A DNA stretch of 62,289 nucleotides, from positions 1 through 62,289 of IMG/VR virus record IMGVR_UViG_3300046009_002641, one strand, 5' to 3'. The position numbers and the translations under genes are program-made. This document shows, piece by piece, positions 1-62,289 of the stretch (position 1 is its first letter; each line of letters starts with the position of its first letter). The notes under the pieces are model-generated. The model saw only the letters and a program-made list of their open reading frames with translations, made no database searches and was not told the DNA's origin. This DNA comes from a virus. Lineage: Duplodnaviria > Caudoviricetes.

Positions 1-127
1 TGGCTAAGACCCCAGCTTGGCAGCGCGCCGAAGGCAAGAATCCAAAAGGCGGGCTGAATGAGAAGGGGCGCGCGTCATTGCGGGCTGAGGGGCATGACAT
101 CAAGCGTCCCCAGCCGGAAGGTGGCTC
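1..127 (+). repeat. Terminal direct repeat, copy 1 (circular assembly overlap)
   Basis: 1-127 is identical to 62159-62285; the match breaks at base 128; unit genome about 62158 bp. Confidence 0.95.
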
Positions 128-3100
128 AAGGCGCGATAGCTTCTGCGCCCGCATGAAGGGCATGAAGAAAAAGCTGACGTTGTCTGAAACTGCCAATGAT
201 CCCGATAGCCGGATCAATAAGTCGCTTCGGGCTTGGAACTGCGCCGATGGTGGTGCGGTTGATTCGTATAATGCAGTTCAAAAAGCCGCTAGAACAGATC
301 CTAGTGCGCCCTATGGCGTTGTGGATATGGGAGATAAGATCATTGTCGGTTCTCCGCACGGAGAACAAATTCCCTTGTCTGATGATTTGAGGGCAAGGAT
401 ACAGGATGTCGCTGGCAAAAGTGGCGCTTGGTATGAGGGATCTGGTGGAGACATTGAAGGAAACAGGAAACTTATTCCTAGCTACAGAGGCTCTTGGGAC
501 GATCAGGTCGCCAGATCAATTGAGGGATATCCTGTCGAATACATGGTCCCCATGTTTAGCAACGTGGAGGTCAATAAGCCGCATGAGATATATGCCAGCC
601 CTGATCGGTCGATATTTGATAGCATCGTGGCTAATCAGGATAAGGCAAAGTATTTCAAGGATCGGCGGTTTGACGCTGATGCGTTGCGTGATTTCTTGAC
701 GCAAGGCAGTGAAAAAGACACTGATCTTGTAAAGATGTCCCAGCTTCCGGCGACGAAGGAAAACCTGAGCAAGTTCTTTTCCACAGGCGAACGTCTTATG
801 TGGCCTGATAACTGGCAGGAATATCCCAACCGTCTTGGTAAGATGGCCAAGCGGTTTGAAGAATCGCGGAACAAGTATCTGCTAAATGCTCCTCCGGGCG
901 TTTATGTCACTGGCGCAGGACACATCCCAGAACTTCGCGGGATGAATAAGGATCTTAAGGTTATTGGTGGCGAAAGAGCCAGTGAAGCGGACGGTGGCCC
1001 TGTTTTTCACAAAGGCCGTGATGAAGCTCATATTAATTTTCAAGTCGCTAAGCCGGGGCCGCATACGACTCAGCTAGGTATTGAGGAGCCATATTTCCGT
1101 CGCTGGCTGTCTGAGAATCAGATCCCGTTTGATCCGAATGAGGCTAAGCCCGACTACGACATGCGTGGCTATTATCGCGCCGCCATGGCTGGAGATCCGC
1201 GCACGGCGACTGAGATCAACGCCAACGATCATCAGCGACATTTCCCGGATGTGTGGAAAACCCCGTCGCATGAAACATTCTCCGCCCAGAGCCAATACGC
1301 CACACCGAATGCCCCCGATTGGAATGAGCAAGATCAGCTAGTCGATAAGGCTGGTCGCGTCTTATATGATGAGCGCATGGGTCGTGACGATGGTGGTGCG
1401 GTTGATTCGTATGCCGCTGTGCAAGAAGCGGCCAAAGGCGGTGAGGTTTGGGATAAGCCCCGCCCCAAGAAGCTGGGCAAGCCTGAGCCGCTGAGCAGCA
1501 AAGAAAAGGCCAGCGCCAAAGCTGCGGCCAAGGCTGCTGGTCGTCCGTATCCTAACCTAATCGACAATATGCGGGCTGCTAGGGCGGATGGTGGCGAGGC
1601 TGATCCGTATGAATCGGTTCAGCAGGCTGCCAATCCAGATTCTGGGATGGAAAGATTTTCCCAAGAGGACATTAACCGCGCGGCCCATGGCGCTACGCCT
1701 GCTGTTCCGCCTTTGACGGTTATTGAGAACGCCGCACCGGCTAGCCCTGTGTCTGATGCTATGCGTGGGGCGTATAATGCTGCGGTTCCTCCAACCGCCA
1801 GATTGTTTGCTGAAAGCGCAATGGGCGCTCATAGCCCGATCACTGAGCGTGATTTTTCCCCATCCGATATTCAAAACATGAAGGATCGACTGGCTGAACA
1901 ACAACAGTTTAATGCCAGAAGAGAAAAAAATCTTCAAACAATCCAAGATACGATGACGCCTGAAGCATACCGTCATTATCAGGCTATGACTGATCAGCCG
2001 ATTGGCAGTGATGAAGATTATCGACGGTATATGGCCCACAACGCTGAGGCCATTAAAACATTTCAGGATACCCGTGGTCAGACAGGCGTTCCATATGGGA
2101 CGACGTTTGGCAAAGAGGATCAGCCTAATCAGCCTCTTAGTGTTTATTCGCCTGAACAGGGCAACCTTCTGACGTCGTTGCAGAGATCATATACTGATCC
2201 GGGCTATCGCACGGGCATGACCCTTGGTCGGTTTAATGTTTATGACACTCCTCAAGGTCGCGTGGCAGTTGATAATTATGATTTTAGAGGTAGGAAACAG
2301 TCGTGGTCAGACGTTGTCAAAGGCTTTCAAGAGCAACCGTTTGTAACTGCTCTTCGTGGATCAATCCCGACGGTATTTCCTAATATTGATCGTCCAGTTG
2401 CGGTCAATTTGGATAAGCCCGGTAACTATACTTACACCGGAAAGGCTATCCTTACCCCCGGTTCTTACTTAGAACCTGAACAAACGCAAACGCCTAAGCG
2501 CGACGATATCGCTGACTACAGAACTAAAACGCCGGGATTCCATCAATTCAATCAGATTGCAATAAACAGCAGGACGCCTGATGTAACGGTTCCTCTTCCC
2601 CCGCGCCGTCCGACGTCCTTTGCCGATGGCGGTGAAGTTATCGGTGATAAAGTCGAAGGCGATGTCCAGTTCGCAGAGGATGATCCCTACGCCAAGGTTC
2701 AGGAAGCTGCCAAGCTTCCCATGATGGCGCAGAACGACTTTGCCATGCGTATGCCGCAGCCAGAAGTCCGCTATGACACTGGCCCGCAGCCGGGTGAGGC
2801 TACCCTTAAAGGGTATGAACCGACGATTCGTGAGCAAATCGCCCAGAAGCTAATGGGTGAGCAGTCCCCGTCTCCTGAACGTCGCCAATTTGTTGAGGGC
2901 CTTATGGGAACCTCCGGTATTGGTGAACGCAGCATGGGTGTTGCCGACTTTATTCCTTTGGCTGGACAGGCGTTGCAAGCTCAGGAGTCGTATCAATATC
3001 GTGATCCTAAAGGATTTTTGCTTGCTACTGTCCCTGTGCCGGGGGCCAATATTGAGGGCAAAATAGCTCAAGGCGCTGCCGCCGCTGCTGAACGTGCTAT

Positions 3101-6011
3101 GGTTGGACAGGCTGCTCAACAGATGACGAAATCACAGTCTCAGGCCGCCATGAAGCAGGCTTGGGAGACTGGGCAAGGTAACGCAGACAAGTATCGTAAT
3201 TGGCAGCACCAATGGAATGTTGAGCAGGGGCCGCAATATACGGTTGCCCAGCCTGCTCCGGCGGCGGTTCCAGCTATGGGGCACAATATGCCGCCTGAAA
3301 CAATCCCGGTTGACTACAATCGTATCGTCAATCCGGCTGGATTCTACAGCCTTGGCCATGAGGTTGCTTCAACGCAACTACCTGATACGGTTCGCACTTG
3401 GCAAGAGATGCAATCCCTTCTCAAAAAGGGCGGCGTCAAAGATGAGGAAATGCAGTTTGCTGGCCTCCTTGGAATGAACCCGGCGACAAAAATCAGCCGC
3501 GATGAAATAGCGCAGGCGTTTGAGCGTAATTTTCCGCAAGTCGAAACGGTGTGGAAACGCAGTTCAGCCCCCGTCCCGGCTGAGAGAATTAATCAGGCTG
3601 TCCAAAATCGGACGCAGGCTCAAAATGATTTGCGTGATGCGAATACTAACCTTTGGAACGCCGCAAATCCTACCCATCAAGAAGATCCGGTTTTGAATAT
3701 ACGCGGGGACGAAACTCCTTGGAGCCTCCCTGATTTAAGAACCGCTTTAATGAATGATCGTGTCAGGTTTGATGATCTTGACGAACATGTTAGAGGCCCT
3801 GCTATGGACTGGCAGGATGCTTGGCGTCGGTATCAAAATGCTGAATCTCAGGTTCGCAATATAGAAGCGCCTACTAGGCCGGAAATGGCTCCGAAATGGG
3901 AGAAATACACGCATTCGGGCGGAACTGATTACTCAGAATCAGTCTTGAGATTGCCGTATAACAACCCGGCTTCGTTTAGGCACATTGCCCCTGAGATTGA
4001 AGTCAAATACTCAGACCAACACGCTGCGTTGAAAGAAAAGCTTTTTAATCTCAAGGAGTCTTATCAAGCTCAAAGATTGAGCGATAATCAGCAGTTTAAT
4101 GCCGCAATGGATGCGTATAAACAACGGTTTTACGATAAATTAATGAATGAAGCGTTGGAATCTGGTTGGTCGCCAGAAGATGCAATGCGTCATGCTAAAA
4201 AGTTTGTCAACGATACCAGTTATAGTGGAATGGCTAATTATCTGGGTGAACCTTATCCACGGGATCTGGATTATATGAGTCCTAGATCTGAGCAGCTAAA
4301 CGAAGAATTATATAAAACCAGAGAAGAAATAGGCGTTCTTACTAATAAAATGCTGGATGAATCGCGCGCTTTGGCTGGGCATCCGTCATATACTGAACAG
4401 GTTTATCGCCACGAAAGCCACCTTGGTAATATAGACAACCCTCTGCTTCACCAGCGTTGGAAAGAGCGCGTTGGGCCGGAGGGCGAGCGCATCTTGTCCA
4501 ATGAGGAGTTCCAAAGCGACCTTGGCCAAGAAGGCGCTGAAAGAGGCTTTAAAGATCCGACTGCCGATAAACGGCGAGTGGAGCTTGAGCGCCAGCGGGA
4601 TGCTTTGCAGAAAGAATGGGATAATGAACAGCGCAAACTGTTGGAAGAAACTAACGCAAAGTCTGCTGCTGTTATGCGCCAAAAGCGCGATGAGATTAAA
4701 CAGGTTACAGATGCTTATAATCAAACAAATCAATTAAGAAGCGCCTTTGACGCATATAATGAACAACTTGCTGCGATTGACGACAAGTATGCGCCTTTGT
4801 TGCAGCCGTTTAAAGATCAGCACAACGCGGCCAGTCAGCAGCTTGCCGCCAAGTATAAGCCAGAGAGCAAACGTCTGAACGACGCGATTGCGGCCATTAA
4901 ACAGCAGGGCGATGTTCCGTTGTTCCCTCATGTCGGCAGCACCGATCAGTGGGTTGAGCTTGGCGCGAAACACGCCCTGCAACACGCCCTTGAGAGTGGT
5001 CACGACAAGATATTTATCATGGGCGGTCAAGAGCAGGCCCGTCGTTGGCAATCTGGGTTGAGGCAGGCAGTTGATAATATTCGATGGGAAGGAGAGGCTA
5101 AACCTTGGAAAGGGTTTGGAACCATCGAAGAACAGGACGCCGCTGAGGAAAGATTTAAAAAGGCTAAAGAAGCACTGTCTAGCACTCTCCACAATGATCG
5201 CAGCTATGATGAGATTGTTAGAGAATTTAATGATGCTCAGGCTGCCATGAGGGACACTGTTCCTGGCTGGGGTCGGAGTGCTTACGATAAGCCTGACCCT
5301 GAAAAAGAGGGATTTAGGACTGTTTACGCAAAACCCTCTAACTATAGCCGTGATGCAAAATTTGTCATTGATAGGAATGGCAATATTATTGACTCATCGC
5401 TATCCAATGTTAAAGGGAAAAAATTAAAAGATGCCGTTGGCGGAGATTTAGCCAAACGTATTATGAGTGAAGAATCCGGCAATATTCCCATGAAAAATTA
5501 TGTTATGGGCGCTGAAGGTTACACTCAACACTATGAGCGAAAAGTCCCGTCTATATACAAAGACATCATCAAAAAATATTTAAAAGTTAATCCCAAAGTT
5601 GAAGCTGGGGCGATTGTGGAGCGCGGAGTGGAGTCAAATGAGATTCCGCCATGGGGTCAGTTAGAACGCCTTGGTTACGGAAAATGGAAAATCAATTTCC
5701 CTGACGGATCATTCCGTGACGATCTATCACGCGAAAAGGCAAACCGGCTTATTGAGCGTGGTAAACAAAACTTTGAGGCCATGGGCCGCACTTGGGAATC
5801 TAAAAACGTCCCGCCGATTGAAGGCCCTCACGGCACCTACATCCACATCACGCCCGAAATGCGGGAAGCTTATCAGCGGATTAAAAAAGAACGCGGGTCC
5901 GTGTTCCCCGGATATGCTGAGGGTGGGGCGGTTGTAAACGGTAGTGATCCGTATGATAATATGCGGTCATTATCTAGGAATTTTCCCCGCGCGCGGCGGG
6001 TTTCTCATTAG
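1..6011 (+). CDS. Giant (~2000 aa) mosaic virion/internal protein; modules joined by ADGG-type linkers; true start at 62158 (MAKTPAWQRAEGKNPKGG...)
   Basis: Open frame from 62158 through the junction; basic N-terminal module ending WNC (DUF6321-like), TraB/TIKI-like module, DYDMRG...HFPD module, EVWDKPRP...NLIDNMRAAR module, large C-terminal EEFQSD-motif domain; lies directly after portal. Confidence 0.85.
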   Translation, partial: AKTPAWQRAEGKNPKGGLNEKGRASLRAEGHDIKRPQPEGGSRRDSFCARMKGMKKKLTLSETANDPDSRINKSLRAWNCADGGAVDSYNAVQKAARTDPSAPYGVVDMGDKIIVGSPHGEQIPLSDDLRARIQDVAGKSGAWYEGSGGDIEGNRKLIPSYRGSWDDQVARSIEGYPVEYMVPMFSNVEVNKPHEIYASPDRSIFDSIVANQDKAKYFKDRRFDADALRDFLTQGSEKDTDLVKMSQLPATKENLSKFFSTGERLMWPDNWQEYPNRLGKMAKRFEESRNKYLLNAPPGVYVTGAGHIPELRGMNKDLKVIGGERASEADGGPVFHKGRDEAHINFQVAKPGPHTTQLGIEEPYFRRWLSENQIPFDPNEAKPDYDMRGYYRAAMAGDPRTATEINANDHQRHFPDVWKTPSHETFSAQSQYATPNAPDWNEQDQLVDKAGRVLYDERMGRDDGGAVDSYAAVQEAAKGGEVWDKPRPKKLGKPEPLSSKEKASAKAAAKAAGRPYPNLIDNMRAARADGGEADPYESVQQAANPDSGMERFSQEDINRAAHGATPAVPPLTVIENAAPASPVSDAMRGAYNAAVPPTARLFAESAMGAHSPITERDFSPSDIQNMKDRLAEQQQFNARREKNLQTIQDTMTPEAYRHYQAMTDQPIGSDEDYRRYMAHNAEAIKTFQDTRGQTGVPYGTTFGKEDQPNQPLSVYSPEQGNLLTSLQRSYTDPGYRTGMTLGRFNVYDTPQGRVAVDNYDFRGRKQSWSDVVKGFQEQPFVTALRGSIPTVFPNIDRPVAVNLDKPGNYTYTGKAILTPGSYLEPEQTQTPKRDDIADYRTKTPGFHQFNQIAINSRTPDVTVPLPPRRPTSFADGGEVIGDKVEGDVQFAEDDPYAKVQEAAKLPMMAQNDFAMRMPQPEVRYDTGPQPGEATLKGYEPTIREQIAQKLMGEQSPSPERRQFVEGLMGTSGIGERSMGVADFIPLAGQALQAQESYQYRDPKGFLLATVPVPGANIEGKIAQGAAAAAERAMVGQAAQQMTKSQSQAAMKQAWETGQGNADKYRNWQHQWNVEQGPQYTVAQPAPAAVPAMGHNMPPETIPVDYNRIVNPAGFYSLGHEVASTQLPDTVRTWQEMQSLLKKGGVKDEEMQFAGLLGMNPATKISRDEIAQAFERNFPQVETVWKRSSAPVPAERINQAVQNRTQAQNDLRDANTNLWNAANPTHQEDPVLNIRGDETPWSLPDLRTALMNDRVRFDDLDEHVRGPAMDWQDAWRRYQNAESQVRNIEAPTRPEMAPKWEKYTHSGGTDYSESVLRLPYNNPASFRHIAPEIEVKYSDQHAALKEKLFNLKESYQAQRLSDNQQFNAAMDAYKQRFYDKLMNEALESGWSPEDAMRHAKKFVNDTSYSGMANYLGEPYPRDLDYMSPRSEQLNEELYKTREEIGVLTNKMLDESRALAGHPSYTEQVYRHESHLGNIDNPLLHQRWKERVGPEGERILSNEEFQSDLGQEGAERGFKDPTADKRRVELERQRDALQKEWDNEQRKLLEETNAKSAAVMRQKRDEIKQVTDAYNQTNQLRSAFDAYNEQLAAIDDKYAPLLQPFKDQHNAASQQLAAKYKPESKRLNDAIAAIKQQGDVPLFPHVGSTDQWVELGAKHALQHALESGHDKIFIMGGQEQARRWQSGLRQAVDNIRWEGEAKPWKGFGTIEEQDAAEERFKKAKEALSSTLHNDRSYDEIVREFNDAQAAMRDTVPGWGRSAYDKPDPEKEGFRTVYAKPSNYSRDAKFVIDRNGNIIDSSLSNVKGKKLKDAVGGDLAKRIMSEESGNIPMKNYVMGAEGYTQHYERKVPSIYKDIIKKYLKVNPKVEAGAIVERGVESNEIPPWGQLERLGYGKWKINFPDGSFRDDLSREKANRLIERGKQNFEAMGRTWESKNVPPIEGPHGTYIHITPEMREAYQRIKKERGSVFPGYAEGGAVVNGSDPYDNMRSLSRNFPRARRVSH

Positions 6012-6052
6012 ACGCGCTGTCTGTAAACTAAACACCTTGCAAGGGTATTAAA

Positions 6053-7051
6053 ATGGCACATCCCCACTCTAAAGAGGCCAAAGAAGGCCACGCCAAGAAA
6101 CTGGCTGGCTACGGCGGCAAATCCAAATCATTTGATGACAAGTCGTCTTGGGACGGCTTGAAGGGCCTGAACAATGATGAGCAGGCTGGCCTGAAGATCA
6201 TCGACAAAGAGCCGACGCTTTCTGAAGAAACTGCCCCCCGCATCATGCGTAAACGTGGCGGCGTGGTGAAGGGCAAGATGGCTGTGAAGCGTCTGGATAA
6301 GGCGTCTCGTGGCAAGAAGCGCGCTAATGGCGGTGAGCTTCCCCCTCCGGAAGAAGGCATGAAGGCTGCGGCCCGCGAAAGCGGCATGAGCTACGAAGAA
6401 GCCCCCAAGGAGGGCGGTATCACTGGCGCTGGTGAGGCTGCTGAGTCCTCTGGCCGTCAGGAAGATCGTCATGGTGGCCGCGTCCATAAGGCGGCTGGCG
6501 GCAAGATGTCTCACGAAGATGAGGCTGAGGATCGTTCGCTGATCAAGAAAATGGTCAAGGGTTCGTCGCTTACCGGAAAGAAAGCTGGCGGCGAAGTCAA
6601 GACCAAGAGCTATACGCCTGAGAACAACGTCACCAAGTCGGCTCGCGTTGGCCGCGCGTCAGGTGGCGCAGCTAAAGGCAAGACAACGGTGAACATCATC
6701 GTTGGTGGTGGCAAGGATCAGGCTCCGATGATGCCTCCGGCTCCGGGCGCTCCGGCTGCTCGCCAGCCGATGCAAGCCCCGCCGATGATGCCTCCGCAGG
6801 GTATGCCGATGGCTCCGGCTATGGCTGCTCCTCCGATGGCTGCTCCGCCGCCGGCCCCGCCGATGGGTGGCGCTCCGGGCATGGGTATGCCTCCGGGTGG
6901 TATGCCGCTGGGCCGCAAGCGTGGTGGTCGTATCCGTGATGCTTCGGACCTTACGGCTGGCGCTGGTTCGGGTGAAGGACGACTGGAAAAGATTGAACTT
7001 CAGGAAGCCAAAGGCTATCCGCCGAAAAGCGCCCGCAAGGGTTTCAAGTAG
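6053..7051 (+). CDS. Basic, Pro/Met/Gly-rich low-complexity virion-associated protein with 7 xxxGG motifs
   Basis: Operon position; RKRGG, RANGG, DRHGG, KAAGG, KKAGG, RASGG, RKRGG; long PM-rich tract. Confidence 0.8.
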   Translation: MAHPHSKEAKEGHAKKLAGYGGKSKSFDDKSSWDGLKGLNNDEQAGLKIIDKEPTLSEETAPRIMRKRGGVVKGKMAVKRLDKASRGKKRANGGELPPPEEGMKAAARESGMSYEEAPKEGGITGAGEAAESSGRQEDRHGGRVHKAAGGKMSHEDEAEDRSLIKKMVKGSSLTGKKAGGEVKTKSYTPENNVTKSARVGRASGGAAKGKTTVNIIVGGGKDQAPMMPPAPGAPAARQPMQAPPMMPPQGMPMAPAMAAPPMAAPPPAPPMGGAPGMGMPPGGMPLGRKRGGRIRDASDLTAGAGSGEGRLEKIELQEAKGYPPKSARKGFK

Positions 7052-7062
7052 GGGGATCGGCA

Positions 7063-7260
7063 ATGGGCGAACAGTTGCCGGAAAGATTGCCTATGGGTCA
7101 CATGGGCATGAATCCGGCGGCTGCACAGGCAACCATGAGAACGCCTTCGCCCGCTAGGCCCAATCCGCGAGATAGCCGCGCCATGGAGCAAGCTATTCTC
7201 AGCCAGCGAATGGGCATAGGTTCTGTTCCCCCGCGTCGTAATGGCGGAAGGACTAAATGA
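7063..7260 (+). CDS. Small protein ending RRNGGRTK
   Basis: GGGG RBS; stop overlaps next ATG; carries the GG motif. Confidence 0.65.
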   Translation: MGEQLPERLPMGHMGMNPAAAQATMRTPSPARPNPRDSRAMEQAILSQRMGIGSVPPRRNGGRTK

Positions 7261-7460
7261 ATTTAGACCTGAGATTGTATCAGGAACTGGAAAAAGTCTT
7301 GTCGGAGATGGCAGAGAAGCTAGGCGCTGAACTGATCACCGGCAAGGCACAGAGCTTTGACGATTATCGCTATCGCGTTGGTCGTTTGAAGGGCCTTCAA
7401 GACGCTCTTGAGGTCGCACAGGAAGTCCAGAAGCGCGTTCTGGGCGGTGAAAGGAAATAG
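7257..7460 (+). CDS. Small helical head-assembly region protein
   Basis: AAGGA RBS; DDYRYRVGRLKGL motif typical of the small gene preceding phage GroES. Confidence 0.75.
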   Translation: MNLDLRLYQELEKVLSEMAEKLGAELITGKAQSFDDYRYRVGRLKGLQDALEVAQEVQKRVLGGERK

Positions 7461-7465
7461 CTGAC

Positions 7466-7882
7466 ATGCCGTCAGTCGCAATGTTGCATGAGGTTGACCC
7501 GCGTGAGGCAATCCTTGCTAGAGTTGGCTCCCTTGATGGGATTGAAATGTTTGGTAGCGACCTTTTGATTGCTATCTACAAGCGTCCGACAAAGACAAAG
7601 TCGGGAATTATCCTCACTGACAAGCACTTAGAAGAGGATTTGCATCAGGGTAAGGTGGGTTTGGTCCTTAAAATGGGTCCGACAGCCTATCTTGATGATG
7701 AGGGCAAGTCGTTCCGCGACATTAAAGAGGGTGATTGGGTGGTTTTCCGCCCCTCTGATGGCTGGCGCGTCACGCTGAACACGCTTCGCGGCACTTATTC
7801 CAAGGATGATACGGTCGATTGTCGCATTGTTAGCGACATTTCTGTCCGTTCACGCCTGAACGACCCCGATTCCATCTACTAA
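7466..7882 (+). CDS. groES: Phage co-chaperonin GroES-like protein
   Basis: KTKSGIIL mobile loop, G.VLKMGP, IKEGDWVVF motifs. Confidence 0.85.
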   Translation: MPSVAMLHEVDPREAILARVGSLDGIEMFGSDLLIAIYKRPTKTKSGIILTDKHLEEDLHQGKVGLVLKMGPTAYLDDEGKSFRDIKEGDWVVFRPSDGWRVTLNTLRGTYSKDDTVDCRIVSDISVRSRLNDPDSIY

Positions 7883-7892
7883 GGGCTGAAAA

Positions 7893-8873
7893 ATGGACGA
7901 CATTGAAGAAAAACCCGGCGAATCCGTAGAGATTCCGGCGGAAGAGGCCCAGCAATCGGTCGAAGTCAACTTTGACGATGAGCCGAAGGCTGAAAAACGG
8001 TCTGAACGTCAGGCTGCGCCCGTTGAAACGACTGAAGATGTCGATGATCGTGAGCAGCAGCTTATTGAGATCAAGCGCCAGTATGAGGAGCAGAAGCGCC
8101 GGGCGGAAGCTGAGCGTAATGCCCGTCAGCAGGCAGAGGCATATGCCTATGAGCAGGCCCAAAAAGCGCAATACGCCCAGTATGACGCGGAAGGCAATCG
8201 CCTTCAGACGTATATCAATGCGATTGAAGCGACTGAGCAAGCCGCATCTAATGCAGAACGCGCGTATGCTGACGCCATGGCGTCTGGCGACTATGCTGCG
8301 GCTGGCCGGGCGCAACGGGCAATGGCTTCGGCTGAGGCCCACCTGCTCCGGCTTCAAAATGAAAAGTCTCAGGCAGAGCAGTATATTGAATCTCTGAGGA
8401 CTGAGGGCCGGGTTCAGGCTCCTCCGCGTCAGACTTTCGATCCTATGCCGCAGACCCAAGACCCTATTGAGCAGATGGCTGCCCGCCTGACGCCCAAAAG
8501 CGCAGCTTGGCTTCGCGCGCATCCGGAGGCGGCCAACAAGGTTGAAAAACTGACGGCTGCCCACGCATCGGCTGTTGAGCTTGAGGGCTTGACCCCTGAA
8601 ACGCCGGAATACTTCCGGTATGTTGAGGAGAAGCTTGGCATTTCTCAGCCTCAGAAAGCGCCGGCTAAGAAAATCATGGCTTCTGCTCCCGTCCAATCTT
8701 CATCCAGCATGTCGTCATCCCGTTCTGGCGGGAATGGCAGCACGATGGTCCTCTCTCCTGCTGAGGTCGAACAGGCCGTCTTGAATGAGCCTGAACTGCC
8801 CCGCGACAAGGCCCTTGAGGTCTACGCCCGCAACAAGGCGGCGCTTATCCGCGAAGGCAAGCTCTCAGCATAA
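7893..8873 (+). CDS. Capsid scaffolding protein (putative)
   Basis: Acidic N-terminus, long coiled coil, C-terminal helix (YARNKA); between GroES and capsid genes. Confidence 0.7.
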   Translation: MDDIEEKPGESVEIPAEEAQQSVEVNFDDEPKAEKRSERQAAPVETTEDVDDREQQLIEIKRQYEEQKRRAEAERNARQQAEAYAYEQAQKAQYAQYDAEGNRLQTYINAIEATEQAASNAERAYADAMASGDYAAAGRAQRAMASAEAHLLRLQNEKSQAEQYIESLRTEGRVQAPPRQTFDPMPQTQDPIEQMAARLTPKSAAWLRAHPEAANKVEKLTAAHASAVELEGLTPETPEYFRYVEEKLGISQPQKAPAKKIMASAPVQSSSSMSSSRSGGNGSTMVLSPAEVEQAVLNEPELPRDKALEVYARNKAALIREGKLSA

Positions 8874-8884
8874 GGAATTAAACA

Positions 8885-9424
8885 ATGTCAGACGTTGAAA
8901 CAAAGATTGATGGGCGCTCCAAAGAGGCCCGTATGGCTAAGGCTGGGGACGCTGTTGGCAAAGAATCAACTGCGGATTCCAAGGCCCGCGCCGAAGCCCG
9001 TATCCGCGCCATCCGCGAAAACATGCCCGACGGTGGCGCTGCGCGTGATAAGTTCTACGCTCCGCCCCCGCCCGACGGCTGGGACTACCAGTGGAAAATG
9101 CGGACAGTCATGGGCGAAGAGTTCCATTCCTATCAAGTGGAACTGATGCGTAATGGTTGGGAGCCGGTCCCGCTGAGCCGTCATCCTGAGCTTATGCCGA
9201 ATGGCTGGCAGGGCGAGACGATTGAGGTTGAGGGTCTGGTCCTTATGGAGCGTCCCAAGGTCTTTACAGATGAGGCCCGCGCCGAAGAAGCCCGTTCCGC
9301 CCGCGAGGCGGTCATGGTCAAGGAAGCCCAGCTTCGTGATGGCCGTGGTTCGGATCTTGGCAAGCGCGAGGTTCACCGTTTCAGCAAATCCCGTAGCCCG
9401 ATAGCGATACCGGGAGACGAATAG
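8885..9424 (+). CDS. Conserved head-region protein
   Basis: TAAGGA RBS; PPPDGWDYQW...GWEPV...GLVLMERP motifs; upstream of capsid genes. Confidence 0.75.
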   Translation: MSDVETKIDGRSKEARMAKAGDAVGKESTADSKARAEARIRAIRENMPDGGAARDKFYAPPPPDGWDYQWKMRTVMGEEFHSYQVELMRNGWEPVPLSRHPELMPNGWQGETIEVEGLVLMERPKVFTDEARAEEARSAREAVMVKEAQLRDGRGSDLGKREVHRFSKSRSPIAIPGDE

Positions 9425-9430
9425 GGTTTG

Positions 9431-9459
9431 TTGACAGAAATCCAAAGATTTCATAAAAT
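9431..9459 (+). promoter_or_regulatory. Sigma70-type promoter of the capsid operon, overlapped by an inverted repeat
   Basis: TTGACA(9431)-17 bp-TAAAAT(9454); AAATCCAAAG 9438-47 / CTTTGGATTT 9463-72. Confidence 0.7.
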
Positions 9460-9464
9460 TGACT

Positions 9465-9632
9465 TTGGATTTTACCCTTTCCCGTTTGAATAGCGGGAAA
9501 CGAATAGGAGCGGGCCGGTAAATCTGGCCCGTCGCCTTTATGAGCCGCCCCGCGCTGGGGTGGATTAACCATCCCGATCTAACGCTAAAAGCGCCTTTTA
9601 GCTAACGGTCACTCCAATAAAAGGAGAGAGCC
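9465..9632 (+). ncRNA. Structured 5' leader of capsid operon (putative cis-regulatory RNA)
   Basis: Consecutive hairpins 9478-9500, 9510-9532, ~9558-9575, 9584-9602. Confidence 0.45.
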
Positions 9633-10253
9633 GTGGCGAATACTTTTGCGCCCTTCGGCTTCCGTCCGATTTCGACCAGCAATGGTCCGATCAATTGGCG
9701 GATTTCTACGCGCCGTGTCGCTTCGTCGGCTGGCGCTATTTACCGTGGCGATGCTGTCGTCCCGGTCACTGGCACTGCTAATGGCTACATCATTCAGGCG
9801 ACCGCTGGTTCGGTTCCGCTGGCGGGTGTGTTCTGGGGTTGTCAGTATCTGTCCACCTCGCAGAAGCGCGTTATCTGGTCGCAGTATTGGCCGGGTTCCG
9901 ACGCGACGGGTGACGTCATCGCTTATGTGATTGACGATCCGAACGCTCGCTTCATCGTCCAGACGTCGGGCGCTTCGTTCCAGATTGGTGGCACGAATAC
10001 GACCTTCACGTCGTCTCCTGTTGGCCAGCTTGCTCAGCTTAACGTCGGCGCGGGTTCGACGACGACGCAGCAGAGCGGCATGTATCTGGACACTGTTGGC
10101 ACGACTGCCACCTATCCGTTCCAGATCGTCGATATGGTTATCGATCCCCCCGGTTCGAACGGTTCCGACGCTACGTCGAACTACAACTATGTCGTCGTTG
10201 GCTTCAACAACGAAATGCTGCGTTCTAACGGCGCAGTGACCGGCATCAGCTAA
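9633..10253 (+). CDS. Capsid decoration/cement protein (putative)
   Basis: AAAGGAG RBS; MAN..APFGFRP start, G.F.GC.Y and V.DDP motifs; immediately before MCP. Confidence 0.7.
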   Translation: MANTFAPFGFRPISTSNGPINWRISTRRVASSAGAIYRGDAVVPVTGTANGYIIQATAGSVPLAGVFWGCQYLSTSQKRVIWSQYWPGSDATGDVIAYVIDDPNARFIVQTSGASFQIGGTNTTFTSSPVGQLAQLNVGAGSTTTQQSGMYLDTVGTTATYPFQIVDMVIDPPGSNGSDATSNYNYVVVGFNNEMLRSNGAVTGIS

Positions 10254-10266
10254 GGAGTAGAGACCA

Positions 10267-11181
10267 ATGGCTGTTAATCTTAGCGCCATCCGCGATCTGC
10301 TCCTTCCGGGGCTTCGCGGCGTTGAGGGTAAATACCCTCAGATCCCGTCTCAGTGGGATAAAGTGTTCGAAAAAGCCAAGTCAAACATGGCTTTGGAACG
10401 CACTGCTGAAATGCGTTACCTTGGCCTTGCCGCTATCAAGACTGAAGGCGGCGCGGTCAGCTTCGATAACAACGCGAGTGAGCGTTACGTCTATAACCAA
10501 GAGCACTACGAAATTGGTTTGGGCTACGCGATCACCCGTAAGGCTATCGACGACAATCTGTATAAGACCCAGTTCACGCCCACGAACCTTGGCCTGATCG
10601 AATCTTTCGGTCAGACGAAGGAGATCTACGGCGCGAACATCCTGAACACTGCGACGACGTATAATGCGTCGGTTGGCGGTGACGGCGTTTCGCTGTGTTC
10701 GACGGCCCATCCGATTGATGGTGCGACGATTGCGAACCGTCCGACCGTCGATGCGGATCTGAACGAAGCTTCGCTGCTTAATGCAATGATCGCCATTCGT
10801 TCGAACTTCAAGGACATCGCTGGCCTGAAGATCTTCGCTCGCGGTCGCAAGCTGATTGTTCCGCCGCAGTTGGAGCCGGTTGCTATTCGTCTGACGAAGA
10901 CGGAACTGCGCCCCGGCACGGCGAACAACGACGTCAATGCCATCCTCACGACCGCTGGCGGTCTGCCGGAAGGCTACATGGTCAACGACTTCTTGACGTC
11001 GCAGTATGCTTGGTTCCTGCTCACCAACATCAAAGGTCTGGTGTATATGGAACGTGTTCCCTATGAAATGGACATGCAGGTCGATTTCACAACTGACAAT
11101 CTGTTGGTTAAGGGCTACGAGCGTTACAGCTTCGGCTACTACAACTGGCGTTCGATCTTCGGTTCGTTCCCGACGTCGTAA
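10267..11181 (+). CDS. Major capsid protein
   Basis: TAAGGAG RBS; LLLPGL, LGYAITRKAIDDNLY, LIVPPQL, ERYSFG..WR motifs; followed by terminator. Confidence 0.9.
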   Translation: MAVNLSAIRDLLLPGLRGVEGKYPQIPSQWDKVFEKAKSNMALERTAEMRYLGLAAIKTEGGAVSFDNNASERYVYNQEHYEIGLGYAITRKAIDDNLYKTQFTPTNLGLIESFGQTKEIYGANILNTATTYNASVGGDGVSLCSTAHPIDGATIANRPTVDADLNEASLLNAMIAIRSNFKDIAGLKIFARGRKLIVPPQLEPVAIRLTKTELRPGTANNDVNAILTTAGGLPEGYMVNDFLTSQYAWFLLTNIKGLVYMERVPYEMDMQVDFTTDNLLVKGYERYSFGYYNWRSIFGSFPTS

Positions 11182-11185
11182 TGAC

Positions 11186-11226
11186 AAAAGCGGGGAGTCA
11201 ACATGGCTCCCCGTTTTCTCTTTTTA
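11186..11226 (+). terminator. Intrinsic terminator after MCP
   Basis: GCGGGGAGTCA/TGGCTCCCCGT stem followed by T-rich tract. Confidence 0.75.
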
Positions 11227-11232
11227 TGAAGG

Positions 11233-12273
11233 ATGGCCGACATGGCTCTCACTAATTTTCCGAATGGCGTCACTTCCTTTGGCGTCCCGGTTATCGGCGG
11301 CATCAATGGCATTCCGCTGACTGGCACTTGGTATTTCGTTGACCCGGCGACGGGTTCGGATGGTAATGAAGGCACTTCGCCTGAATCACCGTTCGCTACG
11401 ATTTATCAGGCTTACAACAAGACTGTTGCTGGCAATAACGACGTTGTCGTTCTTATTGGTAATGGTTCGACAAGTGGCACTGCTCGCATGTCTACGGCTC
11501 TGGCTCAGTCGATTGTTTCGTCTGCCACGACCGGCACGATTACTTGGGCAAAGAATGCTACGCATCTGATCGGCGTCACGGCTCCGACTGGCGTTTCTAA
11601 CCGCGCCCGCTTTGCCCCGCCGACTGGCACCTATACGGCTGCTACGTTCGGCAATAACGGCAATATGTTCAATGTTACGGCTTCTGGCTGTATCTTCGCT
11701 AACTTTTCAGTGTTTAATGGTTTTTCGACCGGCAACGCTGCTCAGATTGCGTGGATTGATGCTGGCGGTCGCAACTACTATAGCGACGTTCAGTTCGGTG
11801 GTTTTGGCGACACGGCTTCGGCTCAGGGCGTCAATGCTCGCGCTCTGAAGGTCACAAGCGGAGAAAACACGTTTGTTAACTGCACGGTTGGCCTTGATAC
11901 GGTCACGCGCACGGTTGCGAACGCGAACCTTGAGCTTGCTTCGGCTGCTGCCCGTAACAAGTTCATCAATTGCGATTTCCCGATCATGACGTCGTCGGCC
12001 AATTCGGTCGCCATCGTCGGCACGGGCGCGGGCGCGATTGACCGCTGGACGAAGTTCCAGAACTGCATGTTCTACAATGCTGTTGATTCGACTTCGACGA
12101 CGATCAGCGCTGTTGCGAACCTCAATGCTGCCGCTGGCGGTAGCCTTGTGTTTAACAACTGCTCTGCCGTTGGCGCGACGAAGTGGGGCGATGCTGGCGC
12201 GCTGGCTAACTCCTATGTCGATAATGCTCCTCCGACTGCCGCGACTTCTGGTCTGGCTGTTAACCCGTCGTAA
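11233..12273 (+). CDS. Head fibre/spike with beta-helix-like domain
   Basis: LTNFPNGVTSFG N-terminus; YFVDP..GSDGNEG.SPESPFATI motif; repeated F.NC turns. Confidence 0.7.
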   Translation: MADMALTNFPNGVTSFGVPVIGGINGIPLTGTWYFVDPATGSDGNEGTSPESPFATIYQAYNKTVAGNNDVVVLIGNGSTSGTARMSTALAQSIVSSATTGTITWAKNATHLIGVTAPTGVSNRARFAPPTGTYTAATFGNNGNMFNVTASGCIFANFSVFNGFSTGNAAQIAWIDAGGRNYYSDVQFGGFGDTASAQGVNARALKVTSGENTFVNCTVGLDTVTRTVANANLELASAAARNKFINCDFPIMTSSANSVAIVGTGAGAIDRWTKFQNCMFYNAVDSTSTTISAVANLNAAAGGSLVFNNCSAVGATKWGDAGALANSYVDNAPPTAATSGLAVNPS

Positions 12274-12288
12274 TGAAAGGGCTTTGTT

Positions 12289-12582
12289 ATGAAAGCTGCT
12301 AAAAGCAAAGTTGAAAGCCCTAAGAAGGGCGTGGTTGTTGGCGATAAGACCCCAAGCATGACCTATGCCGGTGGCGATTCGAACGTCGTCAAAGAAGCCA
12401 AGGCTCGTAAGAGCGGTGGCATGTGCAAGAAAGAAGGCGGTAAGGCCATGGGTAAAGAGGCGATGAAGCGCCTTGATCGCCCGGCCCGCAAGGCTGGTGG
12501 CAAGGTTGGCGCGAATGAGCGTCCGCTTTCGACGGCTGCCCACACTTCGGATCGTCCCGGCGGCGACGTTCAGGAAGCGTAA
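12289..12582 (+). CDS. Small basic protein with 3 xxxGG motifs
   Basis: RKSGG, KKEGG, RKAGG; shares A.KRLD(R/K)..R segment with 6053..7051. Confidence 0.75.
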   Translation: MKAAKSKVESPKKGVVVGDKTPSMTYAGGDSNVVKEAKARKSGGMCKKEGGKAMGKEAMKRLDRPARKAGGKVGANERPLSTAAHTSDRPGGDVQEA

Positions 12583-12587
12583 GAACA

Positions 12588-12614
12588 GAGGGGCCGCCTA
12601 GTGCGGCCCTTTCT
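12588..12614 (+). terminator. Intrinsic terminator
   Basis: GGGCCGC/GCGGCCC stem then TTTCT. Confidence 0.6.
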
Positions 12615-12647
12615 CCATATGCGGTATTGATGCTTAAGGATTAAATC

Positions 12648-13304
12648 ATGCAGCCGATTTCGGTTACTGTTGGCCCGCTTGACGCGGCTGATGACAATGG
12701 CATTGCTCAGAGCCAGACGACTGCCGGTGCGGCTAACTTAACGCTGAATGGCGCTTTGGTTTCTGGTGGTGTCGCCACGTTTGATACGCCGCGTCAGGTG
12801 GTTATCACCAGCGGCGGCAATGACTCTGGAATTAACTTTACGGTTTACGGGACCACCTATGGCGGAGCTTCGGTCACGGAAGTTGTTGCCGGGACCAGTG
12901 GCAGCACATCGACCACAAAGACAGATTTTGCGACCGTTACTCGCATTGCTACTTCGGGAGCGACAAGCGCTTCCGGCGTTATTGCTGGGACGAACGGAGT
13001 TGCTGGATCGCGCTGGGTTCGGCTGGATAGCTGGGCTTTCCCGCGGACAGCCATTCAGGTGAATGCGACTGGCACGGTTAACTGGACGCTTCAGATCACG
13101 ATGGACGACCCGAACAGTCCCACAAACCCTGTCGCTATACCTAATGTCACTTGGCTGAACACCAATGATTCTGACGCCGTAACTGCGATTGGCGATGTGT
13201 TCACCAACTTTGATTGGACGCCGACTTGGTCGCGCATTCTTCTGAATAGCGGGACTGGCAGCGTTACGGCGACATATGCTCAGTTTAACGTGGTGTCGAA
13301 ATGA
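12648..13304 (+). CDS. Virion structural protein
   Basis: TAAGGA RBS; beta-rich, T/G/S-rich; structural operon. Confidence 0.7.
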   Translation: MQPISVTVGPLDAADDNGIAQSQTTAGAANLTLNGALVSGGVATFDTPRQVVITSGGNDSGINFTVYGTTYGGASVTEVVAGTSGSTSTTKTDFATVTRIATSGATSASGVIAGTNGVAGSRWVRLDSWAFPRTAIQVNATGTVNWTLQITMDDPNSPTNPVAIPNVTWLNTNDSDAVTAIGDVFTNFDWTPTWSRILLNSGTGSVTATYAQFNVVSK

Positions 13305-13615
13305 CCGGACCTGCATACGTTCCGGGGTCGTCAGTTGCAAGCACGACGCTCCCGCTTACAAACAAGACGGGAACGTATGTTATTGACAATACGGACTGCG
13401 TCATCAACTGCACGAGCAATACCTTCACGGTCACACTGCCGACTGCGGTTGGCCTTGAAGGAAAATATTTTATCATCAAGAACAGAGGATCTGGCGTCAT
13501 TACGGTTGACGCAGATGGGTCCGAAACAATTGATGGTTTGGCGAATAAGCTCTTAGCAATTCAAAATGAATCCATTACGGTTATATCGGATGGATCAAAC
13601 TGGATTATCGTCTGA
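13301..13615 (+). CDS. Small structural/fibre protein
   Basis: TVTLP...IKN...ETIDG...SDGSNW motif common in fibre modules. Confidence 0.7.
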   Translation: MTGPAYVPGSSVASTTLPLTNKTGTYVIDNTDCVINCTSNTFTVTLPTAVGLEGKYFIIKNRGSGVITVDADGSETIDGLANKLLAIQNESITVISDGSNWIIV

Positions 13616-14103
13616 TGTCTTATCACGTTGCTCCAGTTCCGTTTGCCACGTTTGCTTCGTCTCTGACGCAATCTGTGGCGTCAGCGCCTTCCGCTCAACC
13701 TATTACCTACAATCAAAATCTTGGTAGTAAGGGTATTTCTCTTATTTCTGGATCGCGCATACAGCTTCCTCAGCCGGGCAACTACTGTTTGACCTTTTCG
13801 GTAATTGGTCACAACAGCGGTTCTGCTTCGGCAAAATGGCTTAATATATTCCTTCGTAGGAACGGCAATATATTAGACAATTCCAGCACTATTGTTGCGA
13901 CGAAGAAAGATGAGCCCGTGACGGTTGTGGCGACGTTTAATGTCGAATGCACGACCTCCGGTGAGTATTATGAATTGATGCTTGCCGGTCAGGATACCGG
14001 ATCTCAGATTTTGGCTACTGCGGCTCAGGCTGCTGTTCCGGGCGTCTCTCCCGCTATGCCTGCTTGCCCGTCAGTTCTTGTTGCAGTTTGGCAGATCGAC
14101 TAA
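13615..14103 (+). CDS. C1q/BclA-like jelly-roll fibre head protein (putative)
   Basis: RIQLPQPGNY.LTFS...GEYYEL pattern. Confidence 0.55.
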   Translation: MSYHVAPVPFATFASSLTQSVASAPSAQPITYNQNLGSKGISLISGSRIQLPQPGNYCLTFSVIGHNSGSASAKWLNIFLRRNGNILDNSSTIVATKKDEPVTVVATFNVECTTSGEYYELMLAGQDTGSQILATAAQAAVPGVSPAMPACPSVLVAVWQID

Positions 14104-14112
14104 GGATAGCCG

Positions 14113-14790
14113 ATGTCTACCAGTGGGACTTATGCGTTCGCGCCTAATCTGGGCGACTTGGTCATCAATGCTTTTGCAAAATGCGGTGTTCGTCGCACTG
14201 ATTTGACTAATCAGCATATGTCTGACGCGCGTTTTGAAGCTAATCTGATGATGTCGGATTGGGCCGGAGACGGAATCAATCTTTGGCAAGTTCAAAGCGC
14301 AACTATCCCGTTGGCTCAAGGCATATCATCTTACCCAATTCCGTCCGACAGAGTGTTCATTCTTGACGTTTACATAACTCAAAATGGTTTTGATCGGCTG
14401 ATCTTCCCGATTTCGCGTTCTGATTATGCGTCTTTTGCTCAAAAAAACCTTCAGGGCTACCCGACAAGCTTTTGGTTTGACCGCCTAATTGACCCGAATC
14501 TATATGTTTGGCCGGTCCCGGATAGCAGCACAAGCTATATCTTGACGTATTACTACATGCGGCAGGCTATGGACTCAGAATTGACTAACGGAACGCAGCC
14601 TGAAGTGCCGTGGTATTACCTAAACGCCTTTGCGGATGGGTTGGCTGCGCGTCTGGCGTATATCTATGCTCCTGATAAGGTCGCTGTTCTTCAGCCAAAG
14701 GCCGATAAATCGTGGTTTAGAGCGCTTCAGGTTGGCACTGAAAACGTCCCGGTTACGATGAACGTCCAAATGAGGGGCTATTTTAGATGA
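14113..14790 (+). CDS. Head-tail adaptor (tail tubular A / P22 gp4-like)
   Basis: W...GINLW, ISRSDY..., G.P..FW.DR, VWPVPD motifs. Confidence 0.75.
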   Translation: MSTSGTYAFAPNLGDLVINAFAKCGVRRTDLTNQHMSDARFEANLMMSDWAGDGINLWQVQSATIPLAQGISSYPIPSDRVFILDVYITQNGFDRLIFPISRSDYASFAQKNLQGYPTSFWFDRLIDPNLYVWPVPDSSTSYILTYYYMRQAMDSELTNGTQPEVPWYYLNAFADGLAARLAYIYAPDKVAVLQPKADKSWFRALQVGTENVPVTMNVQMRGYFR

Positions 14791-15491
14791 GCCTGCCTCA
14801 CGGTCGCGCAAAAGTCAGTTCGACAAGCCCTAGAGCTTTTGCGATCTGCGACCGCTGTGGTTTTCTCTACAATCATCGTGATTTGCATTGGCAATATGAC
14901 TTTCGCGGTCGTTCTCTCGCCAATTTGCGTATCTTGGTGTGCGAAACGTGCGAAGATACGCCTCAGAATCAGCTTAAGCCGCGTATTATCCCGCCCGATC
15001 CTGTGCCGATTAGCAATGCTAGGCCGGAACGGTATCAGCAATACGAAACGGATGCCCGGACCACGCAGGGGAACGCGGTCGATTTTTGGACTGGGCTTCC
15101 TGTTGCGGGTGGCGATACCCGTGTCACGCAAACCAATAATACCAGAACCACACAAGCTACCGGTGAGCCGCCTTATGGGCTGGATAACACGCCGGGAACT
15201 AGCTTTCAGGTTCCGGGCAATGACGAATTGGGCGCTACTCAGGGCCTGCCCTACGGATACACGGAAATACCCCAGACTGGGCCGCTTACGCCTTACAGCG
15301 TTATGGGTATCTGGGGGACCATTGATGCCGGGCAGGCAAATTGGTCGAATGCAATTGGCGGGATCGTTAGCTGGACTGATAGAGCCGCTAACCCGATTAC
15401 GACAACTTGGGCAAACAACGCTAACGGCAATATTAATTGGGCAAATTCTGTTAATATGACCGTAAGCTGGAACAACGAAAACTGGGAATGA
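14787..15491 (+). CDS. Zn-ribbon-containing structural-region protein with Trp/Asn repeat tail
   Basis: CDRCG...VCETC...PQ...P.P...RP; C-terminal W-x-N repeats. Confidence 0.7.
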   Translation: MSLPHGRAKVSSTSPRAFAICDRCGFLYNHRDLHWQYDFRGRSLANLRILVCETCEDTPQNQLKPRIIPPDPVPISNARPERYQQYETDARTTQGNAVDFWTGLPVAGGDTRVTQTNNTRTTQATGEPPYGLDNTPGTSFQVPGNDELGATQGLPYGYTEIPQTGPLTPYSVMGIWGTIDAGQANWSNAIGGIVSWTDRAANPITTTWANNANGNINWANSVNMTVSWNNENWE

Positions 15492-15498
15492 GGCGACA

Positions 15499-16512
15499 AT
15501 GGCTGTCCCGTATATCTTCGCAAATGTTTTAGGCGGAACTGCTATCCCGCTTTCTCAGCTTGACGCCAATTTTGATGCGATCTTAAACAATGGCGCGTTT
15601 ACCGGAACGACGTCTTTTGTGAATATCACTGTTAGCGGGACGGCTGTTTTTGCGACCACTCTTTCGGTTGCTGGGCACGTTACGCTTGAGGGCGTGACAT
15701 CTTCTGGCGCTACGGGAACGGGCAATATCGTTTTTGCTACGGCTCCGACACTTTCGTCTCCGACGTTTACGACTCCTGTTCTTGGGACGCCTTCTAGCGG
15801 CACATTGACCAATTGCTCCGGATTGCCGCTTTCTTCCGGAATCTCCGGGTTTGGATCTAACGTCGCTACGGCTCTTGCGGTTGCCGTCGGCTCCGCTGGC
15901 GCTCCGGTTATCAATGGTGGAGTCCTTGGAACGCCTTCGTCTGGCGTTCTGACAAACTGCACTGGCCTACCGATTAGCTCTGGTGTAAGCGGTCTAGGAA
16001 CCGGAATTTCTACTTTCCTTTCCCTTCCCACATCAGCCAATCTTGCTTCCGCTGTTTCGGATGAGACTGGTAGCGGCGCGCTTGTTTTTGCCAATACGCC
16101 TACGCTGGTTACGCCTAACATTGGCGCAGCTACCGGAACAAGCCTTGCGGCTACCGGGCTTATTAGATCGTCAAGTTCTTCGGCTGGTATTGGCTATGCG
16201 ACTGGCGCTGGCAGCACGGTCACGCAGGGAACAAGCCGAACGACTGGCGTTACGATTGATGCTGTTAGCGGAGCGATTACTTTGTTTTCTGCCGCCGGTT
16301 CGGCAACTCCCGCCAGCTTCACTGTGACAAATAGCGCTGTCGCAGCCACTGACGTTATTATAGTTAACCAGAAGTCTGGCACAGACAAATATATAATTGC
16401 AGTTACGGCTGTTGCTGCTGGTAGCTTCCAGATTACTTCTTATACGACTGGCGGAACGACGACTGAGCAGCCTGTATTTAATTTCGCTGTCATTAAAGCC
16501 GTCGCTGCGTAA
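15499..16512 (+). CDS. Tail fibre protein
   Basis: [11 protein letters not shown]-terminus; LGTPSSG.LTNC.GLP repeats; [11 protein letters not shown]. Confidence 0.8.
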
Positions 16513-16523
16513 GGAAAAAGCCC

Positions 16524-19232
16524 GTGGCAAACTCCCAAATACCGAATTTAACTCCGGTAGTATCGCTCTCGCCTAATGCGGAGTTGGAGATTGTTCAGGA
16601 TGGCGTAACCTATCGCACGACTGCGGGCGCTATTGCGAATGTCTCTCCCGGTCCGACAGGTCCGACAGGCGCCGGTCCAACCGGTCCCACCGGCCCCACG
16701 GGAGCCACGGGACAGATCGGCCCCACGGGCGCAGCTTCAACTGTTCAAGGCCCCACGGGCGCGGCGGGGCCTCAGGGCGTCACGGGGCCCGCTGGGCCCA
16801 CCGGAAGCCAAGGAAATATTGGACCCACGGGAGCTTCTATTACAGGCCCCACGGGTCCGACAGGCGCAACTGGAGCAGCTTCAACTGTTCCGGGTCCGAC
16901 AGGACCGACGGGGTTAAGCATTACGGGCCCCACGGGCGCGACTGGCCCCGGTGGCGCGGTTGGGCCTCAAGGTTTGTCGATTACTGGCCCCACGGGTCCG
17001 ACTGGCCCTGCTGGCACGGCTTCTGCGGCTGGATCGGCCTATCAGGTTCAGTTTAACAATGGCGCTGGTCAGCTTGACGCTTCTGCTGGCATTCAGACTG
17101 ATGGCGCTAACCAAATTACGCTTGGCGTTCAACAGACGTCTGCTGGCGCTCTTAATATAGCAAACACTGCGGCGGGAGCTTATCAGTTAACGCTAGCCTC
17201 TTCGTCTAGCGCTACGCAGGGCTGGACACTTGTTTTCCCACCGACTGCCGGCACCAACAACTATTTGCTAACCACAAATGGCTCAGGTGTTACATCTTGG
17301 ACTAATCCCACAGCGTTGGGGATTGATCTTGATATTGGCGGAACGTCCATCACGGGCGGCACAACGACACGTATTTTGTATGACAATGCCGGTGTTTTGG
17401 GTGAATATGCCATAACTGGCACGGGCGACGTTGTGATGAACAACAGCCCGACGTTTGTTGATGACGCTACATTTGGCTCACAGCAGACGACTCAGGGCGC
17501 TCTTATTCTGGCGAATACGGCAGCGGGCGCATATTCGACTACTATCAAATCGTCGAATAGCGCATCTGCGGCTTGGACCCTGACTCTCCCGACGACTTCC
17601 GGCACCAGTAATTATGTCCTGACGACGGACGGATCTGGCGTTACAAGCTGGACAAGCGTTGGCAGCATTGGCGTTTCTTCGTTCAGCGGAAATACGACCG
17701 GACTTACCCCGTCAACCCCGACAGTGGGGGCAATTTCCCTTGGCGGGACACTGAACGTCGGCCATGGCGGCACAGGCCAGACGACGCTTACGGTTCATGG
17801 TCTTTTGATTGGCAATGCGACTAGCGGCATTAACGCTATGTCTGCGGGTTCCGCTGGACAGCTTGTGACTTCTGGTGGGGCGTCTGCTGATCCTGTTTGG
17901 ACGACGGCTACTTATCCTTCGACGGCTACTGGAACTGGCAAGCTTCTTCAGGCTAACGGCACTAACTGGGTTGCGACGACCGCCGCCTATCCCGGAACGG
18001 CGACAAGCTCCGGGACGCTTTTACAAGCCAATGGCACTGATTGGGTTGCGACGACGGCTACCTATCCGGGGACGGCCACAAGCTCAGGCACAATGCTTCG
18101 GGCTAATGGCACAAACTGGGTCGCTTCCACCAATACCTATGTCGATACGGCGGCGGCTGGCACGTTCTTGGTTGCGGCTACGTCTAATACGATTACGGCG
18201 TCTGCCACCCCGACGTTGGGTGTCCAGCAGACTACGCAGGGTAGCCTGACGCTGGCCAATACTGCGGCTGGCTCCTATGCGGTTACGCTGCAATCAAGCA
18301 ATAGTTCGACGGCGGCGGCTACCTATACCCTTCCGACGTCTGCCCCTGCTGGCAATGGCTACGTTTTAGCATCGTCTACCGCTGGCGTTATGTCTTGGAC
18401 GGACCCGGCGACGATTGGCGGCGTAACGTCATTTAGCGCTGGAACAACCGGCCTTACGCCTTCCAGCCCGACGACTGGGGCTATTACCCTTGGCGGCACT
18501 CTTGCCGTTGGGAATGGCGGCACAGGCCAAACTACGCTGACGATCCATGGCGTTCTTATTGGCAATTCAACCAGCGGAATCAACGCCACATCGGCTGGAA
18601 CGCAGTATCAGATCCTTCAGTCCGGCGGCGCTTCGGCTGATCCGACATGGTCTACGGCTACTTATCCGGCTACGGCGACTGGCACTGGGTCGATTCTTCG
18701 CGCTGATGGAACAAACTGGTCGGCTACAACGGCGACGTATCCCAATACGACGACCGCAAATCAGATCCTGTATTCCAGCGCCAATAATACGATTACCGGA
18801 CTCACATCCGGCAATGGTGGATTTTTAAACACCAACAGCAGCGGCGTTCCTTCAATAACGGCTACGCCTACGCTTGGCGTCCAGCAGACGACACAAGGCA
18901 CGTTGACGCTGGCGAATACGGCGGCGGGCGCGTTTCCGGTCACGGTTCAGTCGTCAAATAGCACTAGCGCGGCTTGGACGCTTACGTTGCCGACGACGGC
19001 TGGCACGGCCAACTACTTCCTTCAGACGAATGGCTCTGGCGTCACCACATGGGCGGCGGCTGGCGGGGCTACCGGCGGCGGTTCAGATCAGATATTCTAT
19101 CTCAATGGTCAGACCGTTACGACTAATTATACCATACCCGACAACAACAACGCTGGCACATTTGGACCGGTCACTATAAACAATAGCGTTACGGTCACGG
19201 TTGGCGACGGCGAAAGCTGGACTATAGTCTGA
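16524..19232 (+). CDS. Long tail fibre with collagen-like (G-X-Y) segment and internal repeats
   Basis: GPT/GAT triplets ~16650-17015; four QQT..G.L..ANTAAG repeats; ANGTNW repeats. Confidence 0.85.
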
Positions 19233-19735
19233 TGAGTAGCATTAGAATTATCCCGGAAAAAGAGCTTAAGCTTATCAGTGATTCTTGGGCATTATTTGGG
19301 GGTGAGATCTACTGGAAAACCGGAAGGTCAAGGGGAAAGATTGCATGCTCAACTAGTCGCAAGAGCGGCCATGAGAATGTTTATCTTACCGTTGATGGGA
19401 AGCTTCGCGGATATGTAAAGTCAAGAATAATTTGGTTTCTCCGGACAGGGGAGTATCCATATCTTTTGGTGGAGCATAAAGATTGCAACCCTAAAAACAA
19501 CTCAGTCGAAAATCTGAGGCTTGCGACACAATCTCAAAACATGGCGAATATCCAAGTTGGAAGGACCGGCAAGCACAAAAAGGGCGTTTACTTGGACAAA
19601 AGAGTCGGCAAGTATTATGCTCAGGTTCAGAAAGACGGCAGAGTTTTCTCAAAAACTGGGTTTGCCACATTCGATGAAGCATATGCTGTCAGGCAGCAAA
19701 TGGCTGATAAGCTGTTTGGCGAATTTGCAAGGTGA
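19232..19735 (+). mobile_element. HNH(-AP2-like) homing endonuclease gene
   Basis: EHKDCNPKNNSVENLRLATQSQNMAN plus KGVY...KYYAQV; AT-richer; interrupts the fibre cluster. Confidence 0.85.
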
Positions 19736-19738
19736 AAA

Positions 19739-20356
19739 ATGGGTGACTTAGTTCTCAAGGGCGCAACGTCCGGTCAAATTACTCTGACGCCGACTGCTAT
19801 TGCAGGGACGAACACGCTTACTGTTCCGGCTGAAACAGGCACTATTATTACGTCTGCGACGTCTACAAGGATCATTTCTGCCGCTGCGGTTCCGGCTGGA
19901 TCTGTGGTTCAAGTGGTCAATTATCAGACCGGCGCGGTTGCGACTGGCTCAACGACAATACCGTTTGACGATACAATACCTCAAAATACTGAGGGAAATG
20001 AATTTATGACTTTGGCTATTACGCCTAAGTCGGCAACAAACAAATTGAGAATTGACGCCATAGGATATTTTGCCGTTCCATCTGGCAGCTATTATTTCAC
20101 GATGGCTTTATTCCAAGATACGACAGCCAATGCTTTGGCTTCAGCAACATTTACTCCTGTTACAAACTTTGGCGGCCTGCCATTTGTTTTGCCATTAACT
20201 TATTATATGACCTCAGGGACTACATCATCTACTACATTTAAAATTAGAGCCGGTTCAAGTTTCTCTCAAACAACCACATTCAATGGCGCTGGCGGCAGTC
20301 GTTATTATGGAGGTTCTTTGTCATCTTGCATTACTATTACTGAGATAGCGGGGTAG
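19739..20356 (+). CDS. Tail fibre / receptor-binding module
   Basis: LKGATSGQITL..., GSVVQVV, ITPKSATNK, S.ITITEIAG. Confidence 0.75.
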   Translation: MGDLVLKGATSGQITLTPTAIAGTNTLTVPAETGTIITSATSTRIISAAAVPAGSVVQVVNYQTGAVATGSTTIPFDDTIPQNTEGNEFMTLAITPKSATNKLRIDAIGYFAVPSGSYYFTMALFQDTTANALASATFTPVTNFGGLPFVLPLTYYMTSGTTSSTTFKIRAGSSFSQTTTFNGAGGSRYYGGSLSSCITITEIAG

Positions 20357-20359
20357 CAA

Positions 20360-20680
20360 ATGCCCATAACTCTTAACGGTTCTACTGGCGAGATATTCCC
20401 TAGCTGGACCACGGCTGGACGCCCTGCGTCTCCTACGGCTGGACAGACAGGCTATAACTCCACCCTTGGCCAGCTTGAGACTTGGAATGGCACATACTGG
20501 ATACAGGGCGGAGGCGCTACCGGCGCTGGCTCTGATCAGGTGTTCTATCTGAATGGACAATCGGTTAATACGACATATTCTATCCCCTCAGGGAAAAGCG
20601 CAAGCAGCACAGGCCCTATTACTATCGCCAGTGGTGTTGTTGTGACTGTTCCTTCTGGTAGCCGCTGGGTGGTGCTGTAA
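20360..20680 (+). CDS. Tail fibre module paralogous to C-terminus of 16524..19232
   Basis: WTTAGRPASP..G..GYN; GGATG.GSDQ.FYLNGQ...GP.TI...VTV..W. Confidence 0.8.
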   Translation: MPITLNGSTGEIFPSWTTAGRPASPTAGQTGYNSTLGQLETWNGTYWIQGGGATGAGSDQVFYLNGQSVNTTYSIPSGKSASSTGPITIASGVVVTVPSGSRWVVL

Positions 20681-21075
20681 TGCCATACGGAACGATATTA
20701 ACGGATACGATACAGTCCAGCACGGCTGGAACGCCTCCGCAGTTCAACGACGGCAATAGCGTTCAAGTCGGGACGTTGTGCCGCGCTTGGGTTAATTTTA
20801 ATGGAACCGGGACGGTCGCTATACGCGGGTCATTTAATGTTTCAAGCATAACTGATAACGGGACCGGTGATTATACTGTGAATTTTACTAATTCTATTTC
20901 TGATTCTAACTATGCCCCTGTGGTTACATTGGGTGATTATTTTACTGTCGGAGAATCTGGCGGAGGATATTCAAACGCAACTAGACTTACGAGTAGTTTT
21001 AGAGTCAGAACTCTGAATGCCCCGCAGTCTGTAACACAGGATACCGACACTATTTACGTCGCCGTTTTCCGCTGA
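20680..21075 (+). CDS. Tail fibre tip module
   Basis: CRAWVNFNG...SFNVSSITDNGTGDYTVNF motif. Confidence 0.8.
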   Translation: MPYGTILTDTIQSSTAGTPPQFNDGNSVQVGTLCRAWVNFNGTGTVAIRGSFNVSSITDNGTGDYTVNFTNSISDSNYAPVVTLGDYFTVGESGGGYSNATRLTSSFRVRTLNAPQSVTQDTDTIYVAVFR

Positions 21076-21084
21076 GGACATGAC

Positions 21085-21510
21085 ATGGTAGCCACAATCA
21101 ACGCATCTGTATCCTCAGCAGGCATCGTAAGCACTGCCGATGCTTCAGGGATTATAAAAATCCAAAGCAATGGCGTGACGACGAATGCGCTGGCGTGGGT
21201 TAATTTTGTTGGCTCAACCGCTGTAATTAGTTCTAGCTACAATGTCAGCAGTATAACGCGCTTTACATCCGGCGGCTATACAATCAACTTCACTAATCCG
21301 CTAGCAAATACGGCATATTGCCCTGTTGCCTCTTGCTGCTCTTTTAGTGCGACGTATCTCTATGCGTTTATGACACCGTTCAGCAATTTTAGTGGGTATG
21401 CTGCGCCGTCAACGTCGGCATTTTCCATGATTGCGGTAGCATCTAACGGTGGCGCGTCTTGGACTGGCGGCGACCCGGCGGTAGTCAGTGTCGCTGTATT
21501 CGGAAACTAA
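21085..21510 (+). CDS. Tail fibre tip module (paralog of 20680..21075)
   Basis: AWVNF...SYNVSSIT...G.YTINF. Confidence 0.8.
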   Translation: MVATINASVSSAGIVSTADASGIIKIQSNGVTTNALAWVNFVGSTAVISSSYNVSSITRFTSGGYTINFTNPLANTAYCPVASCCSFSATYLYAFMTPFSNFSGYAAPSTSAFSMIAVASNGGASWTGGDPAVVSVAVFGN

Positions 21511-21519
21511 GGAACGTCT

Positions 21520-21930
21520 ATGTCACAGGTCATCATATTCACTAATGAACGCGGTGGAGTTTCGGTGTGTGTGCCTACCGGCGAGCTTTCTGTAGAAGCC
21601 GTCAAGGCCAAGGACTGCCCCGCCAATTCCTACATCGTTGATCAGGCCGATCTTCCCAATGAGGACGGCGACTTTTTCGACTCTTGGGAGCAGTCTGGCG
21701 GCGTCGTGACCGTCAACTTCGCCAAGGCTCAGGAGCAGACCAAGTCCCGCCTCCGGTCTGAACGCGCTCCGTTACTGGCCGCTCAGGACGTCGCTTTCCA
21801 GCGCGCTCAGGAAACTGGTGCTGATACGTCGGCTATTGTGGCTGAGAAACAGCGTCTGCGGGATGTCACCAAGCTTGTCGATAGCGCCACGACGCTGACT
21901 GAACTGCGCGCCCTCAAGGCGGAGGCTTAA
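21520..21930 (+). CDS. Tail fibre assembly-type protein
   Basis: R.ERAPLLA..DV.FQRA.E...KQRLRD. Confidence 0.7.
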   Translation: MSQVIIFTNERGGVSVCVPTGELSVEAVKAKDCPANSYIVDQADLPNEDGDFFDSWEQSGGVVTVNFAKAQEQTKSRLRSERAPLLAAQDVAFQRAQETGADTSAIVAEKQRLRDVTKLVDSATTLTELRALKAEA

Positions 21931-21933
21931 TCA

Positions 21934-22446
21934 ATGGCTGTCGTTCTTGATGGAAACAATCTGACGACCACGGGCGTCATAAATAGCGCGACTGCGAAAA
22001 ATTCTACATCGGGAACTTCTATTGATTTTACCGGAATACCGGTAGGCACTGAACGCATTACCGTCATTTTCAACGGTGTTTCGACAAGCGGAACATCCAA
22101 TCCTCAGGTCCAAATAGGGTCTGGCAGCGTGACTACATCTGGGTATGTTGCTGCAAGTAGGGAAACAACAGTAACAACGGCCAGTGTCGGAAGCTATACA
22201 AGCGGTTTTGCTATTGCGTCCGCGGCGGCAACAAATTTTCTTTATGGCACTCTTTCGCTAACATTATTATCGGCTAATACATGGGTATCATCTCATAGTA
22301 TTGGTATGATACAAGGGGCCACAGGATATGCGATTGTTGGTGGAGGCACAGTTACTTTATCGGGCGCATTAGATCGCGTTCGCATCACGACAGTTAACGG
22401 CACAGACACCTTTGACGCTGGCTCTATAAACATTCTCTACGAATAA
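21934..22446 (+). CDS. Tail fibre module
   Basis: STSGTSIDFTGIP...LDRVRITTVNGTDTFDAGSINILYE. Confidence 0.8.
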   Translation: MAVVLDGNNLTTTGVINSATAKNSTSGTSIDFTGIPVGTERITVIFNGVSTSGTSNPQVQIGSGSVTTSGYVAASRETTVTTASVGSYTSGFAIASAAATNFLYGTLSLTLLSANTWVSSHSIGMIQGATGYAIVGGGTVTLSGALDRVRITTVNGTDTFDAGSINILYE

Positions 22447-22456
22447 GGCATAACCG

Positions 22457-22891
22457 ATGGCCGCTACTCTTAAGGTCGATACTATCCAAAACGCTAGTAG
22501 CGCTTTGGCCAATCTGACTCTGAACACAGACGGAACGGTCTCCACGCGCGGCGTTGCGGTTACAGGCCCATCGTCTAATTCTATTTATGCTTTGGGCAAT
22601 CAGTCTGGCACAATTACTATGGATTTTAACAACAGCACCAATCAGTCGATGACTTTGGTTGGCAACTCTACGCTGGCGAATCCTTCTAATATCGTGGCTG
22701 GTATGAGCGGGACGCTGTTCATAACTCAGGATGCTACCGGCAGCCGAACGCTTGCTTATGGGACATACTGGGACTGGCCAAACTCCGGCGTCCCCAGCCT
22801 GACGACGACGGCTAGTGGTGTGGACGTTATTGTCTGGACAGCCCGTTCTACGACGTCGATTGTCGCCCAGATCATCCCCAACATCGGGTAA
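22457..22891 (+). CDS. Tail fibre module
   Basis: TLANPSN..AG.SG..FITQDATGSRTL. Confidence 0.75.
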   Translation: MAATLKVDTIQNASSALANLTLNTDGTVSTRGVAVTGPSSNSIYALGNQSGTITMDFNNSTNQSMTLVGNSTLANPSNIVAGMSGTLFITQDATGSRTLAYGTYWDWPNSGVPSLTTTASGVDVIVWTARSTTSIVAQIIPNIG

Positions 22892-22894
22892 AAT

Positions 22895-25318
22895 ATGTCG
22901 CTCCCTACAAACCCAAACCTCATTATGGGTGGAACATCGCCGTATTATTATGTGCAGAGAAGCTTGAGGTTTAGGGCGAGTGCAACTGCGTATCTTAGTA
23001 GAAATTTATCGTCTGCCAACACTACAAAATGGACGGTATCCTATTGGTTTAAGCCTTCTGCGACAGACGCTTTCTATACCTGTTTCCCCAGTTTTTCTGA
23101 GGCTGTCGAAACAACGGGAGCCGCAAGGCAGGTAGGTATCAGTGGATCTAATTCTGGCGGCAGCCAACTGGCAATATGGAAATACGCTCCTAGCACGTAT
23201 TCCTGCCGAAAAATAACGTCAATGGTTTTCCGTGATCCTTCAGCTTGGTATCATGCTGTTATTATATGGGACACGGCTCAATCTGTAGCTGAGGATAGGG
23301 TTAAGCTCTACATAAACGGAAGCAGAGTAACTAATTGGTCAACAAACACCAATCCCGCACAGAACGAAACATGGCTTTGGAGCATGTTTAGTAATGTTTA
23401 TATTGGTGTTCAGAATAGAAATGGTTCTGCTTTGGCCGGGACATTTTATGATGGCTATATGGCCGAAGTAAATTTTCTTGATGGTTACGCATATGATTCT
23501 TCATATTTCGGCTACAGCGACCCGACAACCGGTGTCTGGATGCCGAAGCGCTATACAGGCAGCTATGGAAATTCTGGTTTTTACCTGCCGTTTTCAAATA
23601 CAACAAATACGACAACTCTTGTCGCGGATCAGTCTGGAAATGGCAATAACTGGACGCCAAACAACATCAGCCTGACATCTGGCGTCACCTACGACTCCAT
23701 GATCGACAGCCCGACCAATTACGCAGATGGCGGTAATGGGCGGGGGAATTATTGCGTTGTCAGCCAAGTAGATAAAAACGCATCATTGTCCGTAACTAAC
23801 GGCAACCTTGCATTTTCATATGGATCTGCGGCGTGGATCGCGGCTAGAGGCACTATTGGTATAACGTCAGGAAAGTGGTATTGGGAATTTACGCCGACAT
23901 CAGCTTCTTCTCATTGCAATGGTATTTCGACAAAGGATAGTAATTTAGCTGATGTTTTGGGAAGCAATGCTAGTGGCTGGGGCTATTGGCAGGCAGGATA
24001 TAAATATAATAGTGGATCTCCTGTATTATATGGTGCTACCTATACAACTAATGATGTTATTGGCGTTGCATTTGATGCAGACGCAGGCACTTTAACATTT
24101 TACAAAAATGGCGTCAGTCAAGGAACGGCGTTTAGCGGATTAGCTGCCAATACATATTTCCCTGCTGTTAGTGTTAATGCCGGTTCGTGCGCAATAAATT
24201 TCGGTCAAAGACCATTCTCCTATACGCCCCCATCCGGCTTCGCCGCATTAAACACCCAAAATCTCAGCACGCCGACGATTCTGAACGGTGCGAATTATAT
24301 GGCGGCGACGACGTATACGGGTAATGGATCTACGCTTGCAGTAAGCAATCAAACCAGTAGCGGCAATAATCCGCTTCAGGTTCCGATGCAGCCGGATTTT
24401 GTTTGGATTAAATCAAGATCAAACGCATACAATCATCTTCTCTTTGATGTCGTCCGTGGTGTTGGTAAGGGATTAATATCAAATTCCACAAGCGGCGAAG
24501 GTGGAGACCCCGGAAATTGGCTTGGGTCATTTAATACAAACGGCTTTTCGGTAAATACTACTTTCGGCGGCGGCACAGACCCCAGCACTAATGGTAATGG
24601 AGCCACATTTGTCGGATGGCAATGGCAGGCCGGTAAGGGCTCATCCTCAATCCCGTCAGGCGGCACAATCACGCCGACAGGCGCGAGCATAAATACGACT
24701 GCTGGGTTTAGTGTTATTGCTTATCAAATGCCCACGACTGGCTCGTCTTTTACCATCCCGCATGGGCTAGGCGCTGTCCCTAGCATGATAATTCACAAGG
24801 CTCGCAGCACCACATCTAACTGGCAAGTTTACCATACGTCTCTTGGCGCGACTAATGGTGTATGGATCAACCTTACGAATGCCTCTGGCGCGCAAACTTG
24901 GTGGAATAACACATCTCCAACGTCTACTTTGTTTAGCGTTAATAATTCTCTACAGGGCGCTTCCGCCGTCGACATCGTTGCTTATCTCTGGACCGCCATT
25001 CCCGGTTTTTCGGCGTTTGGCAGTTTTACAGCCAACAATTCCACAGACGGGAATTTTATCTATCTTGGTTTTAGGCCGCGATGGATTATGACGAAACAAA
25101 CAAGCGGGTCTGGCGGTAACTGGTTTATATTAGATACATCAAGAAATACTTATAATGTCATGAATAATATTCTTGATGCCAATCTGGCTGATGCCGAAAG
25201 AACCGCAAATATATGGGACGTAACATCAAATGGCATGAAACTTAGAATAGCTTTGTCAGGTGATTTTGTGTATGCCGCTTTCGCGGAGAACCCATTCAAG
25301 GTAAGTAGGGCCAGATAA
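22895..25318 (+). CDS. Large tail protein with LamG/concanavalin-like and SPRY-like domains
   Basis: RSLRF, FRDPSAWYH, SGKWYWE, DVIGVAFD, NFGQRPF, PDFVWIK, YAAFAENPF. Confidence 0.85.
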   Translation: MSLPTNPNLIMGGTSPYYYVQRSLRFRASATAYLSRNLSSANTTKWTVSYWFKPSATDAFYTCFPSFSEAVETTGAARQVGISGSNSGGSQLAIWKYAPSTYSCRKITSMVFRDPSAWYHAVIIWDTAQSVAEDRVKLYINGSRVTNWSTNTNPAQNETWLWSMFSNVYIGVQNRNGSALAGTFYDGYMAEVNFLDGYAYDSSYFGYSDPTTGVWMPKRYTGSYGNSGFYLPFSNTTNTTTLVADQSGNGNNWTPNNISLTSGVTYDSMIDSPTNYADGGNGRGNYCVVSQVDKNASLSVTNGNLAFSYGSAAWIAARGTIGITSGKWYWEFTPTSASSHCNGISTKDSNLADVLGSNASGWGYWQAGYKYNSGSPVLYGATYTTNDVIGVAFDADAGTLTFYKNGVSQGTAFSGLAANTYFPAVSVNAGSCAINFGQRPFSYTPPSGFAALNTQNLSTPTILNGANYMAATTYTGNGSTLAVSNQTSSGNNPLQVPMQPDFVWIKSRSNAYNHLLFDVVRGVGKGLISNSTSGEGGDPGNWLGSFNTNGFSVNTTFGGGTDPSTNGNGATFVGWQWQAGKGSSSIPSGGTITPTGASINTTAGFSVIAYQMPTTGSSFTIPHGLGAVPSMIIHKARSTTSNWQVYHTSLGATNGVWINLTNASGAQTWWNNTSPTSTLFSVNNSLQGASAVDIVAYLWTAIPGFSAFGSFTANNSTDGNFIYLGFRPRWIMTKQTSGSGGNWFILDTSRNTYNVMNNILDANLADAERTANIWDVTSNGMKLRIALSGDFVYAAFAENPFKVSRAR

Positions 25319-25803
25319 TGTTTATCCTAGACGGAAAAGTCCTCCACATCGACGTTGCTTTTGAACATGATGGTGTTCAATATCCTGCCAACTGGCTGCG
25401 CCTTTCTACACAAGAAGAGAGGGACGCCATCGGCATCACTGAGGTTGTTGAGCAGCCTCGCCCGGATGATCGTTTTTACTGGGTTTCTGAAAATCCGGAT
25501 GGAACGTGGCAGGCAATTCCCAAAGATTTGGATAGCCTCAAAGCGGCATGGTCCGATCAGTTTAAGCAGACATCTTATTCTATGCTTCTGACTTCCGATT
25601 GGCTGGTTGTTCGCAAGGCTGAGATTGGAACTGACATTCCTTCTGACTGGTCCACATACCGCGAATCAGTCCGGACGACTTGCGCTCTGGCGATAACCGA
25701 TCTGGAGGCTACCACGGATATTGACGCATTTATTGCGTCTGTTACATCTGTGCAGTGGCCGGCATCACCCGGTCAGCAGCCCGGAGTTTCTAGTGGACAA
25801 TAA
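25318..25803 (+). CDS. Tail assembly chaperone-like protein
   Basis: QYPANWL, L..SDW.V.R..E, YRE.VR, WP. Confidence 0.75.
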   Translation: MFILDGKVLHIDVAFEHDGVQYPANWLRLSTQEERDAIGITEVVEQPRPDDRFYWVSENPDGTWQAIPKDLDSLKAAWSDQFKQTSYSMLLTSDWLVVRKAEIGTDIPSDWSTYRESVRTTCALAITDLEATTDIDAFIASVTSVQWPASPGQQPGVSSGQ

Positions 25804-25957
25804 GAACATCACCGTTACGCTGACGGTTGCTGAGTGGAATGTTATCCTAAATGCTTTAGGAAAGCAGCCCTACATCGATGTTGTTAATATCATTCAGGCC
25901 ATGAATGAGCAGGCCAAGGATCAGCTTAATCCTCCGAAAGAGCCTGAATCTGAATGA
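25793..25957 (+). CDS. Small hypothetical protein
   Basis: GGAG RBS before GTG 25793; E.N.IL.ALG..PY motif. Confidence 0.65.
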   Translation: MDNKNITVTLTVAEWNVILNALGKQPYIDVVNIIQAMNEQAKDQLNPPKEPESE

Positions 25958-27015
25958 AGATTTGCGTTTACGCGATAGCCAAGAATGAGGCGCAGTTTGT
26001 TCAGCGCTTTGTTGAAAGCGCTATTGACGCAGATTTGGTCCTGATTTGCGACACGGGTAGCACGGACGGAACCGCGCTCAAGGCTAGACTTCATGGCGCA
26101 ACTGTTCGTTCTATCTGTATCAGTCCTTGGCGTTTTGATCTTGCTCGCAACGCTGCTCTTGCTCTTGTTCCTTCAGATATTGATATCTGTGTCTCTCTTG
26201 ACTTGGATGAGGTTTTGGAGCCCGGATGGCGAGAGGAAATTGAGCGGGTCTGGTGTGAGGGCACTACACGCCTGCGCTATATGTTCGACTGGGGGATGGG
26301 CGTAAGGTTCCAGTATGAGAAGATCCATGCCCGGCATGGCTATCACTGGCACCATCCCTGTCATGAGTATCCAAGGCCCGATGGACGGATCACTGAACAA
26401 TACGCATATACAGACAAGCTTCTGGTGTCCCATCACCCGGACCCATCAAAAAGTCGTGGCCAGTATCTGGATTTACTCAAACTTTCGGTTGCCGAAGATC
26501 CTTTCTGTCCCCGGAATGCGTTCTACTATGCCCGTGAATTGTCATTTCATGGCCGGTGGGATGAGGCAATTAGTGAGTGTCAAAGGTATCTGGCCCTCCC
26601 CAATGCCAACTGGGCTAATGAGCGTTGCTATGCCTACCGTGTAATGGGCAAATGCCATGAGGAGCTTGGACAGCCGGTAGATGCTGAAAAAGTCTACCAC
26701 TTGGCCTGTGCTGAGGCTCCAAATACCCGTGAACCTTGGTGCGAGATAGCCCTTCTTATGTATCGGCAGTCCCGCTGGGCCGAATGTTTGGCCTACTCTT
26801 TAAGAGCGCTCCAGATTGTGGATCGGGAACTGGTCTATACCTGTGATCCGGCTGTCTGGGGTCATTGGGCTGATGACCTCGCTGCCGTTAGCGCTTGGCA
26901 ATTGGGTCTAAAGGAACTGGCCCTTAAGCATTCACAAGCCGCTGTGGAAAAGTCCCCGGATGACGCCCGACTTCAAAGAAATTTGAGGCTGATCCAAGGG
27001 TTGGAAAAAGACTGA
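25954..27015 (+). CDS. Family-2 glycosyltransferase with TPR repeats
   Basis: YAIAKNE, DTGSTDGT, F..ARN, DLDE (DxD), HE; C-terminal helical repeats. Confidence 0.9.
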   Translation: MKICVYAIAKNEAQFVQRFVESAIDADLVLICDTGSTDGTALKARLHGATVRSICISPWRFDLARNAALALVPSDIDICVSLDLDEVLEPGWREEIERVWCEGTTRLRYMFDWGMGVRFQYEKIHARHGYHWHHPCHEYPRPDGRITEQYAYTDKLLVSHHPDPSKSRGQYLDLLKLSVAEDPFCPRNAFYYARELSFHGRWDEAISECQRYLALPNANWANERCYAYRVMGKCHEELGQPVDAEKVYHLACAEAPNTREPWCEIALLMYRQSRWAECLAYSLRALQIVDRELVYTCDPAVWGHWADDLAAVSAWQLGLKELALKHSQAAVEKSPDDARLQRNLRLIQGLEKD

Positions 27016-27079
27016 TTTTATTGTAAAAATATAGGGGCCGATTTTATGCGCCTCTCCCAACTCGCGGAGCTTTTCCAAA

Positions 27080-27316
27080 ATGGATTCCCAGATGATGATT
27101 AACCTCGCAGCCGGGGCGGTTCTGGCGGGGTTAGGATGGTTTGCGCGCGTCCTATGGGAAGCCGTCAATAAGCTTCAGGAAGATCTACACCAATTAGAGG
27201 TTGAGCTTCCAAGCCATTATCTGCGCCGCGATGAGTTTCATGATACCATGAAAGAAATCAAAGAGATGCTTGGCAAAATCTTTGATCGTCTGGATACTAA
27301 AGCGGACAAGCAATAA
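27080..27316 (+). CDS. Small single-TM coiled-coil membrane protein
   Basis: N-terminal hydrophobic helix, then LP..Y..RDEF...IFDRLD.KADK. Confidence 0.7.
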   Translation: MDSQMMINLAAGAVLAGLGWFARVLWEAVNKLQEDLHQLEVELPSHYLRRDEFHDTMKEIKEMLGKIFDRLDTKADKQ

Positions 27317-28029
27317 TGGCGCTTGATTACACCACTTACGTCGCTCAGATCTCCAACATCATGTCGGTAGATCCTGCGACGACGCAGTTTCAGACGATGC
27401 TGCCCGGCATGATTGCCTACGCTGAGCAACGGATTTACCGTGAGCTTGACCTTTTGAACACTGTGGTTAGGAATGATACAGCCACTCTAATTGCTTTTAG
27501 CCGAAACTTCACCCTTCCGACGACGTCAAACGGCAATTTCATTACGCTTCAGGGCATTAATCTGGTCACTCCGGCGGGCGTTGCGACGATTGCCACTGGC
27601 GTTAGAAATCCTCTTCAGCCCGCTACCAGAGACTTTTTGGATTCGGTCTGGAATAGCGCCACGGGGGCGACACTCCCGAAGCTGTTTGCCATGATCGACC
27701 AGTTCAACATTATTGTTGGGCCTTGGCCAGACGCGGCTTATCAGGTTGAAGTGATCGGGACGATTCGCCCGAATCCGCTGACATCGACCAATAGCACGAC
27801 GTTCCTGACGGACTACCTACCGGATCTGTTTATTGCGGCCAGCATGATTTTTGCCTCTGGCTATCAGCGCGACTTTGGCTCTCAGGCTGACAACCCGGCG
27901 CAAGCGGTATCTTGGGAAAGCCAATATGAGAAGCTGTTTGCGTCTGCTAATGCGGAAGAAATGAGAAAGAAGTTTGCTGGCCCCGGCTGGACAAGCCTTT
28001 CTGCCATTGCCAATCCTCCGGTGAGATAA
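27316..28029 (+). CDS. Second head-tail adaptor-like protein
   Basis: I..AEQRIYREL, GP.PD..Y.VE, T.FL....PDL. Confidence 0.7.
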   Translation: MALDYTTYVAQISNIMSVDPATTQFQTMLPGMIAYAEQRIYRELDLLNTVVRNDTATLIAFSRNFTLPTTSNGNFITLQGINLVTPAGVATIATGVRNPLQPATRDFLDSVWNSATGATLPKLFAMIDQFNIIVGPWPDAAYQVEVIGTIRPNPLTSTNSTTFLTDYLPDLFIAASMIFASGYQRDFGSQADNPAQAVSWESQYEKLFASANAEEMRKKFAGPGWTSLSAIANPPVR

Positions 28030-28030
28030 A

Positions 28031-30070
28031 ATGCCATTTGAAACCCTGCGGATCATCCCCAGCGTTGACGTCGAAAAGACGCTGGCCGATAACGCGCAAG
28101 GCATTTCTGAATCTAATTATATCCGTTGGCGGGATAAGATCCCGGAAAAACGCGGTGGCTGCCAGCTATTCACCAATACCCAATTCAACGGATATATCAC
28201 CGATCTACATGCGTGGCAGGGGCTTGGAACTAAATATCTAGGAATTGGCACAACAACCAATCTATATTATTTCTCCAATAACAACGCCATCGACATTACG
28301 CCAAGATACAAAACAACCAATTTCCCGGTTGACGTATCTTGCACATCAGGGTCCAATCAGTTTGAGATTATTGATGCTGACTTTAGCCCTTCGACGTTTG
28401 ATACGGTTGTAATCAATACGCCCATATCAATCGGTGGCGTCATATTAAGTGGACCATACAAGGTCTATCAGCTTACTGGCGTAGATTCTTACATTATTCT
28501 TGCCGCTCAAAACGCAACGTCTACCGTTAATAATGGCGGTTCTGTCCCGCAATTTGTAACTTTTTTCAACAGTTCACTTGTGACGGTCAACCTGACAGAT
28601 CATCAGTATCTTGAGGGGCAGATCATATCATTTGTTGTCCCAACTACAGTTGGCGGCATAACGATTGAGGGAAACTACATCGTAGATGACGTAGTTCCGT
28701 TAACATCTTTTAAGATAAGGGCGGCAAATACTGCGTCTACGTCTGATACCGCTTTTATGAACGGCGGTATCGCCAATTACACCTATTGGCATACGCTTGC
28801 CCCGCTTCCGACAGGATCTGGATTTGGCCTTGGAGCCTATGGCTTAGGTGGCTACGGAACGGGTTCGGCCCCTCCGGCCCCTGACCTTGGCGACCAGTTA
28901 CAGGTTGTTGATTATTATTTGGATAACTGGGGCGAGACTCTAATTGTAAGCCCTGAATACTATCCAATATTTACATGGTCTCCGCTTCAGGGGTTCCAAA
29001 ACGCATCTGTTATCACGAACAGCCCCATGCAAAATCTTGGCGCATTTGTCGCCATGCCACAGCAGCAGATTATGGCTTGGGGTTCGACATATACTGGAAT
29101 CAGTGACCCGCTTCAGATCCGCTGGTCAGATGTTGGAAATTACAATGACTGGACGCCCTCTGTAACCAATCAGGCCGGCGGCTATCATATTCCGACAGGT
29201 TCGATCATTAGGCGCGGTATTCAGGGGCCGTCCCAGCAATATTGGTGGACAGATATTGATCTATATGTCGCCCAATATACTGGACCGCCTTTTGTTTATG
29301 GCTTTAGCAAAATTGGAACTGGTTGCGGTCTTGTTTCGTCAAAAGCAGTTGCCCAGTTGGGGTCAACTGTCTATTGGATGAGCCAAAAACAGTTCTTCAT
29401 GACTAGCGGGTCAAATGCTCCTCAGCCTATTCCGTGTTCGGTTTGGGACTTTGTTTTCCAGAATCTTGACTGGAATAATGTGGATAATGTTGAGGCCGCG
29501 CCCAACTCTCAGTTTAACGAAATTAGCTGGTTCTTCCCCTCTGTTAATTCACCAGACGGAGAGAATGACGCATATGTCTGCTACAACGTCCTGTATAATG
29601 AATGGGACTATGGTTATCTGTCTCGCACATCTTGGATCGATCAGTCTGTTCTGACGACGTCTGAGGGGCTTTACGGCCCTATTGGGGCTGGCAGCGATGG
29701 GTATATTTATATCCATGAAACTTCCAACGATAACGCTGGTACACCTATTAATGCTTCGTTCAAAACGGGTTATTTCTCACTGACAAATGGCAATGACCTT
29801 GTCTTTGTTGATTGGGTTCTGCCCGATATGAAGTGGGGCCAATATTCTCAGGCGCAGAATGCTGCGGTGAAAATAACATTCAACGTGACTGATTATGCGG
29901 GGCAAGAGCCTACAGCATATGGTCCGTTCACTTTCACCAAGAATACGCCATATATTGAGCCGCGTTTTCGTGGACGATTTGTTCAGATAGTCGTTGAAAG
30001 CACGGATGCGGGAAGCTTCTGGCGTCTTGGCTCCATCCGCTATCGCTATGCAACAAGTGGCCGCAGATAA
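28031..30070 (+). CDS. Tail nozzle / tail tubular protein B (P22 gp10-like stabilisation protein)
   Basis: EKRGG, DNWGE, IRWSD, N.AG, WTD..LY, CGL, YWM, EI.WFFPS, PRFRGR, WRLG..R, GRR end. Confidence 0.85.
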   Translation: MPFETLRIIPSVDVEKTLADNAQGISESNYIRWRDKIPEKRGGCQLFTNTQFNGYITDLHAWQGLGTKYLGIGTTTNLYYFSNNNAIDITPRYKTTNFPVDVSCTSGSNQFEIIDADFSPSTFDTVVINTPISIGGVILSGPYKVYQLTGVDSYIILAAQNATSTVNNGGSVPQFVTFFNSSLVTVNLTDHQYLEGQIISFVVPTTVGGITIEGNYIVDDVVPLTSFKIRAANTASTSDTAFMNGGIANYTYWHTLAPLPTGSGFGLGAYGLGGYGTGSAPPAPDLGDQLQVVDYYLDNWGETLIVSPEYYPIFTWSPLQGFQNASVITNSPMQNLGAFVAMPQQQIMAWGSTYTGISDPLQIRWSDVGNYNDWTPSVTNQAGGYHIPTGSIIRRGIQGPSQQYWWTDIDLYVAQYTGPPFVYGFSKIGTGCGLVSSKAVAQLGSTVYWMSQKQFFMTSGSNAPQPIPCSVWDFVFQNLDWNNVDNVEAAPNSQFNEISWFFPSVNSPDGENDAYVCYNVLYNEWDYGYLSRTSWIDQSVLTTSEGLYGPIGAGSDGYIYIHETSNDNAGTPINASFKTGYFSLTNGNDLVFVDWVLPDMKWGQYSQAQNAAVKITFNVTDYAGQEPTAYGPFTFTKNTPYIEPRFRGRFVQIVVESTDAGSFWRLGSIRYRYATSGRR

Positions 30071-30429
30071 TGACAGACAATGCTATTATCACAGCAGCGC
30101 AGAATATTGCTGTTGCGATTAACAATTTAGTTAAATCCACTGCTGCTTTAAACGGAACCGCTTCGTCATCTACTTATGCAGGCGCGACCACGATTCAGAT
30201 AACTTTGGGCTCTGGCAGGTTGAATAACGTGACGGTGACTGTGGCCGCTGCTGTAAACATCAGCATTTATAACTCTAAGTCCACTTCGTCCATATCCGCC
30301 GAAAACCTTCTTGCCGTCGTCGATGCAAGCAATGTTGGCACGACGCTCTTGAATAAAAACTACACTGACGGACTTGTTCTTGATGTAGGTGCCGCTGCTG
30401 AAGCGAATATAACTTATTCGCCAGCATAA
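30070..30429 (+). CDS. Small structural protein
   Basis: Translationally coupled; beta-rich. Confidence 0.65.
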   Translation: MTDNAIITAAQNIAVAINNLVKSTAALNGTASSSTYAGATTIQITLGSGRLNNVTVTVAAAVNISIYNSKSTSSISAENLLAVVDASNVGTTLLNKNYTDGLVLDVGAAAEANITYSPA

Positions 30430-30442
30430 ATGGAAAACTGCA

Positions 30443-30976
30443 ATGCCCCTGCTTAAAGGTAAAAGCCAAAAGACCATATCCTCCAATATATCGGAGTTGG
30501 TTCATTCTGGTCGCCCGCAAAAGCAGGCAATCGCTATTGCTCTTGACACAGCCCGTAGAGCTAGGGCGTCGGGCGGAGCGAATAGAAAGATCTTTCATGG
30601 CCCAATTGTTACGCCGATTCCGGGAAGAACTGACCGGCTCCCTATCCACGTTTATTCGGGAAGCTATGTCATTCCTGCGGATATTGTTTCCGGTTTAGGA
30701 GAGGGCAACACTCTTGCCGGTTATGAAGCTATCAAGCGCATGTTTGGACACCACCTTAAGGCTAAATACGGCCTTAGGGGATCTTTTCATGAGGACCGGG
30801 AAGTTGTTCCGGTCATCGTGGCGGGTGGTGAGTATATACTTACTCCCGATGAAGTTGAGGCTGCTGGCGATGGCGACTTGGATTCAGGCCATGCCGCTTT
30901 GGACGCTTTTGTTAAATCTCAGCGCCGTAAGTTGAGGCAAAAGCTGGCTAAGTTGCCGGGTCCGGCTCAAGACTGA
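30443..30976 (+). CDS. Basic N-terminal module + RASGG + tandemly duplicated G(E/S)Y(V/I) domain
   Basis: MPLLKGKSQKTISSNI...PQKQAIAIAL; LPIHVYSGSYVIPADIVSGLGEG vs VPVIVAGGEYILTPDEVEAAGDG. Confidence 0.8.
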   Translation: MPLLKGKSQKTISSNISELVHSGRPQKQAIAIALDTARRARASGGANRKIFHGPIVTPIPGRTDRLPIHVYSGSYVIPADIVSGLGEGNTLAGYEAIKRMFGHHLKAKYGLRGSFHEDREVVPVIVAGGEYILTPDEVEAAGDGDLDSGHAALDAFVKSQRRKLRQKLAKLPGPAQD

Positions 30977-30983
30977 GGTAACA

Positions 30984-31448
30984 ATGGAACTGCAAAATTG
31001 CCCTGACGTTCGTTTAGCTGAGCTAGACGATCTACCAGAGCTTATGCGTCTTACAAAAATAGCCTGTTCTGAGGACGCTCAGCACACTTACGATGCTGAA
31101 AAAGTCCTTGGCGTTCTTCGCCTTCATTTTGAAAAACGTGGCGGAGTTGTTGGTGTTGTTGGCGACAAAGGCAAAGAGCTAAAAGCCTACATCATCATGG
31201 TTATTAATGAGGTTTGGTATAGCCGCGATCATCATGTTCAGGAATTAAGCCTGTTTGTGGCCCCTGATCATCGCCGGTCTGACTACGCCAAGCAGCTTAT
31301 GCAGTTTAGTAAGCAGACGTCAGATGTTCTTAATTTAGATCTGACGATTGGCGTTTTGTCGAATGAGAGGACGGCCCCCAAGGTGCGCCTCTATCAGCGT
31401 CAGTTCCCGGCGGCGGGGGCTTTCTTTGTTTATCATCCTAAGAATTAA
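30984..31448 (+). CDS. GNAT-family acetyltransferase
   Basis: LFVAPDHRRSDYAKQL acetyl-CoA-binding motif; position before ejection proteins. Confidence 0.8.
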   Translation: MELQNCPDVRLAELDDLPELMRLTKIACSEDAQHTYDAEKVLGVLRLHFEKRGGVVGVVGDKGKELKAYIIMVINEVWYSRDHHVQELSLFVAPDHRRSDYAKQLMQFSKQTSDVLNLDLTIGVLSNERTAPKVRLYQRQFPAAGAFFVYHPKN

Positions 31449-31459
31449 GGGCTAATACT

Positions 31460-34400
31460 ATGGGCAGCAAAGGCAGCGGCGGCGGCTCCAATCAGATGGG
31501 CTTTCAGGCGACAACCTCAACGTATTCGCCTAACCCGGAAGCGATGGCGGCATACCGCAATGCTCTTGGCATGGCTGAGAACGTAGCGCAGATCCCGTAT
31601 GAGCAATATCAGGGTCAAATGACCGCTGGCTTTACGCCGGATCAGTTAGCTGCTTTTCAGGGAACGCGCGAGATGCAAGGCATGGCCCAGCCTTACATCA
31701 ATGCTGCGACATCCGCTGTAAATCAGTCTTTGCAGCTTGCCGATCCGCGTAACTTTACGCCTGCCGCGCTTGATCAGTATTACAACCCTTATCAGCAGAA
31801 CGTCATCAACTCTACTAGAGCAATGATGGCTCAGCAAAATGCCCAGCAGCAAAATGATCTTACTGCCCGCGCCATTCAGCAGGGCGCTTATGGCGGTGAT
31901 CGTTCTGGCGTTGCCCGTGCGGCTTTGATGGGACAGCAGTCTCTTGCCAATCAGCAAATTCTGTCCGGTCTCCAGCAACAGGGTTATCAGCAGGCTGTTG
32001 GCCAATTTAACCAGCAACAGCAGCAGGCGGTTAACGCCGCTCAGCAAGGGGCTTATAGCCTTGGCCAGCTTGGCCTTCAGGGCCAGCAGGCTGCGCTTCA
32101 GGGCATTCAGGCGCTTCTTGGCACAGGCGGTATGCAGCAGAACCTTGCTCAGCAGCAGCTTTCTGCGGCCTACAATCAGTGGCTTCAGGCCCGCGCCTAT
32201 CCTTACCAGCAAGCCAATTTCTATTCTGGCATTGTGTCTGGCATTGCTCCGAATATGGGCGGAACAACCAACACGATGGGCTTTGGCACGGGCCAAACGC
32301 AGCAGCAGCAGGCGTCTGGTGGCGGCGGTGGCGCTGGACTTCTGACGTCGGCTCTTTCGTTCTTGCCGATGCTCATGGGCGCTTCTGATAGAGACGACAA
32401 AACCGATATTCAGTATTTGGGCAAGGACGAATCGGGCGAGAAAATTTATTCATATCGCTACAAGGGCGATCCAAAGTCTTACCCCAAAGTTGTCGGCCCG
32501 ATGGCGCAGGACATTGAAAAGGAAGATCCTGATCGCGTTTATGAAGTTGGTGGCCATAAGATTGTTGAGGGCCTTGGACATCTTGCTCCTAGTCAGCGCG
32601 AAGGCCGCGCCGATGGCGGCGGTATGTATAGCTCCCCGACTGTAGATCCGTATGCTTATCAGCAGTCTCCTTATCAGGCCGATCAGCGTTTTGACCCCGG
32701 ATTTTCCAAGGGTCTTGAGGCGGTCATTGATCCGGCCATGGCTAATAAGATTGCCTCTAGTCGCTGGGTCTCTCAGCCCGCTGATCAGAGCCAAAGCCAG
32801 CAGACGCTTGATGAGCAGATGCAATACCGGAATCCGGAATTTAATCTGTTCCCGTATTTCCAAGACGGTCAACAGTCTCAAAGCCCGTTCGATGGTAATT
32901 CTGAAAAGCATGAAATGTATGCCGATGGCGGTGGCGTTGGCGGTTTAGGCGACTTAATGAAGGCTAAGACCCCGTTTGGCGCTGCTAACCCTTATGTTGA
33001 GGCCATGCCGATTACCCCCGGCAAAGCTCATATTCCTGAACCTCCGAAAATGAACTGGCTGCCCGGCCTTCCGGGCGGTGGCCCGTCCAGCGGAGGCGGT
33101 GGTGGTGGCGGCGGCGGTGGTGGAGGCATGCCAAAGCTTCCTAAGATGGGTGGATCTAAGGCTGCTTCGGCTGGCGCTGCGGCCCCGTCTGAAGCTGCGT
33201 CGGCTGAACACGCTGCGGCTCCTACGGCTGAGGCTTCGGCTCCCGCTCCGGTTGCCGACGCTGGCGCTGCGGCTGCTCCGGCCATGGATGCTGGTCTTGG
33301 TGGCATTGGCGGTGGTCTGGAAAATATCTTTTCCGGACTTGGCGGCATGTTGCCGATGTTCAATCACGGTGGCCGTGTGCATATGGCTGATGGTGGCGCT
33401 GGCGCTGCCGGCGGTATCGGCTCCAGTGGATTTGCTGGCGCTGAGGGCCTTGGCGCTGGCGCGGTGAAGGGAGTGATTGGCGAGTCTGGTTCTGGAACGC
33501 TTGGCTCTTTGGCTCCGGCCATCAAGCTTGCCCCGACTGAAGGCCCGTTTGGCAAAATGTCTTACGGCAACTGGCTTGATCGGGCTATGTCGCTTGATCC
33601 GGGCCGTCAGTTGACGCCGGAAGAACAGGGGCAGCCTTCGCTTCCCAAGCCGGGAACGCAGGGCAACCGTCCTTGGCTTCCGGGTGAGACGCAAAGTCAG
33701 GTCATCGGAAATCAGAATCCGGGCCTTGATCCGTTGATGATGATGATGGCTGGCGGCAAAGGCGCCACAAATCTTGCTCTTGGTGCGCTGATTGGCCAGC
33801 AGAACGCGGCTAATTCTGCCCGTGAACAACAGGCTGCGGCTCAGGCCAAGCGCGCTTCGATTATGTCCAGTCCGCAAACTCCGGCTGGCTATTCCCAGTC
33901 GCTGGCAAGCAATATCGTCAATCCGCGCACGGGCCTGTTCAACGTGAACTACGGCACCTACTACATGCCGCACTATGCGGAAGGTGGTCGCGTTGGAATG
34001 GCTGATGGTGGTGAGCCGTCCCGTTATAATCCGACTGCCCGTGATCTGGATTACTGGGCTAGAACCGTCGCCAAAGAAGCCGCAGATCAAGGTGACAAGG
34101 GCATGGCGGCTGTCGCTTATGCCATCAAGAACCGTCTTGAAAGCGGCAAATATGGCCGTTCAATTGCTGACGTTGTGACGGCCCCAAAGCAGTTTTCGCC
34201 TTGGAATCGTGAAATGCGCGGCACTGCTGCTGATCCGCGTCGTATGGACACCAATAGCCCTACTTATAAAAAGGCTATGGAGATTGTTCAGGGCGTTGCG
34301 TCTGGCAAGATTGCTAATCCGATTGGATCTGCAGTCAACTTTGCTAACCCGGCTCTTTCCAGTGCGCGTTCTTTACGGACTTGGATTAATCCCATGATCC

Positions 34401-36757
34401 GTAGCGGAAACGCTATTCGCATCGGCGAACATGTATTTGGGACGCCGGGCGGCGCTTCTACTGGCGCGCGTCGTTATGCGGTTGGGGCCCCCTACGGCTC
34501 GCCGTTTAGCACTCCGACGACGGTGGCAAAGGTCCATCCGGTGACGGGTGAGCATCCTGTTGTTGCGGCTGATCAGCGTCTGGCTTCGCAGCCTACGCCT
34601 GCCCCTGCTCAGGTAGTCCCGACGGGTAGCGTTTTAAATCGCATTAATCCGGCAGATCCTTCTGGTCCTCTTCTTGGGCAATTTCCGATCCCGCCTTCGG
34701 CTAAGATGCCACAGACCGCTCCGGCTCCGCAAAAACCCGGTTTTAGTCTTGCGAGCCTTAGCCCTGTTGGATCGGCACAAGCTGATGAAGCTGGACCGTC
34801 TATGCCAGAAGGTGTGATCCCGCGAATCCGTCCCGGTTTTGAGTCTATTCAGGGTCCAAGCCAGTTGGCTGGGTTGCAGGCGACGAAGCAGCTTAATCCT
34901 AGCTCCTTGAACGCCGCCATGGGAACGCCCAAGACTGGTATTTCAGGTCTTGATATGGAAAGCTTCACTCCTCCCGGAATGGCCGGTGATCGTGACCTTA
35001 TGGGCGCGCAGCCGCAGGGATTTGGCACATTTGCACCGTCTGATATGGGTCCGCAGGCGTCCCAACCCGACATGCCTTGGGATCGTCCAATTGTTGCTGA
35101 AAGTGAGCCTGAGCGCGCTGCTCCTTCCCCGGCTCCGAAACGTGCTGAGCCTGCCGCTCCGGCTGGTGAGAATGGCAAGTTCTTCGGTGACTACCGCGAC
35201 TATGAACCTTGGGCTAGTGACCCGATTGGCAAGGCTCTTGATGAAATCATGGGTGAGAAGCCCATGTCCTTGCACAAGGGCGCGTCTATGTGGGACGTCG
35301 GCGGCGGCGAAACATCCGGTGGCGGCTTCGACCTTGGCGATATTGGCGATCTGTTTAAGCAATATGGCGGTCGCGTCGGCATGGCTGACGGTGGAGATCC
35401 TCTTGCTAATCTTGATCCTGAAATGCTCAGCGATGAGCCGATGGATGAGGACCAAGCTGGGTTTACGTCAGAAGCCCTTGCCGCCGATGATCAGGTTGAC
35501 CCGAATGACCGTATTGTTGCGACAGACAGACCGGAGCAGCGCGAACAGCCGCAGCAGCCGGGTTTTGGAGGCCTGACTTCTCCGATCACCGGCAAGCCGA
35601 TGACTTGGGGTCCGGCCTCTCAGGCGCTTTTGGCGGCTGGACTTGGCATGATGGCCTCTGATCGTGTGAATCCGCTTCAGGCGATTGGCGAAGGTGGCTT
35701 GCGTGGTCTTGAGTATTATCAGAGCGCCTCTGCCCAAGAACGCGCACAGCAGGCTGCTGAGGCCCGCTTAGCCCGTGAAATGGAGCAGCGCCGCACAACT
35801 GAGCAGCATTGGCAAACCGAAATGCAGCACAAGCGCAATGTTCTTGAGGCTGCGGAACGCGCGCGTCGGACGGGTAAGATCGGCGTTATCGGGACTGATG
35901 AATTTGGCTATCCGATTCGCGGGTGGGTGTCTGGCGAAAACGTCGGCCAGCCGCTTGAGCCGTCGCGTGGATCTACGTCGCGCACGACTCAAACCGGCGC
36001 GGAAGGTCTGCATGGTGAGGAGTTCTTGAATACGCTTCCGGGCGATACTGCGCTTCAGGTTAAATCAATTGCTGAAGGCAGGCAGGCAATTCCTCCGGGC
36101 CGGTATTCTCAGCCCCTCCGTCGTGCTGTTACTCAGTATGATCCTGATTATTCTGAACAGCGTAAGAAGGTTCGTGACTCATTTAATGCGACTGAGCCTA
36201 CTAAGGCGGGCGGTCAAATCATTGCTGGCAACACGGCTATTGGTCATCTTGGCGAATTGTCAGATGCGGCTCATGCCCTTGGCAATACCGGCTTCAAAGC
36301 TTGGAATTGGGCTAAGCAGCACGGCAAGAGCATGACTGTCGGTAATCCAAAACTTGAGGCTTTTGAGGCGACCAAGGATCGTTTCATTGAAGAAGCTACG
36401 AAGTTCTATCGTGGAACTGGCGGAACTGAAGCCGACATTCAGCGCGCGATTGGTCGCATGAGTTCGGCTAATACTCCGCAGGAACTTGATGCGGTTATTG
36501 CTCAGGAAGCCAAATTGTTTGAGAGCAAGGTCAATGCTCTTGAGGATCAGTGGCGCAAGACGATGAAGTCTGACGCCATTGAAGTTGGCGACATCAACTA
36601 TGGTGTTGTCCGTGGTCACGCCAAGGATGCTCTGGAAAAAATTCGCTCTCGCGTCTCTGGTGAATCTGGAAGCATAGAGGCCATGGCCAAGAAATATGGC
36701 ATGACGCCTGAGCAGCTTCGTGCAAAATATGAAGAAATGAAAAAGGGACGGCAATAA
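31460..36757 (+). CDS. Giant ejection/DNA-transfer protein with S74-type autocleaving domain, SleB-like cell-wall hydrolase and 8 xxxGG motifs
   Basis: Gln-rich N-terminus (YNPYQQNV, GAYGG.R); SDRDDKTDI...G.MAQDIE; ART..KEA..QG..GM.AVA..I.NR...QFSPWN. Confidence 0.85.
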   Translation: MGSKGSGGGSNQMGFQATTSTYSPNPEAMAAYRNALGMAENVAQIPYEQYQGQMTAGFTPDQLAAFQGTREMQGMAQPYINAATSAVNQSLQLADPRNFTPAALDQYYNPYQQNVINSTRAMMAQQNAQQQNDLTARAIQQGAYGGDRSGVARAALMGQQSLANQQILSGLQQQGYQQAVGQFNQQQQQAVNAAQQGAYSLGQLGLQGQQAALQGIQALLGTGGMQQNLAQQQLSAAYNQWLQARAYPYQQANFYSGIVSGIAPNMGGTTNTMGFGTGQTQQQQASGGGGGAGLLTSALSFLPMLMGASDRDDKTDIQYLGKDESGEKIYSYRYKGDPKSYPKVVGPMAQDIEKEDPDRVYEVGGHKIVEGLGHLAPSQREGRADGGGMYSSPTVDPYAYQQSPYQADQRFDPGFSKGLEAVIDPAMANKIASSRWVSQPADQSQSQQTLDEQMQYRNPEFNLFPYFQDGQQSQSPFDGNSEKHEMYADGGGVGGLGDLMKAKTPFGAANPYVEAMPITPGKAHIPEPPKMNWLPGLPGGGPSSGGGGGGGGGGGGMPKLPKMGGSKAASAGAAAPSEAASAEHAAAPTAEASAPAPVADAGAAAAPAMDAGLGGIGGGLENIFSGLGGMLPMFNHGGRVHMADGGAGAAGGIGSSGFAGAEGLGAGAVKGVIGESGSGTLGSLAPAIKLAPTEGPFGKMSYGNWLDRAMSLDPGRQLTPEEQGQPSLPKPGTQGNRPWLPGETQSQVIGNQNPGLDPLMMMMAGGKGATNLALGALIGQQNAANSAREQQAAAQAKRASIMSSPQTPAGYSQSLASNIVNPRTGLFNVNYGTYYMPHYAEGGRVGMADGGEPSRYNPTARDLDYWARTVAKEAADQGDKGMAAVAYAIKNRLESGKYGRSIADVVTAPKQFSPWNREMRGTAADPRRMDTNSPTYKKAMEIVQGVASGKIANPIGSAVNFANPALSSARSLRTWINPMIRSGNAIRIGEHVFGTPGGASTGARRYAVGAPYGSPFSTPTTVAKVHPVTGEHPVVAADQRLASQPTPAPAQVVPTGSVLNRINPADPSGPLLGQFPIPPSAKMPQTAPAPQKPGFSLASLSPVGSAQADEAGPSMPEGVIPRIRPGFESIQGPSQLAGLQATKQLNPSSLNAAMGTPKTGISGLDMESFTPPGMAGDRDLMGAQPQGFGTFAPSDMGPQASQPDMPWDRPIVAESEPERAAPSPAPKRAEPAAPAGENGKFFGDYRDYEPWASDPIGKALDEIMGEKPMSLHKGASMWDVGGGETSGGGFDLGDIGDLFKQYGGRVGMADGGDPLANLDPEMLSDEPMDEDQAGFTSEALAADDQVDPNDRIVATDRPEQREQPQQPGFGGLTSPITGKPMTWGPASQALLAAGLGMMASDRVNPLQAIGEGGLRGLEYYQSASAQERAQQAAEARLAREMEQRRTTEQHWQTEMQHKRNVLEAAERARRTGKIGVIGTDEFGYPIRGWVSGENVGQPLEPSRGSTSRTTQTGAEGLHGEEFLNTLPGDTALQVKSIAEGRQAIPPGRYSQPLRRAVTQYDPDYSEQRKKVRDSFNATEPTKAGGQIIAGNTAIGHLGELSDAAHALGNTGFKAWNWAKQHGKSMTVGNPKLEAFEATKDRFIEEATKFYRGTGGTEADIQRAIGRMSSANTPQELDAVIAQEAKLFESKVNALEDQWRKTMKSDAIEVGDINYGVVRGHAKDALEKIRSRVSGESGSIEAMAKKYGMTPEQLRAKYEEMKKGRQ

Positions 36758-38541
36758 TGGCTGGCGAACCTACCTTTGAAGAACTTGACGCCCTTTTTGG
36801 TGGGGGCGCAGGTTCTGGCGCTGGCCCTTCTGAGCAAGCCCAGTCAGGGCCGTCTCAGGAAGAAATGCAGAGGCTTTTTGAAGAAGAAGCCATGCGCCAA
36901 AAGGCTCAGGAAAACGCCAGTTATCTACCGCAGGCTGGCGCTTTTGTAACCGGTGTAGGTTCCACCATTCCATTTGCTAAAGACGTTGCTGCTGGCCTTA
37001 AAACTGGGGCTTCATATCTTTGGGGCAATGAGCTTGAGGGAACTGCCGGAGAGCGGTTTGAGCAGGCTAAGCGTCGTCAGGAACAAGCTCAGCAGATATT
37101 AGGTGAGGAATATCCCCTCACCCAAACGGCGGGCATGGCGACGGGTATTGGCGCTCAGATCATGGCCCCCGGCACTAGGGCTTTGGCCGCTGGTGAGCGG
37201 GCTGCGGCTGAAATGGCTGGTGAAGCGGTTCCCAAGATGCTGGCTCCGGCTGCCCGTGGTGCGGTTCATGTCGGCGCAGGTGCTGGGGTTGGTGCGGCCT
37301 ATGGCGCTGGTGAAGGCGTTACACTTGAGGAACGCGCACAAAATGCGCTTATCGGCGCTGGGGTTGGCGCGGCTGGCGCTGCCGCTGCTCCCATCGTTGG
37401 GACCATAGCTAGGCCGATTGGTCAGAAACTTGGATTTATTAAGCCGACGCCCGGTGTAATGTCCAAAGATGAATTGTTCGATGCTGCCCGTGATGCTTAT
37501 AAAGCTTCAGAAAGCCAAGGCATTATGGTCCAGCCTAGTGAAATTAAGAACGCTTACGACCGAATCAGAAGCAACCTCACAGACCTTGGCTACCATCAAA
37601 AAAATCAGCCTGAGGTTCAAGTTGCTTTAGATGAGCTTTATAAGCTTAGTATGCCTACGATGCAGGGTCGCCCTAATTACACGACGCTAAAAGGCATTGA
37701 TATCATCAATCAAATAGCCCGTAACGCTTCTTCCAGTCCTAATGCTCAAACACGGCTTATGGGCAAAGCATTCCATGAAGGCATAGATGACCTTTTGGAT
37801 AGGTTAAGTCCTCAGAACGTGATTGGCGGCAACGCTCCTGAAGCTGTTAAGTCTTTGCAGGAAGCCCGAAACTATTGGAAGCTTGCGCGTAAGACCCAAA
37901 AAGTTGAGGATATTATTGATAACGCTATCCTTGAAACGGCATCTACTGGTTCTGGTGGCAACATCAATAATAAACTTAAGCAAGCCATCACTAAAATTAT
38001 AAAAGAAAATAAACGCAAGCCCGGCGGATGGACGCCCGATGAGCTTGCCGCAATGCGCGCTGTTGTTGAGCCGTCTGCTGGACGTGATCTCGCCCGTTTG
38101 TTTGGTAAGATTGCTCCGGGCGGCAACGGACTTCACGCGCTTCTTGAGCTTGGAGCGGTTGCACACAATCCGAAATTTGCTCCGTTGATTGCTGGTGGCC
38201 AGTTGTCGAAAGCATATGCTGATCGTGCAACTGCGGCGGCGGTTGATGATCTTCTTGAGCTTATCCGCGTTGGTGGACTGAGGAAGAACATGCCCAGAAA
38301 GAATCCTACATCCGCTGTTAAGGCAAAAAATGTCGGCATAGGCGCTACCCTTTCCGGTATGCAGCCTTGGGAGCGTGAAGAGCGCAAGTCTGGCGGTAAG
38401 GTTTACCCTGCCAAGCGCCTTACCCTTTTAGAAAGGGCTGCCCGCAAAGCTCATGCTGAATTGGCCGAAGGCTCAAAGCCTCTAATGAATATGTCGGATG
38501 AACATATCGCTGCTGGCCTGAATAACGCTAAAGAAGGATAA
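36757..38541 (+). CDS. Ejection / DNA-transfer protein
   Basis: Gly/Ala-rich membrane-like segment (GAGVGAAYGAGEG), helical body; RKSGG near C-terminus. Confidence 0.75.
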   Translation: MAGEPTFEELDALFGGGAGSGAGPSEQAQSGPSQEEMQRLFEEEAMRQKAQENASYLPQAGAFVTGVGSTIPFAKDVAAGLKTGASYLWGNELEGTAGERFEQAKRRQEQAQQILGEEYPLTQTAGMATGIGAQIMAPGTRALAAGERAAAEMAGEAVPKMLAPAARGAVHVGAGAGVGAAYGAGEGVTLEERAQNALIGAGVGAAGAAAAPIVGTIARPIGQKLGFIKPTPGVMSKDELFDAARDAYKASESQGIMVQPSEIKNAYDRIRSNLTDLGYHQKNQPEVQVALDELYKLSMPTMQGRPNYTTLKGIDIINQIARNASSSPNAQTRLMGKAFHEGIDDLLDRLSPQNVIGGNAPEAVKSLQEARNYWKLARKTQKVEDIIDNAILETASTGSGGNINNKLKQAITKIIKENKRKPGGWTPDELAAMRAVVEPSAGRDLARLFGKIAPGGNGLHALLELGAVAHNPKFAPLIAGGQLSKAYADRATAAAVDDLLELIRVGGLRKNMPRKNPTSAVKAKNVGIGATLSGMQPWEREERKSGGKVYPAKRLTLLERAARKAHAELAEGSKPLMNMSDEHIAAGLNNAKEG

Positions 38542-38546
38542 GAACG

Positions 38547-39167
38547 GTGCCTGATACATATACATCCGGTAAGCTTGGGCTTATCGAACCTTCTCGCGGC
38601 GCTTATGTCGATACATGGGATGAGCCGCTATACGCCAACTGGCAGACGCTTGAGGCGGCTATTTCGGGAACGACAACCCTGAGCTTGTCAAATTCCAACG
38701 TCATCCTTACTGTCCCGACTTTCCCTTCTTACACAGACCCGCCAACTGTTTCCACTTCGGCTCAGAACTTACGCTTATATCTAACTGGAACATTGCTGGC
38801 CAATCTCACGATCTTTATTCCGTCAACCATTGGCGGATTCTGGATTATTGATGACGCAACTTCCGGATCATTTACTGTAACAATTAAGACGACTGCTGTT
38901 GGCTCCGTTGGTGTCAATTCTGTTCAGGGTAAAACCCTCACAGTTTTTAGTAACGGAACAAACATCCGACTTGCCGATAGTGGTAATATTCCTGCCGTTG
39001 CCACAAATGCGGTCGCGGGTCTTGTCACTCAGGGTCTCTTGACTGGAAACTGCGTTAACTTGGATGCTAACGCCAAAATCCCCTATCAGGCAGACAAGTA
39101 TATTATTTCTTCTAGCGACCCTGATCCCGCTCAAGGTTCACAGAACTGGCTCTGGATGAAAGTCTAA
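38547..39167 (+). CDS. Tail protein
   Basis: TW...LYANW..LE.AISG; beta-rich. Confidence 0.65.
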   Translation: MPDTYTSGKLGLIEPSRGAYVDTWDEPLYANWQTLEAAISGTTTLSLSNSNVILTVPTFPSYTDPPTVSTSAQNLRLYLTGTLLANLTIFIPSTIGGFWIIDDATSGSFTVTIKTTAVGSVGVNSVQGKTLTVFSNGTNIRLADSGNIPAVATNAVAGLVTQGLLTGNCVNLDANAKIPYQADKYIISSSDPDPAQGSQNWLWMKV

Positions 39168-39170
39168 CCT

Positions 39171-39857
39171 ATGCCTTTATGGGTTAAAAACTCTGGGTCT
39201 TGGACTCAGCCTTCCGCCTTATATGTAAAAGATAGCGGATCGTGGAAAAGAGTGTTTGTCCTTTGGGTAAAAGATTCTGGGTCGTGGAAAAAGGTTTTCC
39301 CGGTTGCTGGGTCTATCACCTATACCGGTAGCAACACTTTTACCGTCCCGGCCTATGAGTATTTAACAGTTACCTGTTATGGCTCAGGCGGAGGCGGTGG
39401 TGGTGGCGGCTCTAACGACGGCTTTTCGTCTGGTGCTTATGGTGGCGACGGCGGCACGGGTGGCAGTGTATATTTTTCATCGTCTACTACTGTCATCGCA
39501 AACGGCGGCGGCGGTGGTTATGGTGGCGGCGACTTCTTTGCTGGGTTCCCTCGCAATCCCGGACAACCCGGATTTGCTGGCGGCGGATCAGGTGGAACTG
39601 TTGTTTCAGGTGGCGGCGTTGGCGGCGGTGGCGGCGGTGGCGGTAACGGTGGTTACAATGGCGGCTCCGGTGGCTCTGGTGGCCGCACTACCAAAACTTG
39701 GTATGTTTCAGATGCTGGCGCTCCCGCAATTGGCGGCTCCATCAGTGTAGTTGTTAATGGTGGTGGTGGTGGTGGTGCCGGCGGCAACGACGCAGGAACC
39801 AGAGGCGGCAACGGCGGAACAGGTTCGACCGGCTATGTAGTGGTCAACTGGACATGA
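39171..39857 (+). CDS. Glycine-rich tail fibre tip protein
   Basis: Three L(W/Y)VK(N/D)SGSW repeats, then polyglycine-rich domain. Confidence 0.75.
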   Translation: MPLWVKNSGSWTQPSALYVKDSGSWKRVFVLWVKDSGSWKKVFPVAGSITYTGSNTFTVPAYEYLTVTCYGSGGGGGGGGSNDGFSSGAYGGDGGTGGSVYFSSSTTVIANGGGGGYGGGDFFAGFPRNPGQPGFAGGGSGGTVVSGGGVGGGGGGGGNGGYNGGSGGSGGRTTKTWYVSDAGAPAIGGSISVVVNGGGGGGAGGNDAGTRGGNGGTGSTGYVVVNWT

Positions 39858-39979
39858 TGCACCCAGACCATTACGATTTTCTTATGCGCTTATGTAAGTG
39901 CGTGGCGGTCGTTTGGTTGTGCATACTTTGCTACAAGCTTGGACAGGGCATATACCACGAATTAAGGACCATACAATGA
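39854..39979 (+). CDS. 41-aa single-TM protein (absent from ORF track)
   Basis: MMHPDHYDFLMRLCKCVAVVWLCILCYKLGQGIYHELRTIQ; ATGA overlaps with both neighbours. Confidence 0.6.
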   Translation: MMHPDHYDFLMRLCKCVAVVWLCILCYKLGQGIYHELRTIQ

Positions 39980-40518
39980 ATATGGATTATTTCTTCGACC
40001 GCATCCGACGTGCTGTTTTTGGCGGTAAGCTTAACCAAAAGCAGGTTGACGGAATCAATCGCATCGTCGCTTATCGTGATGCAAACTGGCCAAAAATGTC
40101 TGATGCGGAATTGGCTTATCTTTTGGCCACGGTTACTCACGAAACTGCTTTTACGATGCAGCCGATCAAGGAGATGGGCTCTCCGGCTTATTTTAAAACA
40201 AAGCGCTATGCCCCTGACTGGATCGGGCGTGGATTGATTCAAATCACTTGGAAATATAATTACGTCAAATTCGGAATTGCAAACAATCCTGATTCGGCCC
40301 TTTCTTGGCCGGTGTCTTTGGATATTGCGTTCCGTGGCATGATCTTTGGTATGTTCACTGGCAAAAAGCTGGCTGATTATATCAAGCCGGGCAAGACGCC
40401 TGACTTTGTTGGCGCTCGCCGCATCATTAATGGGACAGATAGGGCAAAGCTGATTGCTGGCTATGCTCAGTCTTACCTTGACGCACTAACCCAAGCCAAA
40501 CAAGGACCGGGAAAATGA
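39976..40518 (+). CDS. Endolysin, glycoside hydrolase family 19-like
   Basis: AYLLAT..HET..MQPI.E, GRGLIQITW..NY, ARRIING.D; TAAGGA RBS before ATG 39976. Confidence 0.9.
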   Translation: MNMDYFFDRIRRAVFGGKLNQKQVDGINRIVAYRDANWPKMSDAELAYLLATVTHETAFTMQPIKEMGSPAYFKTKRYAPDWIGRGLIQITWKYNYVKFGIANNPDSALSWPVSLDIAFRGMIFGMFTGKKLADYIKPGKTPDFVGARRIINGTDRAKLIAGYAQSYLDALTQAKQGPGK

Positions 40519-40655
40519 AAGAAACTTTCGCATATCTGCTGATGGCAGCCATGTATTCTGTCATGTTATTGAGCGTAAGTATGTTGGCAGGTTGCGAAAG
40601 CGCCAAGTTCTATGAGTGTTTGGCTAGGGATCGAACATCAAACCCCTGCAATTAG
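40515..40655 (+). CDS. 46-aa lipoprotein (absent from ORF track)
   Basis: MKETFAYLLMAAMYSVMLLSVSMLAG|CESAKFYECLARDRTSNPCN; LAGC lipobox; ATGA-coupled to endolysin. Confidence 0.65.
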   Translation: MKETFAYLLMAAMYSVMLLSVSMLAGCESAKFYECLARDRTSNPCN

Positions 40656-40664
40656 GAGATTAAA

Positions 40665-40868
40665 ATGAACAAGCTTTTAGTGAACTGGAAAACGACGGTT
40701 TCTGGCCTCATCCCGTTAGCTGCGTATGCTCTCAACTACGCTGGCCTGTGGCCGTCTGTGATTCCGCTTCCGCCGTTTGATCAGGTTTGGCCTTTCGTTA
40801 TGGCGATTGTCGGCGTTGGTGGCGCTGCTAAAGATAGCAACGTCACGGGCGGATCGGTTCAGCAGTGA
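40665..40868 (+). CDS. Holin (putative)
   Basis: NWKTT.SG...two hydrophobic segments...AKDSNVTGG; AGGAG RBS. Confidence 0.7.
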   Translation: MNKLLVNWKTTVSGLIPLAAYALNYAGLWPSVIPLPPFDQVWPFVMAIVGVGGAAKDSNVTGGSVQQ

Positions 40869-41080
40869 GTATCCTCATCTCCGTCCTCATTGGCGTTCTG
40901 ATATTGGTTTATCTGCTTGTGCGGGTAGCCATGGCTGTATCTGAGGAAATGGGGAAGCTTGAGGAGCAGAAGGACCGTCTAAAAAAAGACAAGGAGCTAG
41001 CCGACAAACGCGCTGCGGAAATGCTCAAGGAGAAAACCCGTGGCGAGGTTGTTGACGATCTTCGTAATGGCAAGTTCTAG
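40865..41080 (+). CDS. Inner-membrane spanin (Rz-like)
   Basis: N-terminal TM followed by charged coiled coil. Confidence 0.65.
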   Translation: MSILISVLIGVLILVYLLVRVAMAVSEEMGKLEEQKDRLKKDKELADKRAAEMLKEKTRGEVVDDLRNGKF

Positions 41081-41261
41081 CTTGGCCGGTTGTTCTACGC
41101 AGCTTAACACGGGGAGCGGCTGCCCCCCGTTAGTTCAATATAGCGCCCAGACACAGCGCCGGGCCGCTGATGAGCTTGAACGGCTTCCTAAAGATTCCGC
41201 TGTTGCTCAGATGATAGTGGACTACAAAAAGACCCGTGACGCCTGCCGCATTACGATGTGA
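41040..41261 (+). CDS. Outer-membrane spanin lipoprotein (Rz1-like)
   Basis: LAGC lipobox, CPPL..Y, DY...RD..R; overlaps the preceding gene. Confidence 0.7.
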   Translation: MARLLTIFVMASSSLAGCSTQLNTGSGCPPLVQYSAQTQRRAADELERLPKDSAVAQMIVDYKKTRDACRITM

Positions 41262-41880
41262 GAGCGTTAACAGTAGAAACCACAGCATCCATGCGGGCAG
41301 TCTGAATCAAAGGCTTTCCGTAAGGGTCTTTAGGGTCTTGGGCCAACCATTGAACCGCTACAGGCCCAACCCCTTCAGCCATCCAATAACGCGCCCCAGC
41401 GCCCGGCTTGCCATCCCATGATTGGAGATAGGTAAACTGTATCACATTCTGATACATCTCCCCTGTTTGAACGCGGAACTTGCTAAGCAAGTTTTCCATA
41501 TGGACGATCTGGATACCCTTAGCCAAGGCTGGGGGCCAAGACTGAAACGGGTCCATTTTGGGGTAGGTCACTAAATCCTGCCCTATGTCGTAGTATTCGC
41601 CCCATGCAATCGGCGGCTTCATCACGACCTTTTTGCCCGGATAATCATCCCGCCATTCGTTGATTCCGCTACCGACGTTGTAGCGGTAATACCAAGTGTC
41701 TTTCCATGTCAGGTGAGCGTCATAGTCGATATAGAGCATCGAATCAGTGCCCTTGTCGTATGAAAAGACAGCGGTGATCGGAGGCATACTGTCATCGACT
41801 GCCGTATAATCAAACCGGCGAAGCTCTGCTGTTTTGAACAAAGGCCAATAGGCTGGCATGAATATCTTGGACATGGTCAT
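41251..41880 (-). CDS. Hypothetical protein (aromatic-rich beta protein)
   Basis: 209-aa ORF; ARYWMAEGVGPV motif; last gene of the leftward early unit. Confidence 0.7.
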   Translation of the reverse strand: MTMSKIFMPAYWPLFKTAELRRFDYTAVDDSMPPITAVFSYDKGTDSMLYIDYDAHLTWKDTWYYRYNVGSGINEWRDDYPGKKVVMKPPIAWGEYYDIGQDLVTYPKMDPFQSWPPALAKGIQIVHMENLLSKFRVQTGEMYQNVIQFTYLQSWDGKPGAGARYWMAEGVGPVAVQWLAQDPKDPYGKPLIQTARMDAVVSTVNALTS

Positions 41881-41931
41881 TTCCCCATAATTGTTGTCCT
41901 ATCAAATACCCTTTCAAAATGCGCCATTTCA

Positions 41932-42606
41932 TCATCTCCATTCTTTCTCTGTGTTATAATCTTCTTCCCGCTCAAGATCCTTTCGGCACGGCGGAATCCA
42001 GACAAATTTAGTGCGTGTGCCAATATTCCCATCGGCTTTTGATCCCCAAACAAGCCAGCAATAAGCCGTTGCTGTTGAGGCATTTTTGTCAACGCGCGCT
42101 TTGACCATGGGAACGCGCTCACTAAACTGTCCAATGATGTCCGGGGGGCTGACACCATAGAGTTGATTAAAGCGTCGAACTCCTTCCAAGAAGCTGGTTC
42201 GAACAAGAACTGCAACAGACTTTCTGGTTCTGCGGCTGTGGTTAATAAAATCATGCGCTCTTTTGAATGGTGGGTTTGTAATGACCCATTCAATATTAGC
42301 TGGCTCAAACTTTCCGGATGTATAATCGCAAGATCCGTGTTGTCCGTTCCAACCATAATCTGCGATGTCTGTTGACAGAACGGATTTGAAATATTCACTA
42401 AGTGGACGGGACATAAATCCTCTGCCACATGCTGGTTCCCATACACTAGAGCGCTGGATTCCATGGCCAAACTCACTTGGTTTAATGACATGCTCCATCA
42501 GAGCGCGCGTGGCCCATGGAGGGGTTGGGAAATCATCTAAGCTGTTTTGAGGCTCATGCCGTCTGGCGACGACCGCGTGAGACATGCCGGGCCCTAAATC
42601 AACCAT
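41932..42606 (-). CDS. DNA adenine methyltransferase (SAM-dependent, NPPF)
   Basis: DDFPTPPWATRAL, WEPACGRG (motif I), ITNPPF (motif IV). Confidence 0.85.
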   Translation of the reverse strand: MVDLGPGMSHAVVARRHEPQNSLDDFPTPPWATRALMEHVIKPSEFGHGIQRSSVWEPACGRGFMSRPLSEYFKSVLSTDIADYGWNGQHGSCDYTSGKFEPANIEWVITNPPFKRAHDFINHSRRTRKSVAVLVRTSFLEGVRRFNQLYGVSPPDIIGQFSERVPMVKARVDKNASTATAYCWLVWGSKADGNIGTRTKFVWIPPCRKDLEREEDYNTEKEWR

Positions 42607-42805
42607 TGCCGGCGACCTCCGGGCCATCAGGGATAACGACGTTTTCAACGTCCAGCTTTTCCCATTCGTCCGTTCCGCGCTGAACCTGAAGCTCCCAGCC
42701 GGCAAGCACATAACTGTCCATGCCGTTCTGATCCGGCTGAATCTTCCATTGCTGAAGAACGCGAATGTCCGTTAGTGCCGGAATTTTGGTTTTACGGGTT
42801 GCCAT
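42599..42805 (-). CDS. Hypothetical protein
   Basis: AGGAG RBS; overlaps neighbours. Confidence 0.6.
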   Translation of the reverse strand: MATRKTKIPALTDIRVLQQWKIQPDQNGMDSYVLAGWELQVQRGTDEWEKLDVENVVIPDGPEVAGNG

Positions 42806-43286
42806 AGAACTTGCTCCTGATTGATGCGATCAAAGATGAGATTGGATTATTGACTGCAAGCGGATGGCTTACAGGTTTGGTTTTGACAACCCGGTAGCCG
42901 TCGCAGGGCTTGATCCCCAGACTAACAAGGTCGGAATAATGCAGGGTGGTTCTTGCATTATAGGTAGTCTGGATATTGGGCTCCAGACGCTGACGGACTT
43001 TGTCAGGCAGGCTATTCATCATAACGGCTGTGATGTCGGGTCTACGGACGCCGGTATCCGCCTCATAAGCTTGATGGGCTTTGACCACGGCATTGGGGCC
43101 AACGCAGACGTTGGGAACCGACAGGGCCAGAACACAAGCTGACCGGCAGGAGCCAAGGATCTTAACCTTGCGGCCCTCTAGCCGATATTGCATGGCCATC
43201 TGCTGGTATTTAGTTACCAGACCGCCGCCATCCTCATAGATGGCTACCGGGGCATTGTTTGGTGGGGGTGTAGTAAAATCGCCCAT
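42792..43286 (-). CDS. ClpP/crotonase-fold protein (putative serine protease)
   Basis: D.GG.V..Y, ILGSCRSAC, downstream H (KAHQA); GAATGGAGG RBS. Confidence 0.65.
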   Translation of the reverse strand: MGDFTTPPPNNAPVAIYEDGGGLVTKYQQMAMQYRLEGRKVKILGSCRSACVLALSVPNVCVGPNAVVKAHQAYEADTGVRRPDITAVMMNSLPDKVRQRLEPNIQTTYNARTTLHYSDLVSLGIKPCDGYRVVKTKPVSHPLAVNNPISSLIASIRSKFYGNP

Positions 43287-43317
43287 GATGTCCTCCATTC
43301 CCCACCAATGTAATCTT

Positions 43318-43336
43318 ATCTGACAAAATGTCAAAT
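43318..43336. promoter_or_regulatory. 19-bp palindromic operator copy
   Basis: ATCTGACA-AAA-TGTCAAAT; overlaps a leftward TTGACA. Confidence 0.7.
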
Positions 43337-43689
43337 TACTTCTTAGGGCTAGCCCCGCTGGGTTGCGTGGCGGCGACGGTTGTGGCGATTTCGGCCTCCA
43401 GACCCTTTTCCAGAATGTCGTTGATCCGTGACATTGTGGGATTGTGGGGCTGGGTGGCTGACACTAAAGGGGCGTGGTCTCCTCCTTCAGAGTAGTCATT
43501 AACCGCCAAGGCAAGCGCCTTTTCAATGATCCGCTCACGGCGCACCTCATCATCCGTATAGGGCGCATCAGCGCGACCATGGGCCTCACGAGAAGCCTGA
43601 ACCGCATTGCGGGCGATCGACCGGCAACGGGTTTCAAGATCAACGCTAGACCCCGTCACAACGGACAAGCGCGCAACATCAAGACTCAT
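43336..43689 (-). CDS. Hypothetical protein
   Basis: AAAGGAG RBS. Confidence 0.65.
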   Translation of the reverse strand: MSLDVARLSVVTGSSVDLETRCRSIARNAVQASREAHGRADAPYTDDEVRRERIIEKALALAVNDYSEGGDHAPLVSATQPHNPTMSRINDILEKGLEAEIATTVAATQPSGASPKK

Positions 43690-43852
43690 TTTCGTTCTCC
43701 TTTTGCACTTGGATAATAGTGTTTACTTTTGGACCAGTGCGCTGCCCAAAAGGATTTCTACGGATTCTCTGTCTAAGAACGCTAAATACGCCGGACGCAG
43801 ACAAAGCCATGAATAGGCCGGTGAGACCCATCCCAATGTAGACCAAACTCAT
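43679..43852 (-). CDS. 57-aa N-terminal TM protein (absent from ORF track)
   Basis: MSLVYIGMGLTGLFMALSASGVFSVLRQR...; ATGA-coupled to the upstream gene. Confidence 0.55.
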   Translation of the reverse strand: MSLVYIGMGLTGLFMALSASGVFSVLRQRIRRNPFGQRTGPKVNTIIQVQKENENES

Positions 43853-44163
43853 TCGTAGGCTTCCAGCCCATAACCCAGATCATCGCTGGAGCTAAGGTAA
43901 GGATCGGCCTCATCAAACGGGCCGCCATAGACGCGGGGGGCATCTACAGAAAATTCATTCAACCCGCTGTAGGGGCTGAAACGGTTTCCATAGGGTCCAA
44001 AGCGGTTGCAGGGGCTGTCCGGGTAAAAGCAATTGTTCCACTTTGACCACGGGTTACGAACGCCGTCCGGGGCAAACTGGTTGCGAGATAAGCTTCCAAT
44101 GTAATCGTCGGCCATGGCGGTAGTAGACGCCAATAAGGTGACGGCCAGAATCAATTTACGCAT
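43849..44163 (-). CDS. Secreted protein with N..GPYG..FSPYS repeats
   Basis: Signal peptide MRKLILAVTLLASTTAMA; GAATGGAGG RBS. Confidence 0.7.
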   Translation of the reverse strand: MRKLILAVTLLASTTAMADDYIGSLSRNQFAPDGVRNPWSKWNNCFYPDSPCNRFGPYGNRFSPYSGLNEFSVDAPRVYGGPFDEADPYLSSSDDLGYGLEAYE

Positions 44164-44202
44164 GTCATCCTCCATTCTGCTAGTGTTTGCTAGCATACTC
44201 AT

Positions 44203-44221
44203 ATCTTACAGGATGTCAATT
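44203..44221. promoter_or_regulatory. 19-bp palindromic operator copy
   Basis: ATCTTACA-GGA-TGTCAATT; overlaps a leftward TTGACA. Confidence 0.7.
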
Positions 44222-44576
44222 ATTCAAATATCCCACGCCGGGGAGGCAAGGGAATTTTCTCTTTTTTTTCCCGTTTTGGGAAACCACGCGACTGAATCTT
44301 TTGCTTAGGGATTTTGGCCCCAAGGTGCTTGGCTTCCACCCGCTTGGCTTTTGCTATACGGGCGACATCATCTTTGGTTTTTTCCGCGTGACACGGAACG
44401 CAAAGCAACCGGCTATTTTCAAACGTAGGTTCACCCAAAAGACCATCGGGGCGGATATGGTCAATCTCAAACTTGACGCATAACGCCCCGCAGCTTTCGC
44501 AAAACACCTGACCGTTTACTGTCGCAGCTTTGATGCGCTGCACCATAACGGCTTTGGTAAAATTGCGCCTAGCCAT
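44220..44576 (-). CDS. HNH endonuclease
   Basis: CESCG...EIDH...ENSRLLCVPCHAEKT. Confidence 0.85.
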   Translation of the reverse strand: MARRNFTKAVMVQRIKAATVNGQVFCESCGALCVKFEIDHIRPDGLLGEPTFENSRLLCVPCHAEKTKDDVARIAKAKRVEAKHLGAKIPKQKIQSRGFPKREKKEKIPLPPRRGIFE

Positions 44577-44772
44577 TGTTCATTTCCAAAGTCTGGCAAA
44601 TCGCATGTTCGACCAGCCAAGACTGTGACCGGCCAGTTTTACGGGAAAGTTGGCGCAGACGCTTAAGCAGTGAGGCAGTGATCCGCACGTTGAGTTGAGC
44701 CTTTACAACTTGCGTTCTGCTCTCTCTGTTGCCTCGCGGCTTTGCTGTTCGCTGAACCTCATCTTTATCCAT
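44569..44772 (-). CDS. Ribbon-helix-helix DNA-binding protein (start uncertain)
   Basis: QLNVRIT..LLKRL..LS.KTGRSQS.LVE.AI. Confidence 0.7.
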   Translation of the reverse strand: MDKDEVQRTAKPRGNRESRTQVVKAQLNVRITASLLKRLRQLSRKTGRSQSWLVEHAICQTLEMNNG

Positions 44773-45014
44773 TCCATTTCCACTTTCTTGAGGTTAGCAG
44801 ATGTCCTAGCGTCCACCATGCTCTTTACAAATTTGTGCCAATCGTCAGAGGCTTTAACCTGCAACTCAGCACGGCTAACCGGCATATCGCCAAGAACGGC
44901 CATCATCTGGGACAGAACGGCTGACTTTGTTTCCTCCATCAGCCGCGCTGCATGATCCAGTTCGACCCATTCCTTAGCTACTAGCCTGTAGCGTTCGGAT
45001 ATGGGAGTAGACAT
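44703..45014 (-). CDS. Helical protein of the recombination module
   Basis: Coupled to SSB; all-helical. Confidence 0.7.
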   Translation of the reverse strand: MSTPISERYRLVAKEWVELDHAARLMEETKSAVLSQMMAVLGDMPVSRAELQVKASDDWHKFVKSMVDARTSANLKKVEMEWIKMRFSEQQSREATERAERKL

Positions 45015-45238
45015 TAAAAATCATCACCTGAGTTGGATTTAGACTTATTGTAAGGTTCTTGGAGCGTCAGGCTAATGGAAGCGACTTTCCCGTCATCGCC
45101 CATGTTTACCCAACCGGAAATCTGAATCTCCTCACCCTTCCATTTAGCAGAACCGCCAAAATTAGGGTGTTTATCAGACTTGCGCTCCAGATTTTTAAAA
45201 ATACGTCCTTTGCCTTCAGCGTGTTCATATTTAGCCAT
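45014..45238 (-). CDS. Small ssDNA-binding protein (DUF736-like)
   Basis: G.IFKN..KSDKHP.F.G...ISGW...acidic tail DDF. Confidence 0.7.
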   Translation of the reverse strand: MAKYEHAEGKGRIFKNLERKSDKHPNFGGSAKWKGEEIQISGWVNMGDDGKVASISLTLQEPYNKSKSNSGDDF

Positions 45239-45857
45239 TATCTTCTCCTGTAGCGACATCGTTAATATATTTCTCAACCGCCTTATATTCACGGACAATC
45301 ACAGCCTGATCAGACAGTGTAAGCTTATTTTTATTAGGCTTATTGGACACAGTCCATATGGTCAGATCATCGGATGATTTACATTTACGCAAATCTTCCA
45401 TCATAACCGCAAGCAATTTGGTAGATTCAACATCATCTTTGCCCGTAGATATAATGGTTGCTTTGTTGGCTGTGTTCCCATCATCATCTTCGCCAGCAAT
45501 ACCAACCGCCGCAAACAAAGCTCCGCGACGGGCGTAGGTAAGAGCGGCAAGTCCATCCTGCGGTTTATACGGGACCGCAATGACCGGGTAATGGCTAGCT
45601 AACCATTCTCCACTGGCATGGCCAAGGACGGTTTCCATCATCAACAAGGTATCGGTGAGATATGTGCGCTGAAACACGCATATACCGACAGCCGACAAAG
45701 CCTCACGAACGACGTTTAAACCTTCGTCCAGCGTCGTGTATGTGTTTTTAAAGTGTGAGTTTTTAGCGTTCTTGGTAGGATTTTGGATCGTCTTTTGGGC
45801 TTCGGCAAGAGCGCCAAAGACCGCACCAACTGTCTCACTCTGAAAGGGACTAGACAT
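45231..45857 (-). CDS. ERF-family ssDNA-annealing recombinase
   Basis: K.AKN.HFK..Y..L, H.SGEW, ALTYARRGAL...GIAGEDDDGN. Confidence 0.9.
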   Translation of the reverse strand: MSSPFQSETVGAVFGALAEAQKTIQNPTKNAKNSHFKNTYTTLDEGLNVVREALSAVGICVFQRTYLTDTLLMMETVLGHASGEWLASHYPVIAVPYKPQDGLAALTYARRGALFAAVGIAGEDDDGNTANKATIISTGKDDVESTKLLAVMMEDLRKCKSSDDLTIWTVSNKPNKNKLTLSDQAVIVREYKAVEKYINDVATGEDNG

Positions 45858-46500
45858 TCTGCTTCTCCTTTATCTTAGCTTTAATTTGATGAACGTCGTC
45901 ATTCAGTTCTTTGATAAACGTCTGAATCATCTCCCTCATGGTTGATATGAACATTTCATCCCGCTCTACGCGCTGGACGTAAAGCTGTGCGCCTTCAGGC
46001 ATACGGGGGTCATAACAGACAAAATCACACCATTTACGGCCAGTGCAGTCAAGTTGCATCTGGATCTGTGTTTGCCACTTTTGAGGAATAATATCGCTCA
46101 AAAGAATCTCAAGGTATGTTGCGGTATTGGGGCACTTAATTTCAATAATCCCGTCATCTCCAACAAGACCGTCAGGAGAGCAACCAGCGCCCAGAATGTC
46201 AGGATGGTCAACAAAGCCGACTTCAGTGACTGTATCGAAGATCGTTGCCGCATATGCTGCACGGGCGTTAGGCTCCTGTTCCGTTCCCCATTTCATTGCC
46301 TCTGAAACAAACCCAACAGCAGTTGTCCCGGTGAGGATTTCAAGCACCAGTTCAGCCTTGTAATTTGTCCGGCTAGCGGCAAAACCTGATTTAGTCCTAG
46401 CCATCAAATCCGCAACGCGGGAGGCAGTAACTTTGCCCCTCCGCGCCGCAAACCATTCTGGCGTTCCCTGAACAATGACGTTCGGGTTATTCATGTTCAT
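45850..46500 (-). CDS. YqaJ/lambda-type exonuclease
   Basis: QGTPEWF..R.G..TAS, M.WG..QEP.AR, CSPDGL, EIKCP, Q.Q.Q. Confidence 0.9.
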   Translation of the reverse strand: MNMNNPNVIVQGTPEWFAARRGKVTASRVADLMARTKSGFAASRTNYKAELVLEILTGTTAVGFVSEAMKWGTEQEPNARAAYAATIFDTVTEVGFVDHPDILGAGCSPDGLVGDDGIIEIKCPNTATYLEILLSDIIPQKWQTQIQMQLDCTGRKWCDFVCYDPRMPEGAQLYVQRVERDEMFISTMREMIQTFIKELNDDVHQIKAKIKEKQNV

Positions 46501-46729
46501 TTTCCTTATTGATTTCAGATTCGACGGTTTTCCAAGCTTCGTTAAACGCAAGCACGGCTATAGACAGATGCTTGGCGTATTTAGGATCGACAAATATACC
46601 CACCTTATCGGTAGCCAAAGTGTCGGTATTGTTATCGCCAATTTCCAAAGCCAGATGCTTGCCGTTTTTATACACGAAAGCTTTAAGCGGGCCATTTGCA
46701 AAATATGACACGTTTCTAGACGTCCTCAT
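46487..46729 (-). CDS. Hypothetical early protein
   Basis: GAATGGAG RBS. Confidence 0.6.
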   Translation of the reverse strand: MRTSRNVSYFANGPLKAFVYKNGKHLALEIGDNNTDTLATDKVGIFVDPKYAKHLSIAVLAFNEAWKTVESEINKENEHE

Positions 46730-46742
46730 GTTAGTTCTCCAT

Positions 46743-46949
46743 TCAAGCTGCAAGACGGATGATATCCCGGCTCACTTTAGTTTTTTGTAACCGGATTGCC
46801 TCCCGACCTCTGGCTGCTTCCCAAGCGCGTGAAATGCACTTGCCCCAAGTCCAGCCAAGGCCAAGCCTCTGAGATTGCCGCCACTGACGATGAGCATCGC
46901 GCATGACGGCTTTCCTGTCATATTTGGGTTTAGTCGTAATCTTCTTCAT
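46743..46949 (-). CDS. Hypothetical early protein
   Basis: GGATAGGGA RBS; YDRKAVMRDAH...C...AW..A motif. Confidence 0.65.
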   Translation of the reverse strand: MKKITTKPKYDRKAVMRDAHRQWRQSQRLGLGWTWGKCISRAWEAARGREAIRLQKTKVSRDIIRLAA

Positions 46950-47244
46950 AGTCCCTATCCTGAGCTTTGTAGTTTACGGAATCGTTAACAGCATCGTAAA
47001 TTTTTACGTTGTCTGCCAACGACTGGAACAGTTTTCCGGTAACAACAAAATCCGGCCCTAAGTCACCTTCACGATCTTCATGCAGGGTAATGGCCTCTAT
47101 GTCCCATTCAGGCCCCCAACCGGGATCGCCACCGTAATTGTAGTCAATCAGAGCGGGAGCGCCCCAATCGGATACGGTGTATTCAATCATGGCCACAAAA
47201 TCGCGGCCCATGAAATTAAGGTAGGTTTCGGTTTCGTATGTCAT
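46930..47244 (-). CDS. Acidic hypothetical early protein
   Basis: GGAATGGAG RBS; first gene after the divergent promoter. Confidence 0.65.
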   Translation of the reverse strand: MTYETETYLNFMGRDFVAMIEYTVSDWGAPALIDYNYGGDPGWGPEWDIEAITLHEDREGDLGPDFVVTGKLFQSLADNVKIYDAVNDSVNYKAQDRDYEEDYD

Positions 47245-47269
47245 AGCGGATCTCCATTCCGACAATACC

Positions 47270-47336
47270 AATACGCTAGCATTTTATAGCATGTCAAGGG
47301 TGGAGTTGACAAATTGTAAGATTGTTCTGTAGGAAT
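47270..47336. promoter_or_regulatory. Divergent early promoters with operator (47304-47322)
   Basis: Back-to-back TTGACA on both strands; AGTTGACA-AAT-TGTAAGAT. Confidence 0.7.
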
Positions 47337-47342
47337 GTGTGT

Positions 47343-47531
47343 ATGACTAAAAAAGCCTTACCCAACCCCAAAACTACCCCCGCAATTGAACAGGTCGCCA
47401 AAGACCTTGGCGCAACTATAGGGGCGATATACCAATGGCGCAGACGCGGTGTTTCCGCTGCGTGGCGTATTAAGATTGTTCAGGCGTCCAACAATAAGAT
47501 AAAATTGACGGATTTCCCGGAGGCCATATGA
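47343..47531 (+). CDS. Cro-like HTH regulator
   Basis: VAKDLGATIGAIYQWRRRGVS...I. Confidence 0.75.
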   Translation: MTKKALPNPKTTPAIEQVAKDLGATIGAIYQWRRRGVSAAWRIKIVQASNNKIKLTDFPEAI

Positions 47532-47761
47532 CCGACGACCTCACAGACCATGCGTCGAACTATAGCAGCCTTTCCTATTCAAAGGCTGACTGGCGCACCA
47601 AAATGCTCCGGTGTTTGCCAGAAGATATACCAATGTATCAGGTCAAAAGGTTCGAATGCTACAAGGAAGCTGGTATTCCTGAACAGGTTTATACCGATCT
47701 GGATGCTCAGGTTCTTCACCTTGCGCTTCGCGCCCGCTTTCCGGGGTTTAATCAGTGGTAA
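47528..47761 (+). CDS. Hypothetical protein
   Basis: GGAGG RBS; coupled to neighbours. Confidence 0.6.
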   Translation: MTDDLTDHASNYSSLSYSKADWRTKMLRCLPEDIPMYQVKRFECYKEAGIPEQVYTDLDAQVLHLALRARFPGFNQW

Positions 47762-48153
47762 TCAAGCGCAGGCAGATAGAATCCGGTATTCAGCGCGGGA
47801 TCGTGCAATACATCCGTTCAGTCCTTCCAAGGGCTGTATTGATGGCGATTCCCAACGGTTCGCAGCGCACTGCATCTGGTCGCCCTGCCAACGCTGTGCC
47901 GGGTTTCCTGCCGGGCGCTCCTGATTTGATTCTTGCTTTGCCTAACCGTGAAGTGATTTGGATAGAGGTTAAGTCACCTATTGGCCGGTTGAGCGACAAC
48001 CAAAAACACGTTCACGCCATGCTTGATACGATAGGCCACAAGATTATTCTGGCGCGTTCGATTGACGATATTCGTGAAGCTTTTGCGTATTACGGCATAA
48101 AAACTAAGGATACATGGAATGGAGAACCTAGAGATGGCGAAGGAAGCAATTAA
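47755..48153 (+). CDS. VRR-NUC nuclease
   Basis: E..IQ, IPNG, G.PDL, IEVK...GRLS..Q. Confidence 0.85.
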   Translation: MVIKRRQIESGIQRGIVQYIRSVLPRAVLMAIPNGSQRTASGRPANAVPGFLPGAPDLILALPNREVIWIEVKSPIGRLSDNQKHVHAMLDTIGHKIILARSIDDIREAFAYYGIKTKDTWNGEPRDGEGSN

Positions 48154-48727
48154 GTGGCAACATGAGTGGGTTGAGCACGCGAAAAAGATATTGGCTGCTG
48201 GCGGATCTATGGGCGAGGCAGCTAATGGCGTAAACCACAAATTTGGTGTTCGCGTAACCCGAAACTCCATGATTGGGAAAATCCATCGTTTAAAGGCTGA
48301 TGGCGATTTTAATTTGCCCGAACCTGAGCAATGGAAAAATAAATCCATGGAGACCTTTGTTAGCTATTGGCATAGCGGAATCTCCAGCACTGACATTGGG
48401 CATTACTTTGGGGTTGAGAGCAGCACAATCCGCGACAAAGCGTATAAATATGGATTGACCCCTAGAGGGACTGAAACTGGTTGGCGGGCGCTTAAAAAGC
48501 CTGTTCCTAAAACGGTGAAAGTCGCATCTGACGGTATTAGTAAGCGCACGACGTTTCCTAATCCTAAAGCCAAAGCTGTGCTGTTTGAAAATTTAACTAG
48601 CCGGATGTGCCGCTTCGTTATAGGGGATAAGCCTTTCTACTTTTGCGGCGCTGATGTCGAACTTGGTTCGCCTGTCCCTTACTGCACACATTGCAGGAAG
48701 GTGATGTATACGCCCTCTAATCGCTAG
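48119..48727 (+). CDS. gcrA: GcrA-like cell-cycle regulator (start may be 48134)
   Basis: TRNSMIGKIHRL HTH; C-terminal L....CRF.IGD...FCG.....YC..C; extra internal HTH. Confidence 0.8.
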   Translation: MENLEMAKEAIKWQHEWVEHAKKILAAGGSMGEAANGVNHKFGVRVTRNSMIGKIHRLKADGDFNLPEPEQWKNKSMETFVSYWHSGISSTDIGHYFGVESSTIRDKAYKYGLTPRGTETGWRALKKPVPKTVKVASDGISKRTTFPNPKAKAVLFENLTSRMCRFVIGDKPFYFCGADVELGSPVPYCTHCRKVMYTPSNR

Positions 48728-48737
48728 GGAGGAAAAA

Positions 48738-49292
48738 GTGGCGACAGATAAAAATTTTGTAGACTCTAACGATATTGTTCACTTGTTAGAGAAACAATAC
48801 GAAACCACAGGTTTGAAGGTTTTGCGTATTGCCGCTTCTGAGTTGCGCCGGTTGTATAAACTTCTTGATCAGGAAGTTTTGAAAATTGAAAATGGAGAAC
48901 CTGAAAACCTTACGATTCGTATGAGCGTTGTTCTTAAAATGGCGCATCGGTATTTTGGCATGTCTATTGATGACATTATATCGCACAAGCGTTCGCTGAA
49001 ATACATGGCTCCCCGTCAGGTGACGATATATGTCGCCCGCAAACTTACGGACCTTTCAACGCCGCAAGTTGGAAAATGGTTTGGCGGTCGTGATCACACC
49101 ACCGTTATCCATGCCTGCAAAAAGGTCGATGAAGAAATAAAAAAGAACAATAAGCAATGGATCAAATACGTCGATGAACTTTCTGCGCTGTGCAAGAAAG
49201 AAGCTGCTATTGAGCATGAGAGAATAGAGGAAGCTAAAAGATGTCAGAGGATACAGAATCTTTCGCTGAGACGTCCCGCGTTGACGCCGTGA
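48738..49292 (+). CDS. DnaA C-terminal (domain IV) DNA-binding domain protein
   Basis: R......PRQV..Y.AR.LT.LS.PQVG.WFGGRDHTTVIHA..KV; no AAA+ domain. Confidence 0.85.
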   Translation: MATDKNFVDSNDIVHLLEKQYETTGLKVLRIAASELRRLYKLLDQEVLKIENGEPENLTIRMSVVLKMAHRYFGMSIDDIISHKRSLKYMAPRQVTIYVARKLTDLSTPQVGKWFGGRDHTTVIHACKKVDEEIKKNNKQWIKYVDELSALCKKEAAIEHERIEEAKRCQRIQNLSLRRPALTP

Positions 49293-49561
49293 CACTTGAG
49301 GTCGTGGATACTTGCATGAGCGTCGTTGATGAGTATTGCAAAGCCAATAACTTCGATGCGACAGCAATGATCTTCATGTCTGTTCATGTCGCGGCTCATC
49401 TGATGGCGCGCGGCTTGTTCTTTGCCGATGGGCCGGAAGGTCGTGACCGTCTGCGGAATAAGATGATGGACAATGCTGCGGAGATACTTGATTCGGCCCG
49501 TCAGCATATTGACCAGTCTGAACGTGAGCTTAACCAGAGCAAGATAATTAGGCCGAATTAA
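49241..49561 (+). CDS. Hypothetical protein
   Basis: GAGGA RBS; helical. Confidence 0.6.
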   Translation: MSEDTESFAETSRVDAVTLEVVDTCMSVVDEYCKANNFDATAMIFMSVHVAAHLMARGLFFADGPEGRDRLRNKMMDNAAEILDSARQHIDQSERELNQSKIIRPN

Positions 49562-49576
49562 TAGGCCCGGAATGAC

Positions 49577-49613
49577 GACGGCGGCTTGACTTGGAGCCAG
49601 CCGCCGTCATACT
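49577..49613 (+). promoter_or_regulatory. Hairpin overlapping a putative promoter
   Basis: GACGGCGGCT/AGCCGCCGTC stem overlapping TTGACT-16-CATACT. Confidence 0.45.
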
Positions 49614-49678
49614 CTGGGAATGGTTCGGGGCTGCAACCCCTGACCGGATGACACTGGAGACAACCGGAGTAAACGGCT

Positions 49679-49939
49679 ATGCCATCGGCTAGCAAGATAA
49701 ATACGCCCAAGCTTACCCAAAATCAACCCGGACAATCGCATACAAAGGCGAACAGTCAAAAGATGACTGACGCCATGGAGCTTTATGCTCTTTTGGGGCA
49801 GCTTGCTGATTTGGCCGATCATGCCCGCCGGGGGATCGACCTTGCCGGAATCACCATCGCGGAAAGCACAGTTCAAGAAATGCTTGGCTATGCCCGTGAG
49901 GTTTCCCGTTTAATGAAAAAAATAGGGGAGCATAAATAG
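49679..49939 (+). CDS. Hypothetical protein
   Basis: GGAG RBS; C-terminal helical part. Confidence 0.55.
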   Translation: MPSASKINTPKLTQNQPGQSHTKANSQKMTDAMELYALLGQLADLADHARRGIDLAGITIAESTVQEMLGYAREVSRLMKKIGEHK

Positions 49940-50300
49940 CCTTTGGCTTAGCTTCCCTAATCAGCCGCCAGCTTAGGCGAGCCGCCCGGATCTTGGCATC
50001 CGATTGAGCGGGGACAAAATCGGGAAATACCAGAAAATGGGGGCTGTCCCGGCCCGGTGGGAAATCTTGCGGAAAGATCCACCATACCTGACGATGCAGA
50101 CGATACCACAAGTCCTCATGGAGAGGCCGGAGCGGCAAGGGGATGCCGTTAGGGTGAACAGCCCATCCTAGTCAGGGAATACCAGAACCGCTGTCTAACC
50201 CGTCCGTATGGTCCCCAATGGCACAGCTTAAGCCGCCGGGGGCGTCCATCCCAGCCAATAGGCTCCAAGGGGTGGTATCGGAGCATACGGGAGAGGGAGC
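49940..50300 (+). ncRNA. Highly structured non-coding region (ncRNA or replication origin)
   Basis: Nested stems and a 13-14-nt direct repeat; no convincing ORF. Confidence 0.45.
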
Positions 50301-50309
50301 TATGCCTAA

Positions 50310-50879
50310 ATGGCAGGGAATGTAGACATGGATGACTATGACTGGGGATTACCGGAGCCGAAAAAAACCAAGTCGATTGCTGACGTCCTGAAGGATAGCA
50401 GCAAGAGAGACTATCTGAACGATGAGTTCAAAAGACGGGCTGAGAGAGGTAGGCAGGCTGAGGAGGCTGTCGCCCGTTACCTTGAACGCTGCGGTTTTGA
50501 GGTTCGATTGCCTGAGAAGATAATACGGGAAAACATAGAAGATCGTAAGAAATTTAGCGATAACGGAGACCTATTCTATAAAAAAGACGACGTCTGGTAT
50601 GAGGTTGATGTTAAAAGCCACGACTACAAAACCAAACCATTTATCAGCGTTGAGGAATTCCCCTACCCAAATGTTTTGTTAGCCCGCGAGCATAGGATGA
50701 ACTTTCGCAGAACCTATAAATGGGTTACTGTATCAAGTGATTTCAGATATGGTATCGTTACGCCGTTGGAGAGCGTGATATACTGGTTCAAAGAAACAAG
50801 AACTAAGAAAAATTATGGAACGGTAGAGACTGATTGGTATGTGCCTAAGGAGCATGCCAAAGTTGTAAAACTGGTTTGA
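50310..50879 (+). CDS. PD-(D/E)XK nuclease-like protein
   Basis: G..AE..V..YL, D.GDL, EVDVKS. Confidence 0.6.
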   Translation: MAGNVDMDDYDWGLPEPKKTKSIADVLKDSSKRDYLNDEFKRRAERGRQAEEAVARYLERCGFEVRLPEKIIRENIEDRKKFSDNGDLFYKKDDVWYEVDVKSHDYKTKPFISVEEFPYPNVLLAREHRMNFRRTYKWVTVSSDFRYGIVTPLESVIYWFKETRTKKNYGTVETDWYVPKEHAKVVKLV

Positions 50880-50891
50880 TAGGGGAATAGA

Positions 50892-52391
50892 ATGGAGCTT
50901 CGTGACTATCAGCAAACAGCCATAGATTCCGTCCGGACGGAGATAATTTCTGGTCATAAACCAGTTTTGTCTGCGCCGACTGGATCTGGAAAGACTCTGA
51001 TCGCATCTGAGATATTTGCGCTTGCCCGTGAGAAAAACAAGCGCGTTGTGTTTGTTGTTCCATTTCTAAGTTTAATTAATCAAACTTGGCGGGCATTTGA
51101 ACGCGCTGGCATGGACGCCAGAGATATGAGCATCATACAAGGTGATCACCAACTTACCAACTACTCCAAGCCAATACAGATTGCATCGGCGCAAACTTTG
51201 GAGCGTCGTCCTAAGCTACCAGAAGCTGATATGGTTATTTTTGATGAGTGCCATATTAATCGTAAGATATATCAGCGTTGGATGAATGAAGCGCCGCACA
51301 TAACATTCATAGGTCTGTCAGCCACGCCTTGGGCCAATGGCATGGGAGACCTTTGGTCCAAGATGATTGTAGTTTCTACGCTTGCGGAGTTGATTGAACA
51401 AAAGCATCTGTCGCCTTTTAAATATTACGCCCCCGCACAGCCTGATCTTTCCAAGGCTAGGGTTAGAATGGGCGACTACGTCGAATCAGATTTAGAAAAG
51501 ATCATGGTCGATGCAACTCTTATAGCTGACATTGTGAATACATGGCGTGAAAAAGCTAATGGGCGTCCGACGTTTTGTTTCTGTGTAAACCGCAAACATG
51601 CTCAAGAGGTTCAGGCTCAATTTTTACGGGCTGGCATACCGGCTGGATATGTTGATGCTTACACAAAAGTTGAGGAACGTGAAAATCTTGTGGCTCAGTT
51701 AAAAACTGGGCATTTAAGCGTCATATGCAACATTGGCACCATGACAACTGGCGTTGATGCGCCGTTTGTATCTTGCATCATCATGGCCCGTCCTACCAAA
51801 TCTGAGATGTTGTTCATTCAGATTGTCGGTCGTGGGCTTCGCCAAGATCCTGAGAGTGGCAAGACTGATTGCCTCATACTGGATCATAGCAATACAGCGC
51901 TCAACCTTGGCCGACCTGATGAAATCCACTACGATGGTTTTGCATCAGCCAAGGCTGCCACGGCTGCGGAAAAGCGCAAGCAAGAAAAGAATAAAAAGAA
52001 ACCGCGACTTTGCCCGTGCTGTCAATTTGTTCTTTTGCCAAAAGAATCTGATTGCCCTTCATGCGGATATCAGTTTCCGCCTCCTGTCAGTAACGTCGCT
52101 GTTCATGAGGGAGCGCTTGCTGAGTTGGGGCGCAAGGGTAAAGTCGGCAAATATGAGCGCGACGACAAGCAGGCTTGGTATTCTGGGCTTCTTTGGATTG
52201 CCAAAGATCGGGGATATAACAAAGGCTGGGTGGCTCACAAATACAAAGAGGCTTTTGGAGTCTGGCCAAAGGGTTTAGACGAAAGGCCGGAGTTCCCGGA
52301 CGCCACTATTTTTAATTGGGTCAAATCCAGAAATATAGCTTGGGCAAAAGTTCAGAATAAAATCCGTCAATCTGGAGGTCTTAATGGCTAG
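50892..52391 (+). CDS. Superfamily-2 (DExH) helicase with C-terminal Zn finger
   Basis: LRDYQ, APTGSGKT, DECH, SAT, TTGVD, Q.VGRGLR, CPCC..CPSC. Confidence 0.92.
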   Translation: MELRDYQQTAIDSVRTEIISGHKPVLSAPTGSGKTLIASEIFALAREKNKRVVFVVPFLSLINQTWRAFERAGMDARDMSIIQGDHQLTNYSKPIQIASAQTLERRPKLPEADMVIFDECHINRKIYQRWMNEAPHITFIGLSATPWANGMGDLWSKMIVVSTLAELIEQKHLSPFKYYAPAQPDLSKARVRMGDYVESDLEKIMVDATLIADIVNTWREKANGRPTFCFCVNRKHAQEVQAQFLRAGIPAGYVDAYTKVEERENLVAQLKTGHLSVICNIGTMTTGVDAPFVSCIIMARPTKSEMLFIQIVGRGLRQDPESGKTDCLILDHSNTALNLGRPDEIHYDGFASAKAATAAEKRKQEKNKKKPRLCPCCQFVLLPKESDCPSCGYQFPPPVSNVAVHEGALAELGRKGKVGKYERDDKQAWYSGLLWIAKDRGYNKGWVAHKYKEAFGVWPKGLDERPEFPDATIFNWVKSRNIAWAKVQNKIRQSGGLNG

Positions 52392-52914
52392 GGCTGGTCG
52401 CAAGCGCAAAGAAGGTGATCGTTACCCTGCTGGCCAGATCCGTCCGGCTGAGGAAGGACCGTCTCCGGCTGCCATAAAACGTCTCCGCAGTGCGGCTATA
52501 CTTGGCATGGCTGATCCCCAATGGGGCAGCGTGGCCGGGCTTTGTTATCTCCAGAAGATGATCGACGATATTGAGTATGAAGCCGCCAAGCGGTTTGGGG
52601 ATCTCCACGCTCAGTATATCGGGGTGATTGGTGGTCCCCGTGCCCCAAAGACATCCACCGGAGAGCGCCCAACAAGGGCTGCTGAAATTGATGTAGATAC
52701 TGAGCAGGGTGATCGTGAGGCTAAGCGGCACATCACTGTCATGACACGCTACAATGACGCCCACACGGCTTTGCTGATGGTAAGCCCGGCGACTGAGGCC
52801 GATCTGATTCGGTTTTGCGCTATGCCGGGAGAATCGCCCACCGGGTATGAGGGAATGGTCCGTGTTCGCTCTGGGCTTCGGACGCTGGCTGCCCTGTGGA
52901 AAATATCGAAATAA
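52384..52914 (+). CDS. Hypothetical protein (possible late transcription regulator)
   Basis: GGAGG RBS; basic N-terminus, GL..LA C-terminal helix; last gene of the rightward unit. Confidence 0.65.
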   Translation: MARAGRKRKEGDRYPAGQIRPAEEGPSPAAIKRLRSAAILGMADPQWGSVAGLCYLQKMIDDIEYEAAKRFGDLHAQYIGVIGGPRAPKTSTGERPTRAAEIDVDTEQGDREAKRHITVMTRYNDAHTALLMVSPATEADLIRFCAMPGESPTGYEGMVRVRSGLRTLAALWKISK

Positions 52915-52937
52915 AAAAAGCCCCGCCGAAACGGGGC
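52913..52937 (-). terminator. Intrinsic terminator (leftward)
   Basis: Minus strand GCCCCG-TTTCGG-CGGGGC-TTTTTTT. Confidence 0.75.
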
Positions 52938-52988
52938 AAATACCAAGGGAGGAAAACTCATCTTCTCATGGTATTTACGCTCAGTCAA

Positions 52989-53007
52989 ATTTGACTAGCT
53001 GTCAGAT
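52989..53007. promoter_or_regulatory. Operator copy overlapping back-to-back TTGACT -35 boxes
   Basis: ATTTGACT-AGC-TGTCAGAT; palindrome AGTCAAATTTGACT 52983-52996. Confidence 0.65.
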
Positions 53008-53021
53008 AGAATATAAATAAA

Positions 53022-53123
53022 AAACAGAACCATCTGGTTCTCCTTTCTAACTTATTCGCCGGTCCCTATCCCGGTGATATGCCCCGCCAGCGTCATCTCC
53101 ATTCCGCTGGTGGGGCTTTTTTT
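53022..53123 (+). ncRNA. Putative three-hairpin anti-Shine-Dalgarno sRNA
   Basis: TTGACT-17-TAAATA upstream; three hairpins; last is a terminator with T7 tail; C/U-rich segments complementary to phage RBSs. Confidence 0.6.
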
Positions 53124-53325
53124 ATTTACGATACTTTTCGTATGTGGCTTTGGCCTTGGCAAAGTGACCGTTGGTTTCTGATTCAATTTCAGCTTCCGCA
53201 AACGGCTTGATTGCCTCCATAAGCTCATCGACCTTTAACTCTAACTTAGCCATTTCCCAGCGAAGTTGGGCTTCGCCAGATTTATGGGTTCGGATCGTGG
53301 TGACGTCAAAGATCGTGCGTTTCAT
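53122..53325 (-). CDS. Hypothetical protein
   Basis: Overlapping leftward operon. Confidence 0.6.
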   Translation of the reverse strand: MKRTIFDVTTIRTHKSGEAQLRWEMAKLELKVDELMEAIKPFAEAEIESETNGHFAKAKATYEKYRK

Positions 53326-53539
53326 ATTTCGATAATCTTCTGGCTAGTTCTTCGTTCTTCTGTTTCGCCCGATCAAGTTTACGATCCAGAGTTCCAATTT
53401 TATCGTATTGCTGCTGGAGGCCCATTGCGGCCCCCAACATGATTGCCTGCGCCAATTCCAGCTTTTGCTCCTGATCTACCCGGAACGTCTCAAGCTGCTT
53501 GATCAGGGGCAGGATTTCAATTTTCGGTTTGTTTGTCAT
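53306..53539 (-). CDS. Coiled-coil hypothetical protein
   Basis: Overlapping leftward operon. Confidence 0.6.
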   Translation of the reverse strand: MTNKPKIEILPLIKQLETFRVDQEQKLELAQAIMLGAAMGLQQQYDKIGTLDRKLDRAKQKNEELARRLSKYETHDL

Positions 53540-53735
53540 TTTTAGAAGCTTTAATTTTATCGCAATGTTCTTCAAATGACGCCATCAACCGTTCAGTATA
53601 TTCATCATCTGTCTCAAAACCGTTAGCTTGAGCATATAAGTTGCGTAAGCCAGTAAGTTCGTCGCGGACAAACATAAGTTCTTCAGCCATTTCACGAAAA
53701 ACGGCCAACAGGGCCTCAAACTGTGCGTCATTCAT
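53517..53735 (-). CDS. Hypothetical protein (MNDAQFEALL...)
   Basis: GAATGGAG RBS before ATG 53735. Confidence 0.65.
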   Translation of the reverse strand: MNDAQFEALLAVFREMAEELMFVRDELTGLRNLYAQANGFETDDEYTERLMASFEEHCDKIKASKNDKQTEN

Positions 53736-53850
53736 TTTCTGTCTCCATTCTTCCAGTCTCCCCGGCGCTACGCTACCCGCGCTGTCGGCATTCCGGCTGT
53801 TGGCCCGCGCGAACCGTGACCTTCTCAGGGAGTGAGCGACAATCACTTTT

Positions 53851-53905
53851 TTCTGAAATTTTGTCAAATTACCTGTTGCATCTTATCTGACAATATGTAA
53901 GATAA
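53851..53905. promoter_or_regulatory. Divergent promoter region with operator(s)
   Basis: ATCTGACA-ATA-TGTAAGAT 53885-53903 (best palindrome); weaker TTCTGAAA-TTT-TGTCAAAT 53851-53869. Confidence 0.7.
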
Positions 53906-53929
53906 CTGTATCAGCAATGGAGAACTAAA

Positions 53930-54271
53930 ATGGCTAACGTCAAGAACGCCCCTGAAGGTATCTATTTTACGGAGCATGGATATAGCGAATGCTATCCGTG
54001 GATTGTTAAAAAGGTCAGCCCGTCAGGCAAGACAATTACGCTGGCGCGGGTTGAGACAAAAAATGACCCGGAGTGGAAGCCGAATTTTATCTCCGGCGGT
54101 TTCTGCGCTCATTGCGATAACCAGCATCAGCAGACATGGCTTTTCGATAGCATCTGTCCGATGAGAACAAGGACGATCCGTCTGAATAAAAAAGGCCAGT
54201 GGGTCCACAAAGATGTCATTTTTACAGAAGCGCCAAAAGGCCCATATTACTTCTACGATTACAATTTTTAG
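53930..54271 (+). CDS. Hypothetical early protein
   Basis: AATGGAG RBS; GGFCAHC.NQ..Q.W ... YYFYDYNF motif. Confidence 0.75.
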   Translation: MANVKNAPEGIYFTEHGYSECYPWIVKKVSPSGKTITLARVETKNDPEWKPNFISGGFCAHCDNQHQQTWLFDSICPMRTRTIRLNKKGQWVHKDVIFTEAPKGPYYFYDYNF

Positions 54272-54277
54272 GAATTA

Positions 54278-54297
54278 GGGGCTTCGGCCCATTTTTC
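54278..54297 (+). terminator. Intrinsic terminator (UUCG loop)
   Basis: GGGC-TTCG-GCCC-ATTTTT. Confidence 0.55.
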
Positions 54298-54301
54298 TCG
54301 C

Positions 54302-54329
54302 TTGACTGTTATCTTACAATCTGTATAAT
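54302..54329 (+). promoter_or_regulatory. Promoter with operator (54311-54329)
   Basis: TTGACT-16-TATAAT; ATCTTACA-ATC-TGTATAAT. Confidence 0.75.
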
Positions 54330-54358
54330 CAAATCATCAAAGTGAATGGAGAATCACG

Positions 54359-54625
54359 ATGAAATCTGAACTTGCTGATCGTTACGCCGCCCTGAAGATC
54401 GAACTGGAAGCCGCTCAGGCTGCTCTGGATGCGGTTAAAGCGGAGATCCTTGCCACCGGATGCGATATTCTGGAAGGCGATGATTTCCGGGTTAACGTGG
54501 GCCTTCAGGAGCGCACGACCATTTCCGCCAAGGAAGCTGAGAAGGTTTTGCCCCCGGATCTGTATGGCGTTCTGGCCAAGACCACCATGTTCCCGGCTGT
54601 CCGTTACAAAGCCATCCGGGCCTAA
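54359..54625 (+). CDS. Hypothetical early protein
   Basis: GAATGGAG RBS. Confidence 0.7.
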   Translation: MKSELADRYAALKIELEAAQAALDAVKAEILATGCDILEGDDFRVNVGLQERTTISAKEAEKVLPPDLYGVLAKTTMFPAVRYKAIRA

Positions 54626-54626
54626 T

Positions 54627-54815
54627 ATGCAGACACAGCGGCGCAGAAAAGAGCCGTGTCATTCAGACCGTCATTCCCGACTGACAAAAGCTGAGGCGGA
54701 TACGTTTCAGTTGATGCAAAAGGGGATGGCGGTCGATGACATTTGCAAGACCCTTAACATAACCCCCGGAACAGCGCGCATCCGGATCAGGGTTATCAAG
54801 GAGAAAACGCAGTGA
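54627..54815 (+). CDS. LuxR-type HTH protein
   Basis: LTKAE..TF.LM..G....DI...LNITPGTA. Confidence 0.6.
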   Translation: MQTQRRRKEPCHSDRHSRLTKAEADTFQLMQKGMAVDDICKTLNITPGTARIRIRVIKEKTQ

Positions 54816-55111
54816 GGTCATCGTCCATCCCGTTTGCCATGCTTGGTTTTGGCATTATCATAGGCGCTGGCCTGATGCTTGCGGCAACCCCAACCCCTGT
54901 ATGGAATGTAAAGTGCCAAACATACGGTGTCTCACATAAAGTGGCCACGTCATATGTCCTCAGGTCTCCGCCGGCTGAGGTCGTCTACAAGGCTTGCCCG
55001 CAAGTAACAGAAAAGGCCGAACCTGTTAGTGAGCCGGAAATAGCTAAGGTGGATGAGATCAAGCCGCGTCACCATCGGCGCCACCATAGAGTGCGGAGGT
55101 ATTGGCGATGA
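54812..55111 (+). CDS. Membrane-anchored protein with His/Arg-rich tail
   Basis: N-terminal TM; RHHRRHHRVRR. Confidence 0.65.
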   Translation: MRSSSIPFAMLGFGIIIGAGLMLAATPTPVWNVKCQTYGVSHKVATSYVLRSPPAEVVYKACPQVTEKAEPVSEPEIAKVDEIKPRHHRRHHRVRRYWR

Positions 55112-55368
55112 CTGACTACACCGACCTAATCGCACGGCTGCGTGCTCGCGTCCCGTCCATCTATGACTGCAAAGACGCCGCCGATGCCCTTGCGGCGCAA
55201 GCCGCCCGCATCGCGGAACTTGAAGCGGCGCTGTGTCCGTTTGCTGACGTAGACGTTTCTGACTGCGCTGATGGCCACGTTTGCTATTTCTGGGGATTTG
55301 GCGAGAACGCTGGAAAGGTTAGCGCAGCCGAAGTCCGCGCCGCCCGCGCCGCTTTGGAGAAGAAGTGA
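55108..55368 (+). CDS. Small cassette protein (MTDYT...ARIAELEAAL...RAARAALEKK)
   Basis: ATGA-coupled; shared motifs with following ORFs. Confidence 0.65.
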   Translation: MTDYTDLIARLRARVPSIYDCKDAADALAAQAARIAELEAALCPFADVDVSDCADGHVCYFWGFGENAGKVSAAEVRAARAALEKK

Positions 55369-55703
55369 TGACTGACTACACCAACACCTACCCCGACCTT
55401 GTGAACGTCGAAGATTGGCTGAACGCCAAGGGCTACACGGGCGAGGCTGGCGCTTGTCATCAGGCTATGAGCCTGATCCGCAAGCAAGAGACGCGGATTG
55501 CGGAGTTGGAAAAAATGCTCGCCGTGCATCGTCTGGCGGTTGACGTTGACGCCTTAAAAGCCCGCATCGCGGAACTTACTGCGGCGCTGCGAGAGTTCAA
55601 CTTCTATCTGATTTTGGATAGCGACAAGGACACTGACACTTTGCCTGTGTTGATTGGACATATCCGCGCCGCGCGCGCCTCTTATCTGGGAGAGAAGGAA
55701 TGA
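55365..55703 (+). CDS. Small cassette protein (MTDYT...RIAEL...RAARA)
   Basis: Paralogous ends. Confidence 0.65.
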   Translation: MMTDYTNTYPDLVNVEDWLNAKGYTGEAGACHQAMSLIRKQETRIAELEKMLAVHRLAVDVDALKARIAELTAALREFNFYLILDSDKDTDTLPVLIGHIRAARASYLGEKE

Positions 55704-55867
55704 CTGACGAACAATTCAACGCGCTTATGGCGCTTATTGACGCGATGATTGATGACAAAATCATCGGAGACAATCACACCTCTTACCGCAAGATGCTTTT
55801 GGAAAAAGACGCAAGGGCGTTGTTCGTTGAAGCCGCCCGCGCCGCTTTGGAGGATAAGAATGACTGA
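55700..55867 (+). CDS. 55-aa cassette protein (absent from ORF track)
   Basis: MTDEQFNALMALIDAMI...EAARAALEDKND; ATGA-coupled. Confidence 0.6.
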   Translation: MTDEQFNALMALIDAMIDDKIIGDNHTSYRKMLLEKDARALFVEAARAALEDKND

Positions 55868-56075
55868 ATCGTCTGATAAGCGTAAGCTAAGGCATGAAAA
55901 GTGGAAGGCCAAAAAGGCATCTGATCCTGAATTTGCCGCCAAGCAAAGGGAGTTGAGCCGTGCCGCCAAGAAGCGCTATGAGGCAAAGAAGAAACTAACC
56001 CGGCAATCATCTGGTCCTGTAGGTTCTGGAAAGCCGGGTAGGATTGTCGCCCTGTGTGGGTGGAGTGGCTGGTGA
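55860..56075 (+). CDS. Small basic protein
   Basis: GGAGG RBS before ATG 55860. Confidence 0.6.
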   Translation: MTESSDKRKLRHEKWKAKKASDPEFAAKQRELSRAAKKRYEAKKKLTRQSSGPVGSGKPGRIVALCGWSGW

Positions 56076-56602
56076 TGTTGATCGCTGAAAGTAAATTCTC
56101 CCCGTCACCGGAGCAGGAAGGATTCTTTGATCTTGTCCGGGGAGATAGCTTTCCTTGGTATTCTCTTCGAACATTAGACGATAATCATTCCCCATATCAA
56201 TTTTGTCATGCTTTGATGAAACGCTCCTTGTCAGGTGAGCCGGAAGAAGGTATAGTCAATTCAGGATATTACGAATATTCCAAGAACCTTTTTCTGGATG
56301 TTTGCGCTTCCGTTGGCATGGAAGTCAGCGACATTTATCGAATAGCTTTTAACAATACCTCCTATTCACCCCAGAAATGGGTAGATCCCCATAAGGATCA
56401 TGAGTTCGATCACAAGGTATTGATTTTGTATATAAACGACTTTGACAAGGGCCAGACATTCTTAATGGATGAGGACAAGAACGTGGTCCATATCATAGAG
56501 CCTGAGAAGTATAAGGTGGTTGTTTTCGACAACTGTTATCACACGCATACCTTCTGTTTGCCTGATCAGCTTCGTATTGTTCTGGTAGCCACGTTTAACT
56601 AG
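56075..56602 (+). CDS. 2OG-Fe(II) oxygenase
   Basis: PHKDH (HxD), ILYIN...G.T, V.FD..YH, RIVL..TF; AT-richer. Confidence 0.8.
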   Translation: MLIAESKFSPSPEQEGFFDLVRGDSFPWYSLRTLDDNHSPYQFCHALMKRSLSGEPEEGIVNSGYYEYSKNLFLDVCASVGMEVSDIYRIAFNNTSYSPQKWVDPHKDHEFDHKVLILYINDFDKGQTFLMDEDKNVVHIIEPEKYKVVVFDNCYHTHTFCLPDQLRIVLVATFN

Positions 56603-56619
56603 AACTTAGGGATAGGGAA

Positions 56620-56883
56620 ATGTCCGACATCAAGAGCATTCTGATTGAGCGGGGAAAGACCCACGGCGACTACGCCCGCCATGCTGGAACAACCCAGTGC
56701 CTGAAATCTGTCATGCGCCACACCCAAAACTGGGGTGAGCTTGGCCCATCCCAAACGGAAGCCCTTGAGATGATCGCCCACAAGATTGGTCGCATCTTGA
56801 ATGGTGATCCCGATCATGAGGATCACTGGGACGATATAGCCGGATACGCCACACTGGTCGCTGATCAGCTTAGGAAGCGGTAA
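56620..56883 (+). CDS. DUF6378-like protein
   Basis: ERG.THGDY...KIGRILNGDP.H.DHWDDIAGYA.LV. Confidence 0.75.
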   Translation: MSDIKSILIERGKTHGDYARHAGTTQCLKSVMRHTQNWGELGPSQTEALEMIAHKIGRILNGDPDHEDHWDDIAGYATLVADQLRKR

Positions 56884-56945
56884 CTGAATAGCTAAAGCTT
56901 AACCGCAATCGTTGACAAAAGATCAAAATGGTATTTGGATACCTC

Positions 56946-57320
56946 ATGCCTAAAGGTAAGACCAACAATCCAAAGGGCCGAACAGTCGGCATTCCAAATC
57001 CTACAACCCGTGTTGGGTATGTGGGTGTCATGGATGTCCGCATGCTTGCTAAGGCATGGACAACTGATTCCATTGAGACCCTAGCTGAGATAATGAAGGA
57101 CAAGGCCGCTCCCCCGGCTAGTCGGGTTGCTGCTTCCGTGGCGCTTCTTGATCGTGGCTGGGGCAAGCCTGCCCAGACTGTCGATACGACCGTCCATAAC
57201 AAGTTTGATGATAGGTCGGACGATGAACTTAGACGCCTTATCACGGGAACAGTTATTAGCACTGGCCCCAATCGCGGCAGAATTGAACTTGAGGGAGAGT
57301 CGGAGGAATTGTCAGAGTGA
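56946..57320 (+). CDS. terS: Terminase small subunit
   Basis: MPKG...NPKGR; R.AA...LLDRGWGKP.Q; directly upstream of TerL. Confidence 0.75.
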   Translation: MPKGKTNNPKGRTVGIPNPTTRVGYVGVMDVRMLAKAWTTDSIETLAEIMKDKAAPPASRVAASVALLDRGWGKPAQTVDTTVHNKFDDRSDDELRRLITGTVISTGPNRGRIELEGESEELSE

Positions 57321-58932
57321 TCTGGCTACCTTCGTCCATGAAGCTTGGAAAGTCGTAGAGCCGGGAAACCCCCTGATCTGGGGATGGCACATGCAGGCCA
57401 TCTGCGATCATTTGGAGGCTGTGGCCAATGGGGAGATCAACCGGCTCCTGATTAACGTCCCGCCGGGCTTTTCCAAGTCGCTCCTGACGTCTGTGTTCTT
57501 TCCTAGCTTCGTTTGGGCCAATGATCCGCATATGCGGTTCCTGTGCGCCTCGCATAGCCAGAACCTTGCTATACGCGATTCGACCAAGATGCGCCGGCTG
57601 ATCCAGTCTGAATGGTATCAGACCCGATGGGGCAAAGAGGTCGTCCTGACGGGGGACCAGAACGCCAAGACCAAGTTCGAAAACACAAAGGCAGGGTTTC
57701 GTGAGGCAGTTGCCGCTGGAAGCATTACGGGTAGCCGTGGCGATATTGTCATTATCGACGATCCTCACTCTGTTGAGTCTGCGTCGTCTGAGGCGATGCG
57801 GGCGACGACTTCGGAATGGTTCCTTGAGGCGGTTCCTACCCGTCTGAACAACCCCGCCGAATCAGCCATCATCGTGATTATGCAGAGGCTGCATGAGGAG
57901 GATGTCTCCGGGATCATCCTAGACAAGCAGCTTGGCTATGAGCATCTGATGCTGCCCATGCGGTTTGAGCCTGACCGCAAGTGCTACACGTCTATCGGGT
58001 TCGAAGATCCCCGTGAGGAGGAGGGTGAGCTTCTGTTCCCTGAGCGCTTCCCGGCTGAGGTCGTAGAGCGTGATGAGCGGGTCATGGGGCCGTATGCGAC
58101 GGCTGGCCAGTTCCAGCAGCGACCGACTGTCAGGGGCGGCGCTATCATCCGCAGGCAGGACTGGATGCTCTGGGATGAGGCTGAGGCAAAGGCCCATGGC
58201 ATCAAGGACGGATCGTCCTACCCGCCGATGGACACGATCATCGCCAGCTTGGATACGGCCTACACTGAGAAGCAAGAGAACGACGCCAGCTATCTGACGA
58301 TCTGGGGCGTCTGGCAGCGCTCAGCCGCCGTTGCTCTGGCCCACACAAGCCGGGAAGGCAGTCGCCTTGAGCATCTTGAAGAACGTGACACGATCCCCGC
58401 CGTCATGCTCATGTATGCCAAGGAGATGCGCCTTGCGATTCATGGCGAAGATCTTGAGCGTGAGCCGGGTGAGACAGACAGCGCCTTCCTGATTCGCCAG
58501 CGTAACGCATGGGGCCTGTGCGAGTGGGTGACTCACCATTGCAACCAGTTCAAGGTCGATAAGCTTCTGATCGAAGCTAAGGCAAACGGCATCACAGTGG
58601 GGCAGGAACTGAAGCGCCTGAACCGGGTGAACCGCTGGAGCGTGGAACTGGTCAATCCGGGAGCGCTGGACAAGGTCGCCCGCGCCTATGGCGTCCAATC
58701 GACATTCACCAACGGTCAGGTGTATGCTCCGGATCGGGATTGGGCGGAGAAAGTGATTGCCCAAGCGGAGGCGTTTCCGAAGGGCAAGCATGACGATGCG
58801 GTCGATTCCACGACACAAGCGTTACGCTATTTACGCGAGCGTGGCCTGCTTGATCGTCAGGAAGATATTGCTGCCCGCGCTGCTTGGGAGGCGGGGCAAC
58901 CGATCAAGAAGAAGATAATCTATGACGTCTGA
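57223..58932 (+). CDS. terL: Terminase large subunit
   Basis: INVPPGFSKS (Walker A), IIDDPH (Walker B), IMQRLHEED, GQFQQRP, LDTA, IEAKANG, FPKGKHDDAVDS. Confidence 0.95.
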   Translation: MNLDALSREQLLALAPIAAELNLRESRRNCQSDLATFVHEAWKVVEPGNPLIWGWHMQAICDHLEAVANGEINRLLINVPPGFSKSLLTSVFFPSFVWANDPHMRFLCASHSQNLAIRDSTKMRRLIQSEWYQTRWGKEVVLTGDQNAKTKFENTKAGFREAVAAGSITGSRGDIVIIDDPHSVESASSEAMRATTSEWFLEAVPTRLNNPAESAIIVIMQRLHEEDVSGIILDKQLGYEHLMLPMRFEPDRKCYTSIGFEDPREEEGELLFPERFPAEVVERDERVMGPYATAGQFQQRPTVRGGAIIRRQDWMLWDEAEAKAHGIKDGSSYPPMDTIIASLDTAYTEKQENDASYLTIWGVWQRSAAVALAHTSREGSRLEHLEERDTIPAVMLMYAKEMRLAIHGEDLEREPGETDSAFLIRQRNAWGLCEWVTHHCNQFKVDKLLIEAKANGITVGQELKRLNRVNRWSVELVNPGALDKVARAYGVQSTFTNGQVYAPDRDWAEKVIAQAEAFPKGKHDDAVDSTTQALRYLRERGLLDRQEDIAARAAWEAGQPIKKKIIYDV

Positions 58933-59167
58933 GACTGGAGTTCCCGACTTCCCCGCCCTTGTCGAACTGGCCAGCAGGCTGAAAGGCAAGGATCGCAAGA
59001 CATGCGAACTGGCGCTCTACACGTTGAAGAAGCAGGATAAGCGGCTGGCTAAGCGTGACGCCCGGATTGCTGAGCTTGAGGCTTTCCGCCGGGATGCCTT
59101 CAAGGAAGTGGCCGAACTGGCCAGAGAATGTGGTGGGCTCAGGGCGCAATTGCCCCACCCGAAATGA
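58922..59167 (+). CDS. Coiled-coil hypothetical protein
   Basis: Contains ARIAELEA like the 55-kb cassettes. Confidence 0.55.
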   Translation: MTSETGVPDFPALVELASRLKGKDRKTCELALYTLKKQDKRLAKRDARIAELEAFRRDAFKEVAELARECGGLRAQLPHPK

Positions 59168-59192
59168 CCCAAACGGATAGGGAAAGTATGGG

Positions 59193-59429
59193 ATGAAGAA
59201 GCGCGGCGGGATCTATCACTACGTCAATGACGTAGACGCGGCCCAGTGGGAGGCCCATGGCTGGGTTCGTGCTGAGGACTTCCTTATGCCGAAGCGGGCG
59301 GATCATGCGGTCTATCGCTGGGCTGGCCCCGGACCTGTGTCGATCCCTTATCTGGACGCTGAGCGAAATAAGCAGCTTGAGAATCTGGATTGCATCTGGC
59401 CTGATCCGGTTGGCGGCGACGGCGAATAG
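59193..59429 (+). CDS. Hypothetical protein
   Basis: GGATAGGGA upstream; YHYV....W...GW motif. Confidence 0.55.
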   Translation: MKKRGGIYHYVNDVDAAQWEAHGWVRAEDFLMPKRADHAVYRWAGPGPVSIPYLDAERNKQLENLDCIWPDPVGGDGE

Positions 59430-59508
59430 ATTGCTAATTTCCCAGAAATCAATTAAAAAAATATACATCCCATACTTTGTCCGCGCCCCGGAGGCTGCCT
59501 TGTTTACA

Positions 59509-59718
59509 ATGGCTGAAGCTGAAGCCAAGCATGAGCAGTTGAAGCAGGAGATGCGCCGCATCCGCAGGGCCATCCGGACGAATGAGGATATTGAGGGGCT
59601 GGAAGAAGCTTTGAGAACTGTCAGGGCTCAGGCGACTGCCTTGGCCAAGGCTCTTGAACGCCAGCGGGAACTAACGGCTTACCTGATGATGTGCGATTGC
59701 TTCGGTGGCCCGCAATGA
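59509..59718 (+). CDS. Coiled-coil hypothetical protein
   Basis: GGAGG upstream; ATGA-coupled to next gene. Confidence 0.55.
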   Translation: MAEAEAKHEQLKQEMRRIRRAIRTNEDIEGLEEALRTVRAQATALAKALERQRELTAYLMMCDCFGGPQ

Positions 59719-59918
59719 GCAGACCGACGCCTCTCAACCCGATGACTCCTCCGCCCGCAGAGGGACAGGTTATCTGGCTGACTGTCCGACTTAGTCCCGG
59801 CCCCATAAATCTTTATCGCGTTCAGTCGATCTATCAGGATGGCAGTTATTACGCTGTTCAGGATATGAGCGCTGGACCTATCCCCGGCGCATATGTCGGC
59901 TGGCTGCCTAGCACTTAG
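59715..59918 (+). CDS. Hypothetical protein
   Basis: Coupled; precedes portal. Confidence 0.55.
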   Translation: MSRPTPLNPMTPPPAEGQVIWLTVRLSPGPINLYRVQSIYQDGSYYAVQDMSAGPIPGAYVGWLPST

Positions 59919-59926
59919 GATTCTCC

Positions 59927-62152
59927 ATGGAACATTATAATCTTCGTCAGTCCGGTCCCGGCCAAGCGTCGTTGCCGGATGAGGAAACCGTTAACCTTGG
60001 CGGTCTTGAGGAAGCGGTCAAAGACGCCAGCATTCTTCAGGTTGAACTGTCTGACGGTTCGGTGAGCATTAACTTTGCGCCTCATGTCAAAGCTGGTGCG
60101 GGCGACGATACGGACCATGATGAGAACCTTGCCCTGCATGTCGATAGCGGCGAGCTTGCTAATGTGGCCGACAATCTGCTGCGCCATATCCGCGAGGACA
60201 TCACCCGACAGGAACAGCGCCTTCAGGACGTTGTGAAGGGCATAGATCTACTGGGCATTAAGCTGGAGGAACCGCGTGGCGAACCGAACGATGAGGGCAT
60301 ATCGGTTGTGCGTCATCCCTTACTCCTTGAAGCCGTCCTGCGGTTCCAAGCGAACGCGCGTGGTGAAATGCTTCCGGCTGACGGACCTGTCAAAGTTGCG
60401 AATGATGGGGATCAGACGGTTGAGCTAGACGCCGTCGCCAATGCTCTTGAGCAGGACATGAACCACTATCTGACGGTGGGCGCTCCTGAGTATTACCCTG
60501 ACACGGATCGTATGTTCTTCACGCTTGGCCATGGCGGCGAGGCGTATAAGAAGGTTTATTTCCATCCGATCAAGCGTCGTCCTGTCTCTGAGACGGTGGA
60601 CCGCAAGGATCTGATTCTTTCCGATGGCGCGGTGAGCCTTGAGGCTTGTAGCCGTGTCACGCATCGCTCCAAAATGCGCCCGTCAGAGATCAAGCGTATG
60701 CAGCTTGCTGGCGTCTGGCGTGAAGCCCCGCTTGGACCACCGGCCATGTCTACGATGGCGACCAACACGGTTGATGTGGCGCTTCAGAATATCTCTGGCT
60801 TTGATCCCAAATCGACGGTTGAGCCCGAAGAAGTCGATAGAGAGATTTACGAATGTTATTGCGAGATTGACCTACGCGGTTATGAGCACAGTGAGGACGG
60901 CGAGGCTACTGGTCTTGCGTTGCCCTACCGTGTGACGATTGACAAGGATTCTAAGCAGATCCTTGAGATCCGCCGCTGGTGGGAGGAAGGCGATGATACC
61001 TACACCCGCAAAGAAGTTTTCGTGGAATACGTTTTTGTCCCAGCATTTCCCGGTGTTAACTTGGGTCTGCTGCATATCTTGGGAAATGCCACTCGCGCTC
61101 TTACTGCTGCTTGGCGTATTGCTCTGGACAATGGAATGCTGGCTAACTTCCCCGGCGGCATCATGGCGCGCAGCACCGGTAAGCAGCAGACGACGTCCAT
61201 CCGGGTTGGACCCGGACAGGTAGCGCCGATGGATGCTGATGGCGTTCCGCTCAAGGAAGCCTTCATGCCGCTGCCTTACCGCGATGTGACAGGCGGCTTT
61301 GTCCAGATCATCCAGAACGTAGAGCAGACATCTCAGAGGCTGGGCGGCACTGCTGAAACGGCTGTTGGCGAAGGCCGTAGCGATGCTCCGGTTGGCACCA
61401 CGATTGCCCTGATTGATCAAGCGACGAAGGTTCTGAGCGCGGTCCATAAGCGGATGCACACTGCCCAGCAGAAAGAGTTCGCTCTGCTGAAGGATCTGTT
61501 CAAGAAAGACCCGGAAGCTTTGTGGCGTTCAAACCGAAACCCGGCTTTTGAGCGTGATGTTGCCCGTCTTGAGGAAGCTCTGGCGAACAAGGACATTGTC
61601 CCCAAGGCCGATCCGAACACGGCTAGCCAGACGCTGCGTATCCAGAAGGCCATCGCCATTTACCAGATGGCTAAAGAAAATCCGGCGATGTTTAACCAGA
61701 AAGAGGTTTACACCCGGATCATGGGCATGGTCGGCATTGAAGATGCTGAGAGCCTGTTCAACAACTCTCCCGGCGGCCCGCCGCCGATTGACCCGATCAA
61801 GCAGATGGAAGCCAACGCCAAGCTTGCCGGTGTGCAGGCCAAGGTCGCTGAGATGTCCAGCCGCCAGCAGATCGCCGCTAGCCAAGAGCAGACCAAGATC
61901 GCCATGGCCCAAGCCAAGATGGCTGAGACGAAGGTGCGTGAAAAGGAGGTCGCTATCGATGCGGCTAATCACGCTGCGGATCGTCGGTCGAAGGAAGCTC
62001 TGGCTCAAGCAGATTTGCAGCAGTCCATGCTGGTTCACTCCGACAAGCTTCTGAAGGATCGTGCATCCATGCAGGCTGATGATGAGTATCGTCGTCAAGA
62101 AGCTGAGTTCAAGCGCCAACAGGCGATGCAGAAACCCCCGTTTGAGAGCTAA
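59927..62152 (+). CDS. Portal protein
   Basis: HPLLLEAVLRFQA.A..E..PA.GPVK, KKVY, PY.VTID, DNG.LAN.PGG, PVGTTIAL, SAVHKRMH; coiled-coil tail. Confidence 0.92.
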   Translation: MEHYNLRQSGPGQASLPDEETVNLGGLEEAVKDASILQVELSDGSVSINFAPHVKAGAGDDTDHDENLALHVDSGELANVADNLLRHIREDITRQEQRLQDVVKGIDLLGIKLEEPRGEPNDEGISVVRHPLLLEAVLRFQANARGEMLPADGPVKVANDGDQTVELDAVANALEQDMNHYLTVGAPEYYPDTDRMFFTLGHGGEAYKKVYFHPIKRRPVSETVDRKDLILSDGAVSLEACSRVTHRSKMRPSEIKRMQLAGVWREAPLGPPAMSTMATNTVDVALQNISGFDPKSTVEPEEVDREIYECYCEIDLRGYEHSEDGEATGLALPYRVTIDKDSKQILEIRRWWEEGDDTYTRKEVFVEYVFVPAFPGVNLGLLHILGNATRALTAAWRIALDNGMLANFPGGIMARSTGKQQTTSIRVGPGQVAPMDADGVPLKEAFMPLPYRDVTGGFVQIIQNVEQTSQRLGGTAETAVGEGRSDAPVGTTIALIDQATKVLSAVHKRMHTAQQKEFALLKDLFKKDPEALWRSNRNPAFERDVARLEEALANKDIVPKADPNTASQTLRIQKAIAIYQMAKENPAMFNQKEVYTRIMGMVGIEDAESLFNNSPGGPPPIDPIKQMEANAKLAGVQAKVAEMSSRQQIAASQEQTKIAMAQAKMAETKVREKEVAIDAANHAADRRSKEALAQADLQQSMLVHSDKLLKDRASMQADDEYRRQEAEFKRQQAMQKPPFES

Positions 62153-62158
62153 GACAAA

Positions 62159-62285
62159 TGGCTAAGACCCCAGCTTGGCAGCGCGCCGAAGGCAAGAATC
62201 CAAAAGGCGGGCTGAATGAGAAGGGGCGCGCGTCATTGCGGGCTGAGGGGCATGACATCAAGCGTCCCCAGCCGGAAGGTGGCTC
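62159..62285 (+). repeat. Terminal direct repeat, copy 2 (carries the 5' end of the giant ORF, ATG at 62158)
   Basis: Identical to 1-127; ATG 62158-62160 is in frame with ORF 78..6011 across the junction. Confidence 0.95.
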
Positions 62286-62289
62286 TCTC

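Follow-up and report, generated by a model that had tools for sequence, protein, structure and literature searches.

The stretch between the 176-aa gene that ends the rightward replication operon and a convergent cassette of minus-strand genes in the phage studied here (hereafter W) raises the question of whether a phage can encode a single small RNA that reads the ribosome-binding sites (RBSs) of many of its own genes. A preliminary description of this DNA had proposed such an RNA at a putative RNA gene in this interval, with three anti-Shine-Dalgarno segments matched to the RBSs of early genes. W is the complete 62,289-bp IMG/VR record IMGVR_UViG_3300046009_002641, from lake water, and "the window" refers to that whole sequence.

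Setting of the locus and the predicted RNA

The gene order of W resembles that of a lambdoid phage (Table 1), and no tRNA or tmRNA was predicted in the window. The nearest cultured-phage relatives of the W helicase are less than 40% identical to it and come from gammaproteobacterial phages, and an alphaproteobacterial setting for the RNA finds no support here. Gene starts for the 89 predicted genes were taken from a simple, self-trained, home-made caller, and include a few dubious tiny ORFs.

Table 1. Coordinates of the predicted RNA, its pairing segments, the matched translation-initiation regions (TIRs) and the surrounding genes in W.
Feature	Position	Strand	Remarks
Structural genes	~0.1-40.5 kb	+	
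Leftward operon	47244 down to ~41250	-	includes Erf recombinase and DNA methyltransferase
Rightward operon		+	starts with Cro-like HTH gene (47343), then replication initiator and helicase; ends with 176-aa gene
176-aa gene	52384-52914	+	last of rightward replication operon; family not assigned
Promoter-like site	52991-53019	+	-35 TTGACT 52991-96, 17-nt spacer, -10 TAAATA 53014-19
Predicted RNA, ~100 nt	53024-53123	+	putative 5' end; 3' end at the U-tract
Hairpin 1	53026-53041	+	AGAACC-AUCU-GGUUCU, fold prediction
Segment 1	53037-53046	+	GUUCUCCUUU; half in hairpin 1 stem, half in single-stranded linker
Hairpin 2	53056-53077	+	7 bp; 8-nt loop UCCCUAUC (53063-70); segment 2 is 53062-72
Intrinsic terminator	53081-53123	+	12-bp stem, 12-nt loop UCAUCUCCAUUC (53093-104), U7; segment 3 is 53093-106
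Convergent cassette	53735 to 53122	-	three small genes
Plus-strand genes	from 53930	+	lead to terminase and portal genes
Best target	47250-47261	-	CGGAAUGGAGAU, 5 nt before ATG 47244
Extra segment 3 matches	48116-25; 43301-293, 46744-36, 53750-42, 54344-52		exact complements; 10 nt for the first, 9 nt for each of the others
11 TIRs with complement of at least 9 nt	span 43293-59183		starts 43286, 43689, 45857, 46729, 46949, 47244, 48134, 53735, 54359, 56620, 59193
Two further TIRs with 8-nt complement			starts 44163, 53930; carry AAUGGAG

The promoter-like site, the three hairpins and the T7 tail that had been described at the locus are all present. The pattern TTGACT-17-TAAATA occurs once in the whole window, where 0.03 matches would be expected. 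For the RNA downstream of it, the predicted fold has three hairpins and a U7 tail, with an energy of -44 kcal/mol (z = -8.4; none of 200 shuffled sequences was as stable). The terminator is oriented for the plus strand, with T7 after the stem and no A-run before it, and two G:U pairs on this strand, in hairpin 2 and in the terminator stem, become A:C mismatches on the other. When folded, the opposite strand of the gene is stable too (-43 kcal/mol), and the strand of the RNA is assigned only from the polarity of the terminator, these two G:U pairs and the promoter. As a side observation, hairpin 1 together with the T-run that follows it on the minus strand also resembles a weak terminator.

For segment 1, the predicted unpaired probability is 0 over the first four nucleotides, 0.13 at the fifth and 1 over the last five, while 8 of the 11 nucleotides of segment 2 and 12 of the 14 of segment 3 are predicted to be unpaired. 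We consider it likely that a discrete RNA is made from this locus, its transcription and its 5' end being read from these predicted signals. A search of sequencing runs recorded as RNA turned up none containing the phage. The four wastewater runs that bear the label "RNA?" probably contain DNA; they are stored as contigs and are silent on transcription.

Searches for a named relative of the RNA were negative within their scope. Rfam 15 gave no match at the gathering score anywhere in the window; the 19 sub-threshold matches at E<=10 in 52800-53300 are driven by the terminator, and the best of them on the plus strand, atoC, scores 26.9 bits where the threshold is 50. A "distant" blastn search of 52850-53200 against the phage collection returned no match. 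A plus-strand ORF overlapping the terminator (53079-53210, 43 aa) was rejected because its ATG is AAG in relative B, described below. On the minus strand, the module at 52966-52905 was compared with the MmgR/alpha-r8 family (RF00519): the UUUCCUCCCU motif and the terminator align and the first hairpin is missing, and the score of 23.9 bits (E 0.0022) stays below the family threshold of 41.

The preliminary description had also proposed that the silencer is wired to the same operator, and this part of the proposal is not supported. The palindrome AGTCAAATTTGACT has a single exact copy in the window, the one at the locus itself, and allowing up to three mismatches gives 5 matches against 2.4 expected. 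The promoter spacer contains another short motif, TATCTGACA, with three exact copies at 43317, 53000 (minus strand) and 53884; with up to one mismatch there are 12 copies against 9.5 expected, which makes it a weak lead only.

Complementarity to the ribosome-binding sites of the phage

All seven complementarities quoted in the preliminary description proved to be exact. Segment 1 is the Watson-Crick complement of AAAGGAGAAC at 43703-43694 (10 nt) and of AAAGGAGAA at 45871-45863 (9 nt). Segment 2 is the complement of GGAUAGGGA(C) at 46960-46951 and 56609-56618 (10 nt each) and at 59175-59183 (9 nt), and segment 3 that of GAAUGGAGA-type RBSs at 47261-47250 and 41943-41932 (12 nt each). Beyond these, we found five extra matches to GAATGGAGA-type RBSs (Table 1). 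The gene starting at 47244, which has the best target site, is the first of the leftward operon and is divergent from the Cro-like gene.

The same motifs emerge when the RBSs are considered without reference to the RNA. We searched 25 nt upstream of each of the 89 predicted starts, and the only 9-mers recurring in at least three TIRs are the GAATGGAGA family and GGATAGGGA. The exact GAATGGAGA 9-mer is found in five TIRs; GGAG is borne by 32 TIRs, and 8 of these have AATGGAG. GGATAGGGA is found in three TIRs and AAAGGAGAA in two. Loop 3 of the RNA is complementary to the GAATGGAGA family, loop 2 to GGATAGGGA and segment 1 to AAAGGAGAA. The earlier claim that the segments match the phage's own RBS classes thus holds, the two most recurrent TIR motif families being the complements of loops 2 and 3. 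Counting both strands of the window, five of the seven copies of GAATGGAGA and three of the five copies of GGATAGGGA lie in TIRs, and one further copy of each is accounted for by the RNA gene itself, whose minus strand fully complements the RNA. Equal statistics would be expected if functional RBS-like motifs were on that minus strand.

For every 100-nt window on both strands, we counted the distant TIRs sharing a complement of at least 9 nt. The RNA locus is the unique maximum among 124,380 windows, with 11 distant TIRs (11 of the 89 predicted TIRs). The next-ranked windows are at or near motif-carrying TIRs, and therefore look like trivial antisense strands. At the level of regions, the same count is reached in 7 of 2476, apparently those overlapping the locus itself, as judged from the list of loci. 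The match of this locus to the RBS tags of the phage is far beyond chance. A duplexfold count at -13 kcal/mol was discarded as non-discriminating, since nearly all TIRs pass it for every element.

Nor are the matches simply those of any sequence complementary to a Shine-Dalgarno (SD) motif, a deflationary reading that the preliminary description had itself raised. The targets pair over 9-12 nt with the RNA versus 4-7 nt with the canonical 16S tail (a standard tail, which may not be that of the host), and the matched bases include extensions outside the SD itself, namely AAU before GGAG and GGAUAGGGA.

Of the 41 TIRs that fall within the structural block (1-40.6 kb), none is a target, versus 11 of the 48 elsewhere (Fisher p = 7e-4). 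The earlier designation of the targets as early genes was therefore right in so far as the set is non-structural, but the set is not strictly early: it spans at least four transcription units, two of which adjoin terminase genes.

Conservation in close relatives

Pattern and protein searches identified three relatives with the same RNA, A and B from IMG/VR and C from a metagenome contig, and a fourth relative, E, was found through a neighbouring protein that is 78% identical. A second scan of viral contigs with a loop 3 pattern returned only A, B and E. Pattern-scan matches in one genome contig (L013) and in six of eight metagenome sequences (L014-16, L018, L019 and L021) were rejected as chance matches in unrelated sequence.

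The RNA body is identical to that of W at 90 of 93 positions in A, 90 of 91 in B and 91 of 91 in C (97-100%), and the flanking genes of A and C are 80-88% identical to those of W, which points to stronger constraint on the RNA body than on the neighbouring genes. The three differences in A are two loop insertions, one of them a single nucleotide in hairpin 1, and the replacement of the G:U pair in hairpin 2 by G:C. The -35 hexamer and the spacing to TAnnTA are kept in A, B and C while the sequence of the spacer varies; in B the spacer is wholly unrelated, and a 313-nt insertion parts the promoter from the upstream module. The promoter-like site of E, read by eye, is TTGATT-17-TAAAAA. Contigs from three further runs lose homology exactly at 53026; the only RNA difference listed for these contigs is 53117 T>C, and a few unlisted ones are possible.

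The tags are conserved along with the RNA. In B, too, the RNA window gives the maximum (9). Among orthologues, the tags outlast the divergence of their flanks, down to 54% protein identity. All 12 nt of the 47244 tag are kept in A and B, and 10 of the 12 are kept in E (GGAAUGGAGA), though the E protein is only 54% identical. The E orthologues of 47244, 48134 and 53735, whose proteins are 54-58% identical to those of W, keep GGAATGGAGA. The tag is also present on non-orthologous genes, namely a 519-aa gene in A (7890), an inserted 87-aa ORF in B and a gene in C (7159).

All three seeds are invariant in W, A, B and C, and co-variation of seed and target is thin for that reason. E has a different hairpin 2 and lacks loop 2, and the two orthologues present there carry no GGATAGGGA/GGAUAGGGA tag. 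The tag of W 46729, GAATGGAGAAC, has become TAAGGAGAACC in E, which is still complementary, but has turned from a segment 3-type into a segment 1-type tag. In A, the extra U in hairpin 2 yields a 9-nt match to the altered leader of the 59193 orthologue, which is suggestive only; it counts against the proposed function that A keeps loop 2 although two of the three orthologous class 2 targets are without the tag.

Elements at the same site in other lineages

Alignment of the 176-aa protein covered 22 loci. An element lies directly 3' of the gene in seven gene-mapped lineages and, by eye, in the rest, down to about 26-34% protein identity. Read by eye, the element of each lineage combines a -35 of TTGAC type and a -10-like box with 60-110 nt of hairpins and a terminator.

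We compared the best 100-nt window within 420 nt past the gene with all regions of the same genome, using exact 9-mers. W and E match 11 and 12 distant TIRs, respectively, each with a region-level p of 0.0028; F matches 5 (p = 0.019) and D1 likewise 5 (p = 0.017). The result is weak for G8 (3 TIRs, p = 0.31), G11 gives 2 TIRs (p = 0.44), and D1b, D2, G9 and G10 give 0-1 (p >= 0.92). With W and E counted as one, three of nine lineages are significant and the more distant ones are not; five (D1b, D2, G9, G10 and G11) have no excess complementarity in this exact 9-mer test.

The sequences involved are different in each case. The dominant RBS class of D1 is GGAGAGACAAA, with GGAGAGAC in six TIRs, and the unrelated-looking D1 element has single-stranded UUUGUCUCUUC / UUUGUCUCUUCAUAG that could pair with GGAGAGACAAA over 11-15 bp, including one G:U. 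The F element has UGUUUCUCC, facing the F RBS class GGAGAAACA. For D1b, GUCUCUUCAUC could pair with (G)AUGGAGAGAC over 10-11 bp with one G:U, though the exact 9-mer score of this phage is zero.

We also compared elements with the TIRs of their own and of other phages at a threshold of at least 8 Watson-Crick pairs. The W element matches 16 of its own 89 TIRs and 19 of the 78 in E, versus 27 of 475 in eight other phages. The D1 element matches 9 of 53 own TIRs versus 22 of 589 others, and the F element, weakly, 9 of 82 versus 37 of 560. The match is thus non-random and lineage-specific, and to judge from the sequences the diverged phages D1 and F appear to have an element of another sequence in this position, each matched to its own RBS class. 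The co-variation between loops and RBSs in relatives that the preliminary description had named as a check is present in part: it is seen in the D1 and F elements, which match their own class, and in the tag switch of E, but not in the invariant seeds of W, A, B and C, nor in the five lineages without excess. The sequence feature is confirmed, is statistically strong and recurs across lineages.

Proposed role and alternatives

We propose that an RNA of about 100 nt is encoded at the 3' end of the replication operon, and that its gene would use a sigma-70-type promoter of its own and the intrinsic terminator of the operon. The RNA would expose three pyrimidine-rich segments, in the hairpin 1 linker, the hairpin 2 loop and the large terminator loop, which mirror three extended tags, AAAGGAGAA(C), GGAUAGGGA and (G)GAAUGGAGA, on 11-16 non-structural genes that are spread over at least four transcription units. 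Its pairing with these tags in trans would cover the Shine-Dalgarno region, 1-10 nt ahead of the start codon, and would keep 30S subunits off, lowering the translation, and perhaps the stability, of the tagged set. Such an RNA would be the counterpart of a global translational repressor. We infer the pairing in vivo, the direction of repression and the timing of the RNA from the sequence, and regard the chances that it acts in trans as an anti-RBS RNA on these 11-16 genes as evenly balanced. Of the features expected of a generic trans-acting base-pairing small RNA, complementarity above background that is conserved is found (rank 1 in the window test, tags in orthologues, and the D1 and F elements); the promoter-like site and intrinsic terminator, both predicted from sequence and conserved, may give a discrete transcript. 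The predicted structure may limit pairing, half of segment 1 being buried in a stem and the 8-nt loop restricting the length of the segment 2 helix.

More tentatively, the tags and the RNA might make up a private translational address system, in which lineage-specific RBS tags and a single reader RNA co-evolve and new genes adopt the tag; we regard this idea as somewhat less likely than not. The tags would be GAAUGGAGA, GGAUAGGGA and AAAGGAGAAC in W, GGAGAGACAAA in D1 and GGAGAAACA in F. Accessory and early genes could then all be switched together by one RNA, and the module may double as a leader/terminator gate ahead of the late genes. If true, temporal switching in such a phage would be RNA-based, with one small RNA directed at a dozen of its genes, and the oddly uniform, non-canonical RBS extensions kept by some phages would be accounted for.

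Several other explanations of the locus have to be weighed. The one that fares best, which we nevertheless think unlikely, is that the locus is an operon terminator with a structured spacer and nothing more, the complementarity being a by-product of CU-rich composition meeting purine-rich RBSs. Any anti-SD-like tract will match some SDs, and the five of nine lineages without excess are as this explanation predicts. It does not sit well, however, with the unique top rank of the locus among all windows of the phage, with the matching of the extensions AAU and GGAUAGGGA outside the SD, with an RNA body kept far better than the adjacent coding DNA, or with promoter hexamers conserved over a variable spacer.

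The fixed place of the element after the 176-aa gene makes a late-leader or antitermination cassette a serious rival as well, if an improbable one that we would place second. Promoter, short transcript and terminator would then form a late-operon leader like the lambda PR'-6S RNA-tR' cassette, the RBS complementarity being secondary or a second function, and read-through into the late genes would be permitted by the 176-aa protein, acting as an antiterminator or activator. The element is always right after this gene and upstream of the terminase/portal/structural block, the N-terminus of the protein is invariant and rich in Arg and Lys, and in D1 and D1b a same-strand gene begins right past the terminator. 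The protein does not, however, match Q or any other antiterminator family, although it could represent a new one. In W, E, F and G10, moreover, the element is followed by 0.6-1.5 kb of genes in the reverse orientation, and in D1 and D1b the minus-strand cassette comes after just the one gene. A leader of this kind would also leave the lineage-specific RBS-tag match across several transcription units unexplained.

The 176-aa protein itself offers few clues. It has no Pfam or PHROG match and no PDB sequence match at E<=10, and its best Foldseek E value is 1.3, obtained with an AlphaFold model of pLDDT 69 that was built on only five sequences. Its 35 homologues have no informative names. An Atlas feature match places it in a cluster with 21% DUF6456 carriers (score 0.93), which we note as a lead only.

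A third possibility concerns the cassette at 53735-53122, on whose 3' end the locus might act in cis as an antisense RNA or a bidirectional terminator region, the RBS-like motifs being part of a minus-strand 3' UTR. Terminators of minus orientation are found only at 53041-53026 (weak) and 52937-52920 (strong), with none between 53122 and these, so that cassette transcripts overlap the RNA gene, and a cis-antisense role is therefore possible alongside a role in trans. The stable fold of the minus strand noted above is also compatible with it. But in D1 and D1b a gene on the strand of the element separates it from the convergent cassette, and the RBS-matched segment is kept all the same; the G:U pairs favour the plus strand, and the equality of the motifs with the dominant RBS tags of the phage would be unexplained. 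We rank this explanation third and likewise doubt it.

Finally, the alternative that the preliminary description itself had offered, that real RBSs on the minus strand drive translation of the micro-ORFs MTLAGHITGIGTGE and MVLFFIYILSDS, is very improbable: the AAAGGAGAAC-CAG-ATG spacing is ideal and all three motifs are RBS-like on that strand, but the micro-ORFs are not conserved across W, A, B, C and E, micro-ORF1 having GGAG abutting its ATG (spacing 0), a lost start in E and a frameshifted end in A, micro-ORF2 having 12, 5, 12, 12 and 9 aa in W, A, B, C and E with unrelated tails, and GGGAUAGGGA having no start codon within reach.

Comparison with known systems

Phage-encoded RNAs that block a single ribosome-binding site, such as c4, sar and OOP, are known. 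The T4 translational repressor RegA and the endoribonuclease RegB bring about a global post-transcriptional shut-off through translation-initiation regions. To our knowledge, proteins of this kind are the only agents known to shut off early-gene translation globally, whereas the proposed effector in W would be an RNA, and the affected class would be marked by an extended RBS tag. Literature searches, together with sections 2 and 7 of a 2025 review (PMC12197685), brought up no multi-target anti-RBS phage RNA.

By analogy, and as far as those sections of the review go, the c4 RNA of P1/P7 appears to be the closest known system. In this antisense RNA (immI), exposed loops pair around an RBS and block translation (PMC12197685). 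Loops 2 and 3 of the W RNA likewise complement RBS tags and are predicted to be exposed, and the resemblance is functional only; the c4 model is not among the 19 Rfam matches at E<=10 in 52800-53300. The target of c4 is a single operon, ant, and the outcome is the immunity decision, whereas the W RNA would have three seeds directed at 11-16 genes in several operons.

C/U-rich, anti-SD-like loops are also a property of the cuckoo and AbcR-type small RNAs of Alphaproteobacteria and of the UCCC loops of Staphylococcus aureus RNAIII, in so far as the portions of the sources used here describe them. Cuckoo RNAs have two to four adjacent hairpins, each loop with CCUCCUCCC, and are thought to occlude RBSs (part of PMC4615179). 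The W RNA does not belong to this family: its loops are AUCU, UCCCUAUC and UCAUCUCCAUUC, there is no CCUCCUCCC in 53024-53123, and Rfam gives no match. Nor does it belong to AbcR or another catalogued small RNA family, the Rfam 15 search having returned none at the gathering threshold. The cuckoo loops, as described in that part of the source, all present one motif, whereas the seeds of W differ from each other and match phage-specific RBS extensions. Cuckoo, AbcR and RNAIII are, moreover, chromosomal RNAs, and that of W would be a phage RNA.

The lambda PR'-6S RNA-tR' leader, with Q, is a short terminated transcript past the last rightward early gene and ahead of the late region, and we know of no indication that it mirrors RBSs. 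W would share with it a promoter that follows the last rightward gene and a short RNA that ends at a terminator, but differs in having no Q homology and in the convergent genes downstream (53122-53735 on the minus strand, plus-strand genes resuming at 53930). Lambda 6S is listed among Hfq-bound phage RNAs in the sections of the review used here (PMC12197685). With its promoter located where the preceding coding sequence ends, or just inside it, and its 3' end at the terminator of the operon, the W RNA would resemble a further class of RNAs. These are the small RNAs of 3' UTR type such as MicL and DapZ, which have an internal promoter and share the terminator of the mRNA; they are host chromosomal RNAs and Hfq-dependent.

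Conservation around the candidate RNA gene

A family without known relatives precedes the candidate RNA gene of phage W. It comprises the 176-aa protein encoded on the plus strand at 52384-52914, which has a largely helical predicted fold, and its counterparts (loci L033-L052), and its N-terminus, MARxGRKRK..DRYP, is invariant. In all lineages examined, a short promoter-to-terminator element lies downstream of the gene, and because of this constant order we suggest that the protein and the element may have a joint function.

We considered the features surrounding the element as well (see table). The module immediately upstream of the RNA gene is kept in the relatives A, B, C and E. Compared with MmgR (RF00519), an alphaproteobacterial sRNA, this module scores 23.9 bits, under the 41-bit threshold, in an alignment that covers MmgR's conserved motif and terminator. 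One possibility is that it encodes another tiny anti-SD RNA; alternatively, it may form the 3' end of the transcript of the minus-strand cassette, the three small convergent genes (53735 to 53122) directed towards the RNA gene. This cassette may also use hairpin 1 of the candidate RNA (53026-53041) as its terminator: read on the minus strand, the hairpin is followed by GTTTTTTATTTAT and has a terminator-like score, and its minus-strand counterpart in E has 8 pairs.

Features near the candidate RNA gene and at related sites
Feature	Position	Strand	Remarks
Module, UUUUCCUCCCUUGG, GC hairpin, U7	52905-52966	minus	immediately upstream of RNA gene
Perfect palindrome AGTCAAATTTGACT	52983-52996		TTGACT present on both strands
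9-mer TATCTGACA	53000-53008	minus	RNA promoter spacer (source)
Exact copy of 9-mer	53884-53892	plus	divergent promoter region at 53.9 kb
Exact copy of 9-mer	43317-43325	plus	leftward operon (one copy)
GAATGGAGATGA	41932-41943	minus	12-nt complement to loop 3, at methyltransferase gene end

The palindrome is split exactly at its centre in relative B (region L004 3590-3930) by a 313-nt insertion, which encodes an 87-aa ORF on the minus strand with its own promoter-like site and with GAATGGAGA as RBS. At the position of this insertion, a 22.8-kb contig from sequencing run X9 has 384 different nucleotides. The 9-mer copies are possibly a shared protein site, but the 9-mer is not present in the promoter spacers of B and E.

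Gene starts and RBS classes

Just downstream of the complement to loop 3 (the terminator loop of the candidate RNA) at the methyltransferase gene end, the gene caller predicted no start; in the ORF listing, a 43-aa ORF (41810-41941) would start at an ATG within the complement. Many structural genes (7400-40000) have TAAGGA-type RBSs in which the SD is overlapped by the upstream stop codon, a class distinct from the tags in the non-structural region, which read AAUGGAG. Four small tandem genes at 55108-56075, each beginning ATGACTGA(C/A), appear to be an array of paralogues produced by local amplification, and two of the four have a common 16-nt upstream stretch, CCCGCGCCGCTTTGGA.
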